Part shown: positions 1 through 64,000 of the stretch, in pieces
How the letters are laid out: the number at the start of each line of letters is the position of its first letter
Position numbering within the stretch: position 1 is the first letter of the stretch
Translations under genes and position numbers: made by a program
Notes under the pieces: model-generated
What the model was told of the DNA's origin: nothing
Database searches by the model: none
The model's input: the letters and a program-made list of their open reading frames with translations, nothing else
Source: a virus
Virus record (IMG/VR): IMGVR_UViG_3300050821_005035
Location: 1-64,000 of that record
DNA length: 64,000 bases
Strand: one strand, 5' to 3'

Positions 1-1620
1 GTTCGAGCCATCGGCGACGAGCCTGTGCTAGGTCCGGACGGGACGCCCACATTCGATAAGAACAAGAACCCTGTTACCGTTCCCCGATACGCGATTATCA
101 CCAAGGCAACCAAAGACGGCCAGAAGGACGACAAGGTCGTAACACCGGAGTGGAGCGCGGACATCCAGAAGTACTACGGCTCCAATATCCCCGCAGGCAC
201 GAAGCTGACCACAGACCAGTACGCTGCGCTCGACACGACCATGAACAGCACCAGAAACACGGTGAAGATTTTAAGCGATACCAACGGGAAGCCGTTGAGC
301 GACGAGCAGATGAAGTCTCTCCGGTCTGACCTCGCCGACCCGACAATCCAAGGCGCGATAACTCACGTCCCAGGCTCCGCTTACGCGGGCATCCAAGAGT
401 ACTTGTCGAACGCGGACCAGCACATCGCCCAGCTAAACAAGCAGATGGACGCGGCGAAGGCCTCCAAGAACCAACAGGCTTACGACACCGCGAACACCCA
501 GCTGCAGGACATCAAAGAAGACCGCCAGAAAGTGGCCGATTTCTCCCGGATGGCAATCGACAAGAAGCAGATCGACGAGTACAACAAGAAGGAAGAGAAG
601 GGCGACGACATGATGTCGCAGGCCATGAACGATCCGAAGGTCATGGAAGGCCATACACCAGCGTACACTGGAGTTCTCTCCAAGATCAAGGACGACCCAA
701 GCGAGTCACCAGCCCGCCGTAAACAGGCCAGCGATCTACTCGGCGTGGTCGGAGATATTCAAAGACAGGAAGTAAATCTGGAGAAAGAAAAGGCTGCGGG
801 AAAGAAAGAAGCCTCCACCGGATTCGAAGGCGACATTAATGCCAAGACTCCTGAAGCGTTTCTTGCAAGCTTGAAGCCAGAGGAGCAGTCTCTCGTATCA
901 ATGGTCGGGAAGGGCAAGATGGCGGTGAACCGCATCGAGTATCTCGCCGCGCGCCAGCCTGCGGTTTTGGAAGCCGTTGCGAAAGCGTATCCCGACTTCG
1001 ATTCATCCAAGGTCGCAAGCTACGGCACCACTTACAAGGATTTCACGTCCGGTAAAACGAGCGTGGCTTTGAACGCTGGCGGCACAGCTATGGGCCACTT
1101 GAACGAGTTGAAGAATCTAAACACAGCAGCCAGCCACATCCCTCACACCCCAGCATGGACAGCTTATCAGAACAAGGCCGATACCCTGGCGACAGAGTTG
1201 GCTAAGTTTTACGGAGACGCAACAGTCCCCGCAATCGCGAGCATCAAAGACACTCTCACGTCCACGCTGCCGGGTAACAGAGACGCTGCGATCAAAACCC
1301 AGGCCCAGTCTATGGGTGATAAGTTGAGCGCGTTCGAACAGACGTGGAAGAACGCAGCGCCGAGCGCCGCATACGAAGCGCCTCTCCCGTTCATATCAAC
1401 GCAAGCAAAGAAGGCCTTTGCTAGCTTGAATCCAGAATACGCTGCAGAACATCCAGAGCTAGCTCCCGCGCAATCCGCTGCACCAGCAGCCGCTGCGAAA
1501 CCCGTCGCCCCGTCGGGCGGCACGCATCCGATGGTATCAAATGACGGTAAGACGCCGATTTGGCTTGTCAACAATAAGTGGGTTACAGCAGACGGCCAGC
1601 CGTACGTGGCAAAGCCGTAA
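1..1620 (+). CDS. Virion/ejection-type protein, 5'-truncated by window edge
   Basis: Frame is open from base 1 to TAA at 1620; Ala/Lys/Gln-rich helical composition; lies directly upstream of the giant protein. Confidence 0.55.
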   Translation, partial: VRAIGDEPVLGPDGTPTFDKNKNPVTVPRYAIITKATKDGQKDDKVVTPEWSADIQKYYGSNIPAGTKLTTDQYAALDTTMNSTRNTVKILSDTNGKPLSDEQMKSLRSDLADPTIQGAITHVPGSAYAGIQEYLSNADQHIAQLNKQMDAAKASKNQQAYDTANTQLQDIKEDRQKVADFSRMAIDKKQIDEYNKKEEKGDDMMSQAMNDPKVMEGHTPAYTGVLSKIKDDPSESPARRKQASDLLGVVGDIQRQEVNLEKEKAAGKKEASTGFEGDINAKTPEAFLASLKPEEQSLVSMVGKGKMAVNRIEYLAARQPAVLEAVAKAYPDFDSSKVASYGTTYKDFTSGKTSVALNAGGTAMGHLNELKNLNTAASHIPHTPAWTAYQNKADTLATELAKFYGDATVPAIASIKDTLTSTLPGNRDAAIKTQAQSMGDKLSAFEQTWKNAAPSAAYEAPLPFISTQAKKAFASLNPEYAAEHPELAPAQSAAPAAAAKPVAPSGGTHPMVSNDGKTPIWLVNNKWVTADGQPYVAKP

Positions 1621-1631
1621 TAGGATAAAGC

Positions 1632-4600
1632 ATGGCCGACCAGTCAACCGATTTATCGACAACGAATCAACCAGCGGGAACCACGAGCATTGACAACGGC
1701 ATCGCCTACGACGTTGCGGGCAAGCCGCTTGGACCTGCGAATATGGGAGCGCAGGAAGCTGCGCCGCCGCCTCCTCCTGGATTTAAGCCTGTGACAGTGA
1801 GCGGGCAAGACGCGCCTCCTCCACCTCCCGGATTCAAGCCCGTTGCTGAAAAAGCAGAGCAGTCCGCTGCACCAGCACCCAAGGCCGAGGAAGACAGTGC
1901 TGCGTACAAGTCTTTGAAGAACTTCGCGGGTGCGTTCAACCTCACGTTGACAGGCTCCGAAGACGCGGACTCGTTGAAGAAAAAGGTCTCGGACTATATT
2001 CAATCGCAGCCTCCCGGCTGGACAAAGAATTTCTCCCCTCAGTTCCAAGAGATGACAAAGGCCGCTAGCGGCGTCATCGGAATGGCGAAGGGTGCGTACG
2101 ACTCTCAGAAGCACGAGATGGATACCGGAATTGCGCAGATGCAGCAACCGGGAATCGCTAATAAGGCGTCCGGCGCGGCGCGTTATGCGCAAGGTCTTGT
2201 TCCGTTCATAGGCCCAGCAATGGGAGCCATCGAAGACAATTTCGCGAACGGAGATTACGCGAAGGGATTAGGCACCGCGTTCGCGCTGCTTGTTCCCGGA
2301 GCAGCGGAGCACTACGGCCCAGGCCTCATTGAGGACTTAAACAGCCGCGCGGCGAAGGTAGCTACCACCGACACGAAGAGACTGATTCAAGCAGCCAAGA
2401 CCCAGGACAGCGCCAAGGTACTGTACGACGGTCGCACCCGGGAGCACAACGTCGCGGTACAGCAGGTTAAGGACGCAGAGACGCGCGCCGACGCAGCTAG
2501 AGAGGCACAAGTCGCTGGCACAGGAACCAAGGCGCAAGCAGACGAGGCAGCAACCAACGCGTCAGCCGCGAGAGCGAACTTAGGGAAGGCAGAGTCTGCG
2601 GTAACGGACGCGAGGGACGCGCACGCGAACGCGTCGGTACGAGTCGAGCAATTAACGAGAAAGGCTCAAGCCAGCCTCGGAAAGGCAGCGGGCACCAAGA
2701 CCGCGTCACCGGAGCAGGTCGAGAAGTCTCACTCAGATTTCGAGCAAGCTATTCCGTCAGGGAAAGGAAAGTCCGCGTACACGAGAAACGATCTCGTGAC
2801 CGCGAGGCCGATTTTAGAAGCTGCGCACGCCGATACTCCAATAGACAGTCCGGAAGCGGTAGTAGGCGCGTTGGAAAGTGACCGGGTATCTAGAGACAAC
2901 CAGGTCTTGGGCGCGGTAGACAAGTATAAGAACGAGCCTATCAGAGTGGAAGGCGAAGACGGCAAGACAGTCAGCTTGAAGCAGAAGCTGGTCGACTCAT
3001 TGAAGGAAGACGAGGCCGTTCGTCCTGGCTTCACTGAAGCCGCGTTGAAAGAGTTGGAAAGGTTTAACACCACCGATATGTCGGTCGGGGAAGCTGACGC
3101 GCTTCGTAAGTCTTTGAATACGGAAAACCGCGACATGTTGAACACGAGCGGCGGCTGGAGAGACGTCGCAGACGCAAGGGAAACAGACCCGAAGTTTGCC
3201 GCCAGATACGAGCTACAAGAAATTCTTCGCAACGGAGTTTACGGCACGCTGGAAGATAAGGGCGTCGAAGGCGCGAGAGAATCCCGCAAGGTAGACGCGT
3301 CGGTCATAAGAATCAAGAACGCTGCGTTGAGGCAGCTTAATAAGCCTGGAACAATCATGAGAGGGACCGGAGAAGCCGGACCTGTCAGACGGGCTGCGGC
3401 GTGGGCTGCGGAAAAAGCTGGCATAGCTGGCGGCGTGGCCGCAGGCGCAGCTACCGGGATACCAGGCGCACCAGAAGTACTCGGCGTGGCTGGCGGCGGA
3501 ATAGGCGGGAAGATTTCAAGGGCGCTTAATCCAGGCGATCTAACACGCAGCGAACAACTAGGTCGTTCTTTGAAGGTAAGGCACGGCGGGGAAGTTCCGA
3601 CCATTGACGTGTCCGGCTCTCTGCCGAGCAACCCCCCTGCGTTCGGACAGCCTCCCGCTGTAGAGCCTCCGGTAAATCCGAGAGAGAACACAGAACTGCA
3701 CGCTCAGTTAGTCGCTCACTACGACGAGGACATGGGAGACAGCACGTACTCCGAGTTGGAGCAGCGTCTCTTGGAAGATATCGCGATCAAAAAGAAACAC
3801 GGCGTACCTGTTGACCCAGCCGAAAAGAAACTCAACCTGGATATTCAAAAGTCCAAGGTCGAAGAAATTCAAAAGGCGCGCGGTCAACACGAGGAGCAAC
3901 TCAAGGTTACGGCCAAGGCTGCGGCGGAAGCGCAGAAGCAGCAGGAAGCAGCTATCGAATCTAGGAAGACAGGCACGGTCAAGACGGATGTTAATCCGGA
4001 ACTCGACAGACTAGGACGCGGCGACGAGTCCGCCTTGGTATCTCACTCGCCCGCGATGAAGGCGCATAGTCCTGCGTCTGTAATCCCCGGCCTACCGGAA
4101 GGCGTTACCTCCGAGGACGGACATATCCACGAGTGGGCGCACATGGCAATCGGTTCGGTCGACGGACTAGAACCTGTCGAGATTCGTTCCGACATCCACC
4201 CGAAGAGCGAGAAGGGCGCTGGAGCTACCGCAGTGTTCAATGGCTCCGCGCTGCGCGACGCTGCGGGCAATATCGACCCGGAGGCCTTGGGAAATCAGGA
4301 AACGCAGTGGCTGACCCAGAAGATGGCAGGCCCGGCGTCCCACGAAGTCTTCAAGGGAATGACGCGCGACGAGGTAAAGGCCTCTCCCGCGACCCGTTCC
4401 GACTTCCGCACGTCACGCGCTATAGTGCGAGAGGTTCACCCGGATTTCACCGCATCCCAGGTCGAAGCGGTCGTTGACGCGGCCTACGAACGCGCCAGAG
4501 ATTTTCTAACTAAGCCACACATCGCAGACCGCATCCGTGCGAACGCTGCGGTGAGAGAAGACGGACTGTCACAAACGCTCCATGCTAGTCATGGACGTGT

Positions 4601-7600
4601 AAGCCAATTTGCGGAGGATATACGAAATGCCCACAATGAATACACCGGAACTGACGTTGAACCAGATGGCGGCGGGGCTGGGGAAGGCGTCGAGAAAGCT
4701 GAGAAGCCAGCAGCCGAAGAAGGGAAGAAGGACGCAGGAAGAAGTGAAGAGCGAGGCGGGAAAGGAACACCAAAGCCTGCTAGCGAAGCTGCAGCAGCCC
4801 GTGGGGTCGTTGAAAGCGAAGTAGGCAAGATTCCCGTCCCGAAGGAAACGACAACCGGGAAGCCGGAAGTCGACGAGGCCATCCGCGCGGGCGGGGGCAT
4901 CCCGGGCGGCATTCAGAAGGGCTTCGAGTACAAGGACAAGACTACGGGCGAGACTCGTCAGTACCCGGACACCGCGTACGTACACGAGCCGACCTCGGGC
5001 ACCTCGTTGAACTTTCCCATAGATCAGATCACATCGGAGTTCGTGAAGCAGCGACTGGATGAGAAGCGGGCCGAGTATGCTGCGGCAGAGAAGCCGAAAG
5101 TAGAAGAGAGCCAGGTCTCCAAGAAGGAAGAGGAGAACTATCATCCGGACCTTCAAGCGGTAGCCAATAAGTACGGCACGTCAACGGACCCGACAGGAGT
5201 TAAGCGCGGCGCTTCGTTCATCGCACCGGACGGAAAATTTATTCACCTGGGAGCCACGGAACACCCGGTCGCTATCGAATCTGCGACTAACCGAGTTGGC
5301 GATGCGGAAGCAGTCGGCGCGAAGATGACACGCTCGAACGGGCCGGAAGACAGTCGAATCGGATTCTTGAAAGACACCGGAGCTATACGTACCCGCTTCC
5401 GTTCATCGGTCGCCGGTAAAGAATTGGTCGCGTCCGTACCCGCAGCAGGCGTATCAGAAGAGCAGATATCTGCACTGAGACAAGCTGTAGGACAAGGATT
5501 GGGACGAGACGGAAATTTTCTAATGGAAGTTGGAGAGCCAGGCGGAAAGTCGGCCACGAAGGAATTCGCTTCACCTCGCGACGTCGAACCGATGCTGCGA
5601 GAGATCGGCGCTCACCCGGAACAGAAGGCCGCACCAGAGAGCCAAATAGATGTCCACGAGAAAACAGGCGGCTCCACATTTACACCGGAAGGCAAGAACC
5701 TCGCGGGTTCAGACTTGCATGCGGTCGCGCCGTACCCGGAGCGTTCTCAGGTAGTTGATAAGCTGACGCCGGAAAACTTGGCCGCATACAAAGCCAAGAA
5801 CGCGGACCTTTTGAGCGACGGTGAACACGCTGTCGGAACCTGGAAGGACCCGGAGAGCGGCAAGACGTATCTCGATATCTCTAAGACCATTGCCGACAGA
5901 CAGGACGCGATCCGAGCCGGACAGGACGCGAACCAGAAGGCTATTTACAATTTGAAAACAGGGGAGACGATTCCGACAGGCGGCACCGGAGAGGCAGAAA
6001 CACCTTTTGATGTAGCCAAAACTCGCCCAGAACGCGTCGCAGAAATTCAAAGCAGAATGGACCGAAATCTGCGCGCAGGAGATAACCAGTACAAAGGCTT
6101 GAGTCCAGAAGAGCGGAACATCATGGCTTGGGATGCCCAAAACGGGATGGACCAAGTTCGCGGTGCGATCTCTAAGGCGGGAGCCAGATTTGCAGGAGGC
6201 CCGCTGGCAGATGGCCGTTGGAACGTCCAAGACCCGGAGACCGGACAATACGCCACTGTAAGTGACTTGAAGCCGAAGAGTATCCAAGATGCGTTGAAAG
6301 CTGCAAGATCAGGCCAGCAGATGCAATTGCCAGATGGCTCATGGACAACGCAACCGGATAATATTTTGGAGATGAGCCAGATCGGAAAGTCTCCCAAGGG
6401 TTCCTCGGTTCCTTTGATGACGAACCCGCTGGAAGTCAAGGGCACCGGAGAGAAGGGCCGCATCTCTACTCTAGACGTTGCACAAGCGTTGAACGATTAC
6501 AGCAAGGAAAAGAACCCCGCGCTGGAACCAGGCAGCAACGCGAAGACGATGACAGACCGCGCTCAAAAGATTGCGGAGGACGAGGCCAAGTACCAGCTTG
6601 CACAAGGTAAGACGGGTACCGAGTGGTACACCACCGAGATGAAGGACCACGACGCAGCACTACAGGGTATGCGTCCAGAACTCGCGGGCGGTGAAACGCT
6701 CGACTCAGTTCCCGGGCACCCTGTGAAGCTGTCGCTGTTCAAGGCTGCGGAAGCGGTCTTGTCATCCGGCCAGAAGCCTTACGGAAACTTCAAGGCAGCT
6801 GTGAAGGCCTGGGACGCTTACAACGAAACAGGAAAGTTCCCACGACTGAATCCGGCAACAGGAAAATCTTGGGGACCTCGGGGCGAAGCTGCGTACGGCA
6901 ACGCTCTCGACATGATTAACAAACTGGTCGCCGACAAGGGCGAGAAGGGCGCGGCTGAGTGGCTGCTCACCGACCACCCGGTATCGGAGTTGAAGGAGTT
7001 GAACTCCACGACTAAGGGAAAGAAGACCGACATGCGTCCTGGAGCTATCATCCTGGGCGAGAAGCGGGGGCCTTTCATGCAGAACCTCCACGGCATCGAG
7101 TCCGCGTTCACCGCCGATATGTGGGTCTCCCGTACTTGGAACCGCTGGATGGGTACGATGGAATTCGGAAAGGACAAGGAAGGCGTCGACGAGATCAAGA
7201 GCGACTCCCCACGCAACGGTGCGGAACGCGACCTGATGAAGCAGTCCTTCGAAGGCACGGCTAAGAAGCTGGGTCTCACCACATCCAGCCTGCAGGCCGT
7301 CCTCTGGTACTACGAGCAGGCGTTGTACGGCGCGCAGGGCATCCCGAAGGAGTCTTGGTCGTTCCGGGACGCGGCACAAAGAGCCGCTAAGGAAGAGGCT
7401 GCGGTACCGGAAGCGGAACAGACGGGCTTCCAGTTCGGGGCGAACAAGGAAAAGGGCGGGATATCGAACATGGGCAGCTTGACCGCTAACCCGAAGTTCG
7501 ACGCTCTGGGAAGACCTTTCGGCGGCGGAAAGATGAATCTGGAAGAGTCTCATATCACTCAGGAACCAACGTACACCGTCCCAAAAGGGTGGAGTAAAAC

Positions 7601-7982
7601 AGGACCTGCGAAGGCACCCGGTATGATTAGTCCCGGAAATATTGACCTGACAACTCGGCCAGTGGTGAAGAACGACGACGGAACAACCAGCAGCGAATAT
7701 TCCACCTCAATGGAAGATGAGAACGGACACGAGGTCTTGGTCCCCACGGTGGTAAACGGAAAGTTCTTAACACCAGATGGCAAGAAGCCTCCAGAGGGTC
7801 ACCACGAGAAGCAGGCCAACGGAAGCGACCGATACGTACCCAGCCCGCAGGAGAAGATGATGTTCCAAAAGGCTTGGCAGCATTACAAGCAGACAGGCCA
7901 GCACTTGGGCATATTCGATAACGGCGAACACGCGGACGCGGCAGCGGACGCAATTCACAGCCGACCGCCTGTGAAGAAATAA
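1632..7982 (+). CDS. 2116-aa polyvalent (probably injected) virion protein with M41-like HExxH peptidase, SAM-lyase-like, HhH-glycosylase-like and conserved C-terminal domains
   Basis: RBS AGGA; HIHEWAH...MAGPASHEVF; GTWKDPESGKTYLDIS...NQKAIYNL; WY...LSS...GEKRGPFMQNL...TADMWVSR...LQAVLW; C-terminal GNIDLTTRPVVKNDDG...EVLVPTV...TGQHLGIF. Confidence 0.7.
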   Translation: MADQSTDLSTTNQPAGTTSIDNGIAYDVAGKPLGPANMGAQEAAPPPPPGFKPVTVSGQDAPPPPPGFKPVAEKAEQSAAPAPKAEEDSAAYKSLKNFAGAFNLTLTGSEDADSLKKKVSDYIQSQPPGWTKNFSPQFQEMTKAASGVIGMAKGAYDSQKHEMDTGIAQMQQPGIANKASGAARYAQGLVPFIGPAMGAIEDNFANGDYAKGLGTAFALLVPGAAEHYGPGLIEDLNSRAAKVATTDTKRLIQAAKTQDSAKVLYDGRTREHNVAVQQVKDAETRADAAREAQVAGTGTKAQADEAATNASAARANLGKAESAVTDARDAHANASVRVEQLTRKAQASLGKAAGTKTASPEQVEKSHSDFEQAIPSGKGKSAYTRNDLVTARPILEAAHADTPIDSPEAVVGALESDRVSRDNQVLGAVDKYKNEPIRVEGEDGKTVSLKQKLVDSLKEDEAVRPGFTEAALKELERFNTTDMSVGEADALRKSLNTENRDMLNTSGGWRDVADARETDPKFAARYELQEILRNGVYGTLEDKGVEGARESRKVDASVIRIKNAALRQLNKPGTIMRGTGEAGPVRRAAAWAAEKAGIAGGVAAGAATGIPGAPEVLGVAGGGIGGKISRALNPGDLTRSEQLGRSLKVRHGGEVPTIDVSGSLPSNPPAFGQPPAVEPPVNPRENTELHAQLVAHYDEDMGDSTYSELEQRLLEDIAIKKKHGVPVDPAEKKLNLDIQKSKVEEIQKARGQHEEQLKVTAKAAAEAQKQQEAAIESRKTGTVKTDVNPELDRLGRGDESALVSHSPAMKAHSPASVIPGLPEGVTSEDGHIHEWAHMAIGSVDGLEPVEIRSDIHPKSEKGAGATAVFNGSALRDAAGNIDPEALGNQETQWLTQKMAGPASHEVFKGMTRDEVKASPATRSDFRTSRAIVREVHPDFTASQVEAVVDAAYERARDFLTKPHIADRIRANAAVREDGLSQTLHASHGRVSQFAEDIRNAHNEYTGTDVEPDGGGAGEGVEKAEKPAAEEGKKDAGRSEERGGKGTPKPASEAAAARGVVESEVGKIPVPKETTTGKPEVDEAIRAGGGIPGGIQKGFEYKDKTTGETRQYPDTAYVHEPTSGTSLNFPIDQITSEFVKQRLDEKRAEYAAAEKPKVEESQVSKKEEENYHPDLQAVANKYGTSTDPTGVKRGASFIAPDGKFIHLGATEHPVAIESATNRVGDAEAVGAKMTRSNGPEDSRIGFLKDTGAIRTRFRSSVAGKELVASVPAAGVSEEQISALRQAVGQGLGRDGNFLMEVGEPGGKSATKEFASPRDVEPMLREIGAHPEQKAAPESQIDVHEKTGGSTFTPEGKNLAGSDLHAVAPYPERSQVVDKLTPENLAAYKAKNADLLSDGEHAVGTWKDPESGKTYLDISKTIADRQDAIRAGQDANQKAIYNLKTGETIPTGGTGEAETPFDVAKTRPERVAEIQSRMDRNLRAGDNQYKGLSPEERNIMAWDAQNGMDQVRGAISKAGARFAGGPLADGRWNVQDPETGQYATVSDLKPKSIQDALKAARSGQQMQLPDGSWTTQPDNILEMSQIGKSPKGSSVPLMTNPLEVKGTGEKGRISTLDVAQALNDYSKEKNPALEPGSNAKTMTDRAQKIAEDEAKYQLAQGKTGTEWYTTEMKDHDAALQGMRPELAGGETLDSVPGHPVKLSLFKAAEAVLSSGQKPYGNFKAAVKAWDAYNETGKFPRLNPATGKSWGPRGEAAYGNALDMINKLVADKGEKGAAEWLLTDHPVSELKELNSTTKGKKTDMRPGAIILGEKRGPFMQNLHGIESAFTADMWVSRTWNRWMGTMEFGKDKEGVDEIKSDSPRNGAERDLMKQSFEGTAKKLGLTTSSLQAVLWYYEQALYGAQGIPKESWSFRDAAQRAAKEEAAVPEAEQTGFQFGANKEKGGISNMGSLTANPKFDALGRPFGGGKMNLEESHITQEPTYTVPKGWSKTGPAKAPGMISPGNIDLTTRPVVKNDDGTTSSEYSTSMEDENGHEVLVPTVVNGKFLTPDGKKPPEGHHEKQANGSDRYVPSPQEKMMFQKAWQHYKQTGQHLGIFDNGEHADAAADAIHSRPPVKK
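1758..1845 (+). repeat. Duplicated APPPPPGFKPV peptide
   Basis: Two copies in the N-terminus of the giant protein. Confidence 0.8.
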
Positions 7983-7983
7983 C

Positions 7984-8012
7984 TTGACAAATACGAAGGG
8001 ACGTGATACTCT
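7984..8012 (+). promoter_or_regulatory. Sigma70-type promoter, extended -10
   Basis: TTGACA-17 bp-TACTCT with TGn; followed by RBS GGAGGTG. Confidence 0.75.
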
Positions 8013-8030
8013 ATCTTCGGAGGTGAAACT

Positions 8031-8204
8031 ATGCCAGATGAGAAGAAACTAGGACCATCCGATTTCAAAGCGGAGGTAGAGCGGCTGCACGCTGCGGGCA
8101 AACTGCCCCAGCTTCACGAGCTACTTGGTGCGGTCGCTGACAGCAGGAAAGAGTTCGCCGGTAAAATACTGGAAGCACGGAAACAGCCAGCCGATTCAGA
8201 ATAG
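8031..8204 (+). CDS. 57-aa hypothetical protein (not in ORF track)
   Basis: GGAGGTG RBS; MPDEKKLGPSDFKAEVERLHAAGKLPQLHELLGAVADSRKEFAGKILEARKQPADSE. Confidence 0.75.
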   Translation: MPDEKKLGPSDFKAEVERLHAAGKLPQLHELLGAVADSRKEFAGKILEARKQPADSE

Positions 8205-8213
8205 GAGAAAACA

Positions 8214-8579
8214 ATGTCCAACGACGTAGGAAGTGGTGACCGTTTAGCAAGAGGCGCAACCAGGGCGACGTTTCGCTCCGACGGGCGCAAGATGACCGAT
8301 CAGCAGTGGAACAGTAAGTTTGAAGGCAGCACGGGACAGCAGTTTCAGTACATCTACGAGTGCCCGACCCACGGACACTTCTCAGCAGACCGCGCATCCG
8401 ATATCTTCTTCGGAGCGCCTTACCTGGGCAAAACCTCGAAGTGTTTGAAGGCCGAGTGCGACGAGACGGCGGTTTACGGTGGAGAGCAGCCTTATGGAAG
8501 CAGTGGTCGCAATCCCTACAGCGAACCGACCGGAACTACTCGCGCTAACGCTGGAAAGGCTAAGCGCCGCAAGCGGTAG
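8214..8579 (+). CDS. Hypothetical protein with Zn-ribbon-like motif
   Basis: AGGAGA RBS; YECPTHGHF...CLKAEC; 3' end overlaps next gene. Confidence 0.6.
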   Translation: MSNDVGSGDRLARGATRATFRSDGRKMTDQQWNSKFEGSTGQQFQYIYECPTHGHFSADRASDIFFGAPYLGKTSKCLKAECDETAVYGGEQPYGSSGRNPYSEPTGTTRANAGKAKRRKR

Positions 8580-9282
8580 GCCGGAAGTTCACATTTACGC
8601 AGACTCGATGCCAGAGGCGCGCCTCCGTGAGATAGAGATCGTTCGCGATCTTTACCTTCCGGAGGCTTTTTTATTTCACGCCGCGCCTCATGTTAAAGTG
8701 CCGAGCGGCTGCTGGAACATACTTAATGCCATAAAAAGCTCGTCCAGATGCTCCCAGAACGTTTATCTGGTAGAGGAAGATGTCCTAGTATACCCGAATT
8801 TCTTCTCCCGTCACGAGTCAACCTTAAAGAGTTGCGAATCCTCGGGACAACTGAATAAGGTTGCCGCGTCTTGTGGCCGGATGCACCCGGACCCCCGCTG
8901 GCAGTACAGGCATCTCTACACCAACCCAGGCTCGTGCCTCACTCGCCCGCTTCTCGACGCTCTCGTCCCCCACATCAACGCGGAGTACTTCCAGGACACG
9001 AAGGCTTACTGCGAAAAGTATTTTGAACCTTGGGACGTCTCCACTTTGGACGATTGGTTGATTCGGAGGGTGATGCGCCAAGAGGGAATGACCGCCGCAT
9101 ACGGGCCAGCTGTGTGCGCGCACGTCGGATTTCGCAACTACAACGTGCTTGATATCTACCAGAACAAGGAAGGCAGTTTGGAGGAGAGGATAGCAAAAGC
9201 TCGCCATTTACTAGCCACAACCTCGCCGTCAGACAGGTACGCGAGGGACTTCGAGCCTTACCTCCCTACAGAATCTTCTTAA
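8479..9282 (+). CDS. GT-A fold glycosyltransferase (GT2-like)
   Basis: VVAIPTANRPELL N-terminal strand; YLVEEDV acidic motif; DDWLI; HVG; true start probably ATG 8494. Confidence 0.7.
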   Translation: MESSLMEAVVAIPTANRPELLALTLERLSAASGRPEVHIYADSMPEARLREIEIVRDLYLPEAFLFHAAPHVKVPSGCWNILNAIKSSSRCSQNVYLVEEDVLVYPNFFSRHESTLKSCESSGQLNKVAASCGRMHPDPRWQYRHLYTNPGSCLTRPLLDALVPHINAEYFQDTKAYCEKYFEPWDVSTLDDWLIRRVMRQEGMTAAYGPAVCAHVGFRNYNVLDIYQNKEGSLEERIAKARHLLATTSPSDRYARDFEPYLPTESS

Positions 9283-9577
9283 CGAGAAACTGAATCCACT
9301 TTGCCAGCAGCACCGCGATTGACACCCAAAAGAAGCTCGCGACCGCCAAGAAGCCGACGATTGATGCGATCAGTTCCAAAACTTTCCAAAATCCCATGTT
9401 TCCTCCTAAAAAAGTTTTATAATCGCGTAAAATGCAAACCACAATGTGGCGATTTTAAGCGTACTAGATATTTTGTTGAGAACTGCGATCAGCTGCGCTG
9501 CTTGTTCTGTTGTCATGTTCCCTCCTAAATTTACTCCTGTTGTAAATATGGCCTCTCGATTAAATATGCCACTGCTT

Positions 9578-9781
9578 TCAGTTGATTACGTTGTGAACGA
9601 CAATCCGGTAAGCGTTGCCCTTCGCGTTCTCTCCCTCGTCGACCAGGGGTGAGCAAGCGCACTTCAAAGAGAGGTAGTGCCCGTACATCAGATAGCCCTC
9701 GACTGCGGGAGCGACGTGGATGCCGCCGTTTGTGTCGTAGAACCGGCCCCAGCTGATTGCTGGAATCCCGGGACCCGGCAC
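9578..9781 (-). CDS. Hypothetical protein, His/Cys motif
   Basis: HVAP...H...CACSP...VVHN; translationally coupled to upstream ORF. Confidence 0.6.
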   Translation of the reverse strand: MPGPGIPAISWGRFYDTNGGIHVAPAVEGYLMYGHYLSLKCACSPLVDEGENAKGNAYRIVVHNVIN

Positions 9782-10128
9782 TAAATTTTCCCCGACACGT
9801 AGTCGTGGTATCTATTGAGCGCGTCCTGGAGACACTTCTCCGCATTTTTGGTCAGTTCCCTCTCGTGCTGGACCGCGAATTTCAACACCTGGTTTTCTTC
9901 AACTAGCCGCTGATAATCAGCAGACGACTTCTTCGACTCCTCGATCAGCGTACTTAAAGGCCCCAGGTTCACCGGGTAGAACCTTCCGTTAACCCAGAAG
10001 CCCAGCTGTGCCTCTACCTCGCATAAAACGCCGTGGCTGTTCACCGAACGCCAGTCGACGCACTCGAACTGCTTCGCGTGAGGCTCTCCCGATTGCATGC
10101 AGATTCCCTGCTCTCTAAGGTCTGTCAT
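9781..10128 (-). CDS. Hypothetical protein with C-PH-C-DW motif and coiled coil
   Basis: GAGGAG RBS; coupled ORF. Confidence 0.6.
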   Translation of the reverse strand: MTDLREQGICMQSGEPHAKQFECVDWRSVNSHGVLCEVEAQLGFWVNGRFYPVNLGPLSTLIEESKKSSADYQRLVEENQVLKFAVQHERELTKNAEKCLQDALNRYHDYVSGKI

Positions 10129-10410
10129 CGTCTCTCCTCTTTCATAAAATTCGTGTCCATGAACTTCTCTGCTGCGATCTTCAAAGCGGCTTCCATCTGG
10201 TCGTCCGTCGCTCCGGTCTTCTTTTGAACGTCGTCGTAGATATCTTGAATGCTCTTCTCAATCGCTTCCCAGCTGAAATTTGAGTAGTCTTCCATCATTC
10301 TCCTCTCTTAAATCTGTCTATGAAGTGCTTGCACATCTTGCTCCACGCCCAGTCCTCCAGCCGACTCTCACTCTTGCTGAGGACGTAAATCCACTTGTAG
10401 AAAAAGAATC

Positions 10411-11307
10411 TCATATTGTGAACCCCAGTCCTGCGCGCTTTGCCCAATCCTTACGTTCTTGAATCTGCGCGCCCATCTTAGTGTACTTCTCTGTTTGGTC
10501 AGAGGCCGCGTGTCCGGCCCAAAACTTGGTCAACATCTGTGGTACGTTCTCACCTTGAAGGTGGGTGATGCGGAACCGGCGCATCGAGTGGAAGCCGTGG
10601 ATGCCCAGTTCCTCTATTCGGCGCCGCAAAGTGCGCTCCGAGGAGCTAAATATTCGCCCTTCGCGATTCGCGAACTGCGAACACATAAACTCGTTCAGTC
10701 TGCTGTCCAGGTCCACAACCCGAGTTCCGGCCTTCGTCTTGGTCGAGTTCTGGACGCTGCCCTTAACCATCGTGGTGCGGATGGTCAAAGTCTTGACCTC
10801 CGGGTCCCAGAAGCTGTTGACCTGGTCGTCCGGCCCTACCATCAAGGAAAGCGCCTCCCCGACCCGCAGGCCGGTCCCAGCGAGTAAAGCTATCAGACCA
10901 CCCAATTCACCCTTCAGGCTCGCCACGGCGCTGGAAAGGGCCTTCGCGGTGGCAATTGGGGCCTTCTGGGTGGTTGGGTCGACCTTGGGCGCGTCGATGA
11001 AGCCGGTGTTCCACGTCCGGGGGTATAACTGGTCGCCCTCGTCGTTCACAGCCGACTTGACGACCTGTTTCAAAAGGCTGACCGCCAGGTTTATCGTGGC
11101 CGGACTCAACCCCGCCAGGACCAGCTGGCCGACCAGTACCTTGGCCGCCTTGTTGGTGATGTTCACCAGGTCAAGCTGACCGACCTGGGGGAGGATGCGG
11201 CGGTCTAGCAGGGACCGGTAAACGGCGATAGTGTTCCTCTTGACCGGGTCACACTGCCGGGTCGCGATCTCGTTCATGAAGCATTCAGCTTGGGTTTGGA
11301 ATGTCAT
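10411..11307 (-). CDS. int: Tyrosine recombinase/integrase
   Basis: GTGLRVGEA (R), TKTK (K), HSMRR (HxxR), WAGH, EKY; core-binding N-terminal domain. Confidence 0.9.
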   Translation of the reverse strand: MTFQTQAECFMNEIATRQCDPVKRNTIAVYRSLLDRRILPQVGQLDLVNITNKAAKVLVGQLVLAGLSPATINLAVSLLKQVVKSAVNDEGDQLYPRTWNTGFIDAPKVDPTTQKAPIATAKALSSAVASLKGELGGLIALLAGTGLRVGEALSLMVGPDDQVNSFWDPEVKTLTIRTTMVKGSVQNSTKTKAGTRVVDLDSRLNEFMCSQFANREGRIFSSSERTLRRRIEELGIHGFHSMRRFRITHLQGENVPQMLTKFWAGHAASDQTEKYTKMGAQIQERKDWAKRAGLGFTI

Positions 11308-11322
11308 ATAATCTCCAAGGCA

Positions 11323-11351
11323 ACTGTCTCACACTTTCGAATACTTGTCAA
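11323..11351 (-). promoter_or_regulatory. Putative integrase promoter
   Basis: TTGACA-17 bp-GACAGT with TGn; GGAGA RBS. Confidence 0.55.
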
Positions 11352-11354
11352 GGG

Positions 11355-11384
11355 AAAAATGAGGCGGCAGCTTCGCCGCCCCCT
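11355..11384 (-). terminator. Intrinsic terminator
   Basis: GGCGGC-GAAGCT-GCCGCC hairpin followed by CATTTTT on minus strand. Confidence 0.6.
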
Positions 11385-11386
11385 GA

Positions 11387-11575
11387 CTATTTGCCTGGGA
11401 TAGCGAGGCAGTAAGGGATGTTCCACGGAATCGGAAGCAGCAGACAAGGCAGCACGTTCGGGTTCGAAGGCTGCTCTCCCTCCACCGTCGGTGGGGGCGC
11501 TGTCCCGTTTGCGAGCATCGGTTTGGTTGAGAACAGAAACATAACTGCCAGAACTACCGCGAGCGACTTTTTCAT
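11387..11575 (-). CDS. Small secreted peptide
   Basis: AGGAGG RBS; signal peptide MKKSLAVVLAVMFLFSTKPMLA; Pro-rich; two Cys. Confidence 0.7.
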   Translation of the reverse strand: MKKSLAVVLAVMFLFSTKPMLANGTAPPPTVEGEQPSNPNVLPCLLLPIPWNIPYCLAIPGK

Positions 11576-11583
11576 AGTTCCTC

Positions 11584-11760
11584 CTAGATTTTACTTCTAC
11601 TTGGCCTGACTAATATCGTGACGTGGTACCTCGACACCCGGACCATGTGGGTCCCGTAAATCGCGTCGATCAGCCGGGCGGTGTACATCCCGACGGTGAG
11701 AAATATGGCGACGGTAATCAGCGTGGCGGCTAAGTAGATCAGTGCGCGGGTGTGTTTCAT
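11584..11760 (-). CDS. Small membrane protein
   Basis: AGGAGG RBS before MKHTRAL; one hydrophobic helix. Confidence 0.6.
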   Translation of the reverse strand: MKHTRALIYLAATLITVAIFLTVGMYTARLIDAIYGTHMVRVSRYHVTILVRPSRSKI

Positions 11761-11923
11761 TGGTCCTCCTGAGGACAGAACTTGTGCTTGAAGCATCTGT
11801 CTTGACAGGCCCGGTCACCGCGCGCACACTGATTGTGGCACTGCGACTGGATGTAGACCACGGTGAACGCCCACACGAGTATGCAGGCGCCTATGAACAA
11901 CGACAAGCCTAAGAAGTGCTTTT

Positions 11924-12316
11924 TCATATGCGGGTTCCAAATAAGTAATCACCGAGCGGCAGCCAGACGTTCCAGTTTCCCTCTTTCAAATCCGCGTGGT
12001 GGGTCATGTGGTGACCCCTCAAGTGGAACCTATGAATCAAAAGATGGACAGCCTCCAGCATGACGAAGTAGTAGAACGTGAACACCGCCAACGGCAACCA
12101 GCCTAGGGGCGCGAAGAGCAGCGCGTTTCCGCCGATAAGCAGCGTGGCGAGCAGCGCGCCTCTCAGGTTGTGGACGAAGAGCACCGTGTGACTGGAGTCG
12201 TTGTGGTGACCGGAGTGCTGGTTCCACAGCCAGCCGTGGAGCATCCACCGGTGAATCGCGTACTCTAATAGGTTGGCGTAAACGAGGAGGCCGATGATCT
12301 CTAATACTGTTTTCAC
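11924..12316 (-). CDS. Fatty acid hydroxylase/sterol desaturase family protein
   Basis: His boxes EYAIHRWMLH, HSGHH, HLLIH, HMTHH and terminal NWNV..PLGDYLFGT. Confidence 0.85.
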   Translation of the reverse strand: MKTVLEIIGLLVYANLLEYAIHRWMLHGWLWNQHSGHHNDSSHTVLFVHNLRGALLATLLIGGNALLFAPLGWLPLAVFTFYYFVMLEAVHLLIHRFHLRGHHMTHHADLKEGNWNVWLPLGDYLFGTRI

Positions 12317-12473
12317 TTGCCCCTCGCGTTCTGGTTTACAAATTCGACATCGCTTAAGTGCTTTTGCTTATCTGCCAAGTTCTGCCAGTGTCGGGCGGCT
12401 GCTTCGGCAAAATTCTGCGACACTACCGCGCGAAGGTTCATCTCCCGCCAGGTCAGGATTACTTTGTCCGGTC

Positions 12474-13459
12474 TCACTTTGCCTCCTGTTTCAACGCGTT
12501 CGTGGCCGGGAGCAGTGCCTCGTAGAGGTCACACGCGGCGTCGTAACCCAGCCTGCCGGTCAGATACTCGTACCAGATCGCGACCTTGACGCGAAGCAGC
12601 GTCATTGACTCCATTGTTTTAATCACTGATTTCCCCCCTAACTTCCACCTCGACAACCTTGGCCGCGTAACGTGCTGCGTTCATAGCCTTCTTGCGGGCC
12701 GTCCATGCTGCGTGTGCTGCGGGGTTCTTCCTCTTCGTGTGTGACTTTGAATCGTTGCTCTTCGTCTTGGTGTTCATCTTATCTCCCTTGCCTCGAATAG
12801 TAATCTTCCATGATGATATCGTTCCACTCATAGATAATCGCGTTCACCTTGTCTATGGCAATTTGTACGTTTCTTCTCAATTGTTTGGCCATGTTGCTTT
12901 CAAGATAATCTTCTAACAACTTTTCTTGCCGCTTGCACTTCTTGCTGGCTATATTTTGTCGTCTTTGGCAGTCTGCAAGTCTTTCCTGTTTTGTCATACG
13001 GCCTCCAGCCAGCTTATAAAAGATTTCCACTTCACAGACTTCGTGTCGATGATTCTCATTGTTCCCTCTCGGTAGAAAGCGCGTCATGAATCTCCCGGCG
13101 AACTTCGTTGCGGCCCTTCGCCAAGGCGGCTTGCACCAGCCGGTAGGTGAAGTAGTCGAGGTTCCGGCGTTCCGGGGCGCAGTTGTCGATACTGACTATG
13201 ACGTAGGTCAAAAATTTTCCTTCAGATACCTCTTCCGTCTTCGCTTCAAATAGCCTCATTCGCCCTCCACTTTATCCAGCCACTTTATAAATGTCTCCCA
13301 CTTCGGAGAGTTCGTGTCGACGTAGTTCGTAACGCCCGAGTTCGGCCACTCGATGTTTACCACTGGCCCAACTTTGACAACCGTTCCTATTTCGAATCCC
13401 TCACCCTCCAGCCGTACCCGGGCGCCGAGAGGTAATTTTGCTAGTTGTTCTGAAGTCAT
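12474..13459 (-). other. Run of short coupled hypothetical ORFs (12474-~12626, 12619-12777, 12779-12997, 13056-13259, 13256-13459)
   Basis: Overlapping stop/start codons and GGAG-type RBSs. Confidence 0.6.
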
Positions 13460-13938
13460 GGCATCTGCTCCGAGTAGTTGTCGATGATAAGTTCCCGGAA
13501 CGCGCCCTGCGTGTCCAGGTTAATCATGCACGCGCGCCAAGCACGACCGTGGTCGACCTGCTGGCCCAGCGTCATGTCGTGCATCCAAGTTTTTACGTGG
13601 CACTGCTCGTGGAGCATCGTTTGGTCTGCGATACGGGGCGCGGCGACGTATTTCGGATTGAAGTGGATAACGCAGCTGCCGTCCGGCTCGCACATCGTGC
13701 TAGCCATATTTCCCTGGTCCGGTTCCAGTAGGTCGATAACGACGTCCTGGGTCAGCTTGTTTTGGAAGTAGCCCTCGTTGTAGTCGGCGTAGATGTGCTT
13801 CAAGTAGTCGACGGTGGTGGTGCCGTCGGCGGGCGCGGGGATGCTGACCCAGTGTTGCTGGGAGCAGCCGCCGAGCCAAAACCATATAAACGCCAGCAAG
13901 ATTGTGAGGAGAACCTTTTCTCTAAGACTCAGTTTCAT
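13456..13938 (-). CDS. SprT-like zinc metalloprotease with lipoprotein signal
   Basis: LGGC lipobox after hydrophobic leader; TMLHEQCH...HGRAW. Confidence 0.75.
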   Translation of the reverse strand: MKLSLREKVLLTILLAFIWFWLGGCSQQHWVSIPAPADGTTTVDYLKHIYADYNEGYFQNKLTQDVVIDLLEPDQGNMASTMCEPDGSCVIHFNPKYVAAPRIADQTMLHEQCHVKTWMHDMTLGQQVDHGRAWRACMINLDTQGAFRELIIDNYSEQMP

Positions 13939-15335
13939 CTTTTACCTCTTCCTCAAGTCGGATGATGTCTTGATGCTCGTACAGGCTATCAGAGTTTTGG
14001 TCGGTTGTCAAGGGAAATAATTCGACCTCGGGAAGTTTCGGCTGGGTGAGCAGTGGCGAGTCCGACGGCAGGACTACGAATTTAGGCTTCACCATAACCC
14101 ACTCGTGGGTCTCCGAGTCCTCCCGGTAGATCACGGCCTCCGCGACGTTGTAGCGGTTCGGGACGGTCTCGTCCGGCTTCAAGACGACGCGCGCATCCCG
14201 AACGCTGCCACCGGGCTGGTAGCCGACGATCACTTGGTTGACCCGAAGAAAGAAGCAAGCCAAAGGATTGAGAATACGACTATGCAGAAACCAAGTGATA
14301 CGATGCCATCTTTATCGTGGACCCACACGAAGTGAAGGAACGATATAAGTGCCTCGATTATTAGCAGAGTTAGAAGTCCGTTGAACCACTGCGCGCTTTT
14401 CATTGTCGGTCATCCTTGTGCGCCCAAAGAAAGTCCACGATCTCCTGGGTGCAGTTGACGTCGAAGATCGCGTTGTTCAAAGTGCCCCAAACGTACTTTC
14501 TCCAAGTGGGGCGGTACTCAATGAAGCCTAGTTGTCCCGCGTTGGAACCCTGCGCGGCGGCAACGTTCACAATTATCCACCGACACGTCTTATTGCCAGG
14601 ATTGGCGACAGGTTCAAACCGTAGATGTGCCATCTGTTCCCTCGTCTGGGAGCGTTGGTCCCTCGATGATATTTTTCAAAGACGTGTTCGCTGCGGCCAA
14701 CTCCAAGTTCGCCGCGTCCAAGCTGCGGAGGACGGCTGCGGTCGCCTGTTGGCTAGGATAAATTCCAGACTTCAAGTCGATGCGGAGTAGGCGAATCAGT
14801 TCCTCGTCCGGGATGACCTGCTTCGCTGTCTTCTCTTCTGTACGGCCTTGTGATTTTGACATGTTTCCTCCTGAATTTTAAACTTGAAACCAATCCTTGC
14901 AATCTCTGTTCTTCGGGTGCGGCGTGAAGTGCGTCTTGCACGCTCCCAGCGCGACCGCTTCCTGTTCGAACACATACGCGGTATAGCTTTGCTTGTCCCC
15001 GGTCTTTACCACGGTCATATCGTAAAAGCCGCCACCGATAGACCTGACCGCGTCCACTTCGATGCCGCCTATCAGATATCGCACTGTTCGTTCTCATAAT
15101 CGTGGTCGACGTCGTCGTAAAAACTGTCGTCCATACTATATTGAGAGTCCGCGTTCGCCTTGACCAGTTCGAAATCTTTGACCGAGTAGTCGGCGGTGAA
15201 GCTGATATTAGACCGGAGCGCCTCCGCGTGCAAGTCGTTCAACTCATTGAACGCGTCCACGGGTGTGGTCAGTCCGGCCTCCACCGATGCGATGATTCCT
15301 AAAAAGTTTCTCTGCACTGTCGTCAACGATAGCAT
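13922..15335 (-). other. Run of short hypothetical ORFs (13922-~14233, small membrane ORF ending ~14230, 14400-14633, 14614-14862, 14878-15084, 15072-15335)
   Basis: Coupled ORFs with RBSs downstream of promoter 15360-15388. Confidence 0.6.
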
Positions 15336-15359
15336 TAAGCCCTCCTGATGAACGATCTC

Positions 15360-15388
15360 ACCCTACCACAATAAAGCTGAACTGTCAA
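15360..15388 (-). promoter_or_regulatory. Sigma70-type promoter
   Basis: TTGACA-17 bp-TAGGGT with TGn. Confidence 0.55.
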
Positions 15389-15474
15389 GAACAAAATTCC
15401 TGGGTCGCTGCCGACCAGCAAACGGAAGAGATTGGGGATGATACCGTGCTGAGGGCAAAAGAAAACTTCGTACA

Positions 15475-15813
15475 TTAGTATTTCTTTCCGTGCTTGTAAG
15501 GTCTGGACTCGTTGAACTCAATCTTCGCAATAACAGCCCGAGCTACATCTAGATCGAAGTGATGCGCTGCGTCCATAATTCGAATGATGACGTCCGCGAA
15601 CTCTTCCTCGACACCGCTGAACTCCGGTATGTGATCGCTAGGAGGGTCGCCGTGTCGGTTAGCCTCCAACGCCTCGGATAACTCCGCGTGCATCAGCGCG
15701 ATAACTTCGCCGAAGTTTTTCGGTTCCTCGTGGAAGCCGTGGGCCTTGGAGCACTCATAAGCCCTGCGTTCCTTGACCTGAAAAGATGCAACAAATGAAT
15801 CTTGGAATGTCAT
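15475..15813 (-). CDS. MazG-like NTP pyrophosphohydrolase
   Basis: LMHAELSEALEA...EEEFADVIIRIMD...KIEFNESRPYKHG. Confidence 0.85.
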   Translation of the reverse strand: MTFQDSFVASFQVKERRAYECSKAHGFHEEPKNFGEVIALMHAELSEALEANRHGDPPSDHIPEFSGVEEEFADVIIRIMDAAHHFDLDVARAVIAKIEFNESRPYKHGKKY

Positions 15814-16062
15814 TACATTATCCTCACTGCGACCATAATCCCGGTCGCGCTTACCCAGTACAATACCCGTTTCCAGTCGCCTTGAAGGCCGTAGCCGATT
15901 GCCGCCAAGACGTCTAGCACTATTCCTGCGGAGACAAAGAAATTGCCCCAGTTGATCGAGTACAGATTCATGGGCGCTCCCTTAGCCTTGCGGAGATTAT
16001 AACGAACAAGTTCATCCCGTGAAGGACTATAGCCGTTGCGATGAAGAGCGCAAAGAAGGTGC

Positions 16063-16398
16063 TCATCGGGGGTACGAGTTCAGCTTCGCAAAAGGGTTTT
16101 CCAGTGTCTTGGTATTTTCCAAGACGGTGAGTAGAATCGCGCCGAGTCCGACGGTCAGTCCGGCTTGGGCCACGGGCGGCTTGCCGGAGTATTCTTTCCG
16201 AATGACCTTCTTCAAAACCTTCACGAGTTGGCCGTGAGACAATAAAGGCAACGTGCGACCGAACGCCTCCACACGATCTCGTTCCACTTTGGCTTCCGCT
16301 TGGGCCTTCAACTTCGCGGCCTGGAGGGCTGCGAACTCTTCCTGGGTCAGGGGTGTTGCTGGCTTCTGGGACTTCTTGTAAGGCTTTTTATCGCTCAT
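16063..16398 (-). CDS. Hypothetical protein
   Basis: GGGAG RBS; coupled ORF. Confidence 0.6.
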   Translation of the reverse strand: MSDKKPYKKSQKPATPLTQEEFAALQAAKLKAQAEAKVERDRVEAFGRTLPLLSHGQLVKVLKKVIRKEYSGKPPVAQAGLTVGLGAILLTVLENTKTLENPFAKLNSYPR

Positions 16399-16873
16399 GG
16401 TTTACTCCCTTTGATGGAATCATTTCACCGCCGTTACCGTCTACTAAATGCCCGTCTACAACCGAAACAAATTCAAAAACTCCGTGCGGGTCGTGGTCTC
16501 CTCCAAAAATGATCTCCACGATGTCGCGGGTCCAGTTCGTTGGACAAGTGTGCTCGTCGTAGAAATACTGCTGATGGCTCGCGTAGTCTTCCGCCGAATC
16601 TTCCTGACTGTGAGAATACTTCCAGGTGTTCAGCTTCAAGGTTATCTTTGGCTCTGTGATTGACTGCAGGGTCACGGTCACGGGGGTTTGTTTCCGTCCG
16701 TTGGATGTGACCTCGAAATCGCTGTAGGTAAGCCGTTCGATACTCGACTCGTTGTAACACTTGTCGCAGGACCACGTGGTCTTGAATCCGACATTGATTT
16801 GGTCGGCACGCCACTTGCCCTTGGTGCAGCTAGAGCATGGGATGTACAGTTGAATCTTGGCTTGAACTATCAC
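16388..16873 (-). CDS. Cys-rich hypothetical protein
   Basis: GGGAGG RBS; CxxC pairs; FYDEHTCPTNW. Confidence 0.65.
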   Translation of the reverse strand: MIVQAKIQLYIPCSSCTKGKWRADQINVGFKTTWSCDKCYNESSIERLTYSDFEVTSNGRKQTPVTVTLQSITEPKITLKLNTWKYSHSQEDSAEDYASHQQYFYDEHTCPTNWTRDIVEIIFGGDHDPHGVFEFVSVVDGHLVDGNGGEMIPSKGVNHER

Positions 16874-17044
16874 GTAACCTCCCGTCTAAGATAAGTTCTT
16901 CAAACTTCCCGGCCCGGTTCTTCCACTTCCAAACTTCCTCTGAATCGAAAAAGACCGCCTTGTGTTTGCACACGTAGCACTGATGGCAACGGGAGCACAT
17001 CCATATGTACTCCCCCGCGTTGCCTTGCAGCTTGCAGTTGTGGG

Positions 17045-17440
17045 TCACGCCCACACCGCAAACGTGTCCGGCTCGAAGCACCTGATATTTTCCTGGTGCC
17101 TCTTATACTCGGCGTGAGGGATTCTCTTCGCCTTATGAAAGTGCTCCGTCCAAAAGATTCGTCCGGTGCGGAGCACACCTTCCAGATACTTAGGCGACTT
17201 CTCCCTGACCAGGGCCACGAACATCGGGTGGATATCGACGTTGATATTGTCGATGAAATCTTTGCCGTTGGTCTCGTTGTAATCTTGCATATAAACCGTC
17301 GCCAGTTCGTCCAGGTCGTGTCTCCAAGGAACTTCCTTGACCTTGTCCTCGGTCCAGTAGACGGCGTCCGGCTGTCCTTGATCGCGAATTTTGAGGTAGT
17401 TGTCCAGGTACTTTTGGGCCACCGTGTGAATTTCCGACAT
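17045..17440 (-). CDS. Hypothetical protein
   Basis: GAGGAG RBS before MSEIH; downstream of promoter 17481-17509. Confidence 0.65.
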   Translation of the reverse strand: MSEIHTVAQKYLDNYLKIRDQGQPDAVYWTEDKVKEVPWRHDLDELATVYMQDYNETNGKDFIDNINVDIHPMFVALVREKSPKYLEGVLRTGRIFWTEHFHKAKRIPHAEYKRHQENIRCFEPDTFAVWA

Positions 17441-17480
17441 GCTCCTCTTTTCAGGTTCGTTAGAACCACCATCTGTAAAG

Positions 17481-17509
17481 AGAGTATCAGAGTTCCTCGG
17501 ACTTGTCAA
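17481..17509 (-). promoter_or_regulatory. Sigma70-type promoter
   Basis: TTGACA-17 bp-TACTCT with TGn. Confidence 0.65.
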
Positions 17510-18011
17510 GTGTTATTTTTTCACACCAGATACACATCGCAAAAGGAACTAGTAGCTCGTAGAAATAGACAGGGCACGCGCAGATGATGCACTTCTCATC
17601 GGGTGGAGGGGGAGGGACGTACTTGTTAACCTGGGGCGGTTGGGGGGAGAGGTCTTCCTTGTCGATATAGCCTTTCTCGGGGATGACCAGAGCGTGCTTG
17701 ATCTGTTGTACTACGTCACGCTTCTTCTTTACGGACTTGGTGTACTCTTTCGCTTCGGCCTTGATCTTCGAATTCTTGGCCTCCATCTCCGAGATGGACG
17801 CGTAGTTGGCCTTAGCCTCTGCGGTTATTGTTAAACCGCTCGGCGGACGGTTCTCTCTCAGCTTCTGTAGCGGCGCGGCCTTGGATGTCCACCAGACCCA
17901 CGCGCCCGTGCTCATGTCGGGCTTGAATCCGGCAGCTTTGACGGCGCTTAAATCTCCGGAAAAATCTTGAGAGAATTCGGCCTCAAAACGATTATTCCAA
18001 CGGAGGTTCAT
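17487..18011 (-). CDS. Hypothetical protein, C-terminal CxxC...CxxC
   Basis: ATGA-coupled start MNLRW; VKAAGFK..WWT segment. Confidence 0.6.
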   Translation of the reverse strand: MNLRWNNRFEAEFSQDFSGDLSAVKAAGFKPDMSTGAWVWWTSKAAPLQKLRENRPPSGLTITAEAKANYASISEMEAKNSKIKAEAKEYTKSVKKKRDVVQQIKHALVIPEKGYIDKEDLSPQPPQVNKYVPPPPPDEKCIICACPVYFYELLVPFAMCIWCEKITLDKSEEL

Positions 18012-18839
18012 ACCTGCTCGACGTAACGGGCGAACCCCTTCATGGCTAACTGGTCTAGGGTGTAATGATTCAAGTGCCCGCAGTCGTACCAACCGCCCCC
18101 ACAAACGGGGCACGGAATCTTGGCCAGCAATTCCAAGGGCGGCTTACCGATCACGCGGACGACCAGATTATCCGCCTGGTTGATTCTAAAGACCCGCCGT
18201 ATCATCCGCCTAAGTTTGGGGATCATAATTCCAGCGCGTTTCTCGTCAGCTGCAGCTTGCGGCGCAGGTCGGCGTTCTCTTTCAAGAGGTCGTCCATAGC
18301 CTGGTCCAAAATTTGCCACTGCTCCAAGACTCGGACAGCGATAGTGGTATCGCCTCCAGACTTCTCCACATCCGAGGCCGCGTGCTCCAGTTCTGAGCCT
18401 AGCCAACCTTGGGCGAACATGATTGTTTTTATGTCGTGTCTCATTTTTACAGTCCCATCCTTTTGCGTCGTTCCGGGTCGTTGAAATCCTTCTTGTCCCG
18501 GTCGTCCATTTCCTTGAAGTAGTTCCTGTTCTTCATCAAGTAGTTCGCGTACAGCGCGTACCACATATCATAACAAAGCAAACAAACAGGATGATTGGCG
18601 GCGCCGTACACCTGCTTGCACGTGCATGCTGTATCCTTGCAAATGAAGACCAGTTCTCTCACGGCCTTCTCGTCCCTAGACACAGTCGCGTCGCAGATTG
18701 TGCAGCGGGTCTTCAAGACCATACGGACCCGGTCGTACTCGTGACAGTTTAAAAACTGGGTCCTCCCGGTCTCCGGGTGCTTCAGCCCGGGAATCCAGGA
18801 GACGATTGTTGCCATCCACGCCTTACCCATTGTTATCAT
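18008..18839 (-). other. Three short hypothetical ORFs (18008-18226, 18223-18444, 18447-18839)
   Basis: Coupled ORFs; two Cys-rich. Confidence 0.55.
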
Positions 18840-19312
18840 CAGCTGTTGATGCGCCTTACCCAGCCGCTGACGAAGACGCTCGTCTCTGGCTTGTTGTTGA
18901 CCACGTTCATGCAGTGGTTTATTAAAATCGTGCGGTACGCGGGGAGCAGGTTCGCGTTCTGGTTCACGGCAGACAGCGTGCCGGGGCCGAACTCGCCGTC
19001 GGTGACCAGACTGACTTTGTTCACCAGCGTGATCTGCAGCATCTTGACAGCGGTCTTGACTCCGAAGAGCACGCCCATATCGAAAAGTTTTTCAGCTATC
19101 GCCTGGTCGACGATCTGGGTGTAGAACTGGTTCCAGTAATGCGCAGCGTAATAAGCAATGGCGTGTTCCTGGGTAACGGTTTTCATATCGACTCCAGGCA
19201 TGTCGGCTTGGGTGATGCCGTATTTCGTAGCCCCTCCTGGGTCGTTCGGGCTGTCAACGAATCCACCCTCGTGAATTAAGGTTTTCTGAACAGCCTGAGT
19301 AAAGTCTGCCAT
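18839..19312 (-). CDS. Endolysin, glycoside hydrolase family 108
   Basis: HEGGFVDSPNDPGGATKYGIT; DGEFGPGT; GWVRR; RBS GAGGAG before MADF. Confidence 0.9.
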   Translation of the reverse strand: MADFTQAVQKTLIHEGGFVDSPNDPGGATKYGITQADMPGVDMKTVTQEHAIAYYAAHYWNQFYTQIVDQAIAEKLFDMGVLFGVKTAVKMLQITLVNKVSLVTDGEFGPGTLSAVNQNANLLPAYRTILINHCMNVVNNKPETSVFVSGWVRRINS

Positions 19313-20073
19313 AGTGATCTCCTCTCGATTTTGAATTCGGAAGTCTGACGGCCCTTCCAGTTGGTGCCCATCCCGGCGTCTTCCGACTCCAAGTGGTAGC
19401 ATACAATTTCTGGAACAAATCCGCGCCTGCCGCGAGGCCACTGCTTAGCGAACAGCATATCAGTGCGGCCCGCGTCGCTGTGCGCCTTCGGGTAACGGTA
19501 AACGCTGCTGACCCAAGGGTGCCACAGCTGGAAGAATCCTATCGGTATCCACCCGGTATCGTGCGCCATGACTCGGGTCGCGATATCGAACTCGCAGTTG
19601 TTCAAGTGGATGTAAGCCTCGTCCTCGTGTTGAAGCTTGGGGGAGTGGAGGAAGTTGCCCCACGCTCGGGCGCCCTTGACGTTGAAACGGTCGGAGCCGT
19701 AAATCATACCCTTATCGAGGCAGGCGCGCTCTAAAAGTCTTCGGGTTTGGGGAGGGAGCCAGATGTCTGCGTCCAAGTGTAGGACCCAGCCGTCCAGGTC
19801 GAGGTGAGAGAGGCCGAGGTCGATAGCGTCGCCCTTGAACATCCCGGGGTCGCTCAGCTGGGGGCATATCACGCACTGGACGTGGTAGAACTCGCACAGC
19901 TTCCGGGTCTTACGATCTTCCTTGCTGGTGACCACCACCAGCTTATCGAACAGTTGTTTGTTGTTGGGGAGGGTGTAAGCGAGGAAGTCAGAATATTCCC
20001 GGCACACGATCACGCACTCTAGCTTGAAGTTCTTTTCTCTCTTCTCTTCTCCGCACTTTTCCATATGATACAT
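19276..20073 (-). CDS. GT-A glycosyltransferase
   Basis: WVLHLDADI; GFFQLW; D..F...W; HLE. Confidence 0.75.
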   Translation of the reverse strand: MYHMEKCGEEKREKNFKLECVIVCREYSDFLAYTLPNNKQLFDKLVVVTSKEDRKTRKLCEFYHVQCVICPQLSDPGMFKGDAIDLGLSHLDLDGWVLHLDADIWLPPQTRRLLERACLDKGMIYGSDRFNVKGARAWGNFLHSPKLQHEDEAYIHLNNCEFDIATRVMAHDTGWIPIGFFQLWHPWVSSVYRYPKAHSDAGRTDMLFAKQWPRGRRGFVPEIVCYHLESEDAGMGTNWKGRQTSEFKIERRSLWQTLLRLFRKP

Positions 20074-20098
20074 CCGGCCCCCTATTAGCGACTCCCTT

Positions 20099-20127
20099 AC
20101 CGTATCACACTTTCGGAAATTTGTCAA
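20099..20127 (-). promoter_or_regulatory. Sigma70-type promoter
   Basis: TTGACA-17 bp-TACGGT with TGn; spacer shares CGAAAGTGTGA with the integrase promoter. Confidence 0.6.
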
Positions 20128-21068
20128 CCTATTTCTAGCTCCGCGTCGATCATCATCCGGACCAGTTCGTTGAATCGCACTTTTGGCTCCCAACCCAGTA
20201 CCCGGCGAGCCTTGCTAGAGTCGCCGATCAGAACGTCTACCTCGGTTGGGCGGTACAGCCTCTCGTCGGTCTCAACGTGCTTCCGCCAATCTAGGTTGAG
20301 ATATCCGAATGCCTCGTCAAGAAACTCTTTTACGGAGTGCGCTTCCCCTGTTGCGATCACGTAGTCGTCCGGGAACGGCTGCTGGAGCATCAGGTGCATA
20401 GCCTCCACGTAATCTCCTGCGAATCCCCAATCTCGCATGGCGTCTAGATTGCCGAGGAACAACTTATCTTGCAAGCCTCGGGAGATGCGAACTGCGGCTT
20501 TCGTTATCTTTCTCGTAACGAAAGTTTCGCCGCGCCGGGGTGACTCGTGGTTGAAGAGGATGCCGTTGCACGCGAAGGTACCGTAAGCCTCCCGATGATT
20601 TACTGCAGACCAGTACGCGAACAGCTTGGCGATAGCGTACGGTGAGCGGGGGTGGAACGGGGTGCTCTCGTTAGTGGCCGTCGTATAGACCCCGCCATAC
20701 AGTTCCGAACTGCTGGCTTGATAAAATTTTATGCCCTTTTCTTTAATGGCTTCCAGTATGTTAAGGGCCGCGATCCCTGTGGCCTCTGCGGTGACGACCG
20801 GGATGTCGAAGCTGGTGCGAACCTGGCTTTGCGCGGCCAGGTGATAAACCTCGTCCGGCCCGATCATGTCGATGGTGTTCGTGGTGGAACTGGCGTCGGT
20901 CACGTCGCCGTAATGCAAGTGCAGGTCTCTGAATATGTGGTCAATCCGGCTGGTGTTGATCGAGGAGGAGCGGCGGATAATCCCGTGGACCTCGTAACCT
21001 TTGGACAACAAGAGTTCTGCGAGGTATGAGCCGTCCTGCCCGTTTATGCCCGTTATCAAAGCCTTCAT
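20124..21068 (-). CDS. gmd: GDP-mannose 4,6-dehydratase
   Basis: [19 protein letters not shown]; QASSSELYG; SPYAIAK; [16 protein letters not shown]; RDWG. Confidence 0.95.
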
Positions 21069-21871
21069 GACGCCCCCTCCAAGTTCAGCTTCTCAATCAG
21101 CCATTTCGTCTTCAATGTGTGGTATTCAGGTGAGCGGTGGTTCCAGTTCGACGCGCGCAAGTAGTGAATCCCGATAGGCTTGTCGTTTATGGAAATATTC
21201 TCGTACTCGGACGGATGAAAGTCGGTCGTCGGGTCGTCTGGAACGAAGTACTGCTGGATAAGAGTCGGATTCAGTTCCGGGTGAGATTGCAAGTAGAAGA
21301 AGCTCTGCCCTCCGATGTCTGTGACTATCCCGTTCACGAAGCTGCCCCACCAGTTGATTTGCTCCGGGTTCGGAAGTCTCGACATGTCGGCCAGCACCAG
21401 CGCGTCGTGCATGTGAATCCCGCCCAGGTTGGGGCGAGACTGCGGTATAAAGCACAGCGGCGTCGTTACCAGGTAGTCAGTCAGCTTGATAGGCTGGGTG
21501 AAGAACATGTCCGGGTGGAGGAGGCAGATGGCGCCCTTCTCTTTCATAATGTGGAACTCCCACGTATAAAAGCACCCGTAACAACCAGCGCAGTTGGGAT
21601 TGCTCCAAGAGCCTTGGCGGTTGAATACCGTGCACGACTTCTCTACAGCGTTGCACTTGTCTTCCAAGGACTGGACCCGCTCGACGTCGAATACCGCGAT
21701 TCCAAGCCTCCTGCATGTCTCGTCGATCTTGATACGTTCCGCTGGACGGTCAAACTTGGCGTTGTTTAAGATCGTAAACGTGAAGTCCTCTTGGATATAC
21801 TTCCAGAAAGACTTCAGCTGCAGTTCGATTAGGTCCGACCGGTTGCTCGTGAACGCGAATATGTTAATCAT
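21065..21871 (-). CDS. Putative GT-A glycosyltransferase
   Basis: LQLKSF..YI; LLHPDMFF; DIGG; HYLRASNW; cluster context. Confidence 0.55.
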
Positions 21872-22800
21872 CTGCTCTCCTGTGCTAGCTTGGCGCCGTC
21901 CAATAGGTTGTCGATTTTGTTTAAGTAGGTGTGGTTTTTGGCGACCTCATCCATCAGCGCGTGGAGAGTTTCCGGTGTGGTTCTAGATAGTTGTTCTCTC
22001 GCGTCATAAAACAGCGCGCGTGTATCCCAGTTATAAATCAGCTTTCCACGGAAAATCTCGTTAGCCCAAGGGTTGTTGGTCGCGCACATCTGGCCGTAAG
22101 ACAGCGCCTTGAAGACCCGACACGGCATGTACCCGACCTTGATTTGATACGCTAGGGAGATCGCTGGCGCGATATATGAGGCCTGCACCAGACGTACGTT
22201 CTCTTCCACAGATACGGGGGAGCCGCCGAATCCGCCGACCAGCTTAAAGTTGATTCCACTTTCTTTGCAGGCTGCAGCGAACGGAGCTAGCTCTGGTACC
22301 GAAGTGCCCACGTAGTTGACGTCCCGGCTCCAGTCTCGAAAGACCTTGCTCGGCTTGTTCGCCATAATCTCGTGAGGCAGGAGGTCTGTGGCCCAGCGGA
22401 AGACTACAGCGTCGTAAGAGTCCCAAGGCTGGGGGAAGAAGAACGCGTCCTTGCTCAGTTCCACCGCGTTCGAGGGTAGCTCCATGCTGTTCACGTAAAG
22501 GCCGTAGTTGATAGTTAAAAAGCCCTTCGTGTACTCTTTAGCCCGGGCTTCCATGTTGTGGACCGCGTAAATGCAGTCTGTCCGTAGAGGCATCCCCTTT
22601 ACAGCGTACTCCATGCTGATGAAGAAGGTGTTGGAGAAATCTATCTTAGAGATGTCGTCGTGCGCGTCCAGCCAAAGGACCTGGCGCTCCGGGAATCTGA
22701 ACTTAAGCGCGCGGTAAAAGGCCTCCAGTATGTGACGGAAGGAGTTGTACGCTCCGCTTTTAAATCCCCAAACGCAGAAGTTGCAGTTCTCCAGCTTCAT
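21868..22800 (-). CDS. Putative glycosyltransferase (CgeB-like GT-B C-terminus)
   Basis: GYMPCRVFKALSYG; HTYLNK. Confidence 0.6.
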   Translation of the reverse strand: MKLENCNFCVWGFKSGAYNSFRHILEAFYRALKFRFPERQVLWLDAHDDISKIDFSNTFFISMEYAVKGMPLRTDCIYAVHNMEARAKEYTKGFLTINYGLYVNSMELPSNAVELSKDAFFFPQPWDSYDAVVFRWATDLLPHEIMANKPSKVFRDWSRDVNYVGTSVPELAPFAAACKESGINFKLVGGFGGSPVSVEENVRLVQASYIAPAISLAYQIKVGYMPCRVFKALSYGQMCATNNPWANEIFRGKLIYNWDTRALFYDAREQLSRTTPETLHALMDEVAKNHTYLNKIDNLLDGAKLAQESR

Positions 22801-23978
22801 TTGTATCCCAGGAAATATCCGTGAATAAGCTCGCCTACGTATCGAATGTCTTCAGGAGTTAGGTTCTGATGAATCCCGATCATGAACCCGCTGCGGGCCA
22901 GGTTTTGAGAGACCGGGTACTGCTCCATCATCCGGGGGAAAAGTTTCCTGTATGCGGGACTTTCCAAAAGTGGAAACATGTGGCGGGTTTCCACGCCGTG
23001 CTCTTCCAGATACATGAGCAGCTTCTCCCTGTCTACATACGGCTTGCAGATAATCGGGAACATCATCCACGAGTGAGTCGAGTCGTAAGGGACGTAAGGA
23101 AGTTGAATCTCCGAGATGCCGGAAAGAAGATTTATCAGCTGGCTCGCGTTCGCCTGCCGTTTTGCTGCGTTTTGAGAGAAGTGTCCCAGTTCCGCTAGCG
23201 CCAGCGCGGCCTCTATTTCCGTTGCCCTGTAAGAATATCCGACCCGGTCGAACTTGAATCGGCGCTCGACTATGTTTTGAAGACCAGAACCTGTCAGCCC
23301 GTTGGCCGCGTCGATGCTCGAATACACGCTGTCGCGCCCGTGAGCCATTAAGGAGCGGCACAGTTCGGCCAGCTTACCATCGTTGGTTGTAACCAGACCG
23401 CCTACGCCGCCGACTATGTGGTGGTTGACGTATGTGCTGAAGCATCCCATGTCCCCGAAGCTACCCACTGACTTTCCGTCAACTGTAGACCCAACCGATT
23501 CGCAGCTGTCCTCGATGACCTGCAGGCTGTGACTCTCGGCGATGTACATAATCTCAGGCATCTCTGCGGGTAGTCCGAAGAGGTGAACCGGGATAATTGC
23601 GCGAGTTTTCCGTGTGATCTTCTCTCCTATTTTGCCTGAAGCCATATTGAAGGTTCTAGGATTGACGTCGACAAAGACCGGGACCATGTTGTTTTGAAGG
23701 ACGATGTTGGATGTTGCGATGAAGGTCGTTGCGGGGACCAGAACCTCGTCGCCGTCTTTGTATCCGTGAACTTCTTTCAACGCTGTTAGCGCGACTTGGA
23801 GCGCGCTCGTTCCGCTGTTCATGAAGATGCCATGCTTGCAGCCGTGCATCGCTGCGAACTTCTCCTCGAACTCTCGCGTGTACTTTCCGTATGAAAGCCT
23901 GTTCGTGTCGAGGCAGTCGTTCACATACCTCTTGCCTTGATCTGAGATAGACAGCGTTCCCAGCGTAATTTTTCTCAT
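22797..23978 (-). CDS. DegT/DnrJ-fold PLP enzyme of ColD/RfbH type (NDP-4-keto-6-deoxyhexose 3-dehydratase-like)
   Basis: NSGTSAL; PVHLFG; IEDSCES; FSTYVNHHI with His in place of the PLP Lys. Confidence 0.8.
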   Translation of the reverse strand: MRKITLGTLSISDQGKRYVNDCLDTNRLSYGKYTREFEEKFAAMHGCKHGIFMNSGTSALQVALTALKEVHGYKDGDEVLVPATTFIATSNIVLQNNMVPVFVDVNPRTFNMASGKIGEKITRKTRAIIPVHLFGLPAEMPEIMYIAESHSLQVIEDSCESVGSTVDGKSVGSFGDMGCFSTYVNHHIVGGVGGLVTTNDGKLAELCRSLMAHGRDSVYSSIDAANGLTGSGLQNIVERRFKFDRVGYSYRATEIEAALALAELGHFSQNAAKRQANASQLINLLSGISEIQLPYVPYDSTHSWMMFPIICKPYVDREKLLMYLEEHGVETRHMFPLLESPAYRKLFPRMMEQYPVSQNLARSGFMIGIHQNLTPEDIRYVGELIHGYFLGYK

Positions 23979-24544
23979 CGTCCCCCCGTGAACATGCTGT
24001 TCGGTCCTAACCACGATTCTCTGGCGGTTCTGGCGAACTTGTCACGGTCAGATAGAATCGGGTTATCCGTCAAAGGCCAGTCGATGCCGATGTCTGGGTC
24101 ATTCCAAAGGACCGCCCGGTCTTCGCCGACGTACTCGTCGCAGTTATATAGAACGATTGTGTTGGGTTCCAAGGCGCAGTATCCGCGCGCAAATCCTGCT
24201 GGCGCCCAGACTTGATAATTATTACGCTCGTGAGCGATGACGTTGTGGTACCTCAAAAATGTGGGAGAATTCATGCGGATATCGACGGCCACCAGGTAAG
24301 CCGCGCCGTTGATGACCTGCATCAGCTTCCCCATCGGCGGGTCTAGCTGGTAGTGAAGGCCCCGGATGACTCCGCGCTCCGAGCGGGAGACCATCTGTCG
24401 AAGGACGCGGGACGGGAAACAAAACAGTGGGTCGTCTTGTAGCCGGGTCACAGTTAACGAGCCTCGGTTATCTGAGAAGGTTGTTGGTTGAATGACCTTG
24501 ACTTCTCCGTTGAAGTGCTCGTCTACAATTTCAAAGAGTCTCAT
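23975..24544 (-). CDS. rmlC: dTDP-4-dehydrorhamnose 3,5-epimerase family protein
   Basis: DNRG; RGLHYQ; VAVDIR..SPTF; WNDPDIGIDWP; LSDRD. Confidence 0.9.
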   Translation of the reverse strand: MRLFEIVDEHFNGEVKVIQPTTFSDNRGSLTVTRLQDDPLFCFPSRVLRQMVSRSERGVIRGLHYQLDPPMGKLMQVINGAAYLVAVDIRMNSPTFLRYHNVIAHERNNYQVWAPAGFARGYCALEPNTIVLYNCDEYVGEDRAVLWNDPDIGIDWPLTDNPILSDRDKFARTARESWLGPNSMFTGGR

Positions 24545-25530
24545 AGTCCACCTTTATGCCACTCGATTGTGTTTCTTAATCCCTCTTCCAGTCCCACAAA
24601 ATGTGCTTTCTTAAACTCGTTCATAACCCGCCAGACGTCCATCACGACGTTGCCTGACGCGCCTGCCATCTGGTTTGAGCCGGTAAAGAGTCGGGAGCCG
24701 GATAGCCGGGCGATCTCGCAGGCGACGTTCTCGATGGTGTAGCTGTTTGGAGAGCCGACATTGTACACGGCCTTCGTGCCGTGGAGGAGAATATTCCACA
24801 TGATCTCGACCGCGTCTCTAATGTAGCAGAAGGTACGTAGCTCGTCCCCGGAAAATTTCATCGCAACCACCCCGTCTTTCAAAGACTGGTCGATGAACGT
24901 GCTGACCGCTCTGGAATCGCCTCGTCGAGCGCCAGGCCCGTATACGAGAGACAGCCTTGCAGACTGCGCGTCGACGACTCCGGTTTCACGGAACGCGTTT
25001 ACGACAGCCTCTCCGCAGCGTTTGCCTTCGATGTACCCGGCCCTGGGGTGATACGGGTTAGTGGTTCCGATCTGATACTCGTCCGCGTTACTCAGCCCGC
25101 TGTAAACCTCGGAGGAGCTAGCGAAGAGAAACTTTCCACCAGGCTTCAAATATTGTAGCAGCTGGCGGGTCCACTCCACGTTGATGCGAATGGTCTCCGC
25201 TGGATTCTTTGTGAACCGGGAAGGCTGCGCGTACCCGGCGAGATGAATCACCGCGTCTAGGTCGGTGAAGACATTCTGTTCTGATAACAGCTGGATATCA
25301 TCCAGGCAGGCGATCTCCTTGGTGTGGTCCTCTGGCTCCGAGTGGCAGTAGCCGTACGCCTTAATCTTCATACCGTCGTTCTTCAAGAGACCCAGGGTCG
25401 CTAGGAAGTGCGTCCCGATCTGGCCTGTGGCGCCGGTGACCAGGACAGACTTTCCCTCCAGCCAGCTGAAGTCCACGGCCTCGATGACCTTGTGCGCGTC
25501 CGAGTAGATGATGCCAAGCCTATTTTTCAC
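24541..25530 (-). CDS. NAD-dependent epimerase/dehydratase (extended SDR)
   Basis: VTGATGQIG; ASSSEVY; YIEGK; RTFCYIRD; start uncertain. Confidence 0.85.
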   Translation of the reverse strand: MKNRLGIIYSDAHKVIEAVDFSWLEGKSVLVTGATGQIGTHFLATLGLLKNDGMKIKAYGYCHSEPEDHTKEIACLDDIQLLSEQNVFTDLDAVIHLAGYAQPSRFTKNPAETIRINVEWTRQLLQYLKPGGKFLFASSSEVYSGLSNADEYQIGTTNPYHPRAGYIEGKRCGEAVVNAFRETGVVDAQSARLSLVYGPGARRGDSRAVSTFIDQSLKDGVVAMKFSGDELRTFCYIRDAVEIMWNILLHGTKAVYNVGSPNSYTIENVACEIARLSGSRLFTGSNQMAGASGNVVMDVWRVMNEFKKAHFVGLEEGLRNTIEWHKGGL

Positions 25531-26059
25531 TATAGTAGTCTCCGAATTCCACGCATATAGTAGCACGTCCGTCCGTTCTTGTCAAGGCCTTTTCGTAGGC
25601 CGGGAAGATGTCCTCTGGCTCGTCTAGCCGGATGACCTCGACCGTCGTCAGCATTTGTCTCAGCGGTTCTGTGAAGTCGCCGACATGCTGCGCTTGAGGA
25701 TGCAAAGGCCTTTCACTCCCTATTCCCACTCGAACAATTACATTAGGGCAATAACCATTCTGGCTCATTTGAGAAAGTTTGTCAAGGTGTAAAATCAGCT
25801 GATTCATGGCGAGCAACAAAAAGTTGTACCGGGGATATATTGTCACCGGGATGAAGCCAGCGAGGGCCAGACCGATACTCGCTCCTAGCTGTAATTCTTC
25901 CGCAACGGGAAATTCTGTGAGCTTTTCTTTAGGAACATTGACGAGCGTGCCGCTCATACCGGTTCCAGGATAAGCGACCGCTTGCCCTAAGAAAATCGTG
26001 CGAGGGTCGGCTCCCAGATAATCCATAGCTCTGGTTAGTTCTTGTTGGTATTTTCCCAT
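25520..26059 (-). CDS. TPP-dependent enzyme beta subunit (pyrimidine-binding domain only)
   Basis: FLGQ; EFPVAE..QLG..IGLALAG; NQL; QH; TGATG overlap with alpha gene. Confidence 0.8.
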   Translation of the reverse strand: MGKYQQELTRAMDYLGADPRTIFLGQAVAYPGTGMSGTLVNVPKEKLTEFPVAEELQLGASIGLALAGFIPVTIYPRYNFLLLAMNQLILHLDKLSQMSQNGYCPNVIVRVGIGSERPLHPQAQHVGDFTEPLRQMLTTVEVIRLDEPEDIFPAYEKALTRTDGRATICVEFGDYYSEK

Positions 26060-26688
26060 CAGAAGGTCACTCTTTTCCCTGCCCCAGCGTGGGGCCACTT
26101 CTCGGCCTTGTATCTAAAATGCGTAACGTGATCTGAGAACTTACTTTTGTGTTCTGCGTCTGTTGTAAACTCGTCGCCGAATTCGTTCTTCAATCCCCAC
26201 GCCAGTCGAGTATCCGTGCAGACAGAAAGGTTGTTGTCCTCGACGTGGAAGTATACTGGTAGATCAAAATTTTCTACGTACTTAATGCTTTCGTAAGCTA
26301 TCCCTGTTTCGGCTGTCATGTCACCTAGAAAAATATGGACGCGCTCATTACCACATCTGCGCTGGATAGCCATGCCAAGGCCTACACCGATGGGTAAAAC
26401 CCCACCAATGATTGCACTAGATAAAATGCGGTACTCAGGAAAGCTGAGAGCAATTGAGTATCCAGCCATAATCTTGGTTTTCAACTCTGCGGGAGGCACT
26501 CCTTTTAAAAGGCAGGGGTAATGGCTTCTCCACGAACAAAGCACCCAATCTTGGGCGCGTATGCCTTTGAAGATTTCGATCAGTTCTTTCTCCCCGCCAG
26601 AGTAAAGATGAGTAGGACTTCTTATCAGACCAGCGTTAAACTCAGCGGCGATGTCATCTTCGAATGCTATTAGTTCTTCCGGTGTCAT
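26059..26688 (-). CDS. TPP-dependent enzyme alpha subunit (short E1-alpha-like)
   Basis: HLYSGGE; WRSHY; GDMTAETG...EDNN TPP-binding motif. Confidence 0.85.
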   Translation of the reverse strand: MTPEELIAFEDDIAAEFNAGLIRSPTHLYSGGEKELIEIFKGIRAQDWVLCSWRSHYPCLLKGVPPAELKTKIMAGYSIALSFPEYRILSSAIIGGVLPIGVGLGMAIQRRCGNERVHIFLGDMTAETGIAYESIKYVENFDLPVYFHVEDNNLSVCTDTRLAWGLKNEFGDEFTTDAEHKSKFSDHVTHFRYKAEKWPHAGAGKRVTF

Positions 26689-26689
26689 G

Positions 26690-27487
26690 TTATCTCCAGA
26701 GGTCCGGGTGCAGCAGGTGAATCAACCGCACCAGTCCGCCGTGTACTTTCGTGGCTTGTGTTATCATAGAAACTTTTTTGACTCGGTAGTGGAACAAAGG
26801 CTCGTTTACCACCCCGACGGTCCAACCGCGCTTCAAGATGTCGAGCCACATATTCCAGTCCTCGTATCCGAGAACTTTCGTGCTGCCCGCGACGTCGACG
26901 AAGATAGTCTCGTATCCGGGGGTTTGTTCGAAGGCCGTGCGGCGAATCAAAGAGCATACAGGAAGGTCATTGCTGACCATCTCGCTCGCGAGAGACAGTC
27001 CCTTCGGCGGGATGCGGTTGTGCAACAGTCCCTCGTACTGCATGTCCGTCGACACGATGCCGATGCCTTGGTTAACCATCAAGGGAACTGTGCGCTCCAA
27101 GTAGTTGGCCTCGATCCAGTCGTCGGAATCGAGGGGGAGGATAAACTCTCCGTCTCCAGCTTTTATGCCCTCGTTCCTGGACGTTGAGAGGCCTCGGTTC
27201 TCCCGGTCAATAATTTTCAGATTCCCGTTGAAGTTCCAGCACCCGGGGACTGGTTCCATCATCTCAGCTTCCGCGTAACGCTTGACCATCAACTCTCTCA
27301 TCTCTCCGTTCCAACGGTCTACTATCTCTCGCACGACCACCATCGAGTGGTCCGTGGAGCCGTCGTTGACTAGGGTTACATCGAAGTCCGGGTACGTCTG
27401 GGCCAACGCAGAATTCAAGCACTGCTCGATAAATTCCTCTTGGTTGAAAAGAGGAATCACGATGTTGACTTTGCCGACCTTAATCAT
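26690..27487 (-). CDS. Glycosyltransferase family 2
   Basis: IVIPLFNQ; VNDGSTD; NRGLSTSRNEG; LDSDD; GYEDW. Confidence 0.9.
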   Translation of the reverse strand: MIKVGKVNIVIPLFNQEEFIEQCLNSALAQTYPDFDVTLVNDGSTDHSMVVVREIVDRWNGEMRELMVKRYAEAEMMEPVPGCWNFNGNLKIIDRENRGLSTSRNEGIKAGDGEFILPLDSDDWIEANYLERTVPLMVNQGIGIVSTDMQYEGLLHNRIPPKGLSLASEMVSNDLPVCSLIRRTAFEQTPGYETIFVDVAGSTKVLGYEDWNMWLDILKRGWTVGVVNEPLFHYRVKKVSMITQATKVHGGLVRLIHLLHPDLWR

Positions 27488-28197
27488 AGCCTGGTCCACC
27501 TTTCGGGTACGATATCCGAGTAATCTACATCTGGATTTGAGAACCACTTCTTCGGCGCCACAACCAACTTCTGGGGGCCGAGCCACGCTCCCCACCACCC
27601 ATAGCTGCTGTTGGCGATCACTTGGTACTCGCAGCTGGAGATAAGCGTTAAGTCCTCGTACTTGTTTCCGCCCTCGATGACCTTGAAGTCGGAGGGAAAG
27701 TTTTCCTTACACCATTGGCGGTCATCGGAGAATACCATCACAGGAACAAGTGCTCCCACTTCGCGCCGGATATGGGCGACCCCTTCTCGGTAATAGTCGA
27801 GAGTCGGCAGGCCGTGAAAGTGCTCCAGTCCGACGTAGTCTTGGCGACGGACGTGAACTGCGATAAAGGGAAGCAGAGGCCTGTTATTGAGAGGGAAGGC
27901 CAGACGAACCATCTGAGTGAAATACTTTTCTGACTGCCAGTAACCAATCATCGTGCAGTCTTCTGTTGGTTCCAGGTAGCTGGGGTTGTACCTCATGCCG
28001 TCTTCATAGACTTCTCTGCCACTCGATTTACCGTCGGCCTTTATTCCGAAGTATCCGAGAGAGTACTCGCGATGGGTGCCCTCGATCAAATAGGACCTGT
28101 CCAGCTGGACCTCATAGCCTCTGTCTTGCAGCGTCATAGCGAAGGCACACTGAAACATCTGGTTGCATAACCCGCCAAGTAGTCGTACCGTAATCAT
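27484..28197 (-). CDS. Alpha-1,2-fucosyl/colitosyl-transferase, GT11
   Basis: GGLCNQMFQ; GYWQSEKYF; HVRRQDY; FSDD; ANSSYGWWGAWL. Confidence 0.9.
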   Translation of the reverse strand: MITVRLLGGLCNQMFQCAFAMTLQDRGYEVQLDRSYLIEGTHREYSLGYFGIKADGKSSGREVYEDGMRYNPSYLEPTEDCTMIGYWQSEKYFTQMVRLAFPLNNRPLLPFIAVHVRRQDYVGLEHFHGLPTLDYYREGVAHIRREVGALVPVMVFSDDRQWCKENFPSDFKVIEGGNKYEDLTLISSCEYQVIANSSYGWWGAWLGPQKLVVAPKKWFSNPDVDYSDIVPERWTRL

Positions 28198-28889
28198 CGC
28201 GCGCCCTTATTCAGCGCCAGAATCTTTGGCGTGACGTTCAGTCCCGCTGCCTTCCACTTGTCTGTGTAATACGCGGACGCGCTTTCCGGGTAGCAGTAAG
28301 AGGGATCGAGAACCGTACAAGGCGGGTGCTCGTGAAGGTAGCGATTCAAGTGCGATTCGTCATGCCATACTGCGAGCACTCCGCAAGATTCATCCACACT
28401 GATGTGATAAGCTAGATCGGTAGCCATTCTCAAAAATGTTGAGGTTGCGCCGCCGTTGAATCCCCCACAAAAGTATTTATTTGCAGAACCTGGAGCAATA
28501 GAGGCCACTGAGTGTATTCTCCGTTCCGGAGTCCCGCACGAGCCAACGTATCCTGGGTGCAGGGTAGCGGTTATGCCGTTGGAGAAGACTTCCTCCCCGA
28601 CCGGAGCGACAAATCGCATATCAGAGTCTATCCAAAAAACTTGGTCGTACCCTTTCAATAGCCACTCCTGATTCAGAATTGTGTGATACCTGTATAGCGT
28701 TTCCTTGGGGAAACCGAGAGCTTTCTTGGTTAGTACAAATTTCGCATCGAAGGTGCTGGCCGCTTCCAGAGTATCCGTCCACACAATCGCATCGTGTTCG
28801 ACAAAAAACTCTTGAGCAGATTCCAAAAGTGGTGGTACGAATGCATGGTACTTTTCTCCTGTGGCGATCACGAGCAGAGCGGTCTTCAC
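28194..28889 (-). CDS. Glycosyltransferase family 6 (ABO-type)
   Basis: IATGEKY; DSD; TLHPG; CGGFNGG; WHDESHLNRY. Confidence 0.9.
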   Translation of the reverse strand: MKTALLVIATGEKYHAFVPPLLESAQEFFVEHDAIVWTDTLEAASTFDAKFVLTKKALGFPKETLYRYHTILNQEWLLKGYDQVFWIDSDMRFVAPVGEEVFSNGITATLHPGYVGSCGTPERRIHSVASIAPGSANKYFCGGFNGGATSTFLRMATDLAYHISVDESCGVLAVWHDESHLNRYLHEHPPCTVLDPSYCYPESASAYYTDKWKAAGLNVTPKILALNKGAR

Positions 28890-29575
28890 GAATTCACCGT
28901 CCGGTACACGAGGTCCGCTGTTTCCATCCAGCGGTACTCAAGCTTATACCCCGACTTGTACTGCGACGACGGGAAGTGCGACGAGTAAGAGTTAGCAGGC
29001 AGGTCGAGCGCGATCATGTCGCCTCTTGCTAGTTCCTTGCCGAGCACCTGGCCCACCCATAGGTCTTCGGCCCACCCGTGAGGGAACGTGTCCGCGATCA
29101 CGCACATCGCGTCTCTAGAAAGGAAGTAGCCAAAACCGCCGCTGGCCCAGGGATAGCACTCCGGGATGTGAGTAACAATGCCACGGCGATCAATCGCGTC
29201 GTAAGGGAAGGTCTCGCCTATCGGCTTGCTGATCTTGCCCGTGTAGTCGTAACGCTGGTAGCCGCAGGTCAGCAGCTGGTTCACCTTCACGTACGTGTCG
29301 GTGTCCGCTAAAAACAGATGATCTACGTTCTTCCCAAAGGCCCACTGACATATCGCTCGTGTCTTTGATGGCAGAGAATTGTAGTCATCTTCTGTATCGA
29401 CTACGACCTCATCGCTTTTATAAACACGACTAGTCCTTCCATCTCTTTCTGCTCCCACGAAAAATTTTAGATGCGCTTTGCCTCTCAGTTCCTGCCCCCA
29501 CGTTTTTCTAATCACGTCGTGGTACCCGTTATCTAAGTCGGCCTTGCAGCTTTTAATTGCTATAATTAGGCTCAT
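28886..29575 (-). CDS. GT31-like beta-1,3-glycosyltransferase
   Basis: IRKTWG; DDYNSLPSKT; ADTDTYV; ASGGFGYFLS; EDLWVG. Confidence 0.85.
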   Translation of the reverse strand: MSLIIAIKSCKADLDNGYHDVIRKTWGQELRGKAHLKFFVGAERDGRTSRVYKSDEVVVDTEDDYNSLPSKTRAICQWAFGKNVDHLFLADTDTYVKVNQLLTCGYQRYDYTGKISKPIGETFPYDAIDRRGIVTHIPECYPWASGGFGYFLSRDAMCVIADTFPHGWAEDLWVGQVLGKELARGDMIALDLPANSYSSHFPSSQYKSGYKLEYRWMETADLVYRTVNS

Positions 29576-30072
29576 TTTATCTCCGGTTTGAAAGACGTTC
29601 CACAATTTGGGCAGCATACTTTACGTACTCGATTACCCGCTTGTTCTTTTGATGTTGCCCATCGAACGTTTCCTGGTTCGTAATTACCATCATTATCAAT
29701 TCTATCGACAGAGTGTTTTAAACTAGGTCGAGGTCCAATATCCTGAATAAACTCGCGGAAATCTGTGAATAAAAATTTTATTCCACGGCCTCCGTAGTTC
29801 ATCCAAGCCTTGTGCTTCGGATTCGTACACAGCAGCTTTGCAGACGCAAAAATTCTGTGCTCTCTTGTTCCGTAAACTCCGTGCGTTATTTTGTAGCAGG
29901 TATGGCACGCTTTTGTATCCCCGCTATTTAAAGCCGCCGTTCTAACTTTGGCAGTACGTCCACATATACAAAAACACAGCCACACGGTCGCTCTTTGCTG
30001 CCTTCCTGCAGGCCATGCAACCGTTAGTTTTCCAAAAATCATTCCTGATAAATCTTCGAAATCCGACCTCAT
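29572..30072 (-). CDS. Free-standing HNH homing endonuclease
   Basis: DLSGMIFGKLTV..WLCFCICG; YGGRGI; SVDRIDNDGNYEPGNVRWAT..Q..N; AT-rich. Confidence 0.9.
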   Translation of the reverse strand: MRSDFEDLSGMIFGKLTVAWPAGRQQRATVWLCFCICGRTAKVRTAALNSGDTKACHTCYKITHGVYGTREHRIFASAKLLCTNPKHKAWMNYGGRGIKFLFTDFREFIQDIGPRPSLKHSVDRIDNDGNYEPGNVRWATSKEQAGNRVRKVCCPNCGTSFKPEIK

Positions 30073-30836
30073 AACTTAACCTCTTCGTCGAAGCCAAAAT
30101 ATTTCTTAATTCCCCGCTTCTTCATCATCAGCGCGTGCCCGGTCGTGAGGGCACGTTGTCGGAACGCTTTGTATCTGGGGTCCTGCTTCGAGGCATCATA
30201 TTCCATCTGATTTATATTTGCTTCCTGAAGGAACGCGACTACGATTTTTGCGGCCTTCAAATCAAGAAAGAAATCCACGTGTTCCCCGCCAATTTTAACT
30301 ATACTTTCATCCCACGGTACGGCTCGAAGAATACTGGTGCGCGCTAGAAAATAATTGGCCGCGATGTCGACCTTCCAAAGTTTGAACGGCAGAAGACGAA
30401 AAGGCAAATCCCCTAATGGGCGGCGATGTTCTTTAATATACTCGCCTGGTACGTATTCAAGGGTTCCTTCATAACATCTATCATTGACTCTGCCAGCGAC
30501 TACGTCGATTTCGTATCCCATGTTTACTTCTGATGAGCTTAATGCCTTTTCCATCTTGATAATCCCTTCTCGCGCTTCGTCTGTTGAGAAGTCAAAATCA
30601 TCTGAGCCAATTAGCGTGTACCGCGTTTGAACTTGCGCGACGCCCGCGTTCCGCTTTGCGGTGAGACCTGAGTCGTAGGGCAGATAAATCTCGTTCGCCG
30701 TTTGAGGAATCACTCCGTCGTCCGATACGACTATGACATCGCACTCCGGCAGGTTCTCCCGGATGCCAGCGAGGCAGTCCCTTAGGTAGCCTCGACGGTG
30801 GAATGTCGGGATGACGATTGTTATGTCACCTAGCAT
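30069..30836 (-). CDS. Glycosyltransferase family 2
   Basis: IVIPTFHR; VSDDG; GLTAKRNAG; SDDFD; EHVDFF. Confidence 0.85.
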   Translation of the reverse strand: MLGDITIVIPTFHRRGYLRDCLAGIRENLPECDVIVVSDDGVIPQTANEIYLPYDSGLTAKRNAGVAQVQTRYTLIGSDDFDFSTDEAREGIIKMEKALSSSEVNMGYEIDVVAGRVNDRCYEGTLEYVPGEYIKEHRRPLGDLPFRLLPFKLWKVDIAANYFLARTSILRAVPWDESIVKIGGEHVDFFLDLKAAKIVVAFLQEANINQMEYDASKQDPRYKAFRQRALTTGHALMMKKRGIKKYFGFDEEVKL

Positions 30837-31177
30837 ACACGTCCTGATTTCCCGATGTACCTTATGCAGCGCGATATTTCCTTAGACGTTGGAGGTGTGT
30901 AAACCGGATAAAATGTCTGCTTCACCGTGACGTCGTACTCGGCTGGACTCAAGCATCCACCCGGGCCATAAACTCGGAAACGGTAATTGTAAGAGGCTCC
31001 GTCGTGATAGAAGCCGGGAGGGAACTCTGCCATATCAGCTTCCGGCTGCTTCTCTTTTAATGCGGTGAGCGATAGAGTGTATATCCATCGCTCAACGGAC
31101 TCAGCCGCGTACTCGGAGAACTCTTTCACCAACTCTTTCGAGTCGGTCTTGTGGACGGAGTGGAACTCCCAGTTCAC
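30830..31177 (-). CDS. Hypothetical protein
   Basis: Coupled ORF. Confidence 0.55.
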   Translation of the reverse strand: MNWEFHSVHKTDSKELVKEFSEYAAESVERWIYTLSLTALKEKQPEADMAEFPPGFYHDGASYNYRFRVYGPGGCLSPAEYDVTVKQTFYPVYTPPTSKEISRCIRYIGKSGRVC

Positions 31178-31713
31178 AACAGTCCTTTGTTGATGCGCTT
31201 CGACACGTCAGCGCGGCGCCGGGCTGCACGGTCGCTGGCCTCGCGCTCTTCCCTGATATCTCGGGCGGCTAGCACGCGTGAGCGTTGGAGGTTAGCCTCG
31301 AACGATTCCTTCGAGCCGTCGAGCAGGAAGTGTAGGGATTCAAATACTTCCCTGGTCTTCTGGATGAGAATCAGCTTGATTCGTGAGTAATGCGGCTTCA
31401 GCCTTTTCTTCGCGTAAGACTGTCGGCCCATGACCTGGCCTCTGGTAGGCTTCTCGTCCGGTCGCATGCAGGTGCGGTAGTCGGGGACCAACTCGCCCTT
31501 GTCATCCTCTCGGAAGTATTCGTAGTCGCCGATACTGTACGTGAAAACTTGCTCGCACTTCTTCTCGTTCTTCCGGTGACGGGTGCTGCAGATGTGGCAC
31601 TTGAACATTTTCCCAAGTTCCGGGTGACGCTCGCTGTAAGACAGATTTCCAATGCTGGCTAGCGCCTTGTCAACTGCTGCCTGCAGTTCTATTGATGCGA
31701 TAAACTCTTCCAT
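31174..31713 (-). CDS. Hypothetical protein with CxxC..H..C
   Basis: Coupled ORF, GGAGG RBS. Confidence 0.6.
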   Translation of the reverse strand: MEEFIASIELQAAVDKALASIGNLSYSERHPELGKMFKCHICSTRHRKNEKKCEQVFTYSIGDYEYFREDDKGELVPDYRTCMRPDEKPTRGQVMGRQSYAKKRLKPHYSRIKLILIQKTREVFESLHFLLDGSKESFEANLQRSRVLAARDIREEREASDRAARRRADVSKRINKGLL

Positions 31714-32393
31714 TAAACTGACCTCCCGTAGTCAAAGTCTCGTCCTTCTCCGCGCATCGCGTTGTTGTCCGGCTCAAATCTGATGGGCACTGGCGAGTAA
31801 GGCGGGTAGTTCGCGTCCTCGTACTCGGCCCAGGCCTCTTCGAACTCTTCGTTGGTCACGCCGACAGCCAGCTGGCGAAGGCGGTCTTTGATAATCAACA
31901 TCCCGTACTCCTCGATTCTTTCCACGGCCTCTTTGACTCCTGAGACATACGCGCGCTCGATGTGCTCACTTTCAATCGTCGCCACGCGGGGTGTCTTCGG
32001 CGCGAGCCACTTGCGCTTCTTCCTCTCGCTCTCGTCGACCGAGTCAGCCGAGGTGTAAACTATGTCGGTGCCGGGGATGTCTTCCGTATAAGACTCCTCC
32101 TGCTTCCCGGTTCCGGAGCACTTGGCGCAAATCTTAACGTCCTGCCCGCCCTTGCAGTGGGAGCAGATAACGTCTCTAACGCCACGGGTGCGCGACACCA
32201 CAATCCACTTGGCCTCGCCGCGCTTCACGATGGCAGTGGCCTCCGTGATGTTGATAATCAGGCGGCAAGAGCACTTCGGCGCCGGTGGTTCTTTCTCTTC
32301 TAAGACTACTGCTTCCTGCCCACGGCATGAGTGAATTTTCGAAACGTACATAGGGTCTCCGGTGTTGCTCACCAGTTCCCCCGTTGGGGTCAC
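31713..32393 (-). CDS. Hypothetical protein with DnaJ-like CxxCxG Zn finger
   Basis: CSHCKG...CAKCSGTG. Confidence 0.6.
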   Translation of the reverse strand: MTPTGELVSNTGDPMYVSKIHSCRGQEAVVLEEKEPPAPKCSCRLIINITEATAIVKRGEAKWIVVSRTRGVRDVICSHCKGGQDVKICAKCSGTGKQEESYTEDIPGTDIVYTSADSVDESERKKRKWLAPKTPRVATIESEHIERAYVSGVKEAVERIEEYGMLIIKDRLRQLAVGVTNEEFEEAWAEYEDANYPPYSPVPIRFEPDNNAMRGEGRDFDYGRSV

Positions 32394-32806
32394 ATATTCG
32401 GTGGTCGTCTCAGCGGTCCGGTATTATTGGCGCGCTGTCCTCTGGCGACTCGGCGCATGATTTTAAACGCCATCTTGGTTGCGTTAAGGGTCATGCCCAT
32501 CTCCTTGGCTACCTGGGAGTTGGACATCTGGACCCGATAGTAGAGATGAATAAGGCGGACCCAGCGGCCCGCACGGATAGCTTGCGCGTTGTTGGTGCGC
32601 AGCTTCGGGAAGGAGCGGAGAAGAACGGTCCGGACTTCCTTGTCGCTCAACGTCCACTCTGGTATATTGCGCTCCCTGGTGCGAACCTTCTTGATCTTGT
32701 GCGCGCTCATGAAGCCGTCGTCTGTGTCCAACCGCGACCGTAGTTTCTTCATATCCCTTCTTCTCTGGTCACTTGCCATCGGCTTCCTCCAGTGTTCCGT
32801 TGTCAT
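32390..32806 (-). CDS. Putative HTH (sigma region 4-like) regulator
   Basis: LYYRVQMSNSQVAKEMGMTLNATK; start may be ATG 32779. Confidence 0.55.
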   Translation of the reverse strand: MTTEHWRKPMASDQRRRDMKKLRSRLDTDDGFMSAHKIKKVRTRERNIPEWTLSDKEVRTVLLRSFPKLRTNNAQAIRAGRWVRLIHLYYRVQMSNSQVAKEMGMTLNATKMAFKIMRRVARGQRANNTGPLRRPPNM

Positions 32807-32920
32807 TCAATTCGGGTTCCTCCTGCAGTCCAAGCTGGCGCTCTCCCAGCCCGTGACTTTTTAGCACGTCCTCCCAGTACGGGAAGTCCTCCCTGCTCAA
32901 ATCCGGCTTACTTATCGCTC

Positions 32921-34120
32921 TCATATTGCCTCGTTGTCTTCTTCCGCGAAGATGTCAACGTCTTCGTCGGACTTGGTGAAGTTCAGTTCCTTGTATCCTT
33001 GCTCTTTCAAGACGAACGCGCGGAAGTACGGGTCGCTGCGGTCGTCGTGCGGGTATCGTACGCTAAACGTGTCCGGGTAGCTCTGTGACTTCCACGCGTT
33101 CACGATGCTGATAATCTGCCTCTGCGCTACCTTGCCCGCGTCTTCTGCCGACTCTACGGTAACGAATCCGGCGTTGAATTGCAAGCGTTGTTTTGTTACA
33201 GACTCCTCTTGCGCAAAGGTTCCGTTCTCTTCCAGCCACTTCGCGCGTCGTTCCTTCGCGACATTGGTCTGCTCCGTCTTCCCGTTCTTCTGCCCTTGGA
33301 CGCGCTCCATCTCCTCGACCATGAAGTCGTTCGGGAGAAGCCAGATGCCCTCGTCTTCCACCAGCGCGATCACGGCCTCTGCCCCGGCCTTCATGAACCC
33401 GACGTCTTCGAGCAGCGTGACCGAGTAGCCCTTCTGGATGCTCAGCCCCTTTTTAACGAACCAAGCCATCGCGACATCGCGTATGCCGCTGACCCACGAA
33501 TACAGTCGCAGCTGTATATCGTACGCAGCGATGCCGTACTGCTCCGGGAAGTCTGCCCCAGCTGTCTTGATGTCAACGATGATTGGCCGGAAAGCGCCGT
33601 ACTCAGGCTTCCAATCCAGCTTAGGTAACATAGGATGCTGGGGTTCAACGAAGGCGACGATGTCGAGCCTTCCTTCGAATTCGATCTCACCATAATTGGC
33701 GTCTCCTGGAAATACTTCCTTGCCGTATATTCTTTGGAACACAGCTTGCCCGCCGAGCGGAATAGGAAGACTCGGCTGGCGAATAGCGTACAGCTTCAGC
33801 CAATCCGTTCCGATGCGGAGGCACTGCGCCCAGTCTTTCTCGACTCGGGTGAACTGCAGTTCCTTGTTATCTCGGAACGCGTTCCACTGGGTCTCGAAGT
33901 GCTTAAGCGTCGAGGCCAGGTCGCCTCGGTTCTCGTGGTAATACTGGAACGACGACTCGAAGGCCTTTCCAAGTTCGAACCGTGCGAGCTTGTTCTTCTC
34001 ACGCCAGCCTAGAACCTTCTGGAGGTAATATTTAAAATTTGAGTGGTCCCAGGTAGACCCGGCGCTGTAGCTATGTTTGCGGTGCGGTCTTCCGGTCGGT
34101 CCTATGTAAAGGAATGCCAT
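32921..34120 (-). CDS. PD-(D/E)XK (RecB/AddB-like) exonuclease
   Basis: HSYS; EGRLD; IVDIKT; QLRLY; GGAGGA RBS before MAFLY. Confidence 0.8.
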   Translation of the reverse strand: MAFLYIGPTGRPHRKHSYSAGSTWDHSNFKYYLQKVLGWREKNKLARFELGKAFESSFQYYHENRGDLASTLKHFETQWNAFRDNKELQFTRVEKDWAQCLRIGTDWLKLYAIRQPSLPIPLGGQAVFQRIYGKEVFPGDANYGEIEFEGRLDIVAFVEPQHPMLPKLDWKPEYGAFRPIIVDIKTAGADFPEQYGIAAYDIQLRLYSWVSGIRDVAMAWFVKKGLSIQKGYSVTLLEDVGFMKAGAEAVIALVEDEGIWLLPNDFMVEEMERVQGQKNGKTEQTNVAKERRAKWLEENGTFAQEESVTKQRLQFNAGFVTVESAEDAGKVAQRQIISIVNAWKSQSYPDTFSVRYPHDDRSDPYFRAFVLKEQGYKELNFTKSDEDVDIFAEEDNEAI

Positions 34121-34122
34121 TC

Positions 34123-34608
34123 TTAGTCCTCCCACTTTTTTATGTACTTGATTATGGCGTATAGAATTCGTGTATCTTCTTGGGAGTGTCCAACTATGAA
34201 ATTACAGTTTACACACAGCAAATCTCTGCAAGTGCCTTCTCTCCCATGCTTGTGATCTACGTTAGGGGGTCCTGCCACTTTTCCGAATACTCTCTGGCAA
34301 GCGGCGCATCTGTTTCTTTGTTTACGCTTTTTCTCGTTAAAGGTGGCGACTGTTAAACCATATTTCTTTTTCAAACGATGTCGACGATATCTTGCCTTTG
34401 CTCTTTTTGGATTTAGCTTTGCCCACCGTCTTCTAAGAAACGCTCCGCGTTCTTGGTTTAAACTCTCCCATACTTTGACTCCGTCACAATCGAGACAGTA
34501 TTTTCTATGAGCATTAGCGTAACGAGTCCCTATTTTCTTAGTTCTCACTAAGAACCGCTTTTTGCACGTTTTGTTTTGACAAATTTTACTGCTCATTGGT
34601 TTCACCAA
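34123..34608 (-). CDS. Endonuclease VII-family homing endonuclease
   Basis: YGLT...Q.NRCAAC..VDHKH...RDLLCVNCN..G; AT-rich. Confidence 0.85.
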   Translation of the reverse strand: MVKPMSSKICQNKTCKKRFLVRTKKIGTRYANAHRKYCLDCDGVKVWESLNQERGAFLRRRWAKLNPKRAKARYRRHRLKKKYGLTVATFNEKKRKQRNRCAACQRVFGKVAGPPNVDHKHGREGTCRDLLCVNCNFIVGHSQEDTRILYAIIKYIKKWED

Positions 34609-36208
34609 AAATCTCTATGTCATCTATGAACTGATTCAAAAATTGGCTTCTGTTTTTTGAGAAAGAAATCTGTAATTCATCTGAACTCCTACTGCACGCG
34701 ACGAAGAATATGCGGCTCTCTTCCTGCAGTTCCCCGTCCTTGTGGGGCATAGTTCCCTGGTTGCACCCGACCACGAAGACGTGTTTGAATTCCCGGCCCT
34801 TCGCCTGGTGTACGGTCGATAGCGTCAGAATCGGCTCCGTCTTGGAGCGGCGCATGAACGTGATCTTGCGTAGCCAGTCTAAGAACTGCGGGACAGTCAA
34901 CGGCAGGCCTGTCTCTTTACTCTTGCGTCCGGCCATTCTCACCACGTCATTCATATTCTCAATCGGGTCCTTATCCATGCCGCCCTTGGTGTTGGTGTAC
35001 CGGTAGACCAGGTTGTGCTCTCGGATTAGTTCGGTCATCACCACGGCGGCGGGACGGGGGTCCGAGGTCTTTTCCTTCGTCAGGTCGATCAGGTGCTTGA
35101 CCTCGTTCTCCTGCCATACATTTTTCTTGCCGAGTATTTCTGCCTTGATGTTTCTAGACATCGCGCGCCGTTGAATCAGCTGCAGCTGGCGGTTGGTGCG
35201 AGCCAGCACGGCGGACTCTTCCGCGATGTCGCGGCTGTTGATCTCGTTTAATACCTCGTTGGCCTCTTCGTCCTCGCCCTGGTATCCGATGAAACGGACC
35301 TCGTCGCCTACGGGGCGCATCGAGACCATGCGGCTCGCCAGGCCGTTGTCGACCGGGAGAATCTTCTTCAAGAAGTCTACAAGTCTAACAGTCGACCGAT
35401 AATTAGAGCCAAGGTAGAGCGTCTTTGCTCCGGGGAAAGTTTTGGCAAAGTTAGAGAGATTTCCAGCTTGTGCTGATCTCCACTCGTAGATAAGTTGATT
35501 TTCATCTCCGACCACGAAGATGTTTCCTCCGTAGATGAGTTTGAGGAGTTGGAATTGAGTTGTGTCGGTGTCTTGGCACTCGTCGACCGCAACATATTTA
35601 CGTACATTTCGAAGTCTGACTCCATCATTTTCCTCCAAAAGTTTGACCGTCTCTTTAATCAGGCTGTCGAAGTCGAGCCAGCCTTGCCTTCTGCACTGGA
35701 TTTCATAATCTCGGAACGCGAGAGCGTAGAAGTAAGTTACCCCGCCGCTGAACTCTTGTTCCATAGCTTGTTCCGGACTCACGTTCCCGGCCTTCCACTC
35801 GCTGATGCGCTCTGACAGCGCGCGGTATGAGGTGATAGGCGGGTAGGTCTTGAGTAAATCTTTCATTAAGAGGAACTGCTCCCCGCGAACAGGGATGATC
35901 GAGGGGCAGGTCGGGAAAGACAAGTGCTCTCGTTCTCTTTTGAGGAGGTCAAGGCAATAGGAGTGGAATGTTCGAAAGACCTGGGTCGCGTCGAGGTACT
36001 GGCTCACGCGCTCGACCATTTCCTTGGCGGCTGCGCTCGTGAACGTCAGGTTCAAGATATCGGTGTCCGGGATGCCCGCCATTCGCATCTTCAGATAACG
36101 CTCCACCAACACGCGCGTCTTTCCCGCGCCAGGACCGGCTATCGTAACGAAATCTCCGTTGATAGAGTCGACGCAGATTTGTTGTTCCGGGTTGAGTTGT
36201 AAGGTCAC
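34586..36208 (-). CDS. UvrD/Rep superfamily 1 helicase
   Basis: AGPGAGKT; LTFT; TFHS; VDECQD; VGDENQLIYEWR; NYRS; STVHQAKGREF; FFVACSR. Confidence 0.95.
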   Translation of the reverse strand: MTLQLNPEQQICVDSINGDFVTIAGPGAGKTRVLVERYLKMRMAGIPDTDILNLTFTSAAAKEMVERVSQYLDATQVFRTFHSYCLDLLKREREHLSFPTCPSIIPVRGEQFLLMKDLLKTYPPITSYRALSERISEWKAGNVSPEQAMEQEFSGGVTYFYALAFRDYEIQCRRQGWLDFDSLIKETVKLLEENDGVRLRNVRKYVAVDECQDTDTTQFQLLKLIYGGNIFVVGDENQLIYEWRSAQAGNLSNFAKTFPGAKTLYLGSNYRSTVRLVDFLKKILPVDNGLASRMVSMRPVGDEVRFIGYQGEDEEANEVLNEINSRDIAEESAVLARTNRQLQLIQRRAMSRNIKAEILGKKNVWQENEVKHLIDLTKEKTSDPRPAAVVMTELIREHNLVYRYTNTKGGMDKDPIENMNDVVRMAGRKSKETGLPLTVPQFLDWLRKITFMRRSKTEPILTLSTVHQAKGREFKHVFVVGCNQGTMPHKDGELQEESRIFFVACSRSSDELQISFSKNRSQFLNQFIDDIEIFGETNEQ

Positions 36209-36432
36209 TTAGCCTTCGGCTCGTCGGCTGGGTAAACCACGCCCGCCTTGCGGTCTATGTAATAGTCCGCGTCTTCCACAGCCGTAACGTAGATGACATC
36301 GCTGCTTGGATACTTCGGATGAATCATGTCGCACTTTACCAGTGTGCATTTGGTGTGCTCGCCTTCCGCCCTCCGGTCGAGCTTAGAGAGCAGGGTAAGA
36401 AGATTGCGTCGGGTCAGATATAGTTGTTGCAT
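36205..36432 (-). CDS. Hypothetical protein
   Basis: Coupled ORF; LTRRNLLTLLSKLD. Confidence 0.65.
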   Translation of the reverse strand: MQQLYLTRRNLLTLLSKLDRRAEGEHTKCTLVKCDMIHPKYPSSDVIYVTAVEDADYYIDRKAGVVYPADEPKAK

Positions 36433-37745
36433 TACTTCACCCCCAACGAGTCGTTTATGTATTTCACAAGGCCCTTAGATGTATTGGTCGTAACGAAACT
36501 TTCGAACCAGACCAGCATCGTGTCCCACTGAGCGGTCGACATGAATTGAGGCGCGGTGCCGGATGTCTTGGTGATGAACGCGCGCATCTTTTGGACGGAG
36601 CCTATCCCCTCGCTGCTGGGCAGTTCGGATGTGTAGACCGAGACCCGCTTGCGATAGTCGGACATTTGTAGGTCGGTCGGCTTGCCGAGGAAGTCTGTAC
36701 CCTGATTGGGTACGCTCGTACCCGTTGTGGGTACAGGCGTCGATATTGTTTGTGACGAAACCCCCTCGGTAGGGGGGATTTGTGCAACAGAATGTGCTTG
36801 CGGCGGTGCAGCAGCTGCGGCTTGTATCGGCTCGCGGCGCAGTCCATCAAAATTATCGTTCGGCACATCAACGGGTGCTGGCTTGGAGACCGTTTCTGGC
36901 TCCACGTCCATGTTCACGGTGTTCTTTTGACGTCTGGCGCGGCGGGGGCGCGTGGGTTCCTCGGGGCTGCTCTCAAACGCCTCTGGCTGCTCCACGGCGG
37001 GCTGTACAGCGACTTCATCCCAGGTCTTGAGGAAAGCAGCCGCCTCAGACGAAAGGCGCGCCTGGTTGGCTACAAACTCGTTCTGAGCCTCTTCTGGTGT
37101 GAGTACCTTTCCGTCTCGGATGTATGGCTTTCCGTTCATATTGGCCGATGTCCAGCCAGATACCGTCTCAGGGGGCGCTGCTGTTGGGGTGACGTCGCGG
37201 CCCGGTGCGTTGTTTACGGAGACGGGCGCCGGGGGGATGACCATCGGACTGCCAGAAAGTGTCACTTGGGAGGCCGGATTCGAAAGGTCGGCCACGGTCG
37301 CGCGGAGCTCGCTCTCGTCTAGGATACCGAGGGAGGTGAACTGCATCGTAAGGCGGCGTTGCGCGCGGGTGCTCGCGGTCATGATCGAGTCGTCCAGCGC
37401 CTTGCCAGTAAGGGTGCCGAGGTGCTTAGAGCCTGTCGCGATCTCCTGCCTGCCTATCTCGTTCTTCCCGGTCGCGGTGAAGACGATAGAGCCGTTGACC
37501 ATCTTGTCGGTGAGCGAGGTGACGTTGATACCCAGCTTATTGCGGAGCACTTCGGCGGTGCCACGGCGTGCGTAAATGACCAGCGACTTGCCGGGTCCCT
37601 GCTCGTTGTCCATCCAGATTGTATCCAAAGCGTTCAAGTCTGGATCGAGGCCAATAAATTCGCTGACGTCTCGGAGGTACTGGTGAAGCTGTTCCGCGCT
37701 CATCTTGGAAAGGTCGTGCTGAATGACTAGCTTAGGTTTGCTCAT
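36432..37745 (-). CDS. Putative ssDNA-annealing recombinase (Bet/RecT-like N-terminus, disordered middle)
   Basis: YARR..AE.LR; IMTASTRAQRR; GILDESE; next to helicase and exonuclease. Confidence 0.45.
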   Translation of the reverse strand: MSKPKLVIQHDLSKMSAEQLHQYLRDVSEFIGLDPDLNALDTIWMDNEQGPGKSLVIYARRGTAEVLRNKLGINVTSLTDKMVNGSIVFTATGKNEIGRQEIATGSKHLGTLTGKALDDSIMTASTRAQRRLTMQFTSLGILDESELRATVADLSNPASQVTLSGSPMVIPPAPVSVNNAPGRDVTPTAAPPETVSGWTSANMNGKPYIRDGKVLTPEEAQNEFVANQARLSSEAAAFLKTWDEVAVQPAVEQPEAFESSPEEPTRPRRARRQKNTVNMDVEPETVSKPAPVDVPNDNFDGLRREPIQAAAAAPPQAHSVAQIPPTEGVSSQTISTPVPTTGTSVPNQGTDFLGKPTDLQMSDYRKRVSVYTSELPSSEGIGSVQKMRAFITKTSGTAPQFMSTAQWDTMLVWFESFVTTNTSKGLVKYINDSLGVK

Positions 37746-37761
37746 GTGCCCTCATTTAGAA

Positions 37762-37790
37762 ATAGTACCACATAAAATCGAAAATGTCAA
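37762..37790 (-). promoter_or_regulatory. Sigma70-type promoter
   Basis: TTGACA-17 bp-TACTAT with TGn. Confidence 0.75.
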
Positions 37791-38146
37791 GACGTTTTTC
37801 TCTTCCGCGCCTGATTCACGCTCATCAGACGAGGCCACCCGGAAGCTATCTGTGCCATTGCCTTATCTGTTATGGGCCTCCCCCCGCCGCCCTCAAGCTT
37901 TGTTGAGTCGACCCACTTAGGCTTCGCGGTAATTTTTGGCTTAGGCAACGGGTCGCCTTCTTCCCGAGGAGATAGACGACGGACAAACGAGTCCGTAACT
38001 TGGAGGACGGTTCCGGACTCTAGGCGCAGGGTGGTGGTGGCGCCGGAGACCATGACGTACGGAAGTTCTGCCATGAATTCGAAGTAGGTGGGTATACGTC
38101 CGCCGACGGAGGAGTAGTGCTTCAACCAGGTTCCAGGAGTAATCAT
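37787..38146 (-). CDS. Hypothetical protein
   Basis: ATGA-coupled ORF. Confidence 0.55.
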   Translation of the reverse strand: MITPGTWLKHYSSVGGRIPTYFEFMAELPYVMVSGATTTLRLESGTVLQVTDSFVRRLSPREEGDPLPKPKITAKPKWVDSTKLEGGGGRPITDKAMAQIASGWPRLMSVNQARKRKTS

Positions 38147-38448
38147 TGCGGCCCGTCCAAGTGGTTCGGCGGCGCGTTCAAGACGTCCGGGTCGGAGTCT
38201 TTGTTGCCGAGGCCGAGGAGGATGAGCACCCGGGCGTCAGGCGCGTGTAAGACCTGCCAGCGGTGATCTCGGGCGATCTGGCGTAAGATGTCTTGGGTCT
38301 CTGTCCAAGTCTTGCCGGGCTGGTATCCGTGAGAGACGAGCGCGGATTGAATCTGCTTCAAGCGTTTCCCGTCCGGCTGCAGCTGATTTGCATTAACAAG
38401 GCCATGAAAGACGAACACGGCCATGATAATTAAAATTGCTCGTCTCAT
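38143..38448 (-). CDS. Small exported protein, possible peptidoglycan-binding helix
   Basis: Signal peptide; IQSALVSHGY; follows transglycosylase. Confidence 0.55.
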   Translation of the reverse strand: MRRAILIIMAVFVFHGLVNANQLQPDGKRLKQIQSALVSHGYQPGKTWTETQDILRQIARDHRWQVLHAPDARVLILLGLGNKDSDPDVLNAPPNHLDGPQ

Positions 38449-38990
38449 TGGTACCTCGCTGCGGTCAGAACTTTAGTCGAGTACGTGTTCGTGTGGTCTC
38501 CGAATCCGTTGTAAGCGTGCAGCCCCTCTTCCACCCCGTACCGCTTGATGTAGCCTTTCAAGATTCCACATCCGACCGCCATGTTAACGGCTGGGTCTAG
38601 AAGCTGCCGCTTAGAATACCGCTTGTAAAGAGGGTAGTGTACCTGCATCAGCCCGATGTCTTTCGTGCTGGATTCTGCGTTCGGCTTGCAGGAAGATTCC
38701 ACGAAAATCAGCGCCGCTAAAATCCTGGGAGAGATTCCCATCTCGACAGCAAACTTACCGGTCAGCAACGAGTAGTCGTCACCACAGCCGTTGTAACGGT
38801 AGATGTCTCGTGCGATCTTTGCCGCCCTTGCGTACTGCTTCTCTAGCCGTTCCTGCTGGATGGATTCCTTTATCTGTTCTTGTGTGAAAGGCTGCGCCAA
38901 GACGGTCTTAACGTCCGGGGTCCCGTACTTGTCGTGGAACAAGGAACCGGACATGCATATTAGAAAAACCAGAGTCAGTAGTTTGCTCAT
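38445..38990 (-). CDS. Lytic transglycosylase (SLT family) with N-terminal signal
   Basis: ALIFVESS; GLMQV; N...G..IL; AYNG; ATG lies 6 nt after the -10 box (leaderless). Confidence 0.85.
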   Translation of the reverse strand: MSKLLTLVFLICMSGSLFHDKYGTPDVKTVLAQPFTQEQIKESIQQERLEKQYARAAKIARDIYRYNGCGDDYSLLTGKFAVEMGISPRILAALIFVESSCKPNAESSTKDIGLMQVHYPLYKRYSKRQLLDPAVNMAVGCGILKGYIKRYGVEEGLHAYNGFGDHTNTYSTKVLTAARYQ

Positions 38991-38996
38991 GGTCAA

Positions 38997-39025
38997 AGCG
39001 TAGCATACACCTACCGGGTTGTCAA
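38997..39025 (-). promoter_or_regulatory. Sigma70-type promoter
   Basis: TTGACA-17 bp-TACGCT with TGn. Confidence 0.6.
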
Positions 39026-39205
39026 GCTTTATTTGCAGCGGCAGTCCTCTATAGGAATTCTGTCGCCGTCTTTGACGTTGCATGGCAGGCAGTCATAGAC
39101 GCCAAACATGCTGTGAGACAGCGTCCCTATTTCCACTTTGAATTCCTTACCGCAGACGCATACCCAGGTTACCATTGGAACAAATTTAATTTCTTCCATA
39201 ATCCC

Positions 39206-40348
39206 TCACTTGTGAAAGTACGTGCTTTGAAATCCGTCTGCCCCTAATAAAAGCCCCGGCGCCCAGCTGACTTCCTTGCTCATTATTTCAACCATGTCGT
39301 GATAAGTCGGGCTGAGCAGGTCGTCCTCGACCAAGGCAATAGCCTCGTCGTGGGCGTGGCCGGTAACGGGCATTTCGGCCTCTTCGATCTCCACCATCTT
39401 GACCGCGAACACATCTCTCGCTATGCCTTGTACGGCATTCTGAAAAGTGTGCCCGCCGTGCGTCGAGATGCTGTTGCACCACTGCTTAGTCTTCTGATTC
39501 ATGCCCGCATAGATTAGCGAGTCGCGGTAGACGTCGATCTCGTTGCCCTCGTCGTCCTGGGTCTTCCACGGCATCATCGTCAGTTCTAAGCGCGCGTCCA
39601 GGTAGTGTAGGTATCGCCCGCTGGGCAGGCGCATCCTCATCATAGACTCCCGTTCCTTGTTGCCTTGGGAGTCGATGAAGTTAACCTTGTCAATCACCAC
39701 GCATCCGTTCGGCCCCAGCTTCCGTACCGTCGCAGGGTGGTCCGGGTGCATCACGTCGGCAACAGCGTCCTCGAATTTCCTCCAGATGCCAACCTTCGGG
39801 TCGCAGATTTCTGGATAAGAGTCTCGGAAGATACGCACGACTTCCGCCGACTGTTCCTGTGTCATCTCTATTCCCATTCCGTCAGCGTATCCAAAAAGGC
39901 CTGTCTTGACGCGGTCTCGAACCTCTTCACAGTGGCAGTACTTCTTGCCGACCTTCTTGATCTTTCCATTCTGCTGGGTGTAAGTGTCGTCCGCGTCGCA
40001 CAAATCGCCGTGGTCCTTATACGCGTTCGGACTCTTGCCCCAGCCGCCGCCTGACTGTCGGTAAACTGCGGCCAGGACTCCAGGCTTAGCGATCTGGCGC
40101 ATTCTCTTAGCAGCCAACTTACGTTCCTTGCCGTTCTTCCCTGTGTAGTCAGCCCAAAGCTGCTCGTAAGTCATTCCGTACATCTTTGCTGCGAACGCGA
40201 CATATGGGTCGCGACCGTTGCGCCAATGTACTCCAAACTGGTCTGTGTAAGGCTGGAAGACGTTCATTAGGTCAGTGCAGCCTGATAGCCACGCGGACAC
40301 GCGTGTTTCCACACCGTTAAGGTCGCACACGTTGAAGCGGGTTGTCAT
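39206..40348 (-). CDS. DNA polymerase family A, C-terminal (palm/fingers) part
   Basis: Motif A CDLNGVETRV; motif B RQIAKPGVLAAVY; QNAVQGIARD; motif C HAHDE. Confidence 0.9.
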   Translation of the reverse strand: MTTRFNVCDLNGVETRVSAWLSGCTDLMNVFQPYTDQFGVHWRNGRDPYVAFAAKMYGMTYEQLWADYTGKNGKERKLAAKRMRQIAKPGVLAAVYRQSGGGWGKSPNAYKDHGDLCDADDTYTQQNGKIKKVGKKYCHCEEVRDRVKTGLFGYADGMGIEMTQEQSAEVVRIFRDSYPEICDPKVGIWRKFEDAVADVMHPDHPATVRKLGPNGCVVIDKVNFIDSQGNKERESMMRMRLPSGRYLHYLDARLELTMMPWKTQDDEGNEIDVYRDSLIYAGMNQKTKQWCNSISTHGGHTFQNAVQGIARDVFAVKMVEIEEAEMPVTGHAHDEAIALVEDDLLSPTYHDMVEIMSKEVSWAPGLLLGADGFQSTYFHK

Positions 40349-41553
40349 GACGCGACAAAGACCGTACGAATTAGTGATTTTACAACTAAGAGAACGCTCA
40401 GATATTTCTCCTTGAGTCCTTCATAATTTTCCGCGTACACCATCGCGCGTGCGTCTTGAACGACCGCTTGATCTTCGAAGTCGTATCCGGGAAAAGTATC
40501 CGTCTTCCCTACCACGCCGGGGCGGGCCATGTTCTGGAGTTGCACAGCGTTCCCCGACCAGCGACCGCAGCGGGGAGAACCCATGAAGATAAATTGCCCG
40601 CGTAGCATTCCGTCCGGCGAGACCGATTCCAATATCTTGCCCAGCTTCTGATAACTCGTGCTGGCCGCTTCCGCGCGCATCTTCAATGCCGTTCTGCACG
40701 CGTCGGTCAGCTTGATGTCTGGGTCCTTCAAGACCGATGTAACAGTGTCCTTGCGCAACGTGCTATAAGGATAGCCTTGTGTCTTCGCCCACTTCTTAAC
40801 CTGGTCCGGAGAGTTGGCGTTTAGTACGCCGGTCATCTTCTCGAAGTTCAGCTTTGCCTCTTCCTTCGCTCGCACGGCCAGCTTGTACATCTTGCGAACG
40901 AATTCAACGTCGACGGGCATCCCGCGATCATTGATCTTTTGGTCCAGTATCCACAGCTTCTGTTCAAACTCGGGCAACGGCAGGGCCTTCAAAATTCGCA
41001 TCCGACGGAGTAGCTCTCCCTCCGCGATAACGTCCTGCTTTCCATAAGCAAGAAACTGCTCCCACTCTTTCGGGTGCGAATTCCAGTCGTTGTAGTATTC
41101 TTTCGCCGGGTTCTTCTTAGTCGCCTTCACGATGACCTTGTCGCAGAAGAGCTTAATCAGCGCATCTCCGCGCTCGTCCTTAGATAGATGCTGTGGGACT
41201 CCCAAGACTTCGCACTGCACTTCCAAGCTGGCAGGCAGCGATAGATAACGACCGCCGACCTGGGGGTCGATGAAGCGGCTGGCGGGGATATCGTATCCCA
41301 GCTTGCACATCATATATCGTTCAAAGCAAGAATTAAAGGCCACAAGAAATACTTGTGGGTCTGCTAGCGAGTACATCAAATCGTTCGGGATAGGCTGCTT
41401 TTCCCAAATACGCCAGCACTGATATTCCCCATTGCCGATACGGTACCATAGGAAGAGAGCCTCGGTGTCTTTGGAAAAGATGTAATTGTGGAGGCCACGA
41501 TCAGACGGGCTGAACGTGCTTCGGCTTTCAAAGTCGATGTGGCACTCAATCAT
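40345..41553 (-). CDS. DNA polymerase family A, N-terminal (3'-5' exonuclease/thumb) part, SPO2/APSE-like
   Basis: IDFESRS; AFNSCFER; YGKQDVIAE; INDRG; GRWSG..VQLQNM. Confidence 0.9.
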   Translation of the reverse strand: MIECHIDFESRSTFSPSDRGLHNYIFSKDTEALFLWYRIGNGEYQCWRIWEKQPIPNDLMYSLADPQVFLVAFNSCFERYMMCKLGYDIPASRFIDPQVGGRYLSLPASLEVQCEVLGVPQHLSKDERGDALIKLFCDKVIVKATKKNPAKEYYNDWNSHPKEWEQFLAYGKQDVIAEGELLRRMRILKALPLPEFEQKLWILDQKINDRGMPVDVEFVRKMYKLAVRAKEEAKLNFEKMTGVLNANSPDQVKKWAKTQGYPYSTLRKDTVTSVLKDPDIKLTDACRTALKMRAEAASTSYQKLGKILESVSPDGMLRGQFIFMGSPRCGRWSGNAVQLQNMARPGVVGKTDTFPGYDFEDQAVVQDARAMVYAENYEGLKEKYLSVLLVVKSLIRTVFVAS

Positions 41554-43591
41554 TGTCGCCGCCGAAAGCCATGTCTCTGGTCAAGCTTAGCATCTTCGGG
41601 TCGCCCTTGCATCCCTTGCCAGATTCTAATACGAACCCCTCTTGCACCAGCGCCCAAAAAGATTTGCGCCAGATTGACAGGCCGTACTTGTTCGCGTTCA
41701 ACGCGCGCTCCACGTCCCGCTTCTCCATCGTCCCGCCGTTCTTTTTCAATAGCCGGACGACGCCTTGTTGAATCGCGGACTCGTCGTTCTTGGCCTCGAA
41801 GGTCATGAGGTAGTCCTTCACGGACTCCTCGTACTTGACCATCTCGATGCCGCGCGCTACGCAGTCCTCGTCAATTTCATCGAGCGATAGGTCAATCGAA
41901 AAATACAGTGCCCATTTTTCTGCGCGGGCTGCGGTGCGGTTGCCGTAGACTTCCAGGATTCGCTGCAGCGGAGTCTTATCGAAGAACTGGTACGTTCCCT
42001 TGGTAACAGCTGCGTCGATCACCTTGCGGGTCGCCAGCGCGGCCTCTTGGTAGTTTACCGCGTGCTCCAACTTCAAGTCTGGCAGTGTCTTCGGTTCCAA
42101 CACCCAGGTGAACCGGTCGTTTAATCCGGTGTCTTCCCCAGCGAGTTGAGACCACAGTTCAGCGAACTTCCGGTCGGTGGTCGCGGTGATAAGGGACGCG
42201 CAGTACGTGTTCGGGTCGATATTGAACGTGTCCTTCTTGCTCTTGATCGAGTTTGCGAAGTTGTTCGAGTCGTACAGCTTTAAAAGCGCGCTGCTCATCC
42301 CGCTGCCCTCGATGCGCGCCTTGCCGACCAGCGATGAGAGTTCGTCGTAGAACAGCACAGGGTTCTTGCAGTTGGTGCGCATCATGTCGGTGCCGAGTCC
42401 CTCCGGAGAGCCTGCTTCCCACACGAGAGACTTGCCGTCGGCGTTCTTAATATTCTTGGAGTACATCGAGAGCACGCTGGCGTATTCGAGGAACTTCATC
42501 CCGTCTTTAATCGAGGACGATTTATTCGCGCGGCCCTTCTTGCCGATCAGAACCATGTAGAAGCTGGGCTTCCAAGACGCGTAAGGAACCGAGACCTTGG
42601 TGCCGAGGTAGTTCATCATCATCACGGCTGTAGGCATCCATAAAAAGTAATCTATGCGTGAATTTACCGCGCAGTATGGTTTAACGAAACCCTCATATAT
42701 GCTGGTCCCAAAAAGAACGTGACGGGGGAATACTGGATATTCAATCGGGTCGAAGTTAAGCGGTTCCGCTTGTTCCGCGAGCGGTTGCGCGGTAGGGACT
42801 TGATCTAGTACAAGGCTTGTGTCTTTGCCTTCCGGGAAGTTGCATATTGAGCGGGACATCTGGATAACTTTCGAGTCGTCGATAGGCTCTTCGCACTGCT
42901 CGTGGACGATTCGAAGCAACGCGATCTTGATCTCTTCTTGCGTGAGGCCTGCGTTGCGCAGACGTCCGGCTTGAGATAACATGAAGCCGTGAATTCCGCC
43001 GTGGGCAACTTTTCCGCGCTCGTTTCGCGGAGCGTCTACGACCGCAGCGGAGGCGCTCTGTTTCTGAATCTTCTGTGATATCAGCCACTGGACCAGCCAG
43101 TCCGGCGCTTCTGCAATAGGCACGTTCCAGTTCAATGCCTCGTACGGCTTTCCGGTGTCTGGATGAATGCTGCCGGGACCGACAACATATTCTCGGTTGG
43201 TTCTAACGGACCAGTCCTGGCCTACGACATACGTCTGGCTAATATTTCCCATCGCGATAGACGCGGGCGTGTGGCGAAAATAAAAGTGTCCGCGTCCTGG
43301 TCGAGAGCGCACCATAAAAGTTGCAGGCATAGTCTGCCCTGTTTCTTTTTGTAAGCGGGGAAGGACGCTGGTGGAATCTGTCTCGAAGAACCAGACGCCG
43401 CCCTCTTCTGCGCGGGCGACACAAGCGACGTTGCAATCCGGGTGTTGCACTGACCAAACGCCAATTTGATCTAGGTCTGTTGTTGCGGTGGTGGGAAAGT
43501 CTGGTAGGAAGGCGCGCTTTGTTCCGGGGCGCACGGGTGTAACGGGTACACCCATCTTTGCAAGCGGTTCGGATATATCTCTAAATCCCAT
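41546..43591 (-). CDS. Bifunctional primase-polymerase fused to DUF3987-like NTPase/helicase
   Basis: PVRPGTKR; GRGHFYF; YVVGPGSIH; PriCT-like helix; GKKGRANKSS; YDEL; GLNDRF. Confidence 0.8.
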   Translation of the reverse strand: MGFRDISEPLAKMGVPVTPVRPGTKRAFLPDFPTTATTDLDQIGVWSVQHPDCNVACVARAEEGGVWFFETDSTSVLPRLQKETGQTMPATFMVRSRPGRGHFYFRHTPASIAMGNISQTYVVGQDWSVRTNREYVVGPGSIHPDTGKPYEALNWNVPIAEAPDWLVQWLISQKIQKQSASAAVVDAPRNERGKVAHGGIHGFMLSQAGRLRNAGLTQEEIKIALLRIVHEQCEEPIDDSKVIQMSRSICNFPEGKDTSLVLDQVPTAQPLAEQAEPLNFDPIEYPVFPRHVLFGTSIYEGFVKPYCAVNSRIDYFLWMPTAVMMMNYLGTKVSVPYASWKPSFYMVLIGKKGRANKSSSIKDGMKFLEYASVLSMYSKNIKNADGKSLVWEAGSPEGLGTDMMRTNCKNPVLFYDELSSLVGKARIEGSGMSSALLKLYDSNNFANSIKSKKDTFNIDPNTYCASLITATTDRKFAELWSQLAGEDTGLNDRFTWVLEPKTLPDLKLEHAVNYQEAALATRKVIDAAVTKGTYQFFDKTPLQRILEVYGNRTAARAEKWALYFSIDLSLDEIDEDCVARGIEMVKYEESVKDYLMTFEAKNDESAIQQGVVRLLKKNGGTMEKRDVERALNANKYGLSIWRKSFWALVQEGFVLESGKGCKGDPKMLSLTRDMAFGGDND

Positions 43592-43608
43592 GTGCCCTCG
43601 ATTCGAAT

Positions 43609-43639
43609 ATTATACCACGCGCTCTGGCGTGGGCGTCAA
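43609..43639 (-). promoter_or_regulatory. Sigma70-type promoter (long spacer)
   Basis: TTGACG-19 bp-TATAAT with TGn. Confidence 0.6.
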
Positions 43640-43681
43640 GTCTTCTTTTTACCGGAGGACTTTCTCCGTTCGAGGGAAACT

Positions 43682-44341
43682 CTAGAACGCTTCTGGTGGA
43701 GGCGGTGCGGTCGCAAACGACACGTTATTCGGTGCCGGTGCCTGCGAGTACTGCGGTTGTTGTACAGGCTGTTGCTGGAATTGCTGTTGGATATGTGGCT
43801 GTGCAGGAGGAACTGCGTACGTCTGCACAGGACGGCCTTGGGGTCCGGCTTGGGTCTTCGGCTTATCCTTGCTGCGGACGAAGCCCTGGGGCGCCTGAGG
43901 TGCTACGAAACCCGCCTGCATCGGGAGGATGCCGACGACGTTGACGTAGAACTCGTTAGCCTTGTTCGGGTTCGCTTCTTTCGTGACCATCAGGATATTG
44001 GAGCGACCCATCAAAATTTGCTCCAGCTGGGTGGTCGAGGTGAGCAGAGGAGGCTGCTGTCCGTTCAACACGCCGACGATCACCTTGTAAAGGCTGCGGA
44101 ACAGCGGCTGTGTTGACTTCTCGTTCATCGCTGCGGTAACGTAGACGATGACTTCATGCGGCAGGCCTTCGGGGTTCAGATACGGCGCGCCGTTCATCTG
44201 GCTGATGACCCACTTGATTAGAACTTTGTTCTTGAGTCCGTACGCGGTCGCGACCTGGGGTTTGTCCACCACGTCAACAATCGTGCCGAGATACGTTCCT
44301 GCTTCCGGTGAGAAAAATACTTTGCCTTGGCTAATATCCAT
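43682..44341 (-). CDS. Putative single-stranded DNA-binding protein
   Basis: PEAGTY...YVNV OB-fold-like N-terminus; Gln/Pro tail ending EAF; replication context. Confidence 0.55.
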   Translation of the reverse strand: MDISQGKVFFSPEAGTYLGTIVDVVDKPQVATAYGLKNKVLIKWVISQMNGAPYLNPEGLPHEVIVYVTAAMNEKSTQPLFRSLYKVIVGVLNGQQPPLLTSTTQLEQILMGRSNILMVTKEANPNKANEFYVNVVGILPMQAGFVAPQAPQGFVRSKDKPKTQAGPQGRPVQTYAVPPAQPHIQQQFQQQPVQQPQYSQAPAPNNVSFATAPPPPEAF

Positions 44342-44356
44342 GTTTCTCCTTTGATT

Positions 44357-45082
44357 TTAGTCCTTGCTATCTTCCAAATCCTCCGGTAGGAGGTCTAGAA
44401 CTTGTAACGCAAACTCGTTGTTGACTGCCTTTGCTAGCGCGTCAATGTCGCACTCCTTCACGGCCTTCCACCAGATACTCTGCTCGGGATTCCAGCGAAA
44501 CTTATGCTTCTTAGCCTTGTTGTTCTCGTTCCGTCGCTGCATAGATTGAACCACGACGATAGGACTTTGCGCCCTTTCAAAAACTGTTTGGAAGTCAAAC
44601 TTCGCCACCAGCCGAAGCATCGCGCCAACGTCCGCGCCTGCCTCGTGCGGGTCGTAGTAAATTCCCATCTTGGCACACATCGTGATTAACTCTTGTCCTC
44701 GCATCGGCAGGTCGGTGAACGGGTCGATCAGAAGTTTGTTCGGAAATTCTTTCTTAACCCTCTTGGCCCAAGCCTGGCACATCGGAACGTCGAACCGTCT
44801 GCCGTTGAAGGCTACTAGAGCCTCGCCCTTGTCCATGAAGTATAGCATCTCGTCGAACGCGTCCGCTGGCTCGTATCCAAAGCTGTCGAGCATCCCGGGA
44901 GTGATACCTGTGATCTGCGTAATTTCTTCAGTCACGGGGACACCGTCGGACTTGATAAGTAAGGCACGGGTATCGAGGCTACGGTTATATTTCGTAGTCC
45001 ACACGGCGGCGCCAACTTCTATTGGGCGATCTTCCACCTTGTCGAGTCCGGTGCTTTCGATGTCAAATCCGACCAGTATCAT
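44357..45082 (-). CDS. DEDDh 3'-5' exonuclease (DnaQ-like)
   Basis: FDIESTGL; AFNGRRFD; HEAGAD. Confidence 0.9.
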   Translation of the reverse strand: MILVGFDIESTGLDKVEDRPIEVGAAVWTTKYNRSLDTRALLIKSDGVPVTEEITQITGITPGMLDSFGYEPADAFDEMLYFMDKGEALVAFNGRRFDVPMCQAWAKRVKKEFPNKLLIDPFTDLPMRGQELITMCAKMGIYYDPHEAGADVGAMLRLVAKFDFQTVFERAQSPIVVVQSMQRRNENNKAKKHKFRWNPEQSIWWKAVKECDIDALAKAVNNEFALQVLDLLPEDLEDSKD

Positions 45083-45130
45083 AATTTGTTTCCTTTAACG
45101 TTCACCAGTTCCCTAGATGGGGTCACAATA

Positions 45131-45481
45131 TTAGTGCTTCACAGGCTCCGTTCCGTTTTCCAAACGCTCCACTCCGTCGTTGTCCGGCATCGTCATCTCT
45201 CCGGTCATAGGAAGGACGTCGACATCCATTCTGGTAATCCACTTCATCGGCACTACCATCCGGTCGGCTGGCATCTTGTTCATGTCGATAATTGCGCCCT
45301 GGTCTTTCTGACATATCATCGCCTGCATTCTTAAGAACGCGCCCGTCTGGGCCTCGATGGCATCGTTGTACAAAGTTCGGTCGTAGCCTTTCATAAGCAG
45401 ATAGGCATAGATTACGGAAGGCAGTCCGTTCGACTGCCCTTCCCAGGATACGTATCCGTTGAATCTGATTACGTGGTCCAT
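45131..45481 (-). CDS. Hypothetical protein
   Basis: Abutting ORF in operon. Confidence 0.6.
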   Translation of the reverse strand: MDHVIRFNGYVSWEGQSNGLPSVIYAYLLMKGYDRTLYNDAIEAQTGAFLRMQAMICQKDQGAIIDMNKMPADRMVVPMKWITRMDVDVLPMTGEMTMPDNDGVERLENGTEPVKH

Positions 45482-45832
45482 TTAGCTCAGCTGAACTTTG
45501 GCGGGCTGTCCGGTTTTGATAGCCTCGTTGGTCTGGCGTGCGTTCGCGGCGGCTTGTGCGGCTGCTGCGATTGCTGCCGGGTTGCCCACAGCGATCTTCG
45601 GCTGTTCCAGAATGTTGTGGACTCCTGTGCCGATGGCCTTAACTTCGCAGACGTCTGAGCAGTAAACAAGGTTGCGTCCGTCAGCGGTTTGTGTTACGCG
45701 TGTCGCGCGCAGCCAGACGTTCTCCGCTAGCTCGAACGTTTCCTTCTCGGTCTTGCGGTCGTAGATGATCTGTTTTGCGCAGCCGGGGCCGTCGCAAGAG
45801 ATTGCTCTGATTTGTGTGTCGGTGATTCCCAT
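45482..45832 (-). CDS. Hypothetical Zn-binding protein
   Basis: AGGAG RBS; CDGPGC...YCSDVC. Confidence 0.65.
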   Translation of the reverse strand: MGITDTQIRAISCDGPGCAKQIIYDRKTEKETFELAENVWLRATRVTQTADGRNLVYCSDVCEVKAIGTGVHNILEQPKIAVGNPAAIAAAAQAAANARQTNEAIKTGQPAKVQLS

Positions 45833-45852
45833 GTTATTCTCCTAAACTATTT

Positions 45853-46404
45853 TTAAAGTTGTGGCCCGCCGTAGTGAAGGATGTCGTAGAACCGGTCCAG
45901 GAATAACGCCTTGTTCACCCGGAACGATGTCTCCACGATCTTTACATCGGCTGCTACCTTGTCCTTGCTCCACGAATTCTTCCACTCGGTCGTCGGCATG
46001 ATCTGCGCCTTCTCGGCGTAGAGCATCTGATTGTCGATCTCGTGGATTATCTCTGGGTCCTTCTCGTCCAACCCAAACCTGTTGTAAATCATCCCTTGAA
46101 GAGGCCCCTCGATCTTGCGGTATTCGGCGCCTGCGGGCGTGAAATGTTTCAAAGGCCTGTTTACATCGCCTATGTACGTTTCGCTGGCGTCGTGCAAAAG
46201 AAACCGCATCGCGTACCACCTCGGCACAAGATAGCTTCCGAGTCGGCTGTGCTGCGATACCGGGTAAGGAAAGCGGCAGTGTCCGGTGAAACGGTTGCAC
46301 TGGCTCAACGAGTGCGCGATATCCTCGATGCACACCATGTCCGGTGTCGGCTCCAAGATATCGAAGGACAACCCAGTCGATGTAACAATCGTTGCTTGGC
46401 TCAC
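45853..46404 (-). CDS. HD-domain 5'-deoxynucleotidase (YfdR/YfbR-like)
   Basis: IEDIAHSLS..NRFTGH; VSQHS; LLHDASETYIGD. Confidence 0.9.
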   Translation of the reverse strand: MSQATIVTSTGLSFDILEPTPDMVCIEDIAHSLSQCNRFTGHCRFPYPVSQHSRLGSYLVPRWYAMRFLLHDASETYIGDVNRPLKHFTPAGAEYRKIEGPLQGMIYNRFGLDEKDPEIIHEIDNQMLYAEKAQIMPTTEWKNSWSKDKVAADVKIVETSFRVNKALFLDRFYDILHYGGPQL

Positions 46405-46934
46405 TTCGTCTCCAATCTTCCCGCGTACTCCAAACTTACTAGGTCCCAGTACAGAGACAGGGTGTTAATCTTCAGCTGCTCCAGCGTGCCGTTGTTGTCG
46501 ATCACGTAGTTCGCCATCTCTTTCGTCACAGAGCACGATGTCGGCGGCTCCGGGGCCGCGTGCTTGCTGCGGTCGACCCAGATGCTGTAATCGTACAGTC
46601 CCTCTTTGCGTACCGCGTTTAGTTCGGCCTCGCTTCTCATGCCGACGTAGATGTCATTGTCAGCGTAAATTTCCCTAGCGAGTCGCGCGCAGTCCGGCGT
46701 GTTGAAGGCCTTGATCTGCGCGTACCAGTCTTGGCGGTGGTTGACCCGGTCGGCGTAGCACTCGTCCAGGCTGGCGTACGTGATTCCCTTGGATGCGAGG
46801 AACGGTACCATAACCCTCTCGGCGGCGGCGAAGGATGAAGACGCAAACTTAAGCTTCAGACTGTCACGTAATATTTCTGCGACCGTATCTTTGCCGTGGC
46901 GAGCGTGGCCTAAAATCATTAGCTTCAATTTCAT
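46401..46934 (-). CDS. Deoxynucleoside monophosphate kinase
   Basis: GHARHGKDT P-loop; GMR...E; IDNNGT. Confidence 0.8.
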   Translation of the reverse strand: MKLKLMILGHARHGKDTVAEILRDSLKLKFASSSFAAAERVMVPFLASKGITYASLDECYADRVNHRQDWYAQIKAFNTPDCARLAREIYADNDIYVGMRSEAELNAVRKEGLYDYSIWVDRSKHAAPEPPTSCSVTKEMANYVIDNNGTLEQLKINTLSLYWDLVSLEYAGRLETK

Positions 46935-47386
46935 TTAGTCTCCCGATTCCAGTTCACGCCGACGCTTAAGTCTAGCTGAGTAGAACAAGTCTAGCATATG
47001 CGTACCGACTTCGATAGCCTTATTTTCTTTCATCTGGTGCTGCTTCGCCAGGTGCCCGATCAGAGAGAGCGCGAATCCGGTGCGAAGAAACTGGTGACAG
47101 TCCTTGCACTCGATGACGCCGTACCCAGGCAGGTCGATATGCGCGGGCTGGGCCTTGGGTCCAAACATCCAACGGTGAACCATTGATAGCATTTTTCTAC
47201 GCGCCTCTCTTGATTGCTTCTCTGATATCGTTCGGCTCCGAGCAAATCGAGCACGGTACGACCTTGCGCTCCGGGTTCAGGTCGACTACCATCCAGAAGC
47301 CAGCGCACCGTTGACAGCCCAGCTTGCCGTTGAAGTAAATCACGTTCTTGGGTTTCATGTCTCGTTTCGGTCTGCGTTCTTCGCTC
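46935..47386 (-). other. Two small Zn-finger ORFs (46935-47192 C2H2-like; 47197-47386 CxxC-CxxC)
   Basis: CKDC...H...H; CQRC...CSIC. Confidence 0.6.
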
Positions 47387-47996
47387 ATTTCTGTAACCTG
47401 CCCTTTGCCCATGTTTTAGCTGCATGAAGATGACTTGCGTTCTCGCCGTTCTCTTTCAACTGCTTGTATCCCACATCTACCATTTCTACTGCCAACATTC
47501 TTAGCTGCTCAAAATCATCAACAGGCTCGCTCCTGTTCTTCCGTTTCTCTGTATGTGGCTGAGATTTTAGAAGACCAGATGAACTAATTTCGCCTCCCGC
47601 TTTGGTGACGTCTTCGACGTATTTTGCTGCTGTATCCTCTGGTACCCGTGACAGCTTTTGCCAATACTGGGCTGTCCTTTCAGACGTATCGGTCTCTTTA
47701 AGGGCTTTAGAATAAGCACTTTCTACAGGCGCAGCCGTTGCGGGAGTAGATTTTTTCTTGGTAGGCTCTCCGCCCTTTGACTTTTCTAGCTGACCAAGTA
47801 GTTCTCCTGCCCGCCGAGCGGCTAAGAGAGCTATCTCGGCTGCGTAATTCTGAGACTCTCGACCTAGATGAGCAGCCTTAGCATAAACTTTTGCCGCTTC
47901 TGCTACGTCCTTGATCTTGAGGACCTCAGACAAAGTTCTAGATTCTGATAAGGCTAGACGCGCTCTATCAAGTTTTGCTAGTGCGAATTCGCTCAT
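47385..47996 (-). CDS. Helical protein resembling N-terminal domains of phage DNA-methylase-associated proteins
   Basis: AEIALLAARRAGELL; SERTAQYWQKL; ATGA overlap with Mom gene. Confidence 0.5.
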   Translation of the reverse strand: MSEFALAKLDRARLALSESRTLSEVLKIKDVAEAAKVYAKAAHLGRESQNYAAEIALLAARRAGELLGQLEKSKGGEPTKKKSTPATAAPVESAYSKALKETDTSERTAQYWQKLSRVPEDTAAKYVEDVTKAGGEISSSGLLKSQPHTEKRKNRSEPVDDFEQLRMLAVEMVDVGYKQLKENGENASHLHAAKTWAKGRLQK

Positions 47997-48772
47997 GCTG
48001 CCTTCTTGGGGTAAGACCGAATGCCCCAATGTAGGATAGATTTGTCCTGGCTATCTGCAAACCAAACGTACCTGTGTTTTATGCTGCGAGAAACTCGAAA
48101 TACCCTATGCTCTTTTCCAGAGCTATCTGTTAAAACGTCCTTCGAAGCCCACTCGCGTTTGTTTGTTTTCTTAGAAGGCTCCCCGCACTTGGGACAGTTT
48201 CTAAGCAGCGGGATATTCCCGTCTTCTACATAAGGTGAAACAAATCCGCCGTGCTCCCCACACTTGTAAATAAATCCGCCTCGTAGATACTGAGGAACGC
48301 TTCTGTAGTCGACAAAACCCTCGACGGCGATATCTATGAACGGCGTAGATGACCCTGTATAAATCCAATTTGTAGCTTGATAAACATATCCGACATGTCC
48401 CTGCTTACCGTCTGCATAACTGACCAGAATTGCAGAGGGATTCTTCTTTCGGAGTTCCTTCAAACACCAGGCTATGAATCTGCTCTCGCTGTTTCTTGGC
48501 AGGCTGTCATCGAGCCATAGCCTGTTTAATTCATAAACATCGTGTGTCCTAGCCGCTGGATTCTTCATCTGGAGTTTATTTTCTCCAACCAGTCCGCACG
48601 AGGTAGACCATGACGCGGGCTTTCCTATCGTTAAAACACCCTTTGTTTCTTCGCCAATCTTTATACCCCACGCATACGAGATTGGGCATTTTCTGTGAAG
48701 ATAGTGTTTCTCTATCACTAACTCGACTGCTTCTCTCTTCTCTATTTGAACAAAATTAGGATTGGATGTCAA
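47993..48772 (-). CDS. Mom-family (GNAT-fold) DNA adenine modification enzyme with Zn-ribbon insertion
   Basis: KHYLH; ELNRLW; NSESRFI; LVSYAD..GHVGYVYQATNWIYTG; KHRY. Confidence 0.8.
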   Translation of the reverse strand: MTSNPNFVQIEKREAVELVIEKHYLHRKCPISYAWGIKIGEETKGVLTIGKPASWSTSCGLVGENKLQMKNPAARTHDVYELNRLWLDDSLPRNSESRFIAWCLKELRKKNPSAILVSYADGKQGHVGYVYQATNWIYTGSSTPFIDIAVEGFVDYRSVPQYLRGGFIYKCGEHGGFVSPYVEDGNIPLLRNCPKCGEPSKKTNKREWASKDVLTDSSGKEHRVFRVSRSIKHRYVWFADSQDKSILHWGIRSYPKKAA

Positions 48773-49338
48773 ATCCCCTCCCCTGATTCTAAGACGCGAA
48801 CGTGAGGTAGGACTTTCAGTGCAAATTCTTTCCTACCGATCTGGTAATAGCCAGAAAAAAGACGGATTGGATTGAAGTATATGCCTGTTTTCAAATCTAT
48901 GTCGGGGATGTTAGGGTCGGGGATAAGGAGGTCATACTTCGCGCCGTGGGTGCTTTCGGCTACAGTTTTCACGTAATCAGGCGCATTTTCCAGACCTGCG
49001 TCGGACAATTCTCTCTGTGTGGTTTCTACGCTATCTGGAGAAGCGCTGACAGTCAAAATCCAGTTAGAAGATGCTTGAGAAAGCAGTTCGTCCATACCGT
49101 CTTTTGAAAAGTCAACAGGGGCATCAAATGTACTCTCGTTACCCTCGTAGGGAGCATATTTACTAGCGAATATTGGCGTGGTCACAATCGAGCCAGCGAT
49201 TACCCTAATTTTTGACGGCCGGATAGACAGTTGATTTCTTTTAATCCAAAATGGGCCTTTTTCACTATAAATTTGCGCTAGAGATGATGTGAATTGAAGT
49301 ATATCGACCTTTTGCAAGCCGTAATATGCTGTTAACAC
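48769..49338 (-). CDS. Hypothetical protein between tRNA-like gene and Mom
   Basis: GAGG RBS, GTG start, TGA overlapping Mom start. Confidence 0.6.
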   Translation of the reverse strand: MLTAYYGLQKVDILQFTSSLAQIYSEKGPFWIKRNQLSIRPSKIRVIAGSIVTTPIFASKYAPYEGNESTFDAPVDFSKDGMDELLSQASSNWILTVSASPDSVETTQRELSDAGLENAPDYVKTVAESTHGAKYDLLIPDPNIPDIDLKTGIYFNPIRLFSGYYQIGRKEFALKVLPHVRVLESGEGI

Positions 49339-49357
49339 ATGAGCCTCTTTCTAAAAA

Positions 49358-49435
49358 TGGAGCGAAGGGGTCGGAGTTGAACCGCCGTCCGCAGGGGGTT
49401 TAAGCCTGCGTGCTCTACCCTTGAACTACCTCCGC
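49358..49435 (-). tRNA. Atypical tRNA: Gly-type acceptor arm, 9-nt anticodon loop, bulged T-stem
   Basis: GCGGAGG/CCTTCGC acceptor, T73, encoded CCA; D-arm GTTC/GAGC; anticodon stem CGCAGG/CCTGCG around CTTAAACCC; GGCGG-TTCAACT-CCGACC. Confidence 0.85.
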
Positions 49436-49442
49436 ATTTAAG

Positions 49443-49471
49443 ACAATATCACAATCGAGCCTATTTGTCAA
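49443..49471 (-). promoter_or_regulatory. Sigma70-type promoter of tRNA-Mom cassette
   Basis: TTGACA-17 bp-TATTGT with TGn; ends 7 nt before tRNA G1. Confidence 0.8.
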
Positions 49472-49480
49472 GAGTTATTT

Positions 49481-51088
49481 TTACGCTCTCCATTTTTCTG
49501 CGTAAATTGTGGCTAACGCTCTCTTGCCGTTCGGGTATGTGAAGATGTGCGTGTGAGACCAGTTGCTAGGGCCTTGGTTGTAATTCCACCGAAGATTGGT
49601 GCTCGTTCCAGCCACGTAGAGACCGCCGTAAATTCCGCAGCTGTGGGTGTGCGCCGTGTTGGCCTTGCGTGCCATCGTTGCCAAGTTCAATGGGCTGCCC
49701 CACCGTCCCGCAGGACCTAGATGGCCGTGTTGCCCGTTCTCGATCTTCTTCCCGCACGTCAGGTAAGACTCGTCGGAGAGTAGAAACTTTGTCCGAGCAT
49801 TATATCCTGCGTTCTTTAAGAACCATTCGAGCATGTTCACATCTCGGACCATCTTGCCCTTTCGCAATTCCGAGTACATGTACGCCTGCGCTTTCAAGAA
49901 CAATTCGGAGTTGGCCGGGTCTTTTCTGTAGTCGTATTTTTGCAGCCAGGACTTCAGCCACGGGTCGTCGTGATTCGAGTAAACGATCACGGTCTTGGCG
50001 AAGTCGTAGTTAAACCAGTTAAGAACTCCTACAGTCTTTTCCAGTTCTGCGTCGAGTCGGGTAAGACCACGCATCCAGGTCATAAAGCGCGCGTGAGGAT
50101 TGTCGGATTCGTGGTGGTTTACGGACGCACCCTCCATTACGTCGTGGAGGAAGATGTGCTTAGGTTTCAGTGTTGCGATGATATTTCGAGAAATAGACAT
50201 AACGTCTGGGTCTATTTGAGTTGCGTGAATGTCGCCCAGGGTGATTGATTCAATACGATTGCCTGTGGTGACCTTGCCGTTCTTCGAGACGACGTCGAGG
50301 TCTTGTATAGTGCCACTCTCGTCTTCGTTTAGTTGCCGGACCCACCAGTTGCCGTCGGAGTTAACCTCGACGAGAAGGCCGCCGTAGATGTGGTGAAACT
50401 CCGCGATCATGCCTTCTCGCTTCTGGATGTAGTTGCGTTGGGTGATGGTGCCCGTGGTGTAGTTCATCTTGACGCCTTCGCCCTGCATCGTAGCGATGGA
50501 GCGCATCGCTAGCTTGGCGTGGGGGAAGATTGCGCTGTTGCGACCTGTGTAAGATTCCAGGGACGCCAGCGGCTGCACTGCGGTCGGGAGGATGTTCATC
50601 TCTCCGCACCACACCAGGCCGGGGGCGAGTTGAATGCGGCGGTCTTGGATGTGATCGGTAATTTTTGGGTCGTACCAGAGTTCTTTCTCTTCCATCTTGT
50701 CGGTGCCGCGCTTAACGCTCAGCTTGCCGAATCGGTTCTGGTTGTACGTGTAAGTGCCGACGATGATCTCCGCGTTGTAATGCTTCGCGAGAGCGTTCAA
50801 GTTCCTCCACGCTGACTCGTGAACGTACGTGTTGTTCTGTGCTGACGTCAGGACGTATCGACGAACCTCGCCCTTCACCGGCAGCTTCTGCTTCTCTGCC
50901 TTGGTGCCGTCGATGGTGCCGGACGCGAGAGGCTTCTTCATCAGGCCGAGCGGTGTTATGATGCGGCGCACGGTGTGGCGGCTGATGCCTAACTCTTTCG
51001 ATGTGGCGCGGACGTTGCCGCCGTTTCTCTCGAAGGATGCTGCGACTACATCTTGGGGCGTGCGATCTCTTTTCTTAACTGCGCTCAT
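49481..51088 (-). CDS. HTH + metallophosphoesterase (T5 A1-like)
   Basis: NVRATSKELGISRHTV; TSAQN; GDIH; HD; SNHD; QHGH; AHTH. Confidence 0.75.
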   Translation of the reverse strand: MSAVKKRDRTPQDVVAASFERNGGNVRATSKELGISRHTVRRIITPLGLMKKPLASGTIDGTKAEKQKLPVKGEVRRYVLTSAQNNTYVHESAWRNLNALAKHYNAEIIVGTYTYNQNRFGKLSVKRGTDKMEEKELWYDPKITDHIQDRRIQLAPGLVWCGEMNILPTAVQPLASLESYTGRNSAIFPHAKLAMRSIATMQGEGVKMNYTTGTITQRNYIQKREGMIAEFHHIYGGLLVEVNSDGNWWVRQLNEDESGTIQDLDVVSKNGKVTTGNRIESITLGDIHATQIDPDVMSISRNIIATLKPKHIFLHDVMEGASVNHHESDNPHARFMTWMRGLTRLDAELEKTVGVLNWFNYDFAKTVIVYSNHDDPWLKSWLQKYDYRKDPANSELFLKAQAYMYSELRKGKMVRDVNMLEWFLKNAGYNARTKFLLSDESYLTCGKKIENGQHGHLGPAGRWGSPLNLATMARKANTAHTHSCGIYGGLYVAGTSTNLRWNYNQGPSNWSHTHIFTYPNGKRALATIYAEKWRA

Positions 51089-51101
51089 GAGTTCTCCGTT
51101 T

Positions 51102-51794
51102 TTAAGGCTTCAAAAGCGTGCGACCGATAAACCCTACCACTACTCCGGCTCCAAACCACTTCAGCTTACCCTTGCGGCATTCGTCCTTCGCGGCCTTCAG
51201 CACTTCGCCGTCAGTCTTGATCTGTCCGGCTAGCACGACCGCGTCCTGTTTGATGATTCCGGCTTGATCTGTAATCGTGCCGAGTTGGTTCTTGATAACG
51301 CCAGCTTGCTGTACAACGGTCTGAGAGTCTGCCAGTCCCTGGTCCAGCTTTGCTACGATCTCTTGACCGAGCGGGAGCGGAACAATAAGATTCTGGGACG
51401 GGTCGAGGGTGATTGTGTTTTGTTTGAATCCGGTTAGCGTCTCGATGCGGTGCCCCAGTTCCGGCGCCGGTAGCGCTTGGTCGTGGATAATCTGGACCTT
51501 GGTCTGGGATTGAATCTGCGCGATAGACGCGAGGAAGGTCGCGTTCTCTTTTTGGCGTTCCGCTTCGTTGGCCGCGTACGCTGCCGCGAGTTGTGACGAG
51601 TGATCTTTCTCTACCGCTAGCGCCTGCTCAGCGGCTGTAGCGCGTGCTTCCTGGATAGATGCTAGCTTTCCCTCGACCTCGTAAATTCCAAAGCCTAGAG
51701 CGCACGCCAGCGCCACGTAGAGCACAACGTGGTGGGCTGTCAGGAAGAGTACCGCTTCGGCTTCGACTGATTTAATTTCCGTTGGAACTGTCAT
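51102..51794 (-). CDS. Membrane-anchored coiled-coil protein (spanin-like)
   Basis: N-terminal TM helix, coiled coil, C-terminal amphipathic segment. Confidence 0.45.
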   Translation of the reverse strand: MTVPTEIKSVEAEAVLFLTAHHVVLYVALACALGFGIYEVEGKLASIQEARATAAEQALAVEKDHSSQLAAAYAANEAERQKENATFLASIAQIQSQTKVQIIHDQALPAPELGHRIETLTGFKQNTITLDPSQNLIVPLPLGQEIVAKLDQGLADSQTVVQQAGVIKNQLGTITDQAGIIKQDAVVLAGQIKTDGEVLKAAKDECRKGKLKWFGAGVVVGFIGRTLLKP

Positions 51795-52215
51795 TCTTTT
51801 CCCTCGCTTCCTTCTTCAATCTTTTGCGGTGCGCCTTCGTCCCGGTCCTCCCGGGATATCCGAAGTGGTCTCTGCCTAGTGCCTGCCACGCAGGCGTTAG
51901 TTTCAAATACTGTCCGACTCTGCACACGAACGTTGCCACGCTCAGCGTCACGACCTTGCCGAGTCCGTACCTCTTGTACGCGTTCTCGATCTTGCCGAGC
52001 AACGGATTACACCGGCTGCAAAGTAGGCCGCGAATCTTTCCGTCGGCGTGGTCGTGGTCCACAGACAACCTTCGGCCCTTTACTGGTTCCGGCTGGTCGC
52101 AGACGTAACAAACGCCGCATTGAAACTGCCAGATGAAATCGTACATCTCGGGCGTCAGCTTGTACCCGTCCATAAGACGCTTAGCTCTTGCGCGTAACTT
52201 TGTTTTGTCTTCCAC
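51772..52215 (-). CDS. Endonuclease VII-family nuclease (possible resolvase)
   Basis: Q.GVCYVC..LSVDHDH..GKIRGLLCSRCN..LG. Confidence 0.9.
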   Translation of the reverse strand: MEDKTKLRARAKRLMDGYKLTPEMYDFIWQFQCGVCYVCDQPEPVKGRRLSVDHDHADGKIRGLLCSRCNPLLGKIENAYKRYGLGKVVTLSVATFVCRVGQYLKLTPAWQALGRDHFGYPGRTGTKAHRKRLKKEAREKNDSSNGN

Positions 52216-52303
52216 ATAAGTTACGGGGATGGGGTCACAACAGGTCCAATACTCCCTCCCCCAGTTTTGGTTTCCAAGGTCCGAAAAGTCTTACCGACCT
52301 TTT

Positions 52304-53442
52304 CTATAAGTCCGGAAGGTTTTCCGGCTTAATTTCGGCGCCTGTGGTGTCGGAATAAAACTGGTTGACGGAACGGGTCGGGTCTTGCTCTACAAGTTTG
52401 GCAGAGCACTCCGCGCAATATGGCGGTGTGTCGATTTGCAGCATCATCGCCTCAATATTCATAGACGGTACCAGTTCATGGTACCAGCATTCAGGCGCGC
52501 GGGAATCGCCTGTCGACGCTACGGTATATTCTTCTGTGCCGCCCGGGCCTGTGTGTCCGCATCCGGTGCAGACCAAGGTCAGAGCGGGGCCGACAATAAG
52601 TGTCATCTTCACAGTGCCGCCTCCGGGTAAGAATTTGGCAGTCGTTCCTTCTCGATCTCGTAATACCAGTCATGTGCCAGAATGACGGTGATAACTTCGA
52701 CCTCGGGGCCGTCATCGGTCGGGTCATACATCTTCGCAAAAGCAAACTCGCGATTCTGGTGCGCCCAATATTCCTCGTGCACTGTCAGCGGCTCGAAGAT
52801 GTCGCCTTCGCCTTGGAACTTGTTTTCGCCATAGTTCCCGGTAATGTATCGGTCCAGGTCCTGCCGTTGTCTACCGTCCACTTGTGGCCTCCTGGGGGGC
52901 TTGTACGGCCTCTCTAATCTCTCGCTGGGCTTCGGCCTTGATAATGCGGTCGATGGCCTTCTGGGGCGTCCCTGACGCTTCCCGGCTGTACGGCTGCTTC
53001 CATGTCTTACTCATGACTGGATGTCCTCCTGGGCGACAACCTGGGCTTGCCCGTCGATCTCGACCAGCACTTCTCCGTTGCCGAGCAGGCCTAGAATAAA
53101 GCCCTCGACTTCGGTACCGCGTTCCCTGGTGACTCGAACGACCTGATACTTTTTAAACGGCTGCGACATTGTCTTCCTCTTTCTTAAAAACTACTTCCTT
53201 GGCGCACTTTTCGCACGCGTCGAAAACTTGTCCCCGTTCTATGCGCCCGAATCCAGCGACGTTGCGGGAGTCCTGGGTCGGGTGAGTCTTCTCACTCTTC
53301 CCGCAAAATCCGCACTTGTCTCGGTCGTATGGTCCGACGAACTGTTGTTCACTCATCGGCTGCGCCCTTCGCTGCGTCCCATGTCAATCACGGTGATTGC
53401 GGTGATTAAGAAAAGTATCCAGAAAATAATCCAACCGCCCAT
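52304..53442 (-). other. Run of short early ORFs (52304-52612, 52609-52881, 53153-53356, 29-aa hydrophobic peptide 53353-53442, plus smaller ones)
   Basis: GGAGG RBSs; coupled starts. Confidence 0.55.
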
Positions 53443-53469
53443 GTATCCTCCTGTGCAATTATTGAAAAA

Positions 53470-53785
53470 GTGCCGAGAACGTGCAATCGGCGAAAATTGT
53501 TGGAGGCGTCTTTTAAAGACTCACTGGCCCCAACTGGTGGTAACCAGTAGCCTCCTGAGTCAATCTTTGTGATTCGCGGCGCATATCAGGTCGGACATCG
53601 TCCGTTTACTCTCTTCCGAGAGAATCTATGCGCCTTGCAGTAACGTTAGAGGTCTAGGGGCGTCCCGTTTAGAAGCGGGCCTAGTCTTTGCGAGGGCGGT
53701 GCCTTGCCGCCTACGTCATAACGTTACTGCGAGAAGCACTGACTGGTGCCCCGGGTCTCTCAGGTCCGGGGCTGCTCTCCCACTG
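53470..53785 (-). ncRNA. Candidate structured ncRNA or long leader
   Basis: No convincing ORF; 12-bp and 8-bp closing helices, many nested hairpins, interleaved 6-bp pairings; promoter immediately upstream. Confidence 0.7.
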
Positions 53786-53790
53786 AAACC

Positions 53791-53845
53791 AGCTTACCAC
53801 CGATCTGGTTTTCATGCAATAGTACTTCGGTACTGTTTTGGTACT
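53791..53845 (-). promoter_or_regulatory. Promoter with upstream GTAC boxes
   Basis: TTGCAT-17 bp-TAAGCT with TGn; GTACT at 53822, 53830, 53841. Confidence 0.65.
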
Positions 53846-54293
53846 ACCGGGCGACCGAGGCGCCGTACCGACCGACCTGTTGACGGACGAAGTGCAGGTG
53901 CTTGCAGTTAAGCTTCTTCGCGAACTTGCTCAGCAGGAAGCTTTCGCAGGAGCAAATCCAGCCGCGAAAGTTTGGACGGCGGAAGTACGCGAACTTGTAG
54001 ACCTTGCCAGACTCGCCTTTCACTTCGCCGTACACTTTCAAACTCGTGTCATCGTTCTTGGGACGGGTAACCTTCAAAATTTCCATCACGCTGTCGGTGA
54101 CGGTGGAGCGTTGAACCTCGTCGAGGGTAAAAGCGCCTTGACGGCCTTTCGCAGCGCCTGTTAGCATTTTCACGCTTACGGCTTCTCCGAAGTTCTCGTC
54201 AGCTTCAAAAACTTGGTCAACGGTCCCAGTGCCTGTCCAGTAGATATTCGCAGAAGCAGGGATAAAAACCTTGTCTCCGATTTCGTATGCCAT
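53844..54293 (-). CDS. SH3-like + SWIM zinc finger protein
   Basis: WICSCESF...CKHL; GGAGG RBS. Confidence 0.75.
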   Translation of the reverse strand: MAYEIGDKVFIPASANIYWTGTGTVDQVFEADENFGEAVSVKMLTGAAKGRQGAFTLDEVQRSTVTDSVMEILKVTRPKNDDTSLKVYGEVKGESGKVYKFAYFRRPNFRGWICSCESFLLSKFAKKLNCKHLHFVRQQVGRYGASVAR

Positions 54294-54363
54294 ATTAAAC
54301 TTCCTCCTTCGACTTAGAGTCGAACTAGAGAGGCAAGCCCTCGCTTGCCCCCTTGATTCGCTT

Positions 54364-54687
54364 CTAGGCTTTACGTACCGTGTTCGATGTCTTATCTACT
54401 ACCATGCCGTCAAAGTACATATCGCGCTCGATCTTGAGACCGAATTGCAGGCGAACAGACTGCAGTTCTGAAAGGGCAAAGTATCCCAGTTCTTTTTCTT
54501 GCAGGTCCGCGAGGCCGAAGAAATTCCAGTCGCCTTCTTCCGTCTTCTCGGCTTCCAAGACGTACCAGCTGCCTGAGCCGCAGGGGTTGAAGAACTTAAC
54601 GATCACGGGGGCCACGTCCAATTTTTCGGTCGAGTACAGCGGGGTCTTCTCCAGCTGTTTAATAATCGCTGCGGTCAGGAGTTTCAT
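54364..54687 (-). CDS. DUF2958-family protein
   Basis: MKLLT...VKFFNPCGSGSWY...FFGL...ELGYF.LSEL...IERD.YF. Confidence 0.8.
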   Translation of the reverse strand: MKLLTAAIIKQLEKTPLYSTEKLDVAPVIVKFFNPCGSGSWYVLEAEKTEEGDWNFFGLADLQEKELGYFALSELQSVRLQFGLKIERDMYFDGMVVDKTSNTVRKA

Positions 54688-54884
54688 TACGACACCTTCG
54701 CAATCAGGCCGTTGGACATCGTAACGCTGGCGAACCACTTGCGCTGGGTGGGGCTGGGTCCGACCACGCAGAACGTGCCGTCTGCCTTATACTCGGGACC
54801 GAAGAAAGATGTTTCCTCGTATCGCAGCGACTGTCCGACTGCGGCCTTAAGGTCCTTCTTTGATTTGTAGCTTGCTCCCATCAT
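54687..54884 (-). CDS. Conserved small phage protein
   Basis: GGAGG RBS; YKSKKDLKAAVG..ETSFFGPEY..VVGP..RKWFA. Confidence 0.65.
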   Translation of the reverse strand: MMGASYKSKKDLKAAVGQSLRYEETSFFGPEYKADGTFCVVGPSPTQRKWFASVTMSNGLIAKVS

Positions 54885-54906
54885 CGGTGTATCCTCCAAT
54901 GAAAGA

Positions 54907-54950
54907 ATTGTCTCATACTTCCCGAAATACGTCAATGGTACTTTAGTACT
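54907..54950 (-). promoter_or_regulatory. Promoter with GTAC-N4-GTAC box
   Basis: TTGACG-17 bp-GACAAT; GGTACTTTAGTACT upstream. Confidence 0.6.
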
Positions 54951-56300
54951 GGTTCGACTCCCATATAGCAAATATCGCCTTGCGGTGCTTCTCTGGCTTG
55001 CTGCGCTTGTCCTCGATCTTGCGTGTCGCTCCTGGCTTCTGTGCCTGGTTGCGTGCCACGCGGCGCGCGTTGGTGGCTTGGTCGAAGACTCCGCTTAGAG
55101 TTCCGTTTCTGTTACCTTGTACGGTAAATTTTCGCTTGCCCACTTTTGAGCCTCCTCGTGTGTATCGAAGCGTGCCTCGATTTTTCTCTTGCCAATAAAG
55201 CCTACCCACTTGCCAGTAAACCGATTATACCCAAAGTGGCGGCGCTGGCTGTGCGGTACCACAAGCTCGACGGGTTTCTCTTCCTCGCCCAGACAGTCTG
55301 ATATAGCTTCCTTGATACTGATGCCGACCTCGTCATCTAAAATCTGCGCGTAAGGCGAGAGTTCTTGGTCGCACTTAAAGTGCTCGTTGATCGCCTCCAG
55401 AATTTCAATCGCCCTTCTTATTCTGCTCATTTTCTGCCTCCGTCTTCCTAATCTGTGTGTACGTCACGTCTAGAACTTTTTTGAACGTCCCGGTGCCGCG
55501 AGCGTGTGCCCGTCTCTCGACGCATCGAACGCCCGTTGCTCCGAAGCCTAGCCAGCACTCCCGGCGCTTTTGTCCGCAGCGGGTGCAGAATCCTTCTGTG
55601 TATAAGTCGCTCACGGTCTCCTCCAGGTGTAAGTCTGTGATGGTAAAGATAACAACATGCATCCGAGATAACTTTGTCGCCAATATCCCCACAGCGTTGC
55701 TATGCGGGACTGGCCTATGAGACTGAGTCGGCGCTGGCCGAGGCCGTGCAGGTACCACGATGTGCTGGTGGCCTGGGCGGGGTCGGTGTTGTCGACCTCG
55801 ATTACTTGGAACGGCGCGCGTATCTTCATGCTGCTCTCCTGGTTGCTTTCAATTCTTCGTTCATCGAATCCGCTTCCAGCCGCAGGTCCCTGGCCTTCAT
55901 CCGGCCTGCCTCGCTCTGTCGGTCTTCGAAGAGATTCGCTTCCCGGTAGAGCATCGAAATCTTTGCGCGAATTGCGTAACGCTCGCCCTTGCTCACGATT
56001 TTACCCTACTGATGACTGCTACACAACGCTTGTCGGGAGTAACTTGAACGTGCCCGATGATGATTTTACGGCTGGCTGCTAGTGCCTGTAATCCGCGCCA
56101 TGCGGACGTTCCTTGTAATTTCACTATTTCAAATGGCGCTTTGATCCTCATTACGGCCTCCCTGTGACGATGAAGTACCACACGATACTTGCGACCACGA
56201 CCGCCAGCATTATAAATCCGATGTTGCCGTCCAGCCAATCGGCGATTGCGGTGATGCGGCCTTTCAGGACTGCTATCGAAAGTGCTATCAGGTAGCTCAT
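54943..56300 (-). other. Run of short early ORFs (54943-55143, 55095-55430, 55611-55829, 55826-55996, 55993-56151 and others)
   Basis: RBSs and coupled starts; downstream of promoter 56320-56348 (TTGCAA-17 bp-TACACT). Confidence 0.55.
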
Positions 56301-56377
56301 CACTTCCTCCACTGTCAGAAGTGTACCGCGAGTCCGAGTTTATTGCAATAGTACGGAAGTACCGATCTTTGCTAGTA

Positions 56378-56926
56378 CTAAAGCTGGGCCAGCTTCGCGG
56401 CAATGGCGCGGCGCTGGTACTCTTCCGCTGAGAACCGGGGGCGGTCGGTGACCACCGGTTGAACCGCGATGTAGGGGTTGACTGCAGGCATCAGGGAGGC
56501 CGCTGGGACCTCTTTAGATGTCATAGTGACCTGTAGAGCCACCCGCATCCTGGCGCGTGTCTTCGAGCCTTCGATGTTGTCGTACAAAATTCCATCAGTG
56601 TAGGCGAAGGCGTGGGTGGTGCAGCATAGAAAGAAACGGCCAGCGCGAGGAAGACGGTATAGGAAGTGCGAGACAGTGGGGCGCATATGCGAGTTTGTAA
56701 AGATTGATTTGTACTCTGAGACGATACCCTCAGCCTTCAAATCGGCCAGCACCGCGTCGATCATAGGAAGTTTGGTGCCACGGCGCGTCCTGCGGCCTTT
56801 GGCCTTGAGTCTGGAATGGATGTCGGCGTACGGAAGGCCTGTCGCGTTAGCCAGCGCGATGACGCCGCAGTCGTTCGTCTCTCCGGGGATTCTGTCCTTC
56901 GTCGCGCCAGCTGATGTCTTGAACAC
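56378..56926 (-). CDS. Conserved phage protein with papain-like C...H...D motif
   Basis: NDCGVIALANATG..Y; THAFA; LYD; GGAGG RBS. Confidence 0.6.
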   Translation of the reverse strand: MFKTSAGATKDRIPGETNDCGVIALANATGLPYADIHSRLKAKGRRTRRGTKLPMIDAVLADLKAEGIVSEYKSIFTNSHMRPTVSHFLYRLPRAGRFFLCCTTHAFAYTDGILYDNIEGSKTRARMRVALQVTMTSKEVPAASLMPAVNPYIAVQPVVTDRPRFSAEEYQRRAIAAKLAQL

Positions 56927-56985
56927 TTGGTGTTCCTCCACTGGATACATGGTCTCATGGAACCGAAATTGGTGCAATAGTACTA
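56927..56985 (-). promoter_or_regulatory. Repeated promoter-RBS unit, copy 1
   Basis: AGTACTA TTGCAC-17-GACCAT GTATCCAGTGGAGGAACACC. Confidence 0.7.
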
Positions 56986-57012
56986 GTAGACAATTCTTTG
57001 GCACCCGGCGTG

Positions 57013-57434
57013 CTAGCGGCCTCGGGCCAGAGTAATCAGTCCCGCGTGGTCGAGAAGCTTGGCGGCAAAGTGTGCGTTGGCGCCCTGGGGGTTCTCGACG
57101 CCGTCTATCTCACCGTTCTCGCATGCGTCTGAGAACCAGCCTAGAATCTTCTCGGCTGATACGACGCGGTTGTCGGGGTATAGGATGTGGAATGTCTCGG
57201 ACATTACTCGGCCACCCTTTCCGTATCCTGGGACCACTTGCAACCGTGAATCGTTCCGTTTTCGTTAGTGTCAGTGCAGTCGCAGTCTTCTTCTTCGGTG
57301 ATTGAGACCACATCAACGTGGCTGGAGGAGCAGTTCATGCAGCGAACGACTTCGTCGTCCATAATGAACTGGGGATTCGTTTCGCCGTTCAGCGTTCCGT
57401 TACCGCAGTCCTTGCAGATTGCAATGATGTTCAT
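57013..57434 (-). other. Two small ORFs (57013-57204; 57204-57434 Cys-rich)
   Basis: TAATG coupling; RBS GAGGA. Confidence 0.6.
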
Positions 57435-57490
57435 GGTGTTCCTCACTGGATGCATTCTCTCACAACCCTGGAAAGCTTGCAATAGTACTT
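57435..57490 (-). promoter_or_regulatory. Repeated promoter-RBS unit, copy 2
   Basis: AGTACTA TTGCAA-17-GAGAAT GCATCCAGTGAGGAACACC ATG. Confidence 0.7.
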
Positions 57491-57678
57491 TAGGTTCAAT
57501 TTTCACTAGTACTACTTGCGTTCCTCCTCGACCTGCATAATGCAGCAGCCGCCGTAACTGTACCGTGAGACTTGGAAGACCTCTTGGCCGTCGATAGGAC
57601 GGGTGCAGCGTGCGCAGCAGAGGGTCAGGGCGCCTTTGACGCGTTGGACGGTCTCGTGTGTGACCTTAGTTATAGGCT

Positions 57679-59589
57679 TCATAGTCCCAGCCCGGCATTT
57701 AAAATTACGATCTCGGAGTCTGATAACACGCGCGTTGGCGGTATTCTGTCGGTTAACTTTCTTATTGCTCTCCTGGTGCGCTTGTCTTGGAATGACATTC
57801 GTGTTTCGCCTTTCAGCTGGTCATTCTCAGGCATACGGGAGAATGCCGCGCGAATCAAGTTAATCTCTGCCTGGGATAATTCTACGATGAATGCTGGGTT
57901 CATCCGGTCACCGCCGACAGTTCGATATTGTACACCTTGCTGCCGTCGGTCAAGGTTTCCTCGACCAGTTTCAGCTTGACGCTGTCGGAGTTAATGGTAA
58001 CGTACGTGGTGTCATCATACATCGAAGGACATCCGAGTAAGTCTTCCAGTGCCTCGATAAGTTCCTTAGCCGTTGTTGCTCGTGCGGTGTCGATCAGCTT
58101 TTTGCTCATCCTCGTATTCCTTTCCACAAATAGAACAGAACGATTTTGATTGCGAAGAGAACCACGATGCGCTTATCCGTTGACATAAGCCACCACTTCC
58201 CACCGGCCAGACTCCATACGGTAAAAGGATGCGGTCAGCCAGAGGCCTTCTCCGATTTCTTCGTGAATTCCTTCATCCGCCCACGTGCCTAAGGAAGAGA
58301 CAACGTCAAAGTCGTGCAGGCCGAGGATAGAGTTAATCTGGTAGAGAGGAACGCCGTCGTGGTAGGTGAGGCCGAGCTTGTGCAGGTCGGCGTTAACGGC
58401 CTGTTTACGTGCCCTCAGGCTTGGAATTTTTGCTTTGCAGTTGGTGCAGAGTGTCATGGTCAGTTGCCTCCGTCGTAAGGCTTGACTACGCCGAAAAATA
58501 CCATCGCGTCGAAGGTGTGGGTCATCACATTGACCTTAAGGTCCTGGACGGCTATGTCCAGCTGGCGGTTCATCTCGTGGATAGCAGCGGGGTGCGCGAG
58601 GGTGCGGATGTCCTTCGCTAACAGCTGCGCGAATAATGAGACGCGAACGACTGAACTAACTGCGTTGTTGTTTTCCATGTTCGTATTCTCTCACCGATCC
58701 CGATTTGTGTCAATGGTACTCGTGTAGTACTTTTGATCGGTACTAATCGACCCAGGTCCCGCAGCAACCTATCTTAGCATCATCGGCCATCGCGCCTAAC
58801 ATCCGGTCGCCCTCCTCGTTGTCGCTGATGCACATAGGCTGAATGTCGACCAGGTCGCCGAGGGTGCCGTTGTCGTTGACTTCGAATTCAAACGTGATGG
58901 GCACAAACTCATCGAGGCCATTGCAAGGCCACGACTGCGCGAACGTTGCGACCTCCGCTGCAGAGTAGCGAACTTTTTGAAAGCCTCGTGCGCTCATGAC
59001 TTCCTCTCTTTCATTGCTCTGGCAATCTGGCCCTCGTCTGGTCTATTGCTCACTTCCAATCGTAGTACGGTGGTGACCTGTTTGCCGTCGGCCCAGGTCT
59101 CTTCGAACTCCCGGCAGGTGCGGCCTGACGCTGCAGCTGAGACAACGAACGCGTTGCGTTGGTCTTGTCCGGCTGGTGTGTTGGGGAAGGTGAAAGTGTC
59201 GGTCATGCTGCCTCCGTCGGGGAAATAGGTGCAACCAGTTTCATTCTCGCGATTGCCGCGTCTGTCTCGGGTGTTGCGTAGCAGCCGCCGATTGAGAAAA
59301 AGTTGGACGGCGATGTGTGGTCAAGCTTGTAGAACGTGTAGGTGCCGCCGAAACGTGTCCGGAATCTAATGTGGTGAACGTCCTTCGGGTCCAATGCCTC
59401 TATCATCGCAACCTGTGTTGCAATCGTTGCGCAGCGCGCACAGTCGATCTCTAGTCCTATAATAGTGGTGTCGGGGAACAGGTTGTAGTTTCCAGAGTAC
59501 TCCTCGTGCCCACAAGACAGATGCGCAACATACACGGTACCGAATCCGCTTGATGTTGGGTGATTGGAGAAGCTGAGAATTTTGCTCAC
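57679..59589 (-). other. Run of short early ORFs (57679-57903, 57900-58109, 58173-58457, 58460-58678, 58743-58997, 58994-59206, 59203-59589)
   Basis: RBSs, ATGA coupling; promoter 58685-58713 (TTGACA-17-GAGAAT). Confidence 0.6.
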
Positions 59590-59645
59590 GTTGTTCCTCA
59601 CTGGTTGCATCGTCTCACGCATCCGGATTTCACGCAATAGTACTA
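59590..59645 (-). promoter_or_regulatory. Repeated promoter-RBS unit, copy 3
   Basis: AGTACTA TTGCGT-17-GACGAT GCAACCAGTGAGGAACAAC GTG. Confidence 0.7.
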
Positions 59646-59807
59646 CTGGCTAATTCTTTGGCCCTCGGATTGCTTGGCATCTTTGGACTCGAACCACTCG
59701 GACACGATGAGTCTGACCAGGTGCGCGACCGAGACCTGGTTGCGGTCGGCTGTGCGCTTGAGTCGGTCGAGCAGTTCAGGCGGCATGTGGAGGAGGAATG
59801 GCTTCAT
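59643..59807 (-). CDS. Ribbon-helix-helix (Arc/CopG-like) protein, 54 aa (not in ORF track)
   Basis: MKPFLLHMPPELLDRLKRTADRNQVSVAHLVRLIVSEWF; ATGA overlap. Confidence 0.75.
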   Translation of the reverse strand: MKPFLLHMPPELLDRLKRTADRNQVSVAHLVRLIVSEWFESKDAKQSEGQRISQ

Positions 59808-60280
59808 TGGAATATGTCCGGCCTCAGGAGCATGTAACGATAGAAGTGGTCGAGTCCTCGCTCTTTCAGAATCCTGTATGGCGGGATGATACCGAATTCT
59901 AGAATCAACTCTTGAGCAGTCGCGATGTGCATTTTTCTCTCTTCGTCCTTGCGCTGCAATCTTGTCTTAGAACCATTTGTGTCGCTACCACACAGCGCAC
60001 ATCGTCTGTTGTATACAGGATGATGCTCATGAATAAGTCTGTCCTCTTCGTTCCTTGCCTCTTCCACGGTCTCGAAGAAGTCGACCGAAACCTGGTCGCA
60101 TTCTGTAAAGGCCTTAGATCGAAGTCCTTCCTTCTTGAGTTTGCCTCTAAGCACTCGGGAATACCCTATAGACGAAGAACCAACGTATGTCGGCTTGCCT
60201 GCCTTGCTGACCACATAAGTGCAGGGAGACCAAAACATGCGTAACGACTCTTTGTCTATTATGGTGTTGCCAGTTCTCAT
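59804..60280 (-). CDS. GIY-YIG domain protein
   Basis: CTY...YVGSS..R...EARNEEDRLI...PVYN; ATG just after the -10 box. Confidence 0.7.
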   Translation of the reverse strand: MRTGNTIIDKESLRMFWSPCTYVVSKAGKPTYVGSSSIGYSRVLRGKLKKEGLRSKAFTECDQVSVDFFETVEEARNEEDRLIHEHHPVYNRRCALCGSDTNGSKTRLQRKDEERKMHIATAQELILEFGIIPPYRILKERGLDHFYRYMLLRPDIFQ

Positions 60281-60287
60281 GTCGGGA

Positions 60288-60316
60288 AGCATAGCAAACC
60301 TATATAGGTTTGTCAA
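60288..60316 (-). promoter_or_regulatory. Promoter with 18-bp palindromic operator in spacer
   Basis: TTGACA-17 bp-TATGCT; CAAACCTATATAGGTTTG at 60295-60312. Confidence 0.75.
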
Positions 60317-61440
60317 CGCCAAACTCGCAGAATTGTGTCCAATATGATACCCCATTTTATGACACCTTGTTGGGGCAGGAAAGTAGAGGACAGTGCCAAA
60401 CACGGTGTCATGAAAGTGGCGGTCTGGGACACGAGCTCGCTGAAACCTATATAGGTCTCGTGGAAGTCAGGTCAATAGTAACTAATTGAACACAAAAAAT
60501 GGTTCACATAAGGATATTCAAGACCTATATAGGTTTGAAACTTCGCGCGTCAGGCCCGGACGCCTTTTCCGTATGACACAATCCAATCGCGCGCTGGTAA
60601 GTCCTTCCGCGTTGATATGTTACGAGCGGATTTTTCCAAAACACGGTGTCATACAGGTCAAATGACACAATCCTGTGACGCGCTCGACCTCCGAATGTCC
60701 GAAAAACTCCCCATTCTTCGAACATAGACACAAAGTGTCAACTCGATCACGTCAGAGCGGCGCCCAAGGTCAAATCATTGCAGTGACCCCAACCGCGATA
60801 CTTTTGACAGCTTGCGGGTGACCTTACCCAGTGACGAATCACTCCGATTCAACCCAACAGAAACACTCGGCACCACGCGCAACCTGCTTAATCTTAAAGA
60901 CTTACAAGATGTGACAACACATGGGCAGCGAGCCGCGATTGTCAGCAAATTCTTAGAGAGCGATTTTCTCGCCGCAACTCCAGCATTTTCAACGATTTCC
61001 CACTTCGGCAACGATCTTGCTCCCCCAGCAAGCCAAGGGCCAAAGCTTAAACCACTGATTCGACGGCATTTAGCCTCGATCTGGCAGTTTGTCATTTAAT
61101 AGTGCATTAATCGCCAACCCTCCTTGCAAGGGTTCGGGCAACGATCTAGGTCTGGGCAGCTGGCCCGAGCATAGAGCGCCGACTTCCTTGGCGCTGTTGA
61201 TATCAAACGACTTACGAAATATTTTCGAGTATGGCCTCGATCTTGCTCCCCCAGCAATTGCATGGCCGGGGGCACTGGCATGCCGCAGTCGCCCCTAGGC
61301 GGCCTCGACCGTCCGCCCACGTATTCGTGGCAAGTGCTCATGTACCCAGGGGATGTCACACCCCCAGGATAAGTACCGCCTTATCTATAGGTTACCCCCG
61401 CCACCCTGCCAGGGGGCGGTCACCAGACCCACCCCGCCTT
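60295..61440. repeat. Repeat-rich divergent intergenic region
   Basis: ACCTATATAGGT x3; AAACACGGTGTCAT x2; TGACACAATCC x2; CGATCTTGCTCCCCCAGCAA x2 (61012, 61239). Confidence 0.8.
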
Positions 61441-61445
61441 TTCTC

Positions 61446-61474
61446 TTGACATAGGCCGGGATGTGTGGTATAGT
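61446..61474 (+). promoter_or_regulatory. Strong sigma70-type promoter for rightward operon
   Basis: TTGACA-17 bp-TATAGT with TGn. Confidence 0.8.
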
Positions 61475-61569
61475 GTTTTCAGTATTCAGAAGTTAGGAAC
61501 GTCCGGCCTGATCTCCGGACGCGCGGTGGGGTGCTCATATCACCCCACTGCCCCTTATATGAGGAGGCT

Positions 61570-61854
61570 GTGATTAGCAACAATTATGTGGAACCCACAA
61601 ACCCGTTCGATGTTATTCTACCTGGCGACCCTGGTTATGTGGAACCCACAAAGTCTAACTATGTGGAACCCACAAAGTCTAACTATGTGGAACCCACAAG
61701 CGACCGGCACAGCACCAAAGGATTCACGGTTCGTGTGGAACCCACAACGAGAGAGCAGATACGAAGGCTCTCCGAGAGAACAGGTTTTTCGACAAACGAC
61801 ATAATCAAGGCATGCATCAAGCGGGCTATGCCTTACCTGGAAGATAAGTTTTAA
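61570..61854 (+). CDS. Ribbon-helix-helix protein with YVEPT repeats
   Basis: GAGGAGG RBS, GTG start; FTVRVEPTTREQIRRLSERTGFSTNDIIKACI. Confidence 0.75.
   Translation: MISNNYVEPTNPFDVILPGDPGYVEPTKSNYVEPTKSNYVEPTSDRHSTKGFTVRVEPTTREQIRRLSERTGFSTNDIIKACIKRAMPYLEDKF
61587..61746. repeat. Five copies of the inverted repeat TGTGG-AAC-CCACA
   Basis: Copies near 61587, 61638, 61662, 61686 (24-bp period) and 61734. Confidence 0.9.
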
Positions 61855-61894
61855 ACACAATCCCCCTAGAAAGTAGGGGATAAGGAAGCACCCA

Positions 61895-62608
61895 ATGGAA
61901 GTCAAACCACAATCGGTCGAGCAGTTCCTCGTCGAGCAGCTGGACAAGATCGCTCCCGGCAGGTATACCCTCGCGAGCGCGCTGCAGCTTTTCAAGACCC
62001 GGCTCCGGTTCCCCTGCAACCACTTGAAGGGCGGCGGGCGCAGGTACTCCCTCCTGTCTCCGGGGAAAGACTACAACATAAGCATCTTCACGTTCCCTAC
62101 CGGCGTCACCGAGATCAAGTGCCTTTACAACTGTGGCCTTAAAGTTCGCAGCGACGAGAAAGAGTTGGTTTCAGCGTACAACGAGATATTCGACCTCCCA
62201 ACGTCCAACTACAAGGCGTCGGCAGAAGTCATAACGCTTATGAAGAACGGCAAAGTTATCCCCTTAGACCCGGGACCCGCGCCGACGTGCTCCGACGACC
62301 ATCGTAAGTGTATTAGGGAATCGAACGAGCTGTTCTTAGAATATCTTGAACGAGGCCTCCGCGACGGACGCATCTTACCGAACAACCAGATTCTCGGCGG
62401 AACTTTTCCTCACCCGGACCCGATTGAGGCGCCGGAATCCAGCCTACCGCGTAAGATAGTCGAACGCTTCCGGAAGATGAAGCAACGCCAGGCTATATTG
62501 AAAGCAACAGCCTCTTTCCAAGATTTAATCCCGGCACTAGAACCAGTGAAAGTTAACACCAAGATTCGAAAGGCCCGTAAGACCCAATCCCGCAAACGCG
62601 GAAAGTAA
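61895..62608 (+). CDS. Hypothetical protein with CNHLKG...C..C motif
   Basis: AAGGA RBS; long ORF on the locally coding strand. Confidence 0.65.
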   Translation: MEVKPQSVEQFLVEQLDKIAPGRYTLASALQLFKTRLRFPCNHLKGGGRRYSLLSPGKDYNISIFTFPTGVTEIKCLYNCGLKVRSDEKELVSAYNEIFDLPTSNYKASAEVITLMKNGKVIPLDPGPAPTCSDDHRKCIRESNELFLEYLERGLRDGRILPNNQILGGTFPHPDPIEAPESSLPRKIVERFRKMKQRQAILKATASFQDLIPALEPVKVNTKIRKARKTQSRKRGK

Positions 62609-62618
62609 GGACTACCCA

Positions 62619-63398
62619 ATGAAAACGAACCTGAAGACAGCCGAACTGCTGGCGAAGCTCCAAGACCGAATCTCCCGCGTTGCGGAAGAGACGGCCAACG
62701 TCGTCGATAAGATCGAAGCCAGGCTCAACAGCACCGACCAGGCCGTTCGCAATATCGGCGGGGTGCTCGAAGTTCTAGACAATCGCGTCACCGAGACCTG
62801 CCAGGTGCTCGAAGTCCTAGACACACGCATTATCGAACTCCGCGACAAGGAATTTGAAGCCAAAAACAACTTCATACGTCTCAACAGCGCCATCGCCTCT
62901 ACAGCCGAGAGAATCGACGAAGTCCGATTCAAGAACGACAAGCGGGAAGAAGCTCAGACCTCCCGGGACCAGTCGAGCGTCCAGTCCATCAAGGAGCTCA
63001 CCGACCGGACCAAGGTAGCATTCGAGAAAGTCCAGAAAGACGTCGATACCCTTAACAAGTCCGACCAAAGATTAGCAGAACGAGTCTACCAACTAGAGAA
63101 CGCCCCGGTCGCCGAAGTCCCGGCCCCCGAGCCGTCCCTCCCGTCTGACCACAAGTGGGTCAACAACAAGCTTGCCAGCGTTTACGAGTACGTGACCGAG
63201 TTGGAGACCAGACTGAGCAAGTTGGAAAACCACACCGTCGGCGTAGACTTCGATTACGGCATCCAGGAACCAACGACAGTTTTTGCTCCTCCAGTCGTCA
63301 GTAAAGAAGGTTTCTGCACAGACACAGCTTGCAGTAATAAGGGATTCAACGAACACTATTTCGGCCCCGGATGCCGTTTCTACACGGTAAAGGGATGA
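62619..63398 (+). CDS. Coiled-coil hypothetical protein
   Basis: AAGGA RBS; heptad pattern; C-terminal Cys/His. Confidence 0.65.
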   Translation: MKTNLKTAELLAKLQDRISRVAEETANVVDKIEARLNSTDQAVRNIGGVLEVLDNRVTETCQVLEVLDTRIIELRDKEFEAKNNFIRLNSAIASTAERIDEVRFKNDKREEAQTSRDQSSVQSIKELTDRTKVAFEKVQKDVDTLNKSDQRLAERVYQLENAPVAEVPAPEPSLPSDHKWVNNKLASVYEYVTELETRLSKLENHTVGVDFDYGIQEPTTVFAPPVVSKEGFCTDTACSNKGFNEHYFGPGCRFYTVKG

Positions 63399-63769
63399 GC
63401 CGCAAGTCCGTCACGATTCTCGGCGTCAAGATTCCACTTTCGAATTTGACCCCGGTGGCGGTCGCCCCAACCGACCCTTATACACACTACTGGATATCGT
63501 CTGACGGGTCGTCGTGTGGTACTTACCTCGGGGCAGCGGGCAGGATGTGCGATTGCGCCCTACGAAGTTTCTGGGAAGGCGATTGCGACTTCTGCCGCGA
63601 CTACCAGGCGCCGCCCGAGCCAGCCAAGAGTTACAACGACTATTGCAACTTCTCCACCTTCGCGGTGGACAACTCTTTCGGAAACGATATCATGGAAGCC
63701 GCTCGCGAGGCGGGCGCGGAGTACGCTCGACGACTCAACAAGCTGGTCGAGTTCGAGGTCGGGATATGA
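63395..63769 (+). CDS. Cys-rich hypothetical protein
   Basis: ATGA coupling at MSRKS. Confidence 0.55.
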   Translation: MSRKSVTILGVKIPLSNLTPVAVAPTDPYTHYWISSDGSSCGTYLGAAGRMCDCALRSFWEGDCDFCRDYQAPPEPAKSYNDYCNFSTFAVDNSFGNDIMEAAREAGAEYARRLNKLVEFEVGI

Positions 63770-63981
63770 ACATATGTCCCGAGCACGGCATAGCGCATTA
63801 TTCTGGCGACCCAGGGCCGCATACTCACGGAGAAGACAAGCCGTGTCTCGCGTGCTTCGCGGAGTACATAGAGTTTAATCACGGCCTGCCAACTTCTCCT
63901 ATGGATTTGGAAGATGAGCTAGAGACGGGGATACACGACAAGAATCCGTCCCTCACGGCGTTGATACGGGACCAGTCATGA
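63766..63981 (+). CDS. Small Cys/His-rich hypothetical protein
   Basis: ATGA coupling at both ends (MNICPEH...). Confidence 0.55.
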   Translation: MNICPEHGIAHYSGDPGPHTHGEDKPCLACFAEYIEFNHGLPTSPMDLEDELETGIHDKNPSLTALIRDQS

Positions 63982-64000
63982 GCAAAAAGAACATCCTCTC

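Follow-up and report, generated by a model that had tools for sequence, protein, structure and literature searches.

The operon described here, from an uncultured soil phage, probably directs the conversion of host GDP-mannose into a GDP-linked, C4-branched 3,6-dideoxyhexose, namely, a yersiniose-like branched colitose. It occupies the minus strand at positions 20124 to 26688 of the window, i.e., of the 64,000-nucleotide stretch analyzed (IMG/VR record IMGVR_UViG_3300050821_005035, positions 1 to 64,000). All genes in this interval are intact, and there are stop/start overlaps between genes. The sequence-only reading that preceded this work had named five elements, namely, gmd, a PLP enzyme in which His replaces the Schiff-base Lys, an epimerase resembling RmlC, an SDR, and a ThDP (TPP) alpha/beta pair. 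All five were recovered in place as intact minus-strand ORFs, but two glycosyltransferase genes (21065-21871 and 21868-22800) had been overlooked. A comparison of contigs revealed that gene set and gene order are repeated across many related viral contigs, and because of this recurrence the gene set of the interval is far beyond chance.

The route that we propose has five steps. (i) Gmd would make GDP-4-keto-6-deoxy-D-mannose, a step that is well supported. (ii) A His-type DegT enzyme, acting with PMP, would strip the C3 hydroxyl as ColD does, yielding GDP-4-keto-3,6-dideoxy-D-mannose, which is suggested by its His and its gene partners. (iii) With the 4-keto group still in place, C5 may be inverted by the RmlC-like cupin. 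(iv) The E1-type ThDP pair, judging from gene linkage, would decarboxylate pyruvate and attack the C4 carbonyl with the resulting hydroxyethyl carbanion, giving a 4-C-acetyl tertiary alcohol by the same reaction as that of YerE and the actinomycete alpha-KADH2 enzymes. (v) The adjacent extended SDR may take the side-chain ketone to 1-hydroxyethyl in the manner of YerF, with less certainty than for any other step. The route would end in a branched form of colitose that is the equivalent of yersiniose in the L-series. The sequence-only reading had outlined such a route, from Gmd through a ColD-like enzyme to a colitose- or yersiniose-like GDP-sugar with a ThDP-derived branch, and each step has since gained independent comparative support from the invariant His, the colitose gene set in sister phages, the two ThDP enzyme types found in the same slot, and the bacterial ThDP pairs encoded beside ColD-like enzymes. 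The pathway interpretation is supported by comparative genomics rather than by biochemistry.

The gene for the first step, gmd (20124..21068, minus strand), encodes a GDP-mannose 4,6-dehydratase of 314 aa that exceeds the cut-off of the TIGR01472 equivalog model over its full length (479.4 bits versus 415, with residues 2-312 covering positions 2-340 of the 342 in the model) and matches PF16363 with 429.7 bits, also at full length. Between gmd and the PLP gene lie two genes for which Pfam and NCBIfam profiles gave no match; by their high-confidence predicted folds, the products are glycosyltransferases of GT-A and GT-B type, respectively. The AlphaFold model of the first (268 aa; 21065..21871, minus strand) has a pLDDT of 96.7, and its top Foldseek matches are all GT-A enzymes (XXYLT1, ABO GTA/GTB, the UGGT catalytic domain, and BoGT6a); in the alignment of its family, one Asp of a DxD-like DSD motif never varies. 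The second (310 aa; 21868..22800, minus strand) was modeled by AlphaFold with a pLDDT of 96.9, its Foldseek matches are GT-B enzymes throughout (SenB, TreT, OtsA, AviGT4, and FUT9), and PF13524 is present in a few of its homologues. Upstream, the same operon continues on the minus strand with a glycosyltransferase block (26690..30836) comprising, by Pfam matches, GT2 (26690-27598), GT11 (27484-28197), GT6 (28194-28889), GT31-like (28886-29617), and a second GT2 (30069-30836) enzyme, together with an ORF of 166 aa (29572-30072). Membrane segments were predicted in none of the proteins of this block. GT11 is the fucosyl/colitosyl-transferase family, whose members handle fucose or colitose, and a GT11 homologue lies within the pathway locus in 29 of the 34 lineages with enough flank. 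The adjacent GT11 enzyme probably transfers the branched colitose onward, and the destination may be a glycan that the phage assembles on a predicted cytoplasmic acceptor with at least seven soluble glycosyltransferases of its own.

The PLP enzyme (22797..23978, minus strand; longest ORF to 24014) is a DegT-family (PF01041) PMP/PLP protein that we predict to be a GDP-4-keto-6-deoxy-D-mannose 3-dehydratase. In its database record the protein begins at M13 (23978), the probable true start, which gives 393 aa. With 329 bits over profile positions 6-358 of 360, it has the DegT/fold-type I scaffold. In its motif FSTYVNHHIVGGVGG (FSTYVNHH), the first His occupies the alignment position of the Schiff-base Lys in GDP-perosamine synthase, and this His is kept in 115/115 homologues with at least 60% identity and a readable motif. 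The residue preceding it is Asn in the window enzyme, Ala or Asn across the clade, and Ser in ColD. The ColD reading of this enzyme held for the substitution of Lys by His; it did not hold for orthology, since perosamine synthase (194.6 bits) and the CDP-sugar dehydrase E1 (181.5 bits) score higher than ColD (149.8 bits), and an Asn-His pair stands in place of the Ser-His dyad. That the protein is nearer to perosamine synthase and E1 than to ColD counts against the branched reading. Its best solved relative is GDP-perosamine synthase, and the automatic names of its relatives in the source databases are perosamine synthetase, so that it might be an inactive or differently acting perosamine synthase relative, with the pathway ending in a 6-deoxy or 4-amino sugar. 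We consider this very unlikely: without the Lys no internal aldimine is possible, the His is invariant among the readable relatives, both known classes of sugar 3-dehydratases, ColD and E1, have the same substitution, and the enzyme is partnered with gmd and an Fcl-like enzyme exactly like ColD. The bacterial alignment also displays His for Lys in ColD-like relatives (AHH motif). His and gene partners together point to a 3-dehydratase.

The next gene (23975..24544, minus strand) encodes an RmlC-like cupin of 189 aa, which we predict to act on the GDP-4-keto-3,6-dideoxy intermediate as a C5 (3,5) epimerase. It matches PF00908 with 143 bits and TIGR01221 with 151.7 bits, just below the cut-off of 155.75. 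Its best solved relatives are RmlC enzymes, and GDP-heptose 3- and 3,5-epimerases match too; inspection by eye located the His of RGLHYQ, the Lys of GK, the Tyr of LY, and the Asp of SDRD. It is followed by the extended SDR (24541..25530, minus strand; longest ORF to 25566), a predicted NAD(P)H-dependent, YerF-like side-chain ketoreductase of 329 aa that probably starts at a GTG at 25530, 9 nt after a GGAG. This protein matches PF01370 (135.6 bits) and PF16363 (91 bits) and contains the motifs TGATGQIG, SSSEVY, and YIEGK.

The ThDP pair is, by its domain content, a truncated, minimal E1-type alpha/beta enzyme. The alpha-like subunit (209 aa; 26059..26688, minus strand) has a PP domain only and matches PF00676 (E1_dh) with 44 bits and TIGR03182 with 62 bits, well under the cut-off. 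It could be aligned only to residues 59-209 of human E1-alpha, and its GDM-x26-EDNN is aligned with the Mg-ThDP motif GDG...ENN of the latter; G(D/E)M and DN(G/N) of this metal/ThDP motif are present in 121/121 members of the alpha family. The beta-like subunit (25520..26059, minus strand; longest ORF to 26098), joined to the alpha-like subunit by a TGATG stop/start overlap, has 179 aa from the ATG at 26059 and a PYR domain only (PF02779, Transket_pyr; 30 bits), aligned to E1-beta residues 8-121. Its PVAEE is aligned with PLSEA of Thermus E1-beta, so the cofactor-activating Glu is retained, and no Transketolase_C domain was matched by Pfam. With 209 and 179 aa, the pair falls short of full-length E1 architecture (alpha of ~320 to 365 aa; beta with a C-terminal transketolase_C/E2-binding domain), and the lipoyl/E2-interacting parts of true dehydrogenase E1 are missing. 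The weak matches of both subunits to E1 models, and a size far below that of the characterized sugar-branching alpha-KADH2 enzymes, count against the branched reading. A parallel to YerE had been drawn for the pair; the C4-branching role proposed on that basis is retained, but homology to the AHAS-type YerE is not. Membership in the YerE (AHAS-like ThDP/FAD) family was ruled out, given the matches to E1_dh and Transket_pyr, and the Pfam domains TPP_enzyme_N, TPP_enzyme_M, and TPP_enzyme_C were found in none of the operon proteins.

In a set of 79 distinct related lineages, viral or metagenomic, the PLP enzyme often lies beside gmd and an Fcl/ColC-like enzyme, and gmd is present in 29 of the 34 lineages with full flanks. 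A trio of PLP orthologue, gmd, and Fcl-like SDR (NF047922, ~280 bits) was found in 28 lineages, the PLP orthologues of which are 59 to 73% identical and interleaved in the tree. The combination of gmd, a ColD-like PLP enzyme, and an Fcl/ColC-like enzyme is the canonical colitose gene set, and this trio is the most frequent variant in the phage group. Moreover, lineages L044 and L048 encode gmd, a same-family SDR, RmlC, and the PLP enzyme with no ThDP enzyme within 9 kb, and their SDRs nest inside the SDR tree. Because these ThDP-less lineages retain the same SDR family with RmlC, the SDR could be a plain C4 ketoreductase; there it must complete the sugar, presumably at C4. The window operon might then make an unbranched sugar, with Gmd, 3-dehydratase, RmlC-like protein, and SDR acting as a split ColC route to GDP-L-colitose or its C4 epimer and the ThDP pair serving elsewhere, e.g., in keto-acid decarboxylation or in acyl/aldehyde supply for other decoration, and both the prevalence of the colitose trio and the handling of fucose or colitose by GT11 enzymes would agree with this. 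We regard an unbranched product as unlikely for several reasons. (i) The window-type SDR is accompanied by a ThDP pair in 23/23 informative lineages, and both are missing in 20 lineages with enough flank. (ii) The pair is of E1 type in 17 of these 23 lineages and of a non-orthologous split-transketolase type in 6, in the same slot and with ThDP genes usually translationally coupled to the SDR; the two kinds of lineage interleave on the SDR tree. (iii) Five lineages (L065, L071, L083, L089, and L093) have an Fcl-like enzyme alongside ThDP pair and SDR, which would be redundant if both merely reduced C4. (iv) Homologues of the ThDP pair adjoin a ColD-like AHH enzyme, with ColD as best solved relative, in 12 of 14 loci of bacterial MAGs. 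(v) We know of no other plausible sugar-linked role for the ThDP enzyme. One point against the branched reading is that the pair also has homologues in a cluster unrelated to sugars (L012) and in heptose clusters lacking a 3-dehydratase (L021 and cyanophages S-SM2 and P-TIM68).

A branch at C4 may also differ from that of yersiniose, if the donor is another 2-oxo acid (2-oxoglutarate from PMP regeneration, or hydroxypyruvate) or if the acceptor is the 3-hydroxylated GDP-4-keto-6-deoxymannose. The minimal alpha-like subunit has diverged too far from pyruvate dehydrogenase E1 for its donor specificity to be read off, YerE-like enzymes accept C3 to C8 donors (PMC9306805), and the transketolase-type pairs of sister phages are expected to move a glycolaldehyde rather than an acetaldehyde unit (PMC12247030). 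Yet the characterized alpha-KADH2 branching enzymes appear to be limited to pyruvate and C2 branches (PMC12247030), and the fact that the ThDP pair is tightly linked to the 3-dehydratase in phages and bacteria points to a 3-deoxy ketone acceptor, so that we hold such a different product to be quite improbable.

Returning to the yersiniose-like branch, we tentatively suggest, at somewhat less than even chances, that soil phages make GDP-4-C-(1-hydroxyethyl)-3,6-dideoxy-L-hexose ("L-yersiniose"), a sugar undescribed in nature, by means of a minimal two-domain ThDP carboligase that is freely swapped with a split transketolase, and that GT11 uses it to cap a blood-group-like glycan whose assembly, on a virion protein or DNA, is wholly cytoplasmic. 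If the branched reading is true, ThDP-dependent sugar branching reaches GDP-sugars and viruses, and the pair is a very small (209 + 179 aa) heteromeric, ketone-accepting carboligase, a kind of enzyme wanted for chiral tertiary alcohols. The operon would then be one of a large and so far uncharted family of glycan islands in soil phages, in which colitose, epimerase-plus-reductase, and two ThDP brancher modules are shuffled around one conserved 3-dehydratase. Likewise, the occurrence of the ThDP pair beside ColD-like enzymes in MAGs of Verrucomicrobiota and Nitrospira would lead one to expect branched sugars, as yet unknown, in the envelopes of bacteria that are abundant but uncultured.

Among known systems, the GDP-L-colitose pathway (Gmd, ColD, and ColC; Escherichia coli O55/O111, Yersinia pseudotuberculosis, and Vibrio cholerae O139) resembles the phage operon in its start from GDP-mannose through Gmd, its DegT-fold enzyme with His for the Schiff-base Lys, and an adjacent GT11-family transferase, and sister phages possess the full trio with an Fcl/ColC-like enzyme. 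It differs in that the phage PLP enzyme is no ColD orthologue and has an N-H instead of an S-H motif, and in that the phage has an RmlC-like epimerase and an unrelated extended SDR in place of ColC, plus the ThDP enzyme. ThDP enzymes known or proposed to branch sugars belong to the decarboxylase (YerE), alpha-KADH2 (E1 alpha/beta), and transketolase families (PMC9306805, PMC12247030, PMC4753412). In the CDP-yersiniose A pathway, a His-type PMP enzyme leads to a 4-keto-3,6-dideoxy sugar nucleotide, which receives a ThDP-dependent C4 branch followed by side-chain reduction (PMC9306805). This pathway (E1/E3, YerE, and YerF; Y. pseudotuberculosis; relatives ErwE and MMAR_2332) has the same logic as the proposed phage route, but yersiniose is CDP-linked and of the D-series, whereas the phage pathway would be GDP-linked with a C5 epimerase, and YerE is a single-chain AHAS-type ThDP/FAD enzyme of ~570 aa, in contrast to the two-subunit E1-type core of the phage. 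With pyruvate as the donor, the alpha-KADH2 enzymes of actinomycete antibiotic pathways, which are ThDP-dependent heteromers of E1 type, attach C2 branches to keto-sugar nucleotides (PMC12247030, PMC4753412). Compared by description rather than by direct sequence alignment, these enzymes (AviB1/AviB2, AlmDI/DII, Pau11/Pau12, and KbDH-alpha/beta) share the heteromeric E1-type organization with the phage pair but have full-length E1 subunits and act on dTDP-sugars in secondary metabolism, whereas the phage pair is much shorter, has PP and PYR domains only, matches E1 models weakly, and is encoded in a GDP-sugar operon of a virus. Branching by such a small ThDP pair is, to our knowledge, a combination without description for GDP-sugars or viruses. 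The "Transketolase central region-containing protein" of cyanophages S-SM2 and P-TIM68 (36 to 40% identity to the alpha-like subunit) is likewise phage encoded within a nucleotide-sugar/glycosyltransferase island; it differs in being a fused alpha-beta protein of ~380 to 400 aa whose gene neighbors belong to a heptose pathway or encode a zinc alcohol dehydrogenase, with no 3-dehydratase among them.

The window is contained in a single 75,133-bp viral contig from soil metagenomes. Other genes of this phage code for an integrase, a split DNA polymerase, a primase, a helicase, and an A1/DNA-transfer protein that is approximately 45% identical to those of siphophages, e.g., Pseudanabaena phage Pan1 and Dinoroseobacter phage R5C. 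The interval from 20124 to 26688 lies in a minus-strand gene run with stop/start overlaps of 1 to 11 bases, and its GC content is that of the remaining phage. Read 5' to 3' on this strand, five glycosyltransferase genes recognized by Pfam (GT2, GT31-like, GT6, GT11, and GT2; 26690-30836) are followed by the genes for ThDP-alpha (26059-26688), ThDP-beta (25520-26059), an SDR (24541-25530), an RmlC-like protein (23975-24544), and a DegT-family PLP enzyme (22797-23978), and then by two ORFs without a family match (21868-22800 and 21065-21871), gmd (20124-21068), an ORF of no known kind, and a GH108 lysozyme gene. The sequence-only reading had named gmd, the PLP enzyme, the RmlC-like protein, the SDR, and the ThDP alpha/beta pair, and all five elements were found to be present on the basis of profile scores, motifs, and the alignment of the His residue; the list was nevertheless incomplete, in that the two ORFs without a family match, which have glycosyltransferase folds, had been left out. 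The start of the PLP enzyme was refined from its database record to M13 (23978). According to the DNA, the beta subunit starts at an ATG that overlaps the alpha stop codon as TGATG, and the SDR probably starts at a GTG at 25530, with GGAG 9 nt upstream. Scans for promoters and terminators gave hits no more numerous than in shuffled sequence. Among GenBank phages, there was no megablast match to the 6.5-kb stretch, and the best match to the PLP enzyme was only 33% identical. Elsewhere in the window, a plus-strand ORF of 2,116 amino acids (1632-7982) with almost no PHROG match presumably encodes a very large protein of the virion or tail. At 32921-34608, immediately upstream of the glycan island, are the genes for a PD-(D/E)XK nuclease-like protein (404 amino acids) and an endonuclease VII homologue (161 amino acids), the former of which keeps its position in the related contigs L015, L016, L045, L046, and L048.

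The DegT-family enzyme matches PF01041 with 329 bits and reads FSTYVNHHIVGGVGG. An HMMER alignment places the first His of its motif exactly at the position of the Schiff-base Lys of Caulobacter GDP-perosamine synthase. Three lines of evidence mark it as a predicted sugar 3-dehydratase. (i) FSTYV[A/N]H is found at the His site in all 115 motif-readable sequences among the best 120 database homologues (at least 60% identity); judged from these sequences, the His is not a one-off lesion. (ii) The two established types of sugar 3-dehydratase, represented by ColD and by the CDP-sugar enzyme E1, share the Lys-to-His change, and ColD shows SHH at this position of the alignment. (iii) The gene partners fit as well. 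The orthologue loci (21 viral and 80 metagenomic) were collapsed to 79 distinct lineages, 28 of which contain the PLP enzyme together with an Fcl-like SDR of approximately 310 amino acids and without a ThDP enzyme; of the 34 lineages with full flanks, 29 have gmd. The Fcl-like SDRs score approximately 280 bits on the GDP-L-fucose synthase model NF047922, which is under the cut-off, as expected for the paralogue ColC. Gmd, a 3-dehydratase, and an Fcl/ColC-like enzyme form the textbook GDP-colitose trio. In the PLP enzyme tree, the window enzyme is sister to that of L045, a canonical colitose-type locus (73% identity), and the variants interleave, so that the job of the enzyme is presumably the same in all contexts. 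The earlier description of the enzyme as ColD-like, with His for Lys, holds with respect to the conserved His and the colitose-type gene partners, but the enzyme is no ColD orthologue, since it scores 149.8 bits with ColD versus 194.6 bits with perosamine synthase (181.5 bits with E1); the residue before the His is Asn, not Ser. A second, distant DegT paralogue (28% identity) is located upstream of the Fcl-like gene in the colitose-type loci L087, L088 (4176-5276), L091, and L095; its motif was not readable by regular expression, and it may be a genuine aminotransferase making a second GDP-sugar. In another canonical colitose-type phage locus, a NUMOD3-motif protein, probably a homing endonuclease, is encoded between the Fcl-like and PLP genes (L031:8336-9004).

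As for the remaining proteins, Gmd exceeds the cut-off of the equivalog TIGR01472 (479 versus 415 bits), the RmlC-like protein falls slightly short of that of the rmlC equivalog (151.7 versus 155.75 bits), and the SDR contains the motifs TGATGQIG, SSSEVY, and YIEGK. In the closest relative (L015/L028), the flanking genes are 70 to 95% identical and the RmlC-like gene is only 49% identical to that of the window, as if the epimerase allele had been exchanged in an operon that is otherwise syntenic. We propose that these enzymes convert GDP-mannose into a GDP-linked, C4-branched colitose-like sugar. The Gmd step is well supported. The His enzyme would then carry out the 3-deoxygenation, as suggested by its motif and gene partners, the RmlC-like cupin would epimerize C5 at the 4-keto stage, and gene linkage suggests that the ThDP enzyme would add a C2 unit, taken from pyruvate, to C4. 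Finally, and this is the weakest step, the SDR would reduce the acetyl branch to yield GDP-4-C-(1-hydroxyethyl)-3,6-dideoxy-L-hexose. Since colitose and abequose are enantiomers and yersiniose is abequose with a 4-C branch, the proposed product would be the L-series counterpart of yersiniose.

The addition of the branch is suggested by the distribution of the ThDP enzyme. The 23 lineages that have a ThDP pair all have the window-type extended SDR as well, and 20 lineages for which 4 kb or more of upstream sequence is available have neither (Fisher test, 1e-12, kinship among lineages being ignored). The pair is of the E1 type, as in the window, in 17 lineages; a nonorthologous split enzyme consisting of Transketolase_N (236 amino acids, 90 bits) and Transket_pyr (284 amino acids, 73 bits) is found in the 6 lineages L029 (5942-7503), L055, L073, L093, L117, and L122. 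In 4 of the 6, this enzyme takes the slot of the E1-type pair, directly upstream of the SDR; in L117 and L122, the PLP gene lies between the enzyme and the SDR. Its presence may result in a hydroxyacetyl instead of an acetyl branch. In a tree of 25 SDR sequences, the partners of both types interleave, with at least three swaps. The slot accepts two unrelated ThDP enzymes yet always requires one, which argues for ThDP chemistry on a pathway intermediate. To our knowledge, only the YerE reaction explains why a ThDP enzyme would accompany a sugar 3-dehydratase. In this reaction, a 4-keto-3,6-dideoxy sugar nucleotide receives an acyl anion equivalent at its C4 carbonyl (PMC9306805).

It is conceivable, albeit improbable, that the product is an unbranched, colitose-type sugar, in which case the SDR would reduce C4 in every lineage, leaving the ThDP pair with some other function. 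Lineages L044 and L048 are without a ThDP enzyme and retain RmlC and an SDR of the same family; there, the SDR must act on C4 itself, and it may hence do so everywhere. An initial 8-sequence tree had separated a ThDP-linked SDR clade I from a ThDP-less clade II, but this was overturned by the 25-sequence tree, in which the ThDP-less pair is one long-branch clade nested in the family. Because of this nesting, a distinct SDR clade was dropped as proof of a side-chain reductase, and only the co-occurrence statistic was retained. The 23 ThDP lineages contain RmlC in 16 cases, an Fcl-like enzyme instead in 5, and neither in 2. With an unbranched product, the Fcl-like enzyme that these five lineages have on top of the ThDP enzyme and SDR would be redundant, unless two branches make different sugars.

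On the route to a C4-branched sugar, which we favor, the C2 unit would be handled by an alpha subunit of 209 amino acids that matches E1_dh and a beta subunit that matches Transket_pyr. The former aligns with residues 59 to 209 of human E1-alpha and keeps the metal/diphosphate motif as GDM-x26-EDNN; G(D/E)M...DN(G/N) was found in all 121 family members examined. The latter can be aligned with the PYR domain at the N terminus of E1-beta and retains the Glu that activates the cofactor (PVAEE). Alpha lacks the C-terminal half and beta the entire C-terminal domain, the parts through which true 2-oxo-acid dehydrogenases interact with lipoyl groups and E2. What is left is predicted to be no more than a PP + PYR catalytic core, which would suit decarboxylation and carboligation and not a dehydrogenase complex.

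The two ORFs without a family match were considered as sugar-tailoring enzymes, which was ruled out by their AlphaFold models (pLDDT of approximately 97 for both). The structural neighbours are exclusively glycosyltransferases, of GT-A types (XXYLT1, ABO transferases, and UGGT) for ORF 21065-21871 and of GT-B types (SenB, TreT, OtsA, and AviGT4) for ORF 21868-22800, resulting in an island with at least seven glycosyltransferases. A GT11 homologue is found within the pathway locus in 29 of the 34 lineages with full flanks. GT11 is the family of alpha-1,2-fucosyl- and colitosyl-transferases, and its member here is the likely transferase for the proposed branched sugar. The island proteins contain no predicted membrane segment and include no flippase, polymerase, or initiating phosphotransferase, which points to a cytoplasmic acceptor. 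DNA as the acceptor is unsupported. One route to glycosylated DNA, the glycosylation of 5hmC, uses a cytosine methyltransferase and a TET-type enzyme (bioRxiv 10.1101/2023.12.21.572611). In the 75 kb of this record, which is approximately 74% complete, we found no C5-cytosine methyltransferase or thymidylate-synthase-like gene and no Tet_JBP hit, the control for the latter search being silent as well.

The ThDP family is large (6,392 database hits) and extends to bacteria. Homologues of the pair with 55 to 61% identity were found in 14 bacterial loci, mostly in Verrucomicrobiota MAGs; a Nitrospira and a gammaproteobacterium account for one locus each. In 12 of the 14, the pair adjoins a DegT enzyme with the motif FSFYYAHH, the best solved relative of which is ColD, and the surroundings encode a GHMP kinase, a nucleotidyltransferase-NUDIX protein, SDRs, a B12-radical-SAM enzyme, and a GT2. 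The cluster of L001-L014 (e.g., L008:5304-15390), conserved in Verrucomicrobiota and Nitrospira MAGs, comprises these genes, the GT2 being small, the nucleotidyltransferase and NUDIX parts fused, and the radical SAM enzyme B12-binding, together with those for unannotated proteins of approximately 575 and 650 amino acids, and probably makes an unknown branched, perhaps methylated, envelope sugar. Other contexts differ. (i) In the gammaproteobacterial MAG (L012:5468-11189), the pair occurs with a class IV aminotransferase, a haem-oxygenase-like iron enzyme, and two PhyH dioxygenases, which looks like small-molecule and not sugar biosynthesis. (ii) In a viral contig (L021:7374-13611), the genes on either side of it encode a SIS-domain isomerase, an HldE-like kinase/adenylyltransferase, and a radical SAM-SPASM enzyme, suggesting ThDP chemistry on a heptose nucleotide. 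(iii) Synechococcus phage S-SM2 (L023; 149421-150629) and Prochlorococcus phage P-TIM68 (L024; 167767-168912) encode a fused alpha-beta homologue, annotated as "transketolase central region-containing protein," in sugar islands with a phosphoheptose isomerase, a carbohydrate kinase, nucleotidyltransferases, and a zinc alcohol dehydrogenase; this homologue appears to be functionally uncharacterised. Given these contexts, the family is not restricted to 3-deoxy sugars.

The branching chemistry is known in principle, from yersiniose and the alpha-KADH2 systems. In actinomycetes, alpha-KADH2 E1-type alpha/beta enzymes (AviB1/B2, AlmDI/DII, Pau11/12, and KbDH) perform the same addition with pyruvate and dTDP-sugars, and transketolases have been proposed for the same branching in miharamycin and amipurimycin biosynthesis (PMC12247030, PMC4753412). 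A full-text literature search retrieved no paper linking phages with ThDP-dependent sugar branching or with a GDP-sugar 3-dehydratase. What is new here is the GDP-linked and viral setting, a minimal two-domain E1-type enzyme, its interchange with a split transketolase, and a modular family of soil-phage colitose islands.

Follow-up and report, generated by a model that had tools for sequence, protein, structure and literature searches.

Among known systems, the closest to the one studied here is the Mom protein of phage Mu, which transfers glycine from Gly-tRNAGly to the N6 of adenine (Silva et al., Nat Commun 2026, PMC13219725), as an earlier note on this DNA had correctly indicated. The modification serves to disguise the DNA of the phage. 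Mu Mom takes all three E. coli Gly isoacceptors and refuses Gly-tRNAAla, the donor being probably read at its acceptor end, and is the first enzyme shown to use a charged tRNA for DNA modification, for which it scavenges the tRNA of the host (PMC13219725). A second precedent, also invoked in that note, is found in the non-proteogenic tRNA-Gly species NP1–NP3 of S. aureus, which feed the transferases FmhB, FemA and FemB (Rietmeyer et al., NAR 2021, PMC7826273). These tRNAs, a lineage of staphylococci only, keep the identity marks for glycyl-tRNA synthetase (GlyRS), have D and T arms unlike those of translational tRNA-Gly and are kept away from EF-Tu (PMC7826273).

The window, a stretch of 64,000 nt comprising positions 1 to 64,000 of the IMG/VR record IMGVR_UViG_3300050821_005035, contains a mom operon that begins with a 78-nt RNA resembling tRNA-Gly. 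Its enzyme belongs to the same family as Mu Mom, has most of the catalytic residues in common with it and would be expected to carry out the same chemistry, glycyl transfer to N6-adenine of dsDNA followed by a carbamoylmethyl rearrangement, and the RNA reproduces the acceptor end thought to be recognised. However, whereas Mu scavenges host tRNA-Gly, with no phage-encoded donor being named in PMC13219725, the soil phage of the window encodes a deformed Gly-type RNA in its mom operon, plus an orphan protein, ORF189. With NP1–NP3, which we treat as functional analogues and not as kin, the RNA shares the retention of the GlyRS identity marks and, as proposed below, the role of a dedicated glycine carrier for a GNAT-fold transferase. 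NP1–NP3 are nevertheless cellular, with a regular cloverleaf, a normal anticodon loop and no gene link to their transferases, whereas the window RNA comes from a virus, combines a bulged T stem with a 9-nt loop, and belongs to a family, with other members devoid of a D arm, that is physically joined to the Mom operon or reading frame. Ordinary phage tRNAs (RF00005) are likewise cloverleaf genes in phage genomes, and the window RNA was found, like them, by ARAGORN, but it differs in its sub-threshold score, its odd loop and T stem and its tie to one enzyme family. The RNA 3′ ends of plant viruses contain tRNA-like structures that can be aminoacylated and act in replication and translation control; they resemble our RNA in being virus-encoded tRNA mimics inside a longer viral RNA, probably charged by a host synthetase, although the latter occurs in a DNA phage, is of Gly type and goes with a transferase that modifies DNA. 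We found no paper on a phage-encoded glycine donor for Mom, and the family of Mom-linked RNAs with a bulged T stem is neither in Rfam nor in the papers searched.

The mom cassette

The operon starts at a sigma-70-type promoter (49443–49471, minus strand, as are all the cassette features below), composed of TTGACA, a 17 nt spacer and TG-TATTGT, matching at 10 of the 12 positions, with a TG in front of the −10 hexamer, and being the top site of the region. G1 of the tRNA-like RNA (49358–49435) lies 7 nt past the end of this hexamer, and the transcription start predicted from this promoter is G1 itself or lies within about 2 nt of it. In a relative phage designated L156, the −35 hexamer is retained with its context at the equivalent place. 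The RNA is followed by ORF189 (48769–49338; 189 aa), the Mom-family GNAT enzyme (47993–48772; 259 aa) and a helical protein (47385–47996; 203 aa from the ATG at 47996, its likely start). The TTG start of mom overlaps the TGA stop of ORF189, the ATG at 47996 overlaps the TGA of mom (ATGA), and the ATG of a small Cys-rich ORF (47197–47388) overlaps the stop codon of the helical ORF. A region scan detected no terminator-like site between the RNA and ORF189, and the RNA lies 586 nt upstream of the start of mom in the same operon, with ORF189 in between. The G + C content is 0.44–0.49 over 47.4–49.4 kb, compared to 0.51–0.58 in the flanks. These results agree with the layout proposed from the sequence in the earlier note: a near-consensus promoter directly followed by a CCA-ended tRNA-like gene, no obvious strong terminator after it, translational coupling of the three downstream ORFs and a cassette that is AT-richer than its flanks.

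The Mom-like nature attributed to the product of 47993–48772 was confirmed by matches to Pfam PF25680 (135.1 bits for a cut-off of 27.1; E 3.4e-39), to phrog_1384 (“Mom-like DNA modification protein”; E 2.4e-39) and, more distantly, to the structure of Mu Mom (PDB 8bv8; E 3.7e-13). In the alignment with 8bv8, the equivalents of Mu residues H58, Y59, R111, S124, D149 and Y159 are kept, while a K occupies the position of R151, for which only the R151A change is reported in Mu; of these residues, R111, S124, D149 and R151 are the ones given as essential in the Mu enzyme (PMC13219725). The window enzyme also differs in that its C-terminal half has a Cys-rich insertion, versus an HTH-like one in Mu, and its closest homologue, P0002, is 75 % identical. 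The helical protein shows similarity to phrog_33995, of unknown function (E 3e-6), other family searches being without match; its gene closes the AT-richer cassette and has no counterpart in L156. On the contrary, the small Cys-rich ORF is, judging by gene order, part of the phage backbone and not of the cassette, because its homologue comes straight after mom in L156. A blastn search with the cassette retrieved no match among GenBank phages. Reads from four soil DNA runs covered the locus with the same sequence and without variants, and no RNA run was among those listed in our search of sequencing runs.

The tRNA-like RNA and its counterpart in phage L156

The acceptor stem of the RNA, GCGGAGG/CCUUCGC, contains a G4-U69 pair and leads into U73 and an encoded CCA. 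This end includes the whole set of GlyRS acceptor identity elements listed in PMC7826273 (G1-C72, C2-G71, G3-C70 and U73), in accordance with the Gly-type acceptor recognised in the earlier note. At minimum free energy the RNA folds into a cloverleaf whose anticodon stem has 6 bp and whose anticodon loop has 9 nt (CUUAAACCC); in its T stem, GGCGG/CCGaCC, an A bulges from the 3′ strand beside pairs 50-64 and 51-63, so that the bulged T stem and the non-standard loop noticed previously are both recovered in the fold. The RNA has neither the 7-nt anticodon loop nor the regular 5-bp T stem of canonical tRNAs, its score with the Rfam tRNA model (RF00005) falls short of the gathering threshold (24 versus 29 bits), and its folding energy is unexceptional (z −0.97). 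The CC(C) on the 3′ side of the loop is outside the canonical 35-36 register (positions C35/C36). ARAGORN labels the RNA as tRNA-Leu(taa), an artefact, because the program forces a 7-nt-loop reading; a Leu identity was rejected, the RNA having no long variable arm and U73 instead of A73.

We considered a role as a working translational tRNA, either a tRNA-Gly supplement for phage codons or, through the 9-nt loop, a reader of an unusual or expanded codon. Quadruplet codons can be read through expanded anticodon loops, and tRNA genes are common in phages. The 75-kb record includes three canonical tRNAs (Asn, Ala and Thr; 47–59 bits) at 65.4–66.8 kb, on the opposite strand, in a cluster that stands apart from the Mom-linked RNA; the RNA is therefore the sole tRNA of the window, as had been claimed, but not of the whole record. 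Nevertheless, the Rfam score under the gathering cut-off and the 9-nt loop argue against decoding, as does the location of the bulge at T-stem pairs that PMC3239215 gives as EF-Tu contacts.

L156 is a syntenic phage, with a DNA-transfer protein 58 % identical to that of the window, and contains the promoter and the RNA at the corresponding site. The two RNAs are 82 % identical, versus 54 % for the upstream DNA, and that of L156 shows three compensatory changes in the anticodon stem and an A-U instead of a G-C at pair 7-66, while keeping the CGACC bulge, G4-U69 and a loop ending in AACCC. The Mom encoded downstream is from a different lineage, only 36 % identical to that of the window. The conservation of these features, the compensatory changes in the stems and an identity above that of the flanks, together with the existence of a large and covarying RNA family (see below), are hard to reconcile with a decaying pseudo-tRNA or with a recombination scar left by the arrival of the AT-rich Mom cassette. 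Such an origin would fit the position of the RNA at the border of an island of different composition, its several departures from a canonical tRNA and its modest fold z-score, but it is already strongly disfavoured and we find it hardly credible.

An RNA with the CGACC bulge was also present in the three ORF189-Mom modules found in metagenomes (L083–L085; 3/3), scoring 52–55 bits with the family model, R1. Linkage to a tRNA-like gene, whose absence among close Mom homologues would speak against the idea put forward in the earlier note, is therefore observed in these modules and in L156, as well as in most contigs of the motif search that follows.

Genetic coupling of the RNA type to Mom genes

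IMG/VR was searched with an RNA-only motif, GGCGG-N7-9-CCGACC-N4-CGCTCCA, describing the bulged T arm and the Gly acceptor end, and at least 120 contigs matched. A same-strand Mom ORF touches the RNA in 72 of the 80 contigs that were fetched, and in six of the other eight the end of the locus cuts off the usual Mom side. Conversely, among 80 loci matching a control motif whose T stem is regular, Mom appeared in a single one, about 10 kb away (72/80 versus 1/80; Fisher p 9e-35). RNAs of the same kind lie against a Mom gene in at least 72 viral contigs besides the window, and bacterial genome contigs contributed 15 further loci with an adjacent Mom. These results show that this RNA type is genetically coupled to Mom genes family-wide.

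Only one of 80 Mom loci picked by protein likeness carried the RNA, which counts against the donor role proposed below. ARAGORN identified only two tRNAs in 83 Mom/ORF189 loci, which at face value would mean a lack of tRNA linkage; this negative result is misleading, because ARAGORN misses this family, calling 10 of 80 members, and a custom search did find the RNA. Two loci found by other means, L030 and L083, also have the CGACC bulge. A blastn comparison of three family RNAs with GenBank phages revealed generic tRNA likeness only and, therefore, no cultured carrier.

Defences that cleave tRNA can be countered by phage-encoded tRNAs, and the RNA might be a decoy or replacement against host tRNA-directed systems (GNAT toxins, tRNA nucleases), loosely tied to Mom. 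Indeed, GNAT toxins such as TacT target Gly-tRNAGly (PMC13219725). A general decoy, though, would not be expected to sit at one enzyme family, as the comparison with the control motif indicates, and a profile search found no defence-related family in the cassette, making this role quite improbable.

The search pattern imposes G1-C72, C2-G71, G3-C70, U73, the CCA and the T arm, so their invariance in the sample is not independent evidence; similarly, the window RNA is an exact match to the pattern and its 62.6 bits with R1 are those of a seed member of this model. Compensatory changes were found in 13 of 22 pairs, including those of the D and anticodon stems, which the pattern does not fix, and the apical CC is present in 76 of 79 members, as part of a conserved apical NCC, while U33 and the 7-nt length of the anticodon loop are not kept. 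The RNA is under selection at the RNA level, because pairs change in a compensatory manner and the apical CC is maintained while position 33 and loop length vary. This pattern also bears on a function in translation: a few members possess a canonical-looking anticodon loop (CUUCCAG or UUUCCAA), but neither U33 nor loop length is kept, 37 members lack the D arm, ARAGORN accepts few of them, and the tight linkage to Mom, unlike that of ordinary tRNA-Gly genes, has no translational rationale. Taken with the features of the window RNA, we regard a translational tRNA as very improbable.

The placement of the RNA varies: it may precede ORF189, separate ORF189 from Mom or coincide with either end (5′ or 3′) of Mom, and in L083 a distance of 1.7 kb separates it from Mom. 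Among 69 other members, 61 have the RNA inside the Mom stop-to-stop frame, at its 5′ or 3′ end, and in the majority of the family it constitutes the 3′ end of the mom message, where it could have a cis role on the mRNA. The RNA could then be an element for processing, stability or gating of the mom-operon mRNA and not a diffusible donor; it might, for instance, be cut by RNase P/RNase Z or tie Mom output to GlyRS or to charging status. It always reads in the same direction as the operon and is contiguous with it, forming its 5′ leader in the window, and mom of phage Mu needs tight translational control. However, a pure mRNA element would not need the encoded CCA, U73, the three Gly acceptor pairs and the apical CC all together, and the flexible position relative to Mom better suits a trans-acting product, so we consider an exclusively cis-acting element unlikely.

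A candidate private glycyl donor

The comparative evidence leads us to favour, with some reserve, the reading that the 78-nt RNA is a phage-encoded, non-decoding tRNA-Gly mimic that would serve as a private glycyl donor for Mom; the idea of a private tRNA substrate for DNA hypermodification, contained in the earlier note, is to that extent supported comparatively. A strong promoter of its own would make the RNA the first product of the ORF189-Mom-helical operon, and the host glycyl-tRNA synthetase would charge it through G1-C72, C2-G71, G3-C70, U73, the CCA end and the CC of the loop; this charging may be poor, because the loop CC is out of the 35-36 register. Mom would then move glycine from the charged RNA to the N6 of adenine in phage DNA, while the irregular T stem and the 9-nt loop would keep the RNA from EF-Tu and the ribosome, which would allow DNA modification without competition with translation. 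That GlyRS charges the RNA, that translation excludes it and that Mom uses it are steps that we infer. A private donor is not a necessity, since Mu Mom works with host tRNA-Gly.

More tentatively, many phages might encode an orthogonal glycine carrier, whose bulge would both block EF-Tu and mark the RNA as the preferred or exclusive donor for Mom, with release of the RNA coupled to Mom synthesis, since most members have it within an end of the mom frame, and with ORF189 acting as a further handling factor. If the donor role is true, phages would insulate DNA hypermodification from translation, as staphylococci do for cell-wall synthesis, and standard tRNA finders would have overlooked a large RNA family; it would also provide a natural orthogonal tRNA/transferase pair for biotechnology and explain which tRNA features are read by each of Mom, GlyRS and EF-Tu.

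As already noticed from the sequence, ORF189 has no known family, with searches of Pfam, PHROGs, NCBIfam and PADLOC giving no match. Residues 57–189 have a confident predicted fold (pLDDT about 95 for 60–189), with which Foldseek found nothing in the PDB at E ≤ 0.001, and neither VIA-align (best Z 3.8) nor the ESM Atlas offered a lead. Queries of viral contigs with ORF189, its alignment and the DNA-transfer protein returned no related loci. The N-terminal ca. 30–40 residues of ORF189 have diverged from its own family; a frameshift was rejected as the cause. The protein has 12 homologues, and in every recovered locus the homologue is part of a Mom module and directly abuts the RNA.

Organization of the cassette and its Mom enzyme

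Of the 75,133 nt of the IMG/VR record (74% complete according to CheckV), the window covers the initial 64 kb; this stretch is also present in Logan contigs from soil metagenome runs. Its DNA-transfer (A1-like) protein is ca. 45% identical to those in Pseudanabaena, Dinoroseobacter and Rhodobacter siphoviruses, and the cassette starts immediately 3′ of the stop of this gene, on the minus strand. The layout described in the earlier note is present in full: a promoter (TTGACA and TATTGT separated by 17 nt, the latter preceded by TG; 49471–49443) leads after seven bases to a 78-nt tRNA-like gene with an encoded CCA (49435–49358, from ARAGORN and the sequence), followed by ORF189 (49338–48769), a Mom-family gene of 259 aa recognized by Pfam (48772–47993) and a helical ORF (47996–47385). 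The translational coupling it proposed is visible in the TTG start of mom, overlapping the TGA of ORF189, and in the ATG of the helical ORF, overlapping the TGA of mom; a small Cys-rich ORF, next on the same strand, shares an ATGA overlap with the helical ORF. Also as described, no terminator-like site was found between the RNA and ORF189, and the cassette is AT-richer than its surroundings (GC of 0.44–0.49 vs. 0.51–0.58 in the flanks).

The RNA is indeed the single tRNA of the window, with the three canonical tRNAs of the record (47–59 bits) falling just past the window end: Asn-GTT (65482–65567 of the full record G000; 1482–1568 of L082, the part beyond the window), Ala-TGC (66001–66074; L082:2001–2074) and Thr-TGT (66761–66835; L082:2761–2835). 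They are on the plus strand, distant from the aberrant RNA and in opposite orientation. Just downstream of the cassette (45853–46934) are a 177-aa P-loop protein, matching phrog_38514 and weakly a dNMP kinase and phrog_85 (annotated as thymidylate synthase), along with a dNMP phosphatase-like protein that has an HD domain. L083, a metagenome locus with an ORF189 homologue, and the relative phage L156 conserve both, which suggests remodelling of the nucleotide pool that might go along with DNA modification.

A failure of ORF 47993–48772 to resemble Mom had been named as a possible refutation; both its match to Pfam Mom (135 bits, E 3.4e-39) and that to the Mu Mom structure 8bv8 (E 3.7e-13) are positive. 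Equivalents of Mu Mom H58, Y59, R111, S124, D149 and Y159 are kept when the 8bv8 alignment is read against the mutagenesis of Silva et al., with R151 of Mu Mom differing as K in the window enzyme. The glycyl-tRNA donor mentioned in the earlier note is documented: Mu Mom moves glycine from Gly-tRNAGly onto the N6-adenine of dsDNA, accepts three of three E. coli tRNAGly isoacceptors, refuses Gly-tRNAAla and probably recognizes the acceptor end of its donor, a use framed as scavenging of host resources (Silva et al., Nat Commun 2026, PMC13219725). The clade of the window enzyme carries a Cys-rich insertion (residues ca. 170–200, with almost invariant C171 and C193 and a CPKCG motif) that we take to be Zn-ribbon-like, and one homologue carries Pfam PF09723. 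Mu Mom has instead an essential HTH-like insertion in roughly the same place, as judged by reading, outside the 8bv8 alignment.

ORF189 has 12 homologues (a family of 13 members) and, at every locus seen, the family abuts the RNA and sits in a Mom module (L083:272–865, L084:989–1597 and L085:4878–5516, from metagenomes); none occurs in the 80 viral loci selected by the RNA motif described below. AlphaFold gave a confident model for residues 57–189, although searches returned no fold, family or atlas lead and no PDB match for the C-terminal fold. The ca. 30–40 N-terminal residues of the window protein diverge from the family consensus without a frameshift, which fits a junction that arose as the RNA became positioned 5′ of the gene. 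ORF189 may serve in handling of the RNA or as an accessory to Mom.

Fold and identity marks of the window RNA

The window RNA folds as a cloverleaf in both the MFE and the centroid structures and scores 24 bits with the Rfam tRNA model, below the 29-bit cut-off. Its acceptor stem has 7 bp (G1-C72, C2-G71, G3-C70, G4-U69 and three further pairs), the D arm is normal, with GG in the loop, a 6-bp anticodon stem closes a 9-nt loop (CUUAAACCC), the variable region has 3 nt, and the T arm (GGCGG-UUCAACU-CCGaCC) contains a single bulged A, so that the bulged T stem claimed previously is borne out. The acceptor marks G1-C72, C2-G71 and G3-C70, together with U73, can be read directly, as also claimed, and belong to the bacterial GlyRS identity set, which includes C35 and C36 (PMC7826273); the loop contains CC(C), but out of register. 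ARAGORN called the RNA tRNA-Leu(taa), which we rejected: there is no long variable arm, the discriminator is U, not A, and the Leu label is an artefact because the program forced a 7-nt loop.

Linkage of the RNA and Mom

ARAGORN found only one tRNA-Met and one tRNA-Gly(UCC) in the 80 IMG/VR loci whose Mom best resembles the window enzyme, and no tRNA in the three metagenome loci with ORF189 homologues. Nevertheless, a search for acceptor closure (GCG, 7-bp closure, then CGC-U-CCA) identified a Gly-type RNA in 3/3 of the latter: L083:873–955, 8 nt past the ORF189 homologue and with Mom 1.7 kb beyond, and L084:1611–1679 and L085:5502–5570, both between the ORF189 homologue and Mom. All three share the CGACC bulge of the window RNA, and pair 6-67 shows a compensatory change (G-C to or from C-G) between L084 and L085.

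We then used a motif of the RNA only (bulged T arm plus acceptor 3′ end, 18 fixed bases), which matched at least 120 IMG/VR contigs, vs. ca. 5 chance matches if the collection holds ca. 6e10 bases, a size that is a guess. Among 80 loci taken from these matches, 72 had a same-strand Mom-family ORF touching the RNA, and in six of the other eight the locus ended within ca. 350 nt of the RNA on the usual Mom side. With a control motif (regular T stem GCGGG-N7-CCCGC, same acceptor end), a Mom ORF appeared in 1/80 loci among the matches listed, ca. 10 kb off (Fisher p 9e-35). About half of the matches in bacterial genome contigs were due to chance, and 15 had an adjacent same-strand Mom, in carriers ranging from Micavibrio to Clostridium, Chloroflexi and Planctomycetota. 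Conversely, R1 and R2, two covariance models built from this RNA family, found a member at a single locus, L030, among the 80 chosen by Mom protein likeness. The RNA is thus nearly always accompanied by Mom, while many Mom genes lack it. The linkage of a tRNA to Mom homologues, whose absence the earlier note named as a refutation, is present at loci selected by the RNA or by ORF189. That the RNA is a decoy in defence, set beside this partnership with Mom, is unlikely.

The element in L030 (1819–1891) is the tRNA-Gly(UCC) visible to ARAGORN; its T stem shares the CGACC bulge, but no CCA is encoded and Mom is 2.1 kb away on the other strand, a looser form of linkage.

The phage of locus L156 is a true relative: its DNA-transfer protein is 58% identical to that of the window, and both share, in the same succession, the small Cys-rich ORF, the 177-aa kinase-like protein and the HD phosphatase. 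At the same site it has the promoter context around TTGACA, with an RNA of 79 nt that is 82% identical to ours, whereas the upstream DNA is only 54% identical. Differences between the RNAs are largely compensatory (pair 7-66 G-C to A-U; three double changes in the anticodon stem), with G4-U69, the bulge and a loop ending in AACCC all retained. Directly past the RNA (L156:2407–3260 vs. window 47385–49480) lies a Mom of 237 aa that belongs to a separate lineage, 36% identical to the window enzyme, without ORF189 or the helical ORF. The promoter-RNA unit was thus kept and the enzyme cargo that follows it exchanged, which argues against a decaying pseudo-tRNA and makes a relic unlikely.

Selection on the RNA and its possible role

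The family comprises 79 distinct elements in two classes, cloverleaves of ca. 76 nt and forms of 68–70 nt without a D arm; ARAGORN recognized 10 of the 80 submitted. RNAalifold on 39 cloverleaf members returned a cloverleaf with the bulge, and 13/22 pairs showed compensatory changes, including those of the D and anticodon stems, unconstrained by the search pattern. G1-C72, C2-G71, G3-C70, U73, CCA and the T arm are invariant in this sample because the pattern required them, although the CGACC bulge also occurs in L030 and L083, both found by other routes. CC is present in the apical anticodon-like loop of 76/79 members; conversely, position 33 has no conserved U, these loops have 5, 6, 7 or 9 nt, and the UUC consensus is often missing from the T loop. 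In the parts left free by the pattern, the putative GlyRS mark (apical CC) is kept and the ribosome needs (U33, 7-nt loop) are not, and a tRNA for translation is unlikely.

These results, namely RNA-level selection and linkage to Mom, make the private-donor reading of the earlier note the best-supported model, and one we moderately favour. The window RNA would probably be a non-decoding glycine carrier: host GlyRS would charge it, Mom would take the glycine from it, and the irregular T stem and loop would exclude it from translation. The carrier would be a viral equivalent of the non-proteogenic tRNA-Gly species with which staphylococci supply their Fem transferases (PMC7826273).

The main rival, a rather improbable one, is a role in cis on the mom message. 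In its favour, the RNA lies wholly within the Mom stop-to-stop frame, at either the 3′ or the 5′ end, in 61/69 other members next to Mom vs. ca. 55% expected from the open frames per RNA, the cases being non-independent (e.g., L088:5176–5243, L090:6023–6101 and L134:7035–7110 among the RNA-selected loci L086–L165, and L084:1611–1682). A stop codon follows 2–40 nt past the CCA in ca. 54 of these cases and a start codon precedes G1 by 10–20 nt in ca. 12; most share one frame, with the T arm and acceptor read as GG(S/A)(I/T)PTxxL. Excision of such an RNA would cut the mom message in two. The RNAs of the window and of L156 do not lie within an ORF.

The Mom family, its tRNA dependence and dedicated tRNA-Gly donors in staphylococci are already known. 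A term search of the main text of Silva et al. (PMC13219725) did not turn up any tRNA encoded by a phage, and full-text literature searches gave no description of one; a phage-encoded, deformed tRNA-Gly mimic gene-fused to Mom is absent from Rfam and the searchable literature.

Tandem arrangements also occur: L165 has two family RNAs (335–402 and 404–472) at the end of its Mom ORF, and L109, L125 and L155 each have two Mom-family ORFs. Finally, a 260-nt contig from a second soil run (X2) aligns with the RNA solely over its T arm and acceptor (window 49353–49386), with two differences and flanks unlike the window, and is probably another family member from the same habitat.

Follow-up and report, generated by a model that had tools for sequence, protein, structure and literature searches.

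The DNA analysed here, which we refer to as the window, is a 64,000-nt stretch (positions 1 to 64,000) of IMG/VR virus record IMGVR_UViG_3300050821_005035, a 75 kb contig from soil. Its minus strand carries, at 49358–49435, a 78-nt gene for a Gly-type tRNA-like RNA with an encoded CCA, which is recognized from its fold, from its match to a family model built without it and from an identical contig. The RNA gene is part of a mom cassette with the minus-strand order 535-aa protein gene, promoter, RNA gene, 189-aa ORF, Mom gene and 214-aa ORF, and the G+C content of this cassette is 46% compared to 54% for the window. The putative promoter is a sigma-70-like site (TTGACA-17-TATTGT with an extended −10 TG; 49443–49471, minus strand) that matches the consensus at 10 of 12 positions and stops 7 nt upstream of G1 of the RNA, and no strong terminator was seen after the RNA gene.

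The Mom-family protein is a GNAT of 259 aa (47993–48772, minus strand; Pfam PF25680, E 3.4e-39), and its gene starts 586 nt downstream of the CCA on the same strand, with one conserved ORF in between. When the window's Mom was aligned to the structure of Mu Mom (PDB 8bv8), both the arginine of ELNR and the serine of NSES were found to be kept. We read these two residues as R111 and S124, because the S124A crystal chain has an alanine at the serine's place; the Mom paper gives R111 and S124 as essential residues of Mu Mom (PMC13219725). The intervening 189-aa ORF (48769–49338, minus strand) begins 20 nt past the CCA, and its stop overlaps the Mom start. It is a conserved Mom partner in a sub-clade: its family comprises 13 proteins, and Mom lies in the same cassette in the three loci for which DNA is at hand (L086–L088). 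Downstream of Mom, the 214-aa ORF (47385–48029, minus strand) is a recurrent Mom neighbour, since tblastn matched it beside Mom and an RNA of the family described below in four loci on unrelated contigs (L270, L177, L193 and L224).

A structural model of the 189-aa protein has a confident C-terminal domain (residues 57–189, pLDDT about 90 or higher), and, compared with its 12 homologues, its N-terminal part of 55 residues is divergent and shortened. When this model was searched against the PDB with Foldseek, the best match was no better than E 0.5; the alignment of the 189-aa protein gave no match among viral contigs, and locus searches with the 189-aa or the 535-aa protein as single queries gave no match. 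The 535-aa protein gene (49481–51088, minus strand), upstream of the RNA, is highly conserved, with more than 2,300 metagenome relatives at 60–85% identity; the protein has an N-terminal Fis-type HTH, matches phage genes annotated 'DNA transfer protein' and is a good marker for the window's soil phage group.

Anatomy and fold of the RNA gene

Read 5' to 3' (49435 to 49358, minus strand), the RNA is GCGGAGG-UA-GUUC-AAGGGUA-GAGC-A-CGCAGG-CUUAAACCC-CCUGCG-GAC-GGCGG-UUCAACU-CCG(A)CC-CCUUCGC-U-CCA. Its 7-bp acceptor stem is formed by GCGGAGG (49429–49435) and CCUUCGC (49362–49368) and includes the pairs G1-C72, C2-G71, G3-C70 and G4-U69. The D arm GUUC-AAGGGUA-GAGC (49412–49426), assigned from the fold and from family covariation, has a 4-bp stem and a GG in its loop. 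It is followed by the anticodon arm (49390–49410), in which a 6-bp stem (CGCAGG/CCUGCG) closes the 9-nt loop CUUAAACCC at 49396–49404, by a variable region of only 3 nt (GAC, 49387–49389), and by the T arm GGCGG-UUCAACU-CCG(A)CC (49369–49386), whose bulged A at 49371 lies between pairs 50-64 and 51-63. The discriminator U73 and the encoded CCA occupy 49358–49361. Both the D loop and the T loop are canonical, and the anticodon arm is the longest in the family set.

The minimum-free-energy (MFE) fold of the RNA is a cloverleaf (−27.5 kcal/mol, 47% of the ensemble) and is identical to the architecture given by the original prediction, namely a 6-bp anticodon stem, a 9-nt loop, a 3-nt variable region and a bulged T-stem; its further statement that all stems pair and that the CCA is intact agrees with this cloverleaf and with the encoded CCA. 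The register with the 9-nt loop is better by 5 kcal/mol than one with a 7-nt loop (CUUAAAC) plus a CC bulge, and its pair probabilities are 0.76–0.78 vs about 0. Similarly, the T-stem with the bulged A is better by 3.4 kcal/mol than a drawing with a mismatch. The folding energy is not above chance when compared with shuffled sequence (z = −0.97), and evidence for a real gene must therefore come from elsewhere, that is, from homologues.

ARAGORN labels the gene tRNA-Leu(taa), an artefact that comes from imposing a 7-nt loop and accepting two mismatches in the stem. Leucyl-tRNA synthetase identity and the class II form of tRNA-Leu go with a long variable arm and an A73 discriminator. Here the variable region is only 3 nt, the discriminator is U73 and the UAA register is the one that is 5 kcal/mol worse, and a tRNA-Leu identity was rejected, as had been anticipated from the missing long variable arm and the absence of A73. 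The Rfam tRNA model (RF00005) gives the RNA 24 bits, below its gathering score of 29, vs 47–59 bits for the phage's own Asn, Ala and Thr tRNAs, which cluster elsewhere, outside the window and on the other strand. One of these, annotated tRNA-Asn(GTT) (positions 65482–65567 of the phage genome; also L084:1501–1587), is 87 nt long, scores 47 bits and has a long class II-type variable arm and a C at the U33 position, a body not usually seen with an Asn anticodon. Of the Leu codons, UUA is used least (94 of 1134), and codon usage was dropped as evidence because it was uninformative.

The glycine identity marks G1-C72, C2-G71, U73 and purine 4/pyrimidine 69 are all present in the RNA. C35 and C36 do not stand in a normal anticodon loop; as the original prediction had it, they are out of canonical position, and a CC is found at the 3' edge of the 9-nt loop instead. 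The RNA also lacks the set of features expected of a canonical elongator, which are a 5-bp anticodon stem, a 7-nt loop with U33 and an uninterrupted 5-bp T-stem.

These unusual features are not products of assembly. Logan contigs of two sequencing runs span the RNA gene with 0 differences and 0 gaps; the first run (X1) is a possible source of the record, and the second (X2) comes from a different sample and study, likewise of soil. The X2 contig is 913 nt long, has a depth of 5.6 and covers 49338–49900, and its identity over the gene disposes of the concern that the C run or the bulged A is an assembly error. A third run (X3) did not cover the RNA gene, no RNA sequencing runs holding the locus were listed, and exact-pattern scans for the anticodon arm or its loop gave no match in viral or metagenome contigs.

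A family of tRNA-like elements beside Mom genes

Every homologue of the RNA in related loci was missed by ARAGORN and by Rfam, and relatives were found by short-word blastn in the Mom cassettes of L102, L087, L088 and L086. Mom follows the RNA directly in L102, L087 and L088 and at a distance of 1.7 kb in L086; in L087 and L088 the RNA is placed between the 189-aa-family gene and Mom. The closest relative is that of L102, a locus with the order 535-aa gene, promoter, RNA and Mom, where the promoter, identified by consensus match only (TTGACA-18-TACGAT), is at the same distance from the RNA as in the window. The anticodon loop in L102, alone among these relatives, is also 9 nt long (CGCUAACCC), and a 3' AACCC is common to both loops. 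Between the window and L102, three anticodon-stem pairs and the acceptor pair 7-66 are changed on both sides, and UAA is out of register in L102. The retention of the 9-nt loop together with compensatory stem changes indicates that the odd loop is maintained and is not the result of decay. The covariation check on homologues that had been suggested thus returned compensatory stem changes, and the earlier argument against simple decay holds. Furthermore, the bulged A is retained in L113 (GAAGG/CCU-A-UC) with two compensatory pair changes around it, and also in L031 and L086; these three were found independently of the T-arm pattern used below.

A separate observation concerns L089 and L095, the closest IMG/VR relatives of the window's phage. 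In both, the slot downstream of the 535-aa gene holds a 282-aa ORF, a Gly-type tRNA-like RNA (L089:6032–6101 and L095:6109–6175) whose apex is CCA or CCCC and whose T-stem shows no clear bulge, and then a DruA-family protein (PF14236, E 1.7e-10 and 6e-15) that replaces Mom. DruA-like enzymes of phages may therefore have Gly-type carrier RNAs as well.

The family was collected with a protein-blind pattern for the bulged T-arm and the 3' end (GGCGG-N7-CCGACC-NN-TYCGCTCCA), which matched 81 stretches in IMG/VR and 28 in genomes (one per prokaryotic species; 185,579 species). Removal of chance matches that had no acceptor stem left 96 elements, of which 80 are viral and 16 genomic; these give 71 unique sequences when the window's RNA gene and two relatives are counted. 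We found that 89 of the 96 elements are directly adjacent to a Mom domain on the same strand, 41 of them immediately before Mom and 48 immediately after it; in one case Mom is on the opposite strand, and for six elements, several of which are at contig ends, Mom was not found. Among the genomes, about 16 true copies of the T-arm pattern are present, 15 of which are beside Mom. In a control set of 80 loci of the same phage group, chosen for the 535-aa gene, only two contain Mom, and both carry an element. The reverse association is weak: of the 80 IMG/VR Mom loci nearest to the window's Mom, only one has a family member, and this lies 2.1 kb from Mom on the other strand. The association between the RNA and Mom is thus one-sided.

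A covariance model was built from 67 elements, leaving out the window's RNA gene and its close kin. This model (R2) matched the window's RNA gene with 64 bits (E 4e-14) as the sole match in 64 kb, and it did not match the phage's three canonical tRNAs. The window's RNA gene therefore shares with the family the model match, the same-strand Mom neighbour, the bulged A and the apex CC. ARAGORN detects 27 of the 96 elements (72% missed), of which 11 are called Gly with a normal anticodon and the remainder are given as '???' with 2- or 4-nt anticodons.

A blastn search with three family members against cultured phages returned no convincing member; a match in Erythrobacter phage XM05 was rejected as an ordinary, unannotated tRNA array, and at least eight unannotated tRNA-like matches are present at the start of that GenBank record (L278, positions 1–2722). 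Three contigs (L249, L212 and L217) have two Mom domains each, and L249 carries two Gly-type RNAs (4013–4085 and 4638–4709) in tandem cassettes. The possibility that the RNA is an attP or integration-site remnant was dropped, as it has a full cloverleaf unlike host tRNAs and its copies are scarce and Mom-linked.

The features that are conserved in the family are distinct from those that are free. G1, C2 and G3 are the same in all members, covariation is seen at acceptor pairs 4, 6 and 7, and all four D-stem pairs change on both sides, with 87.5% of cells paired. In 70 of the 71 unique members the anticodon arm has a CC at its apex, a feature not imposed by the search pattern, with U or A on its 5' side and in most cases A on its 3' side. 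At the position that corresponds to U33, only 37 of 70 have U. The length of the anticodon arm ranges from 9 to 21 nt, with the canonical 17 nt in only 20 of 71, the MFE folds give loops of 3 to 11 nt, and many members no longer have canonical D and T loops. Because the search pattern itself specified the T-stem, positions 68–76 and the CCA, their invariance in the scan sample is not evidence. Taken together, and judged from the sequences, the family keeps the determinants of glycyl-tRNA synthetase (GlyRS) but not a codon-reading geometry.

A candidate glycine carrier for Mom and its alternatives

In phage Mu, Mom uses Gly-tRNAGly as the donor of the glycine that it attaches to N6 of adenine in double-stranded DNA; each of the three E. 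coli tRNAGly isoacceptors is accepted, while Gly-tRNAAla is not (PMC13219725). Given the linkage to Mom in 89 of 96 elements and the conserved Gly marks, we consider it probable that the RNA gene is a private, translation-excluded glycyl carrier for the neighbouring Mom. A Mom donor had been a mere alternative in the original prediction and is now the best-supported reading. Transcription of the RNA would start at its own promoter and probably run on through the 189-aa ORF and mom, and the RNA could be charged by the host GlyRS through G1-C72, C2-G71, R4-Y69, U73, the CCA and the apex CC. The non-canonical 9-nt loop and the bulged A in the T-stem segment read by EF-Tu would bar it from translation, and its glycine would be passed to the neighbouring Mom and then to N6 of adenine in the double-stranded DNA of the phage.

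Several published results bear on these proposed steps. The bacterial GlyRS determinants are G1-C72, C2-G71, U73, C35, C36 and purine 4/pyrimidine 69, of which C35 and C36 are major, and the α2β2 enzyme requires the L shape (PMC10464925). With the CC at the 3' edge of a 9-nt loop and this need for an L shape, charging may be poor. The specificity of EF-Tu depends on pairs 49-65, 50-64 and 51-63 (PMC3239215), and with a bulged A between two of these pairs the RNA is predicted to be a poor ligand of EF-Tu and the ribosome. Gly-tRNA that is unbound by EF-Tu may be open to deacylation by D-aminoacyl-tRNA deacylase (PMC5409826). Against a carrier stands the use of ordinary host tRNAGly by Mu Mom, which means that a private carrier is not required; in addition, the 189-aa ORF separates the RNA from mom here, and the reverse association of Mom loci with the RNA is weak.

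An alternative is that the RNA acts in cis within the mom cassette, its tRNA shape setting mRNA ends (by RNase P, RNase Z or 3' protection) or controlling mom expression, with no amino acid involved. The position of 89 of the 96 elements, abutting mom on the same strand either before or after it, would suit such a role, as would the promoter common to the RNA and the cassette in the window with no strong terminator after the RNA, and the loss of canonical D and T loops in many members. However, a processing signal would not need glycine-specific acceptor marks or the apex CC that 70 of 71 members have, the paired enzyme has Gly-tRNAGly as its known co-substrate, and the family is also found away from mom (L031). 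We regard a purely cis-acting RNA as unlikely.

The RNA could also be a decoy or sponge for a host factor that targets tRNAGly or Gly-tRNAGly, such as an anticodon nuclease or a GNAT toxin, or a substitute resistant to it. Phage tRNAs that counter tRNA-targeting defences exist, and a nuclease could be trapped by the unusual loop or fail to act on it. Also in favour of this idea, the Mom paper mentions GNAT toxins that act specifically on Gly-tRNAGly (PMC13219725). However, a decoy leaves the adjacency to Mom in 89 of 96 elements unexplained, and the anticodon loop, the very part to be mimicked, is the least conserved; a resistant substitute would need to decode, against which the loop and the T-stem both argue. 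The suggestion of a decoy for anticodon nucleases made in the original prediction found no support here, since loop size is free in the family and its members adjoin Mom genes, and this explanation is very improbable.

A third alternative is a decoding tRNA, which would insert glycine through its expanded loop by quadruplet reading or frameshifting, or miscode at UUA. Expanded loops can read longer codons, as in sufD-type suppressors, and the cloverleaf, the canonical D and T loops, the intact CCA, the Leu(taa) call by ARAGORN and the 9-nt loop kept in L102 are in line with decoding. However, the Leu register costs 5 kcal/mol and has a pair probability of essentially zero, the long variable arm and A73 are missing, and UAA is out of register in L102. 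The 3- to 11-nt loops of the family, the frequent loss of U33, the bulge within the EF-Tu specificity pairs and the Rfam score below threshold (vs 47–59 bits for the Asn, Ala and Thr tRNAs) all speak against it as well. The frameshifting or miscoding tRNA that had been proposed was likewise not supported, given arms of 9–21 nt, U33 lost in about half of the members and the position of the bulge, and we judge a decoding role to be highly improbable. Finally, a functionless decaying pseudogene or assembly artefact, which could be argued from the score below the Rfam threshold, from a folding energy no better than that of shuffles and from the absence of an exact copy of the loop in the viral and metagenome contigs scanned, has a negligible chance of being correct and is already largely refuted by the identical contig from an independent run, by the compensatory changes in homologues, by the 64 bits of the leave-out model and by the conservation of the odd features themselves (the bulged A and the apex CC), which also speaks against the idea that the homologues are normal tRNAs and this copy a pseudogene.

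Relation to known systems

The kinds of system to which the proposed carrier would belong, dedicated non-ribosomal aminoacyl-tRNA donors and the use of Gly-tRNA by Mom, are already known. The nearest parallel is Mom of phage Mu (Silva et al., Nat Commun 2026, PMC13219725; PDB 8bv8): the same enzyme family is encoded 586 nt downstream of the RNA, and its co-substrate is glycine on a tRNA with a Gly acceptor end, an end that the window's RNA has. Unlike the window's phage, Mu encodes no tRNA and its Mom harvests that of the host, whereas the cassette described here has its own deformed, putative carrier. A phage-encoded or tRNA-like partner of Mom is not mentioned in the Mom paper (PMC13219725).

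By description, the proposed carrier also resembles the non-proteinogenic tRNAGly of S. aureus (NP1, NP2 and NEW), which are glycine donors for Fem peptidyltransferases, are charged by the normal GlyRS and bind EF-Tu weakly with altered elbow nucleotides (PMC4574755, PMC12256121). Like them, the window's RNA would be a dedicated glycine carrier that escapes translation. The S. aureus RNAs differ in that they are cellular, present a UCC anticodon in a 7-nt loop and supply glycine for cell-wall synthesis instead of DNA modification; moreover, their T-stem is regular with weak-binding pairs, whereas that of the window's RNA has a bulge. In Dehalococcoides ssrA islands, a 76-bp tRNA-Gly-like 'pseudo-tRNA' is embedded in a mom homologue (McMurdie et al. 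2011, PMC3146451). As described, this is likewise a Gly-type tRNA-like locus physically tied to mom, but it lies inside the first 150 bp of mom and on an integrative island. The 2011 paper, which predates the discovery of Gly-tRNA use by Mom, proposed no function, and it is the only printed mention of an association between such an RNA and mom found in the literature searched (PMC3146451).

The window's RNA resembles the sufD tRNAGly in its tRNAGly body, its C run and the enlargement of its anticodon loop, but it has a 9-nt loop whose size is not conserved in the family, and its T-stem is bulged. The sufD-type +1 suppressor tRNAGly has an enlarged 8-nt anticodon loop with a C run and a normal T-stem and acts on the ribosome. 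A frameshift suppressor is expected to have an enlarged loop of fixed size, retained for decoding, and the anticodon arms of the homologues vary from 9 to 21 nt. With ordinary phage tRNAs the window's RNA has in common that it is a phage gene with a cloverleaf and a putative promoter of its own; it is unlike the phage's own tRNAs in its Rfam score (24 bits vs 47–59) and in its location in the mom cassette.

To these systems the window adds an extreme form with a 9-nt loop that is shared by two phages and conserved between them, a gene for a 189-aa partner and a wrong tRNA-Leu annotation. For annotation, the lesson is that ARAGORN misses 72% of the family's genes and mislabels the window's as tRNA-Leu. 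The use of charged tRNA by Mom was published only in 2026 and was described as scavenging of host tRNA. For phages in general, we lean towards the view that many carry a private, translation-excluded carrier rebuilt from tRNAGly that solely feeds an adjacent Mom, and in sister phages a DruA-type enzyme, in the hypermodification of DNA; the form with a 9-nt loop would then imply that GlyRS needs only the acceptor marks and an exposed CC and no canonical anticodon loop. If this is true, nature would have provided in this family a series of minimal GlyRS substrates whose loops range from 3 to 11 nt, the carrier would account for how Mom obtains Gly-tRNA in competition with EF-Tu, and it would be the first known case of a tRNA-like RNA dedicated to DNA modification.
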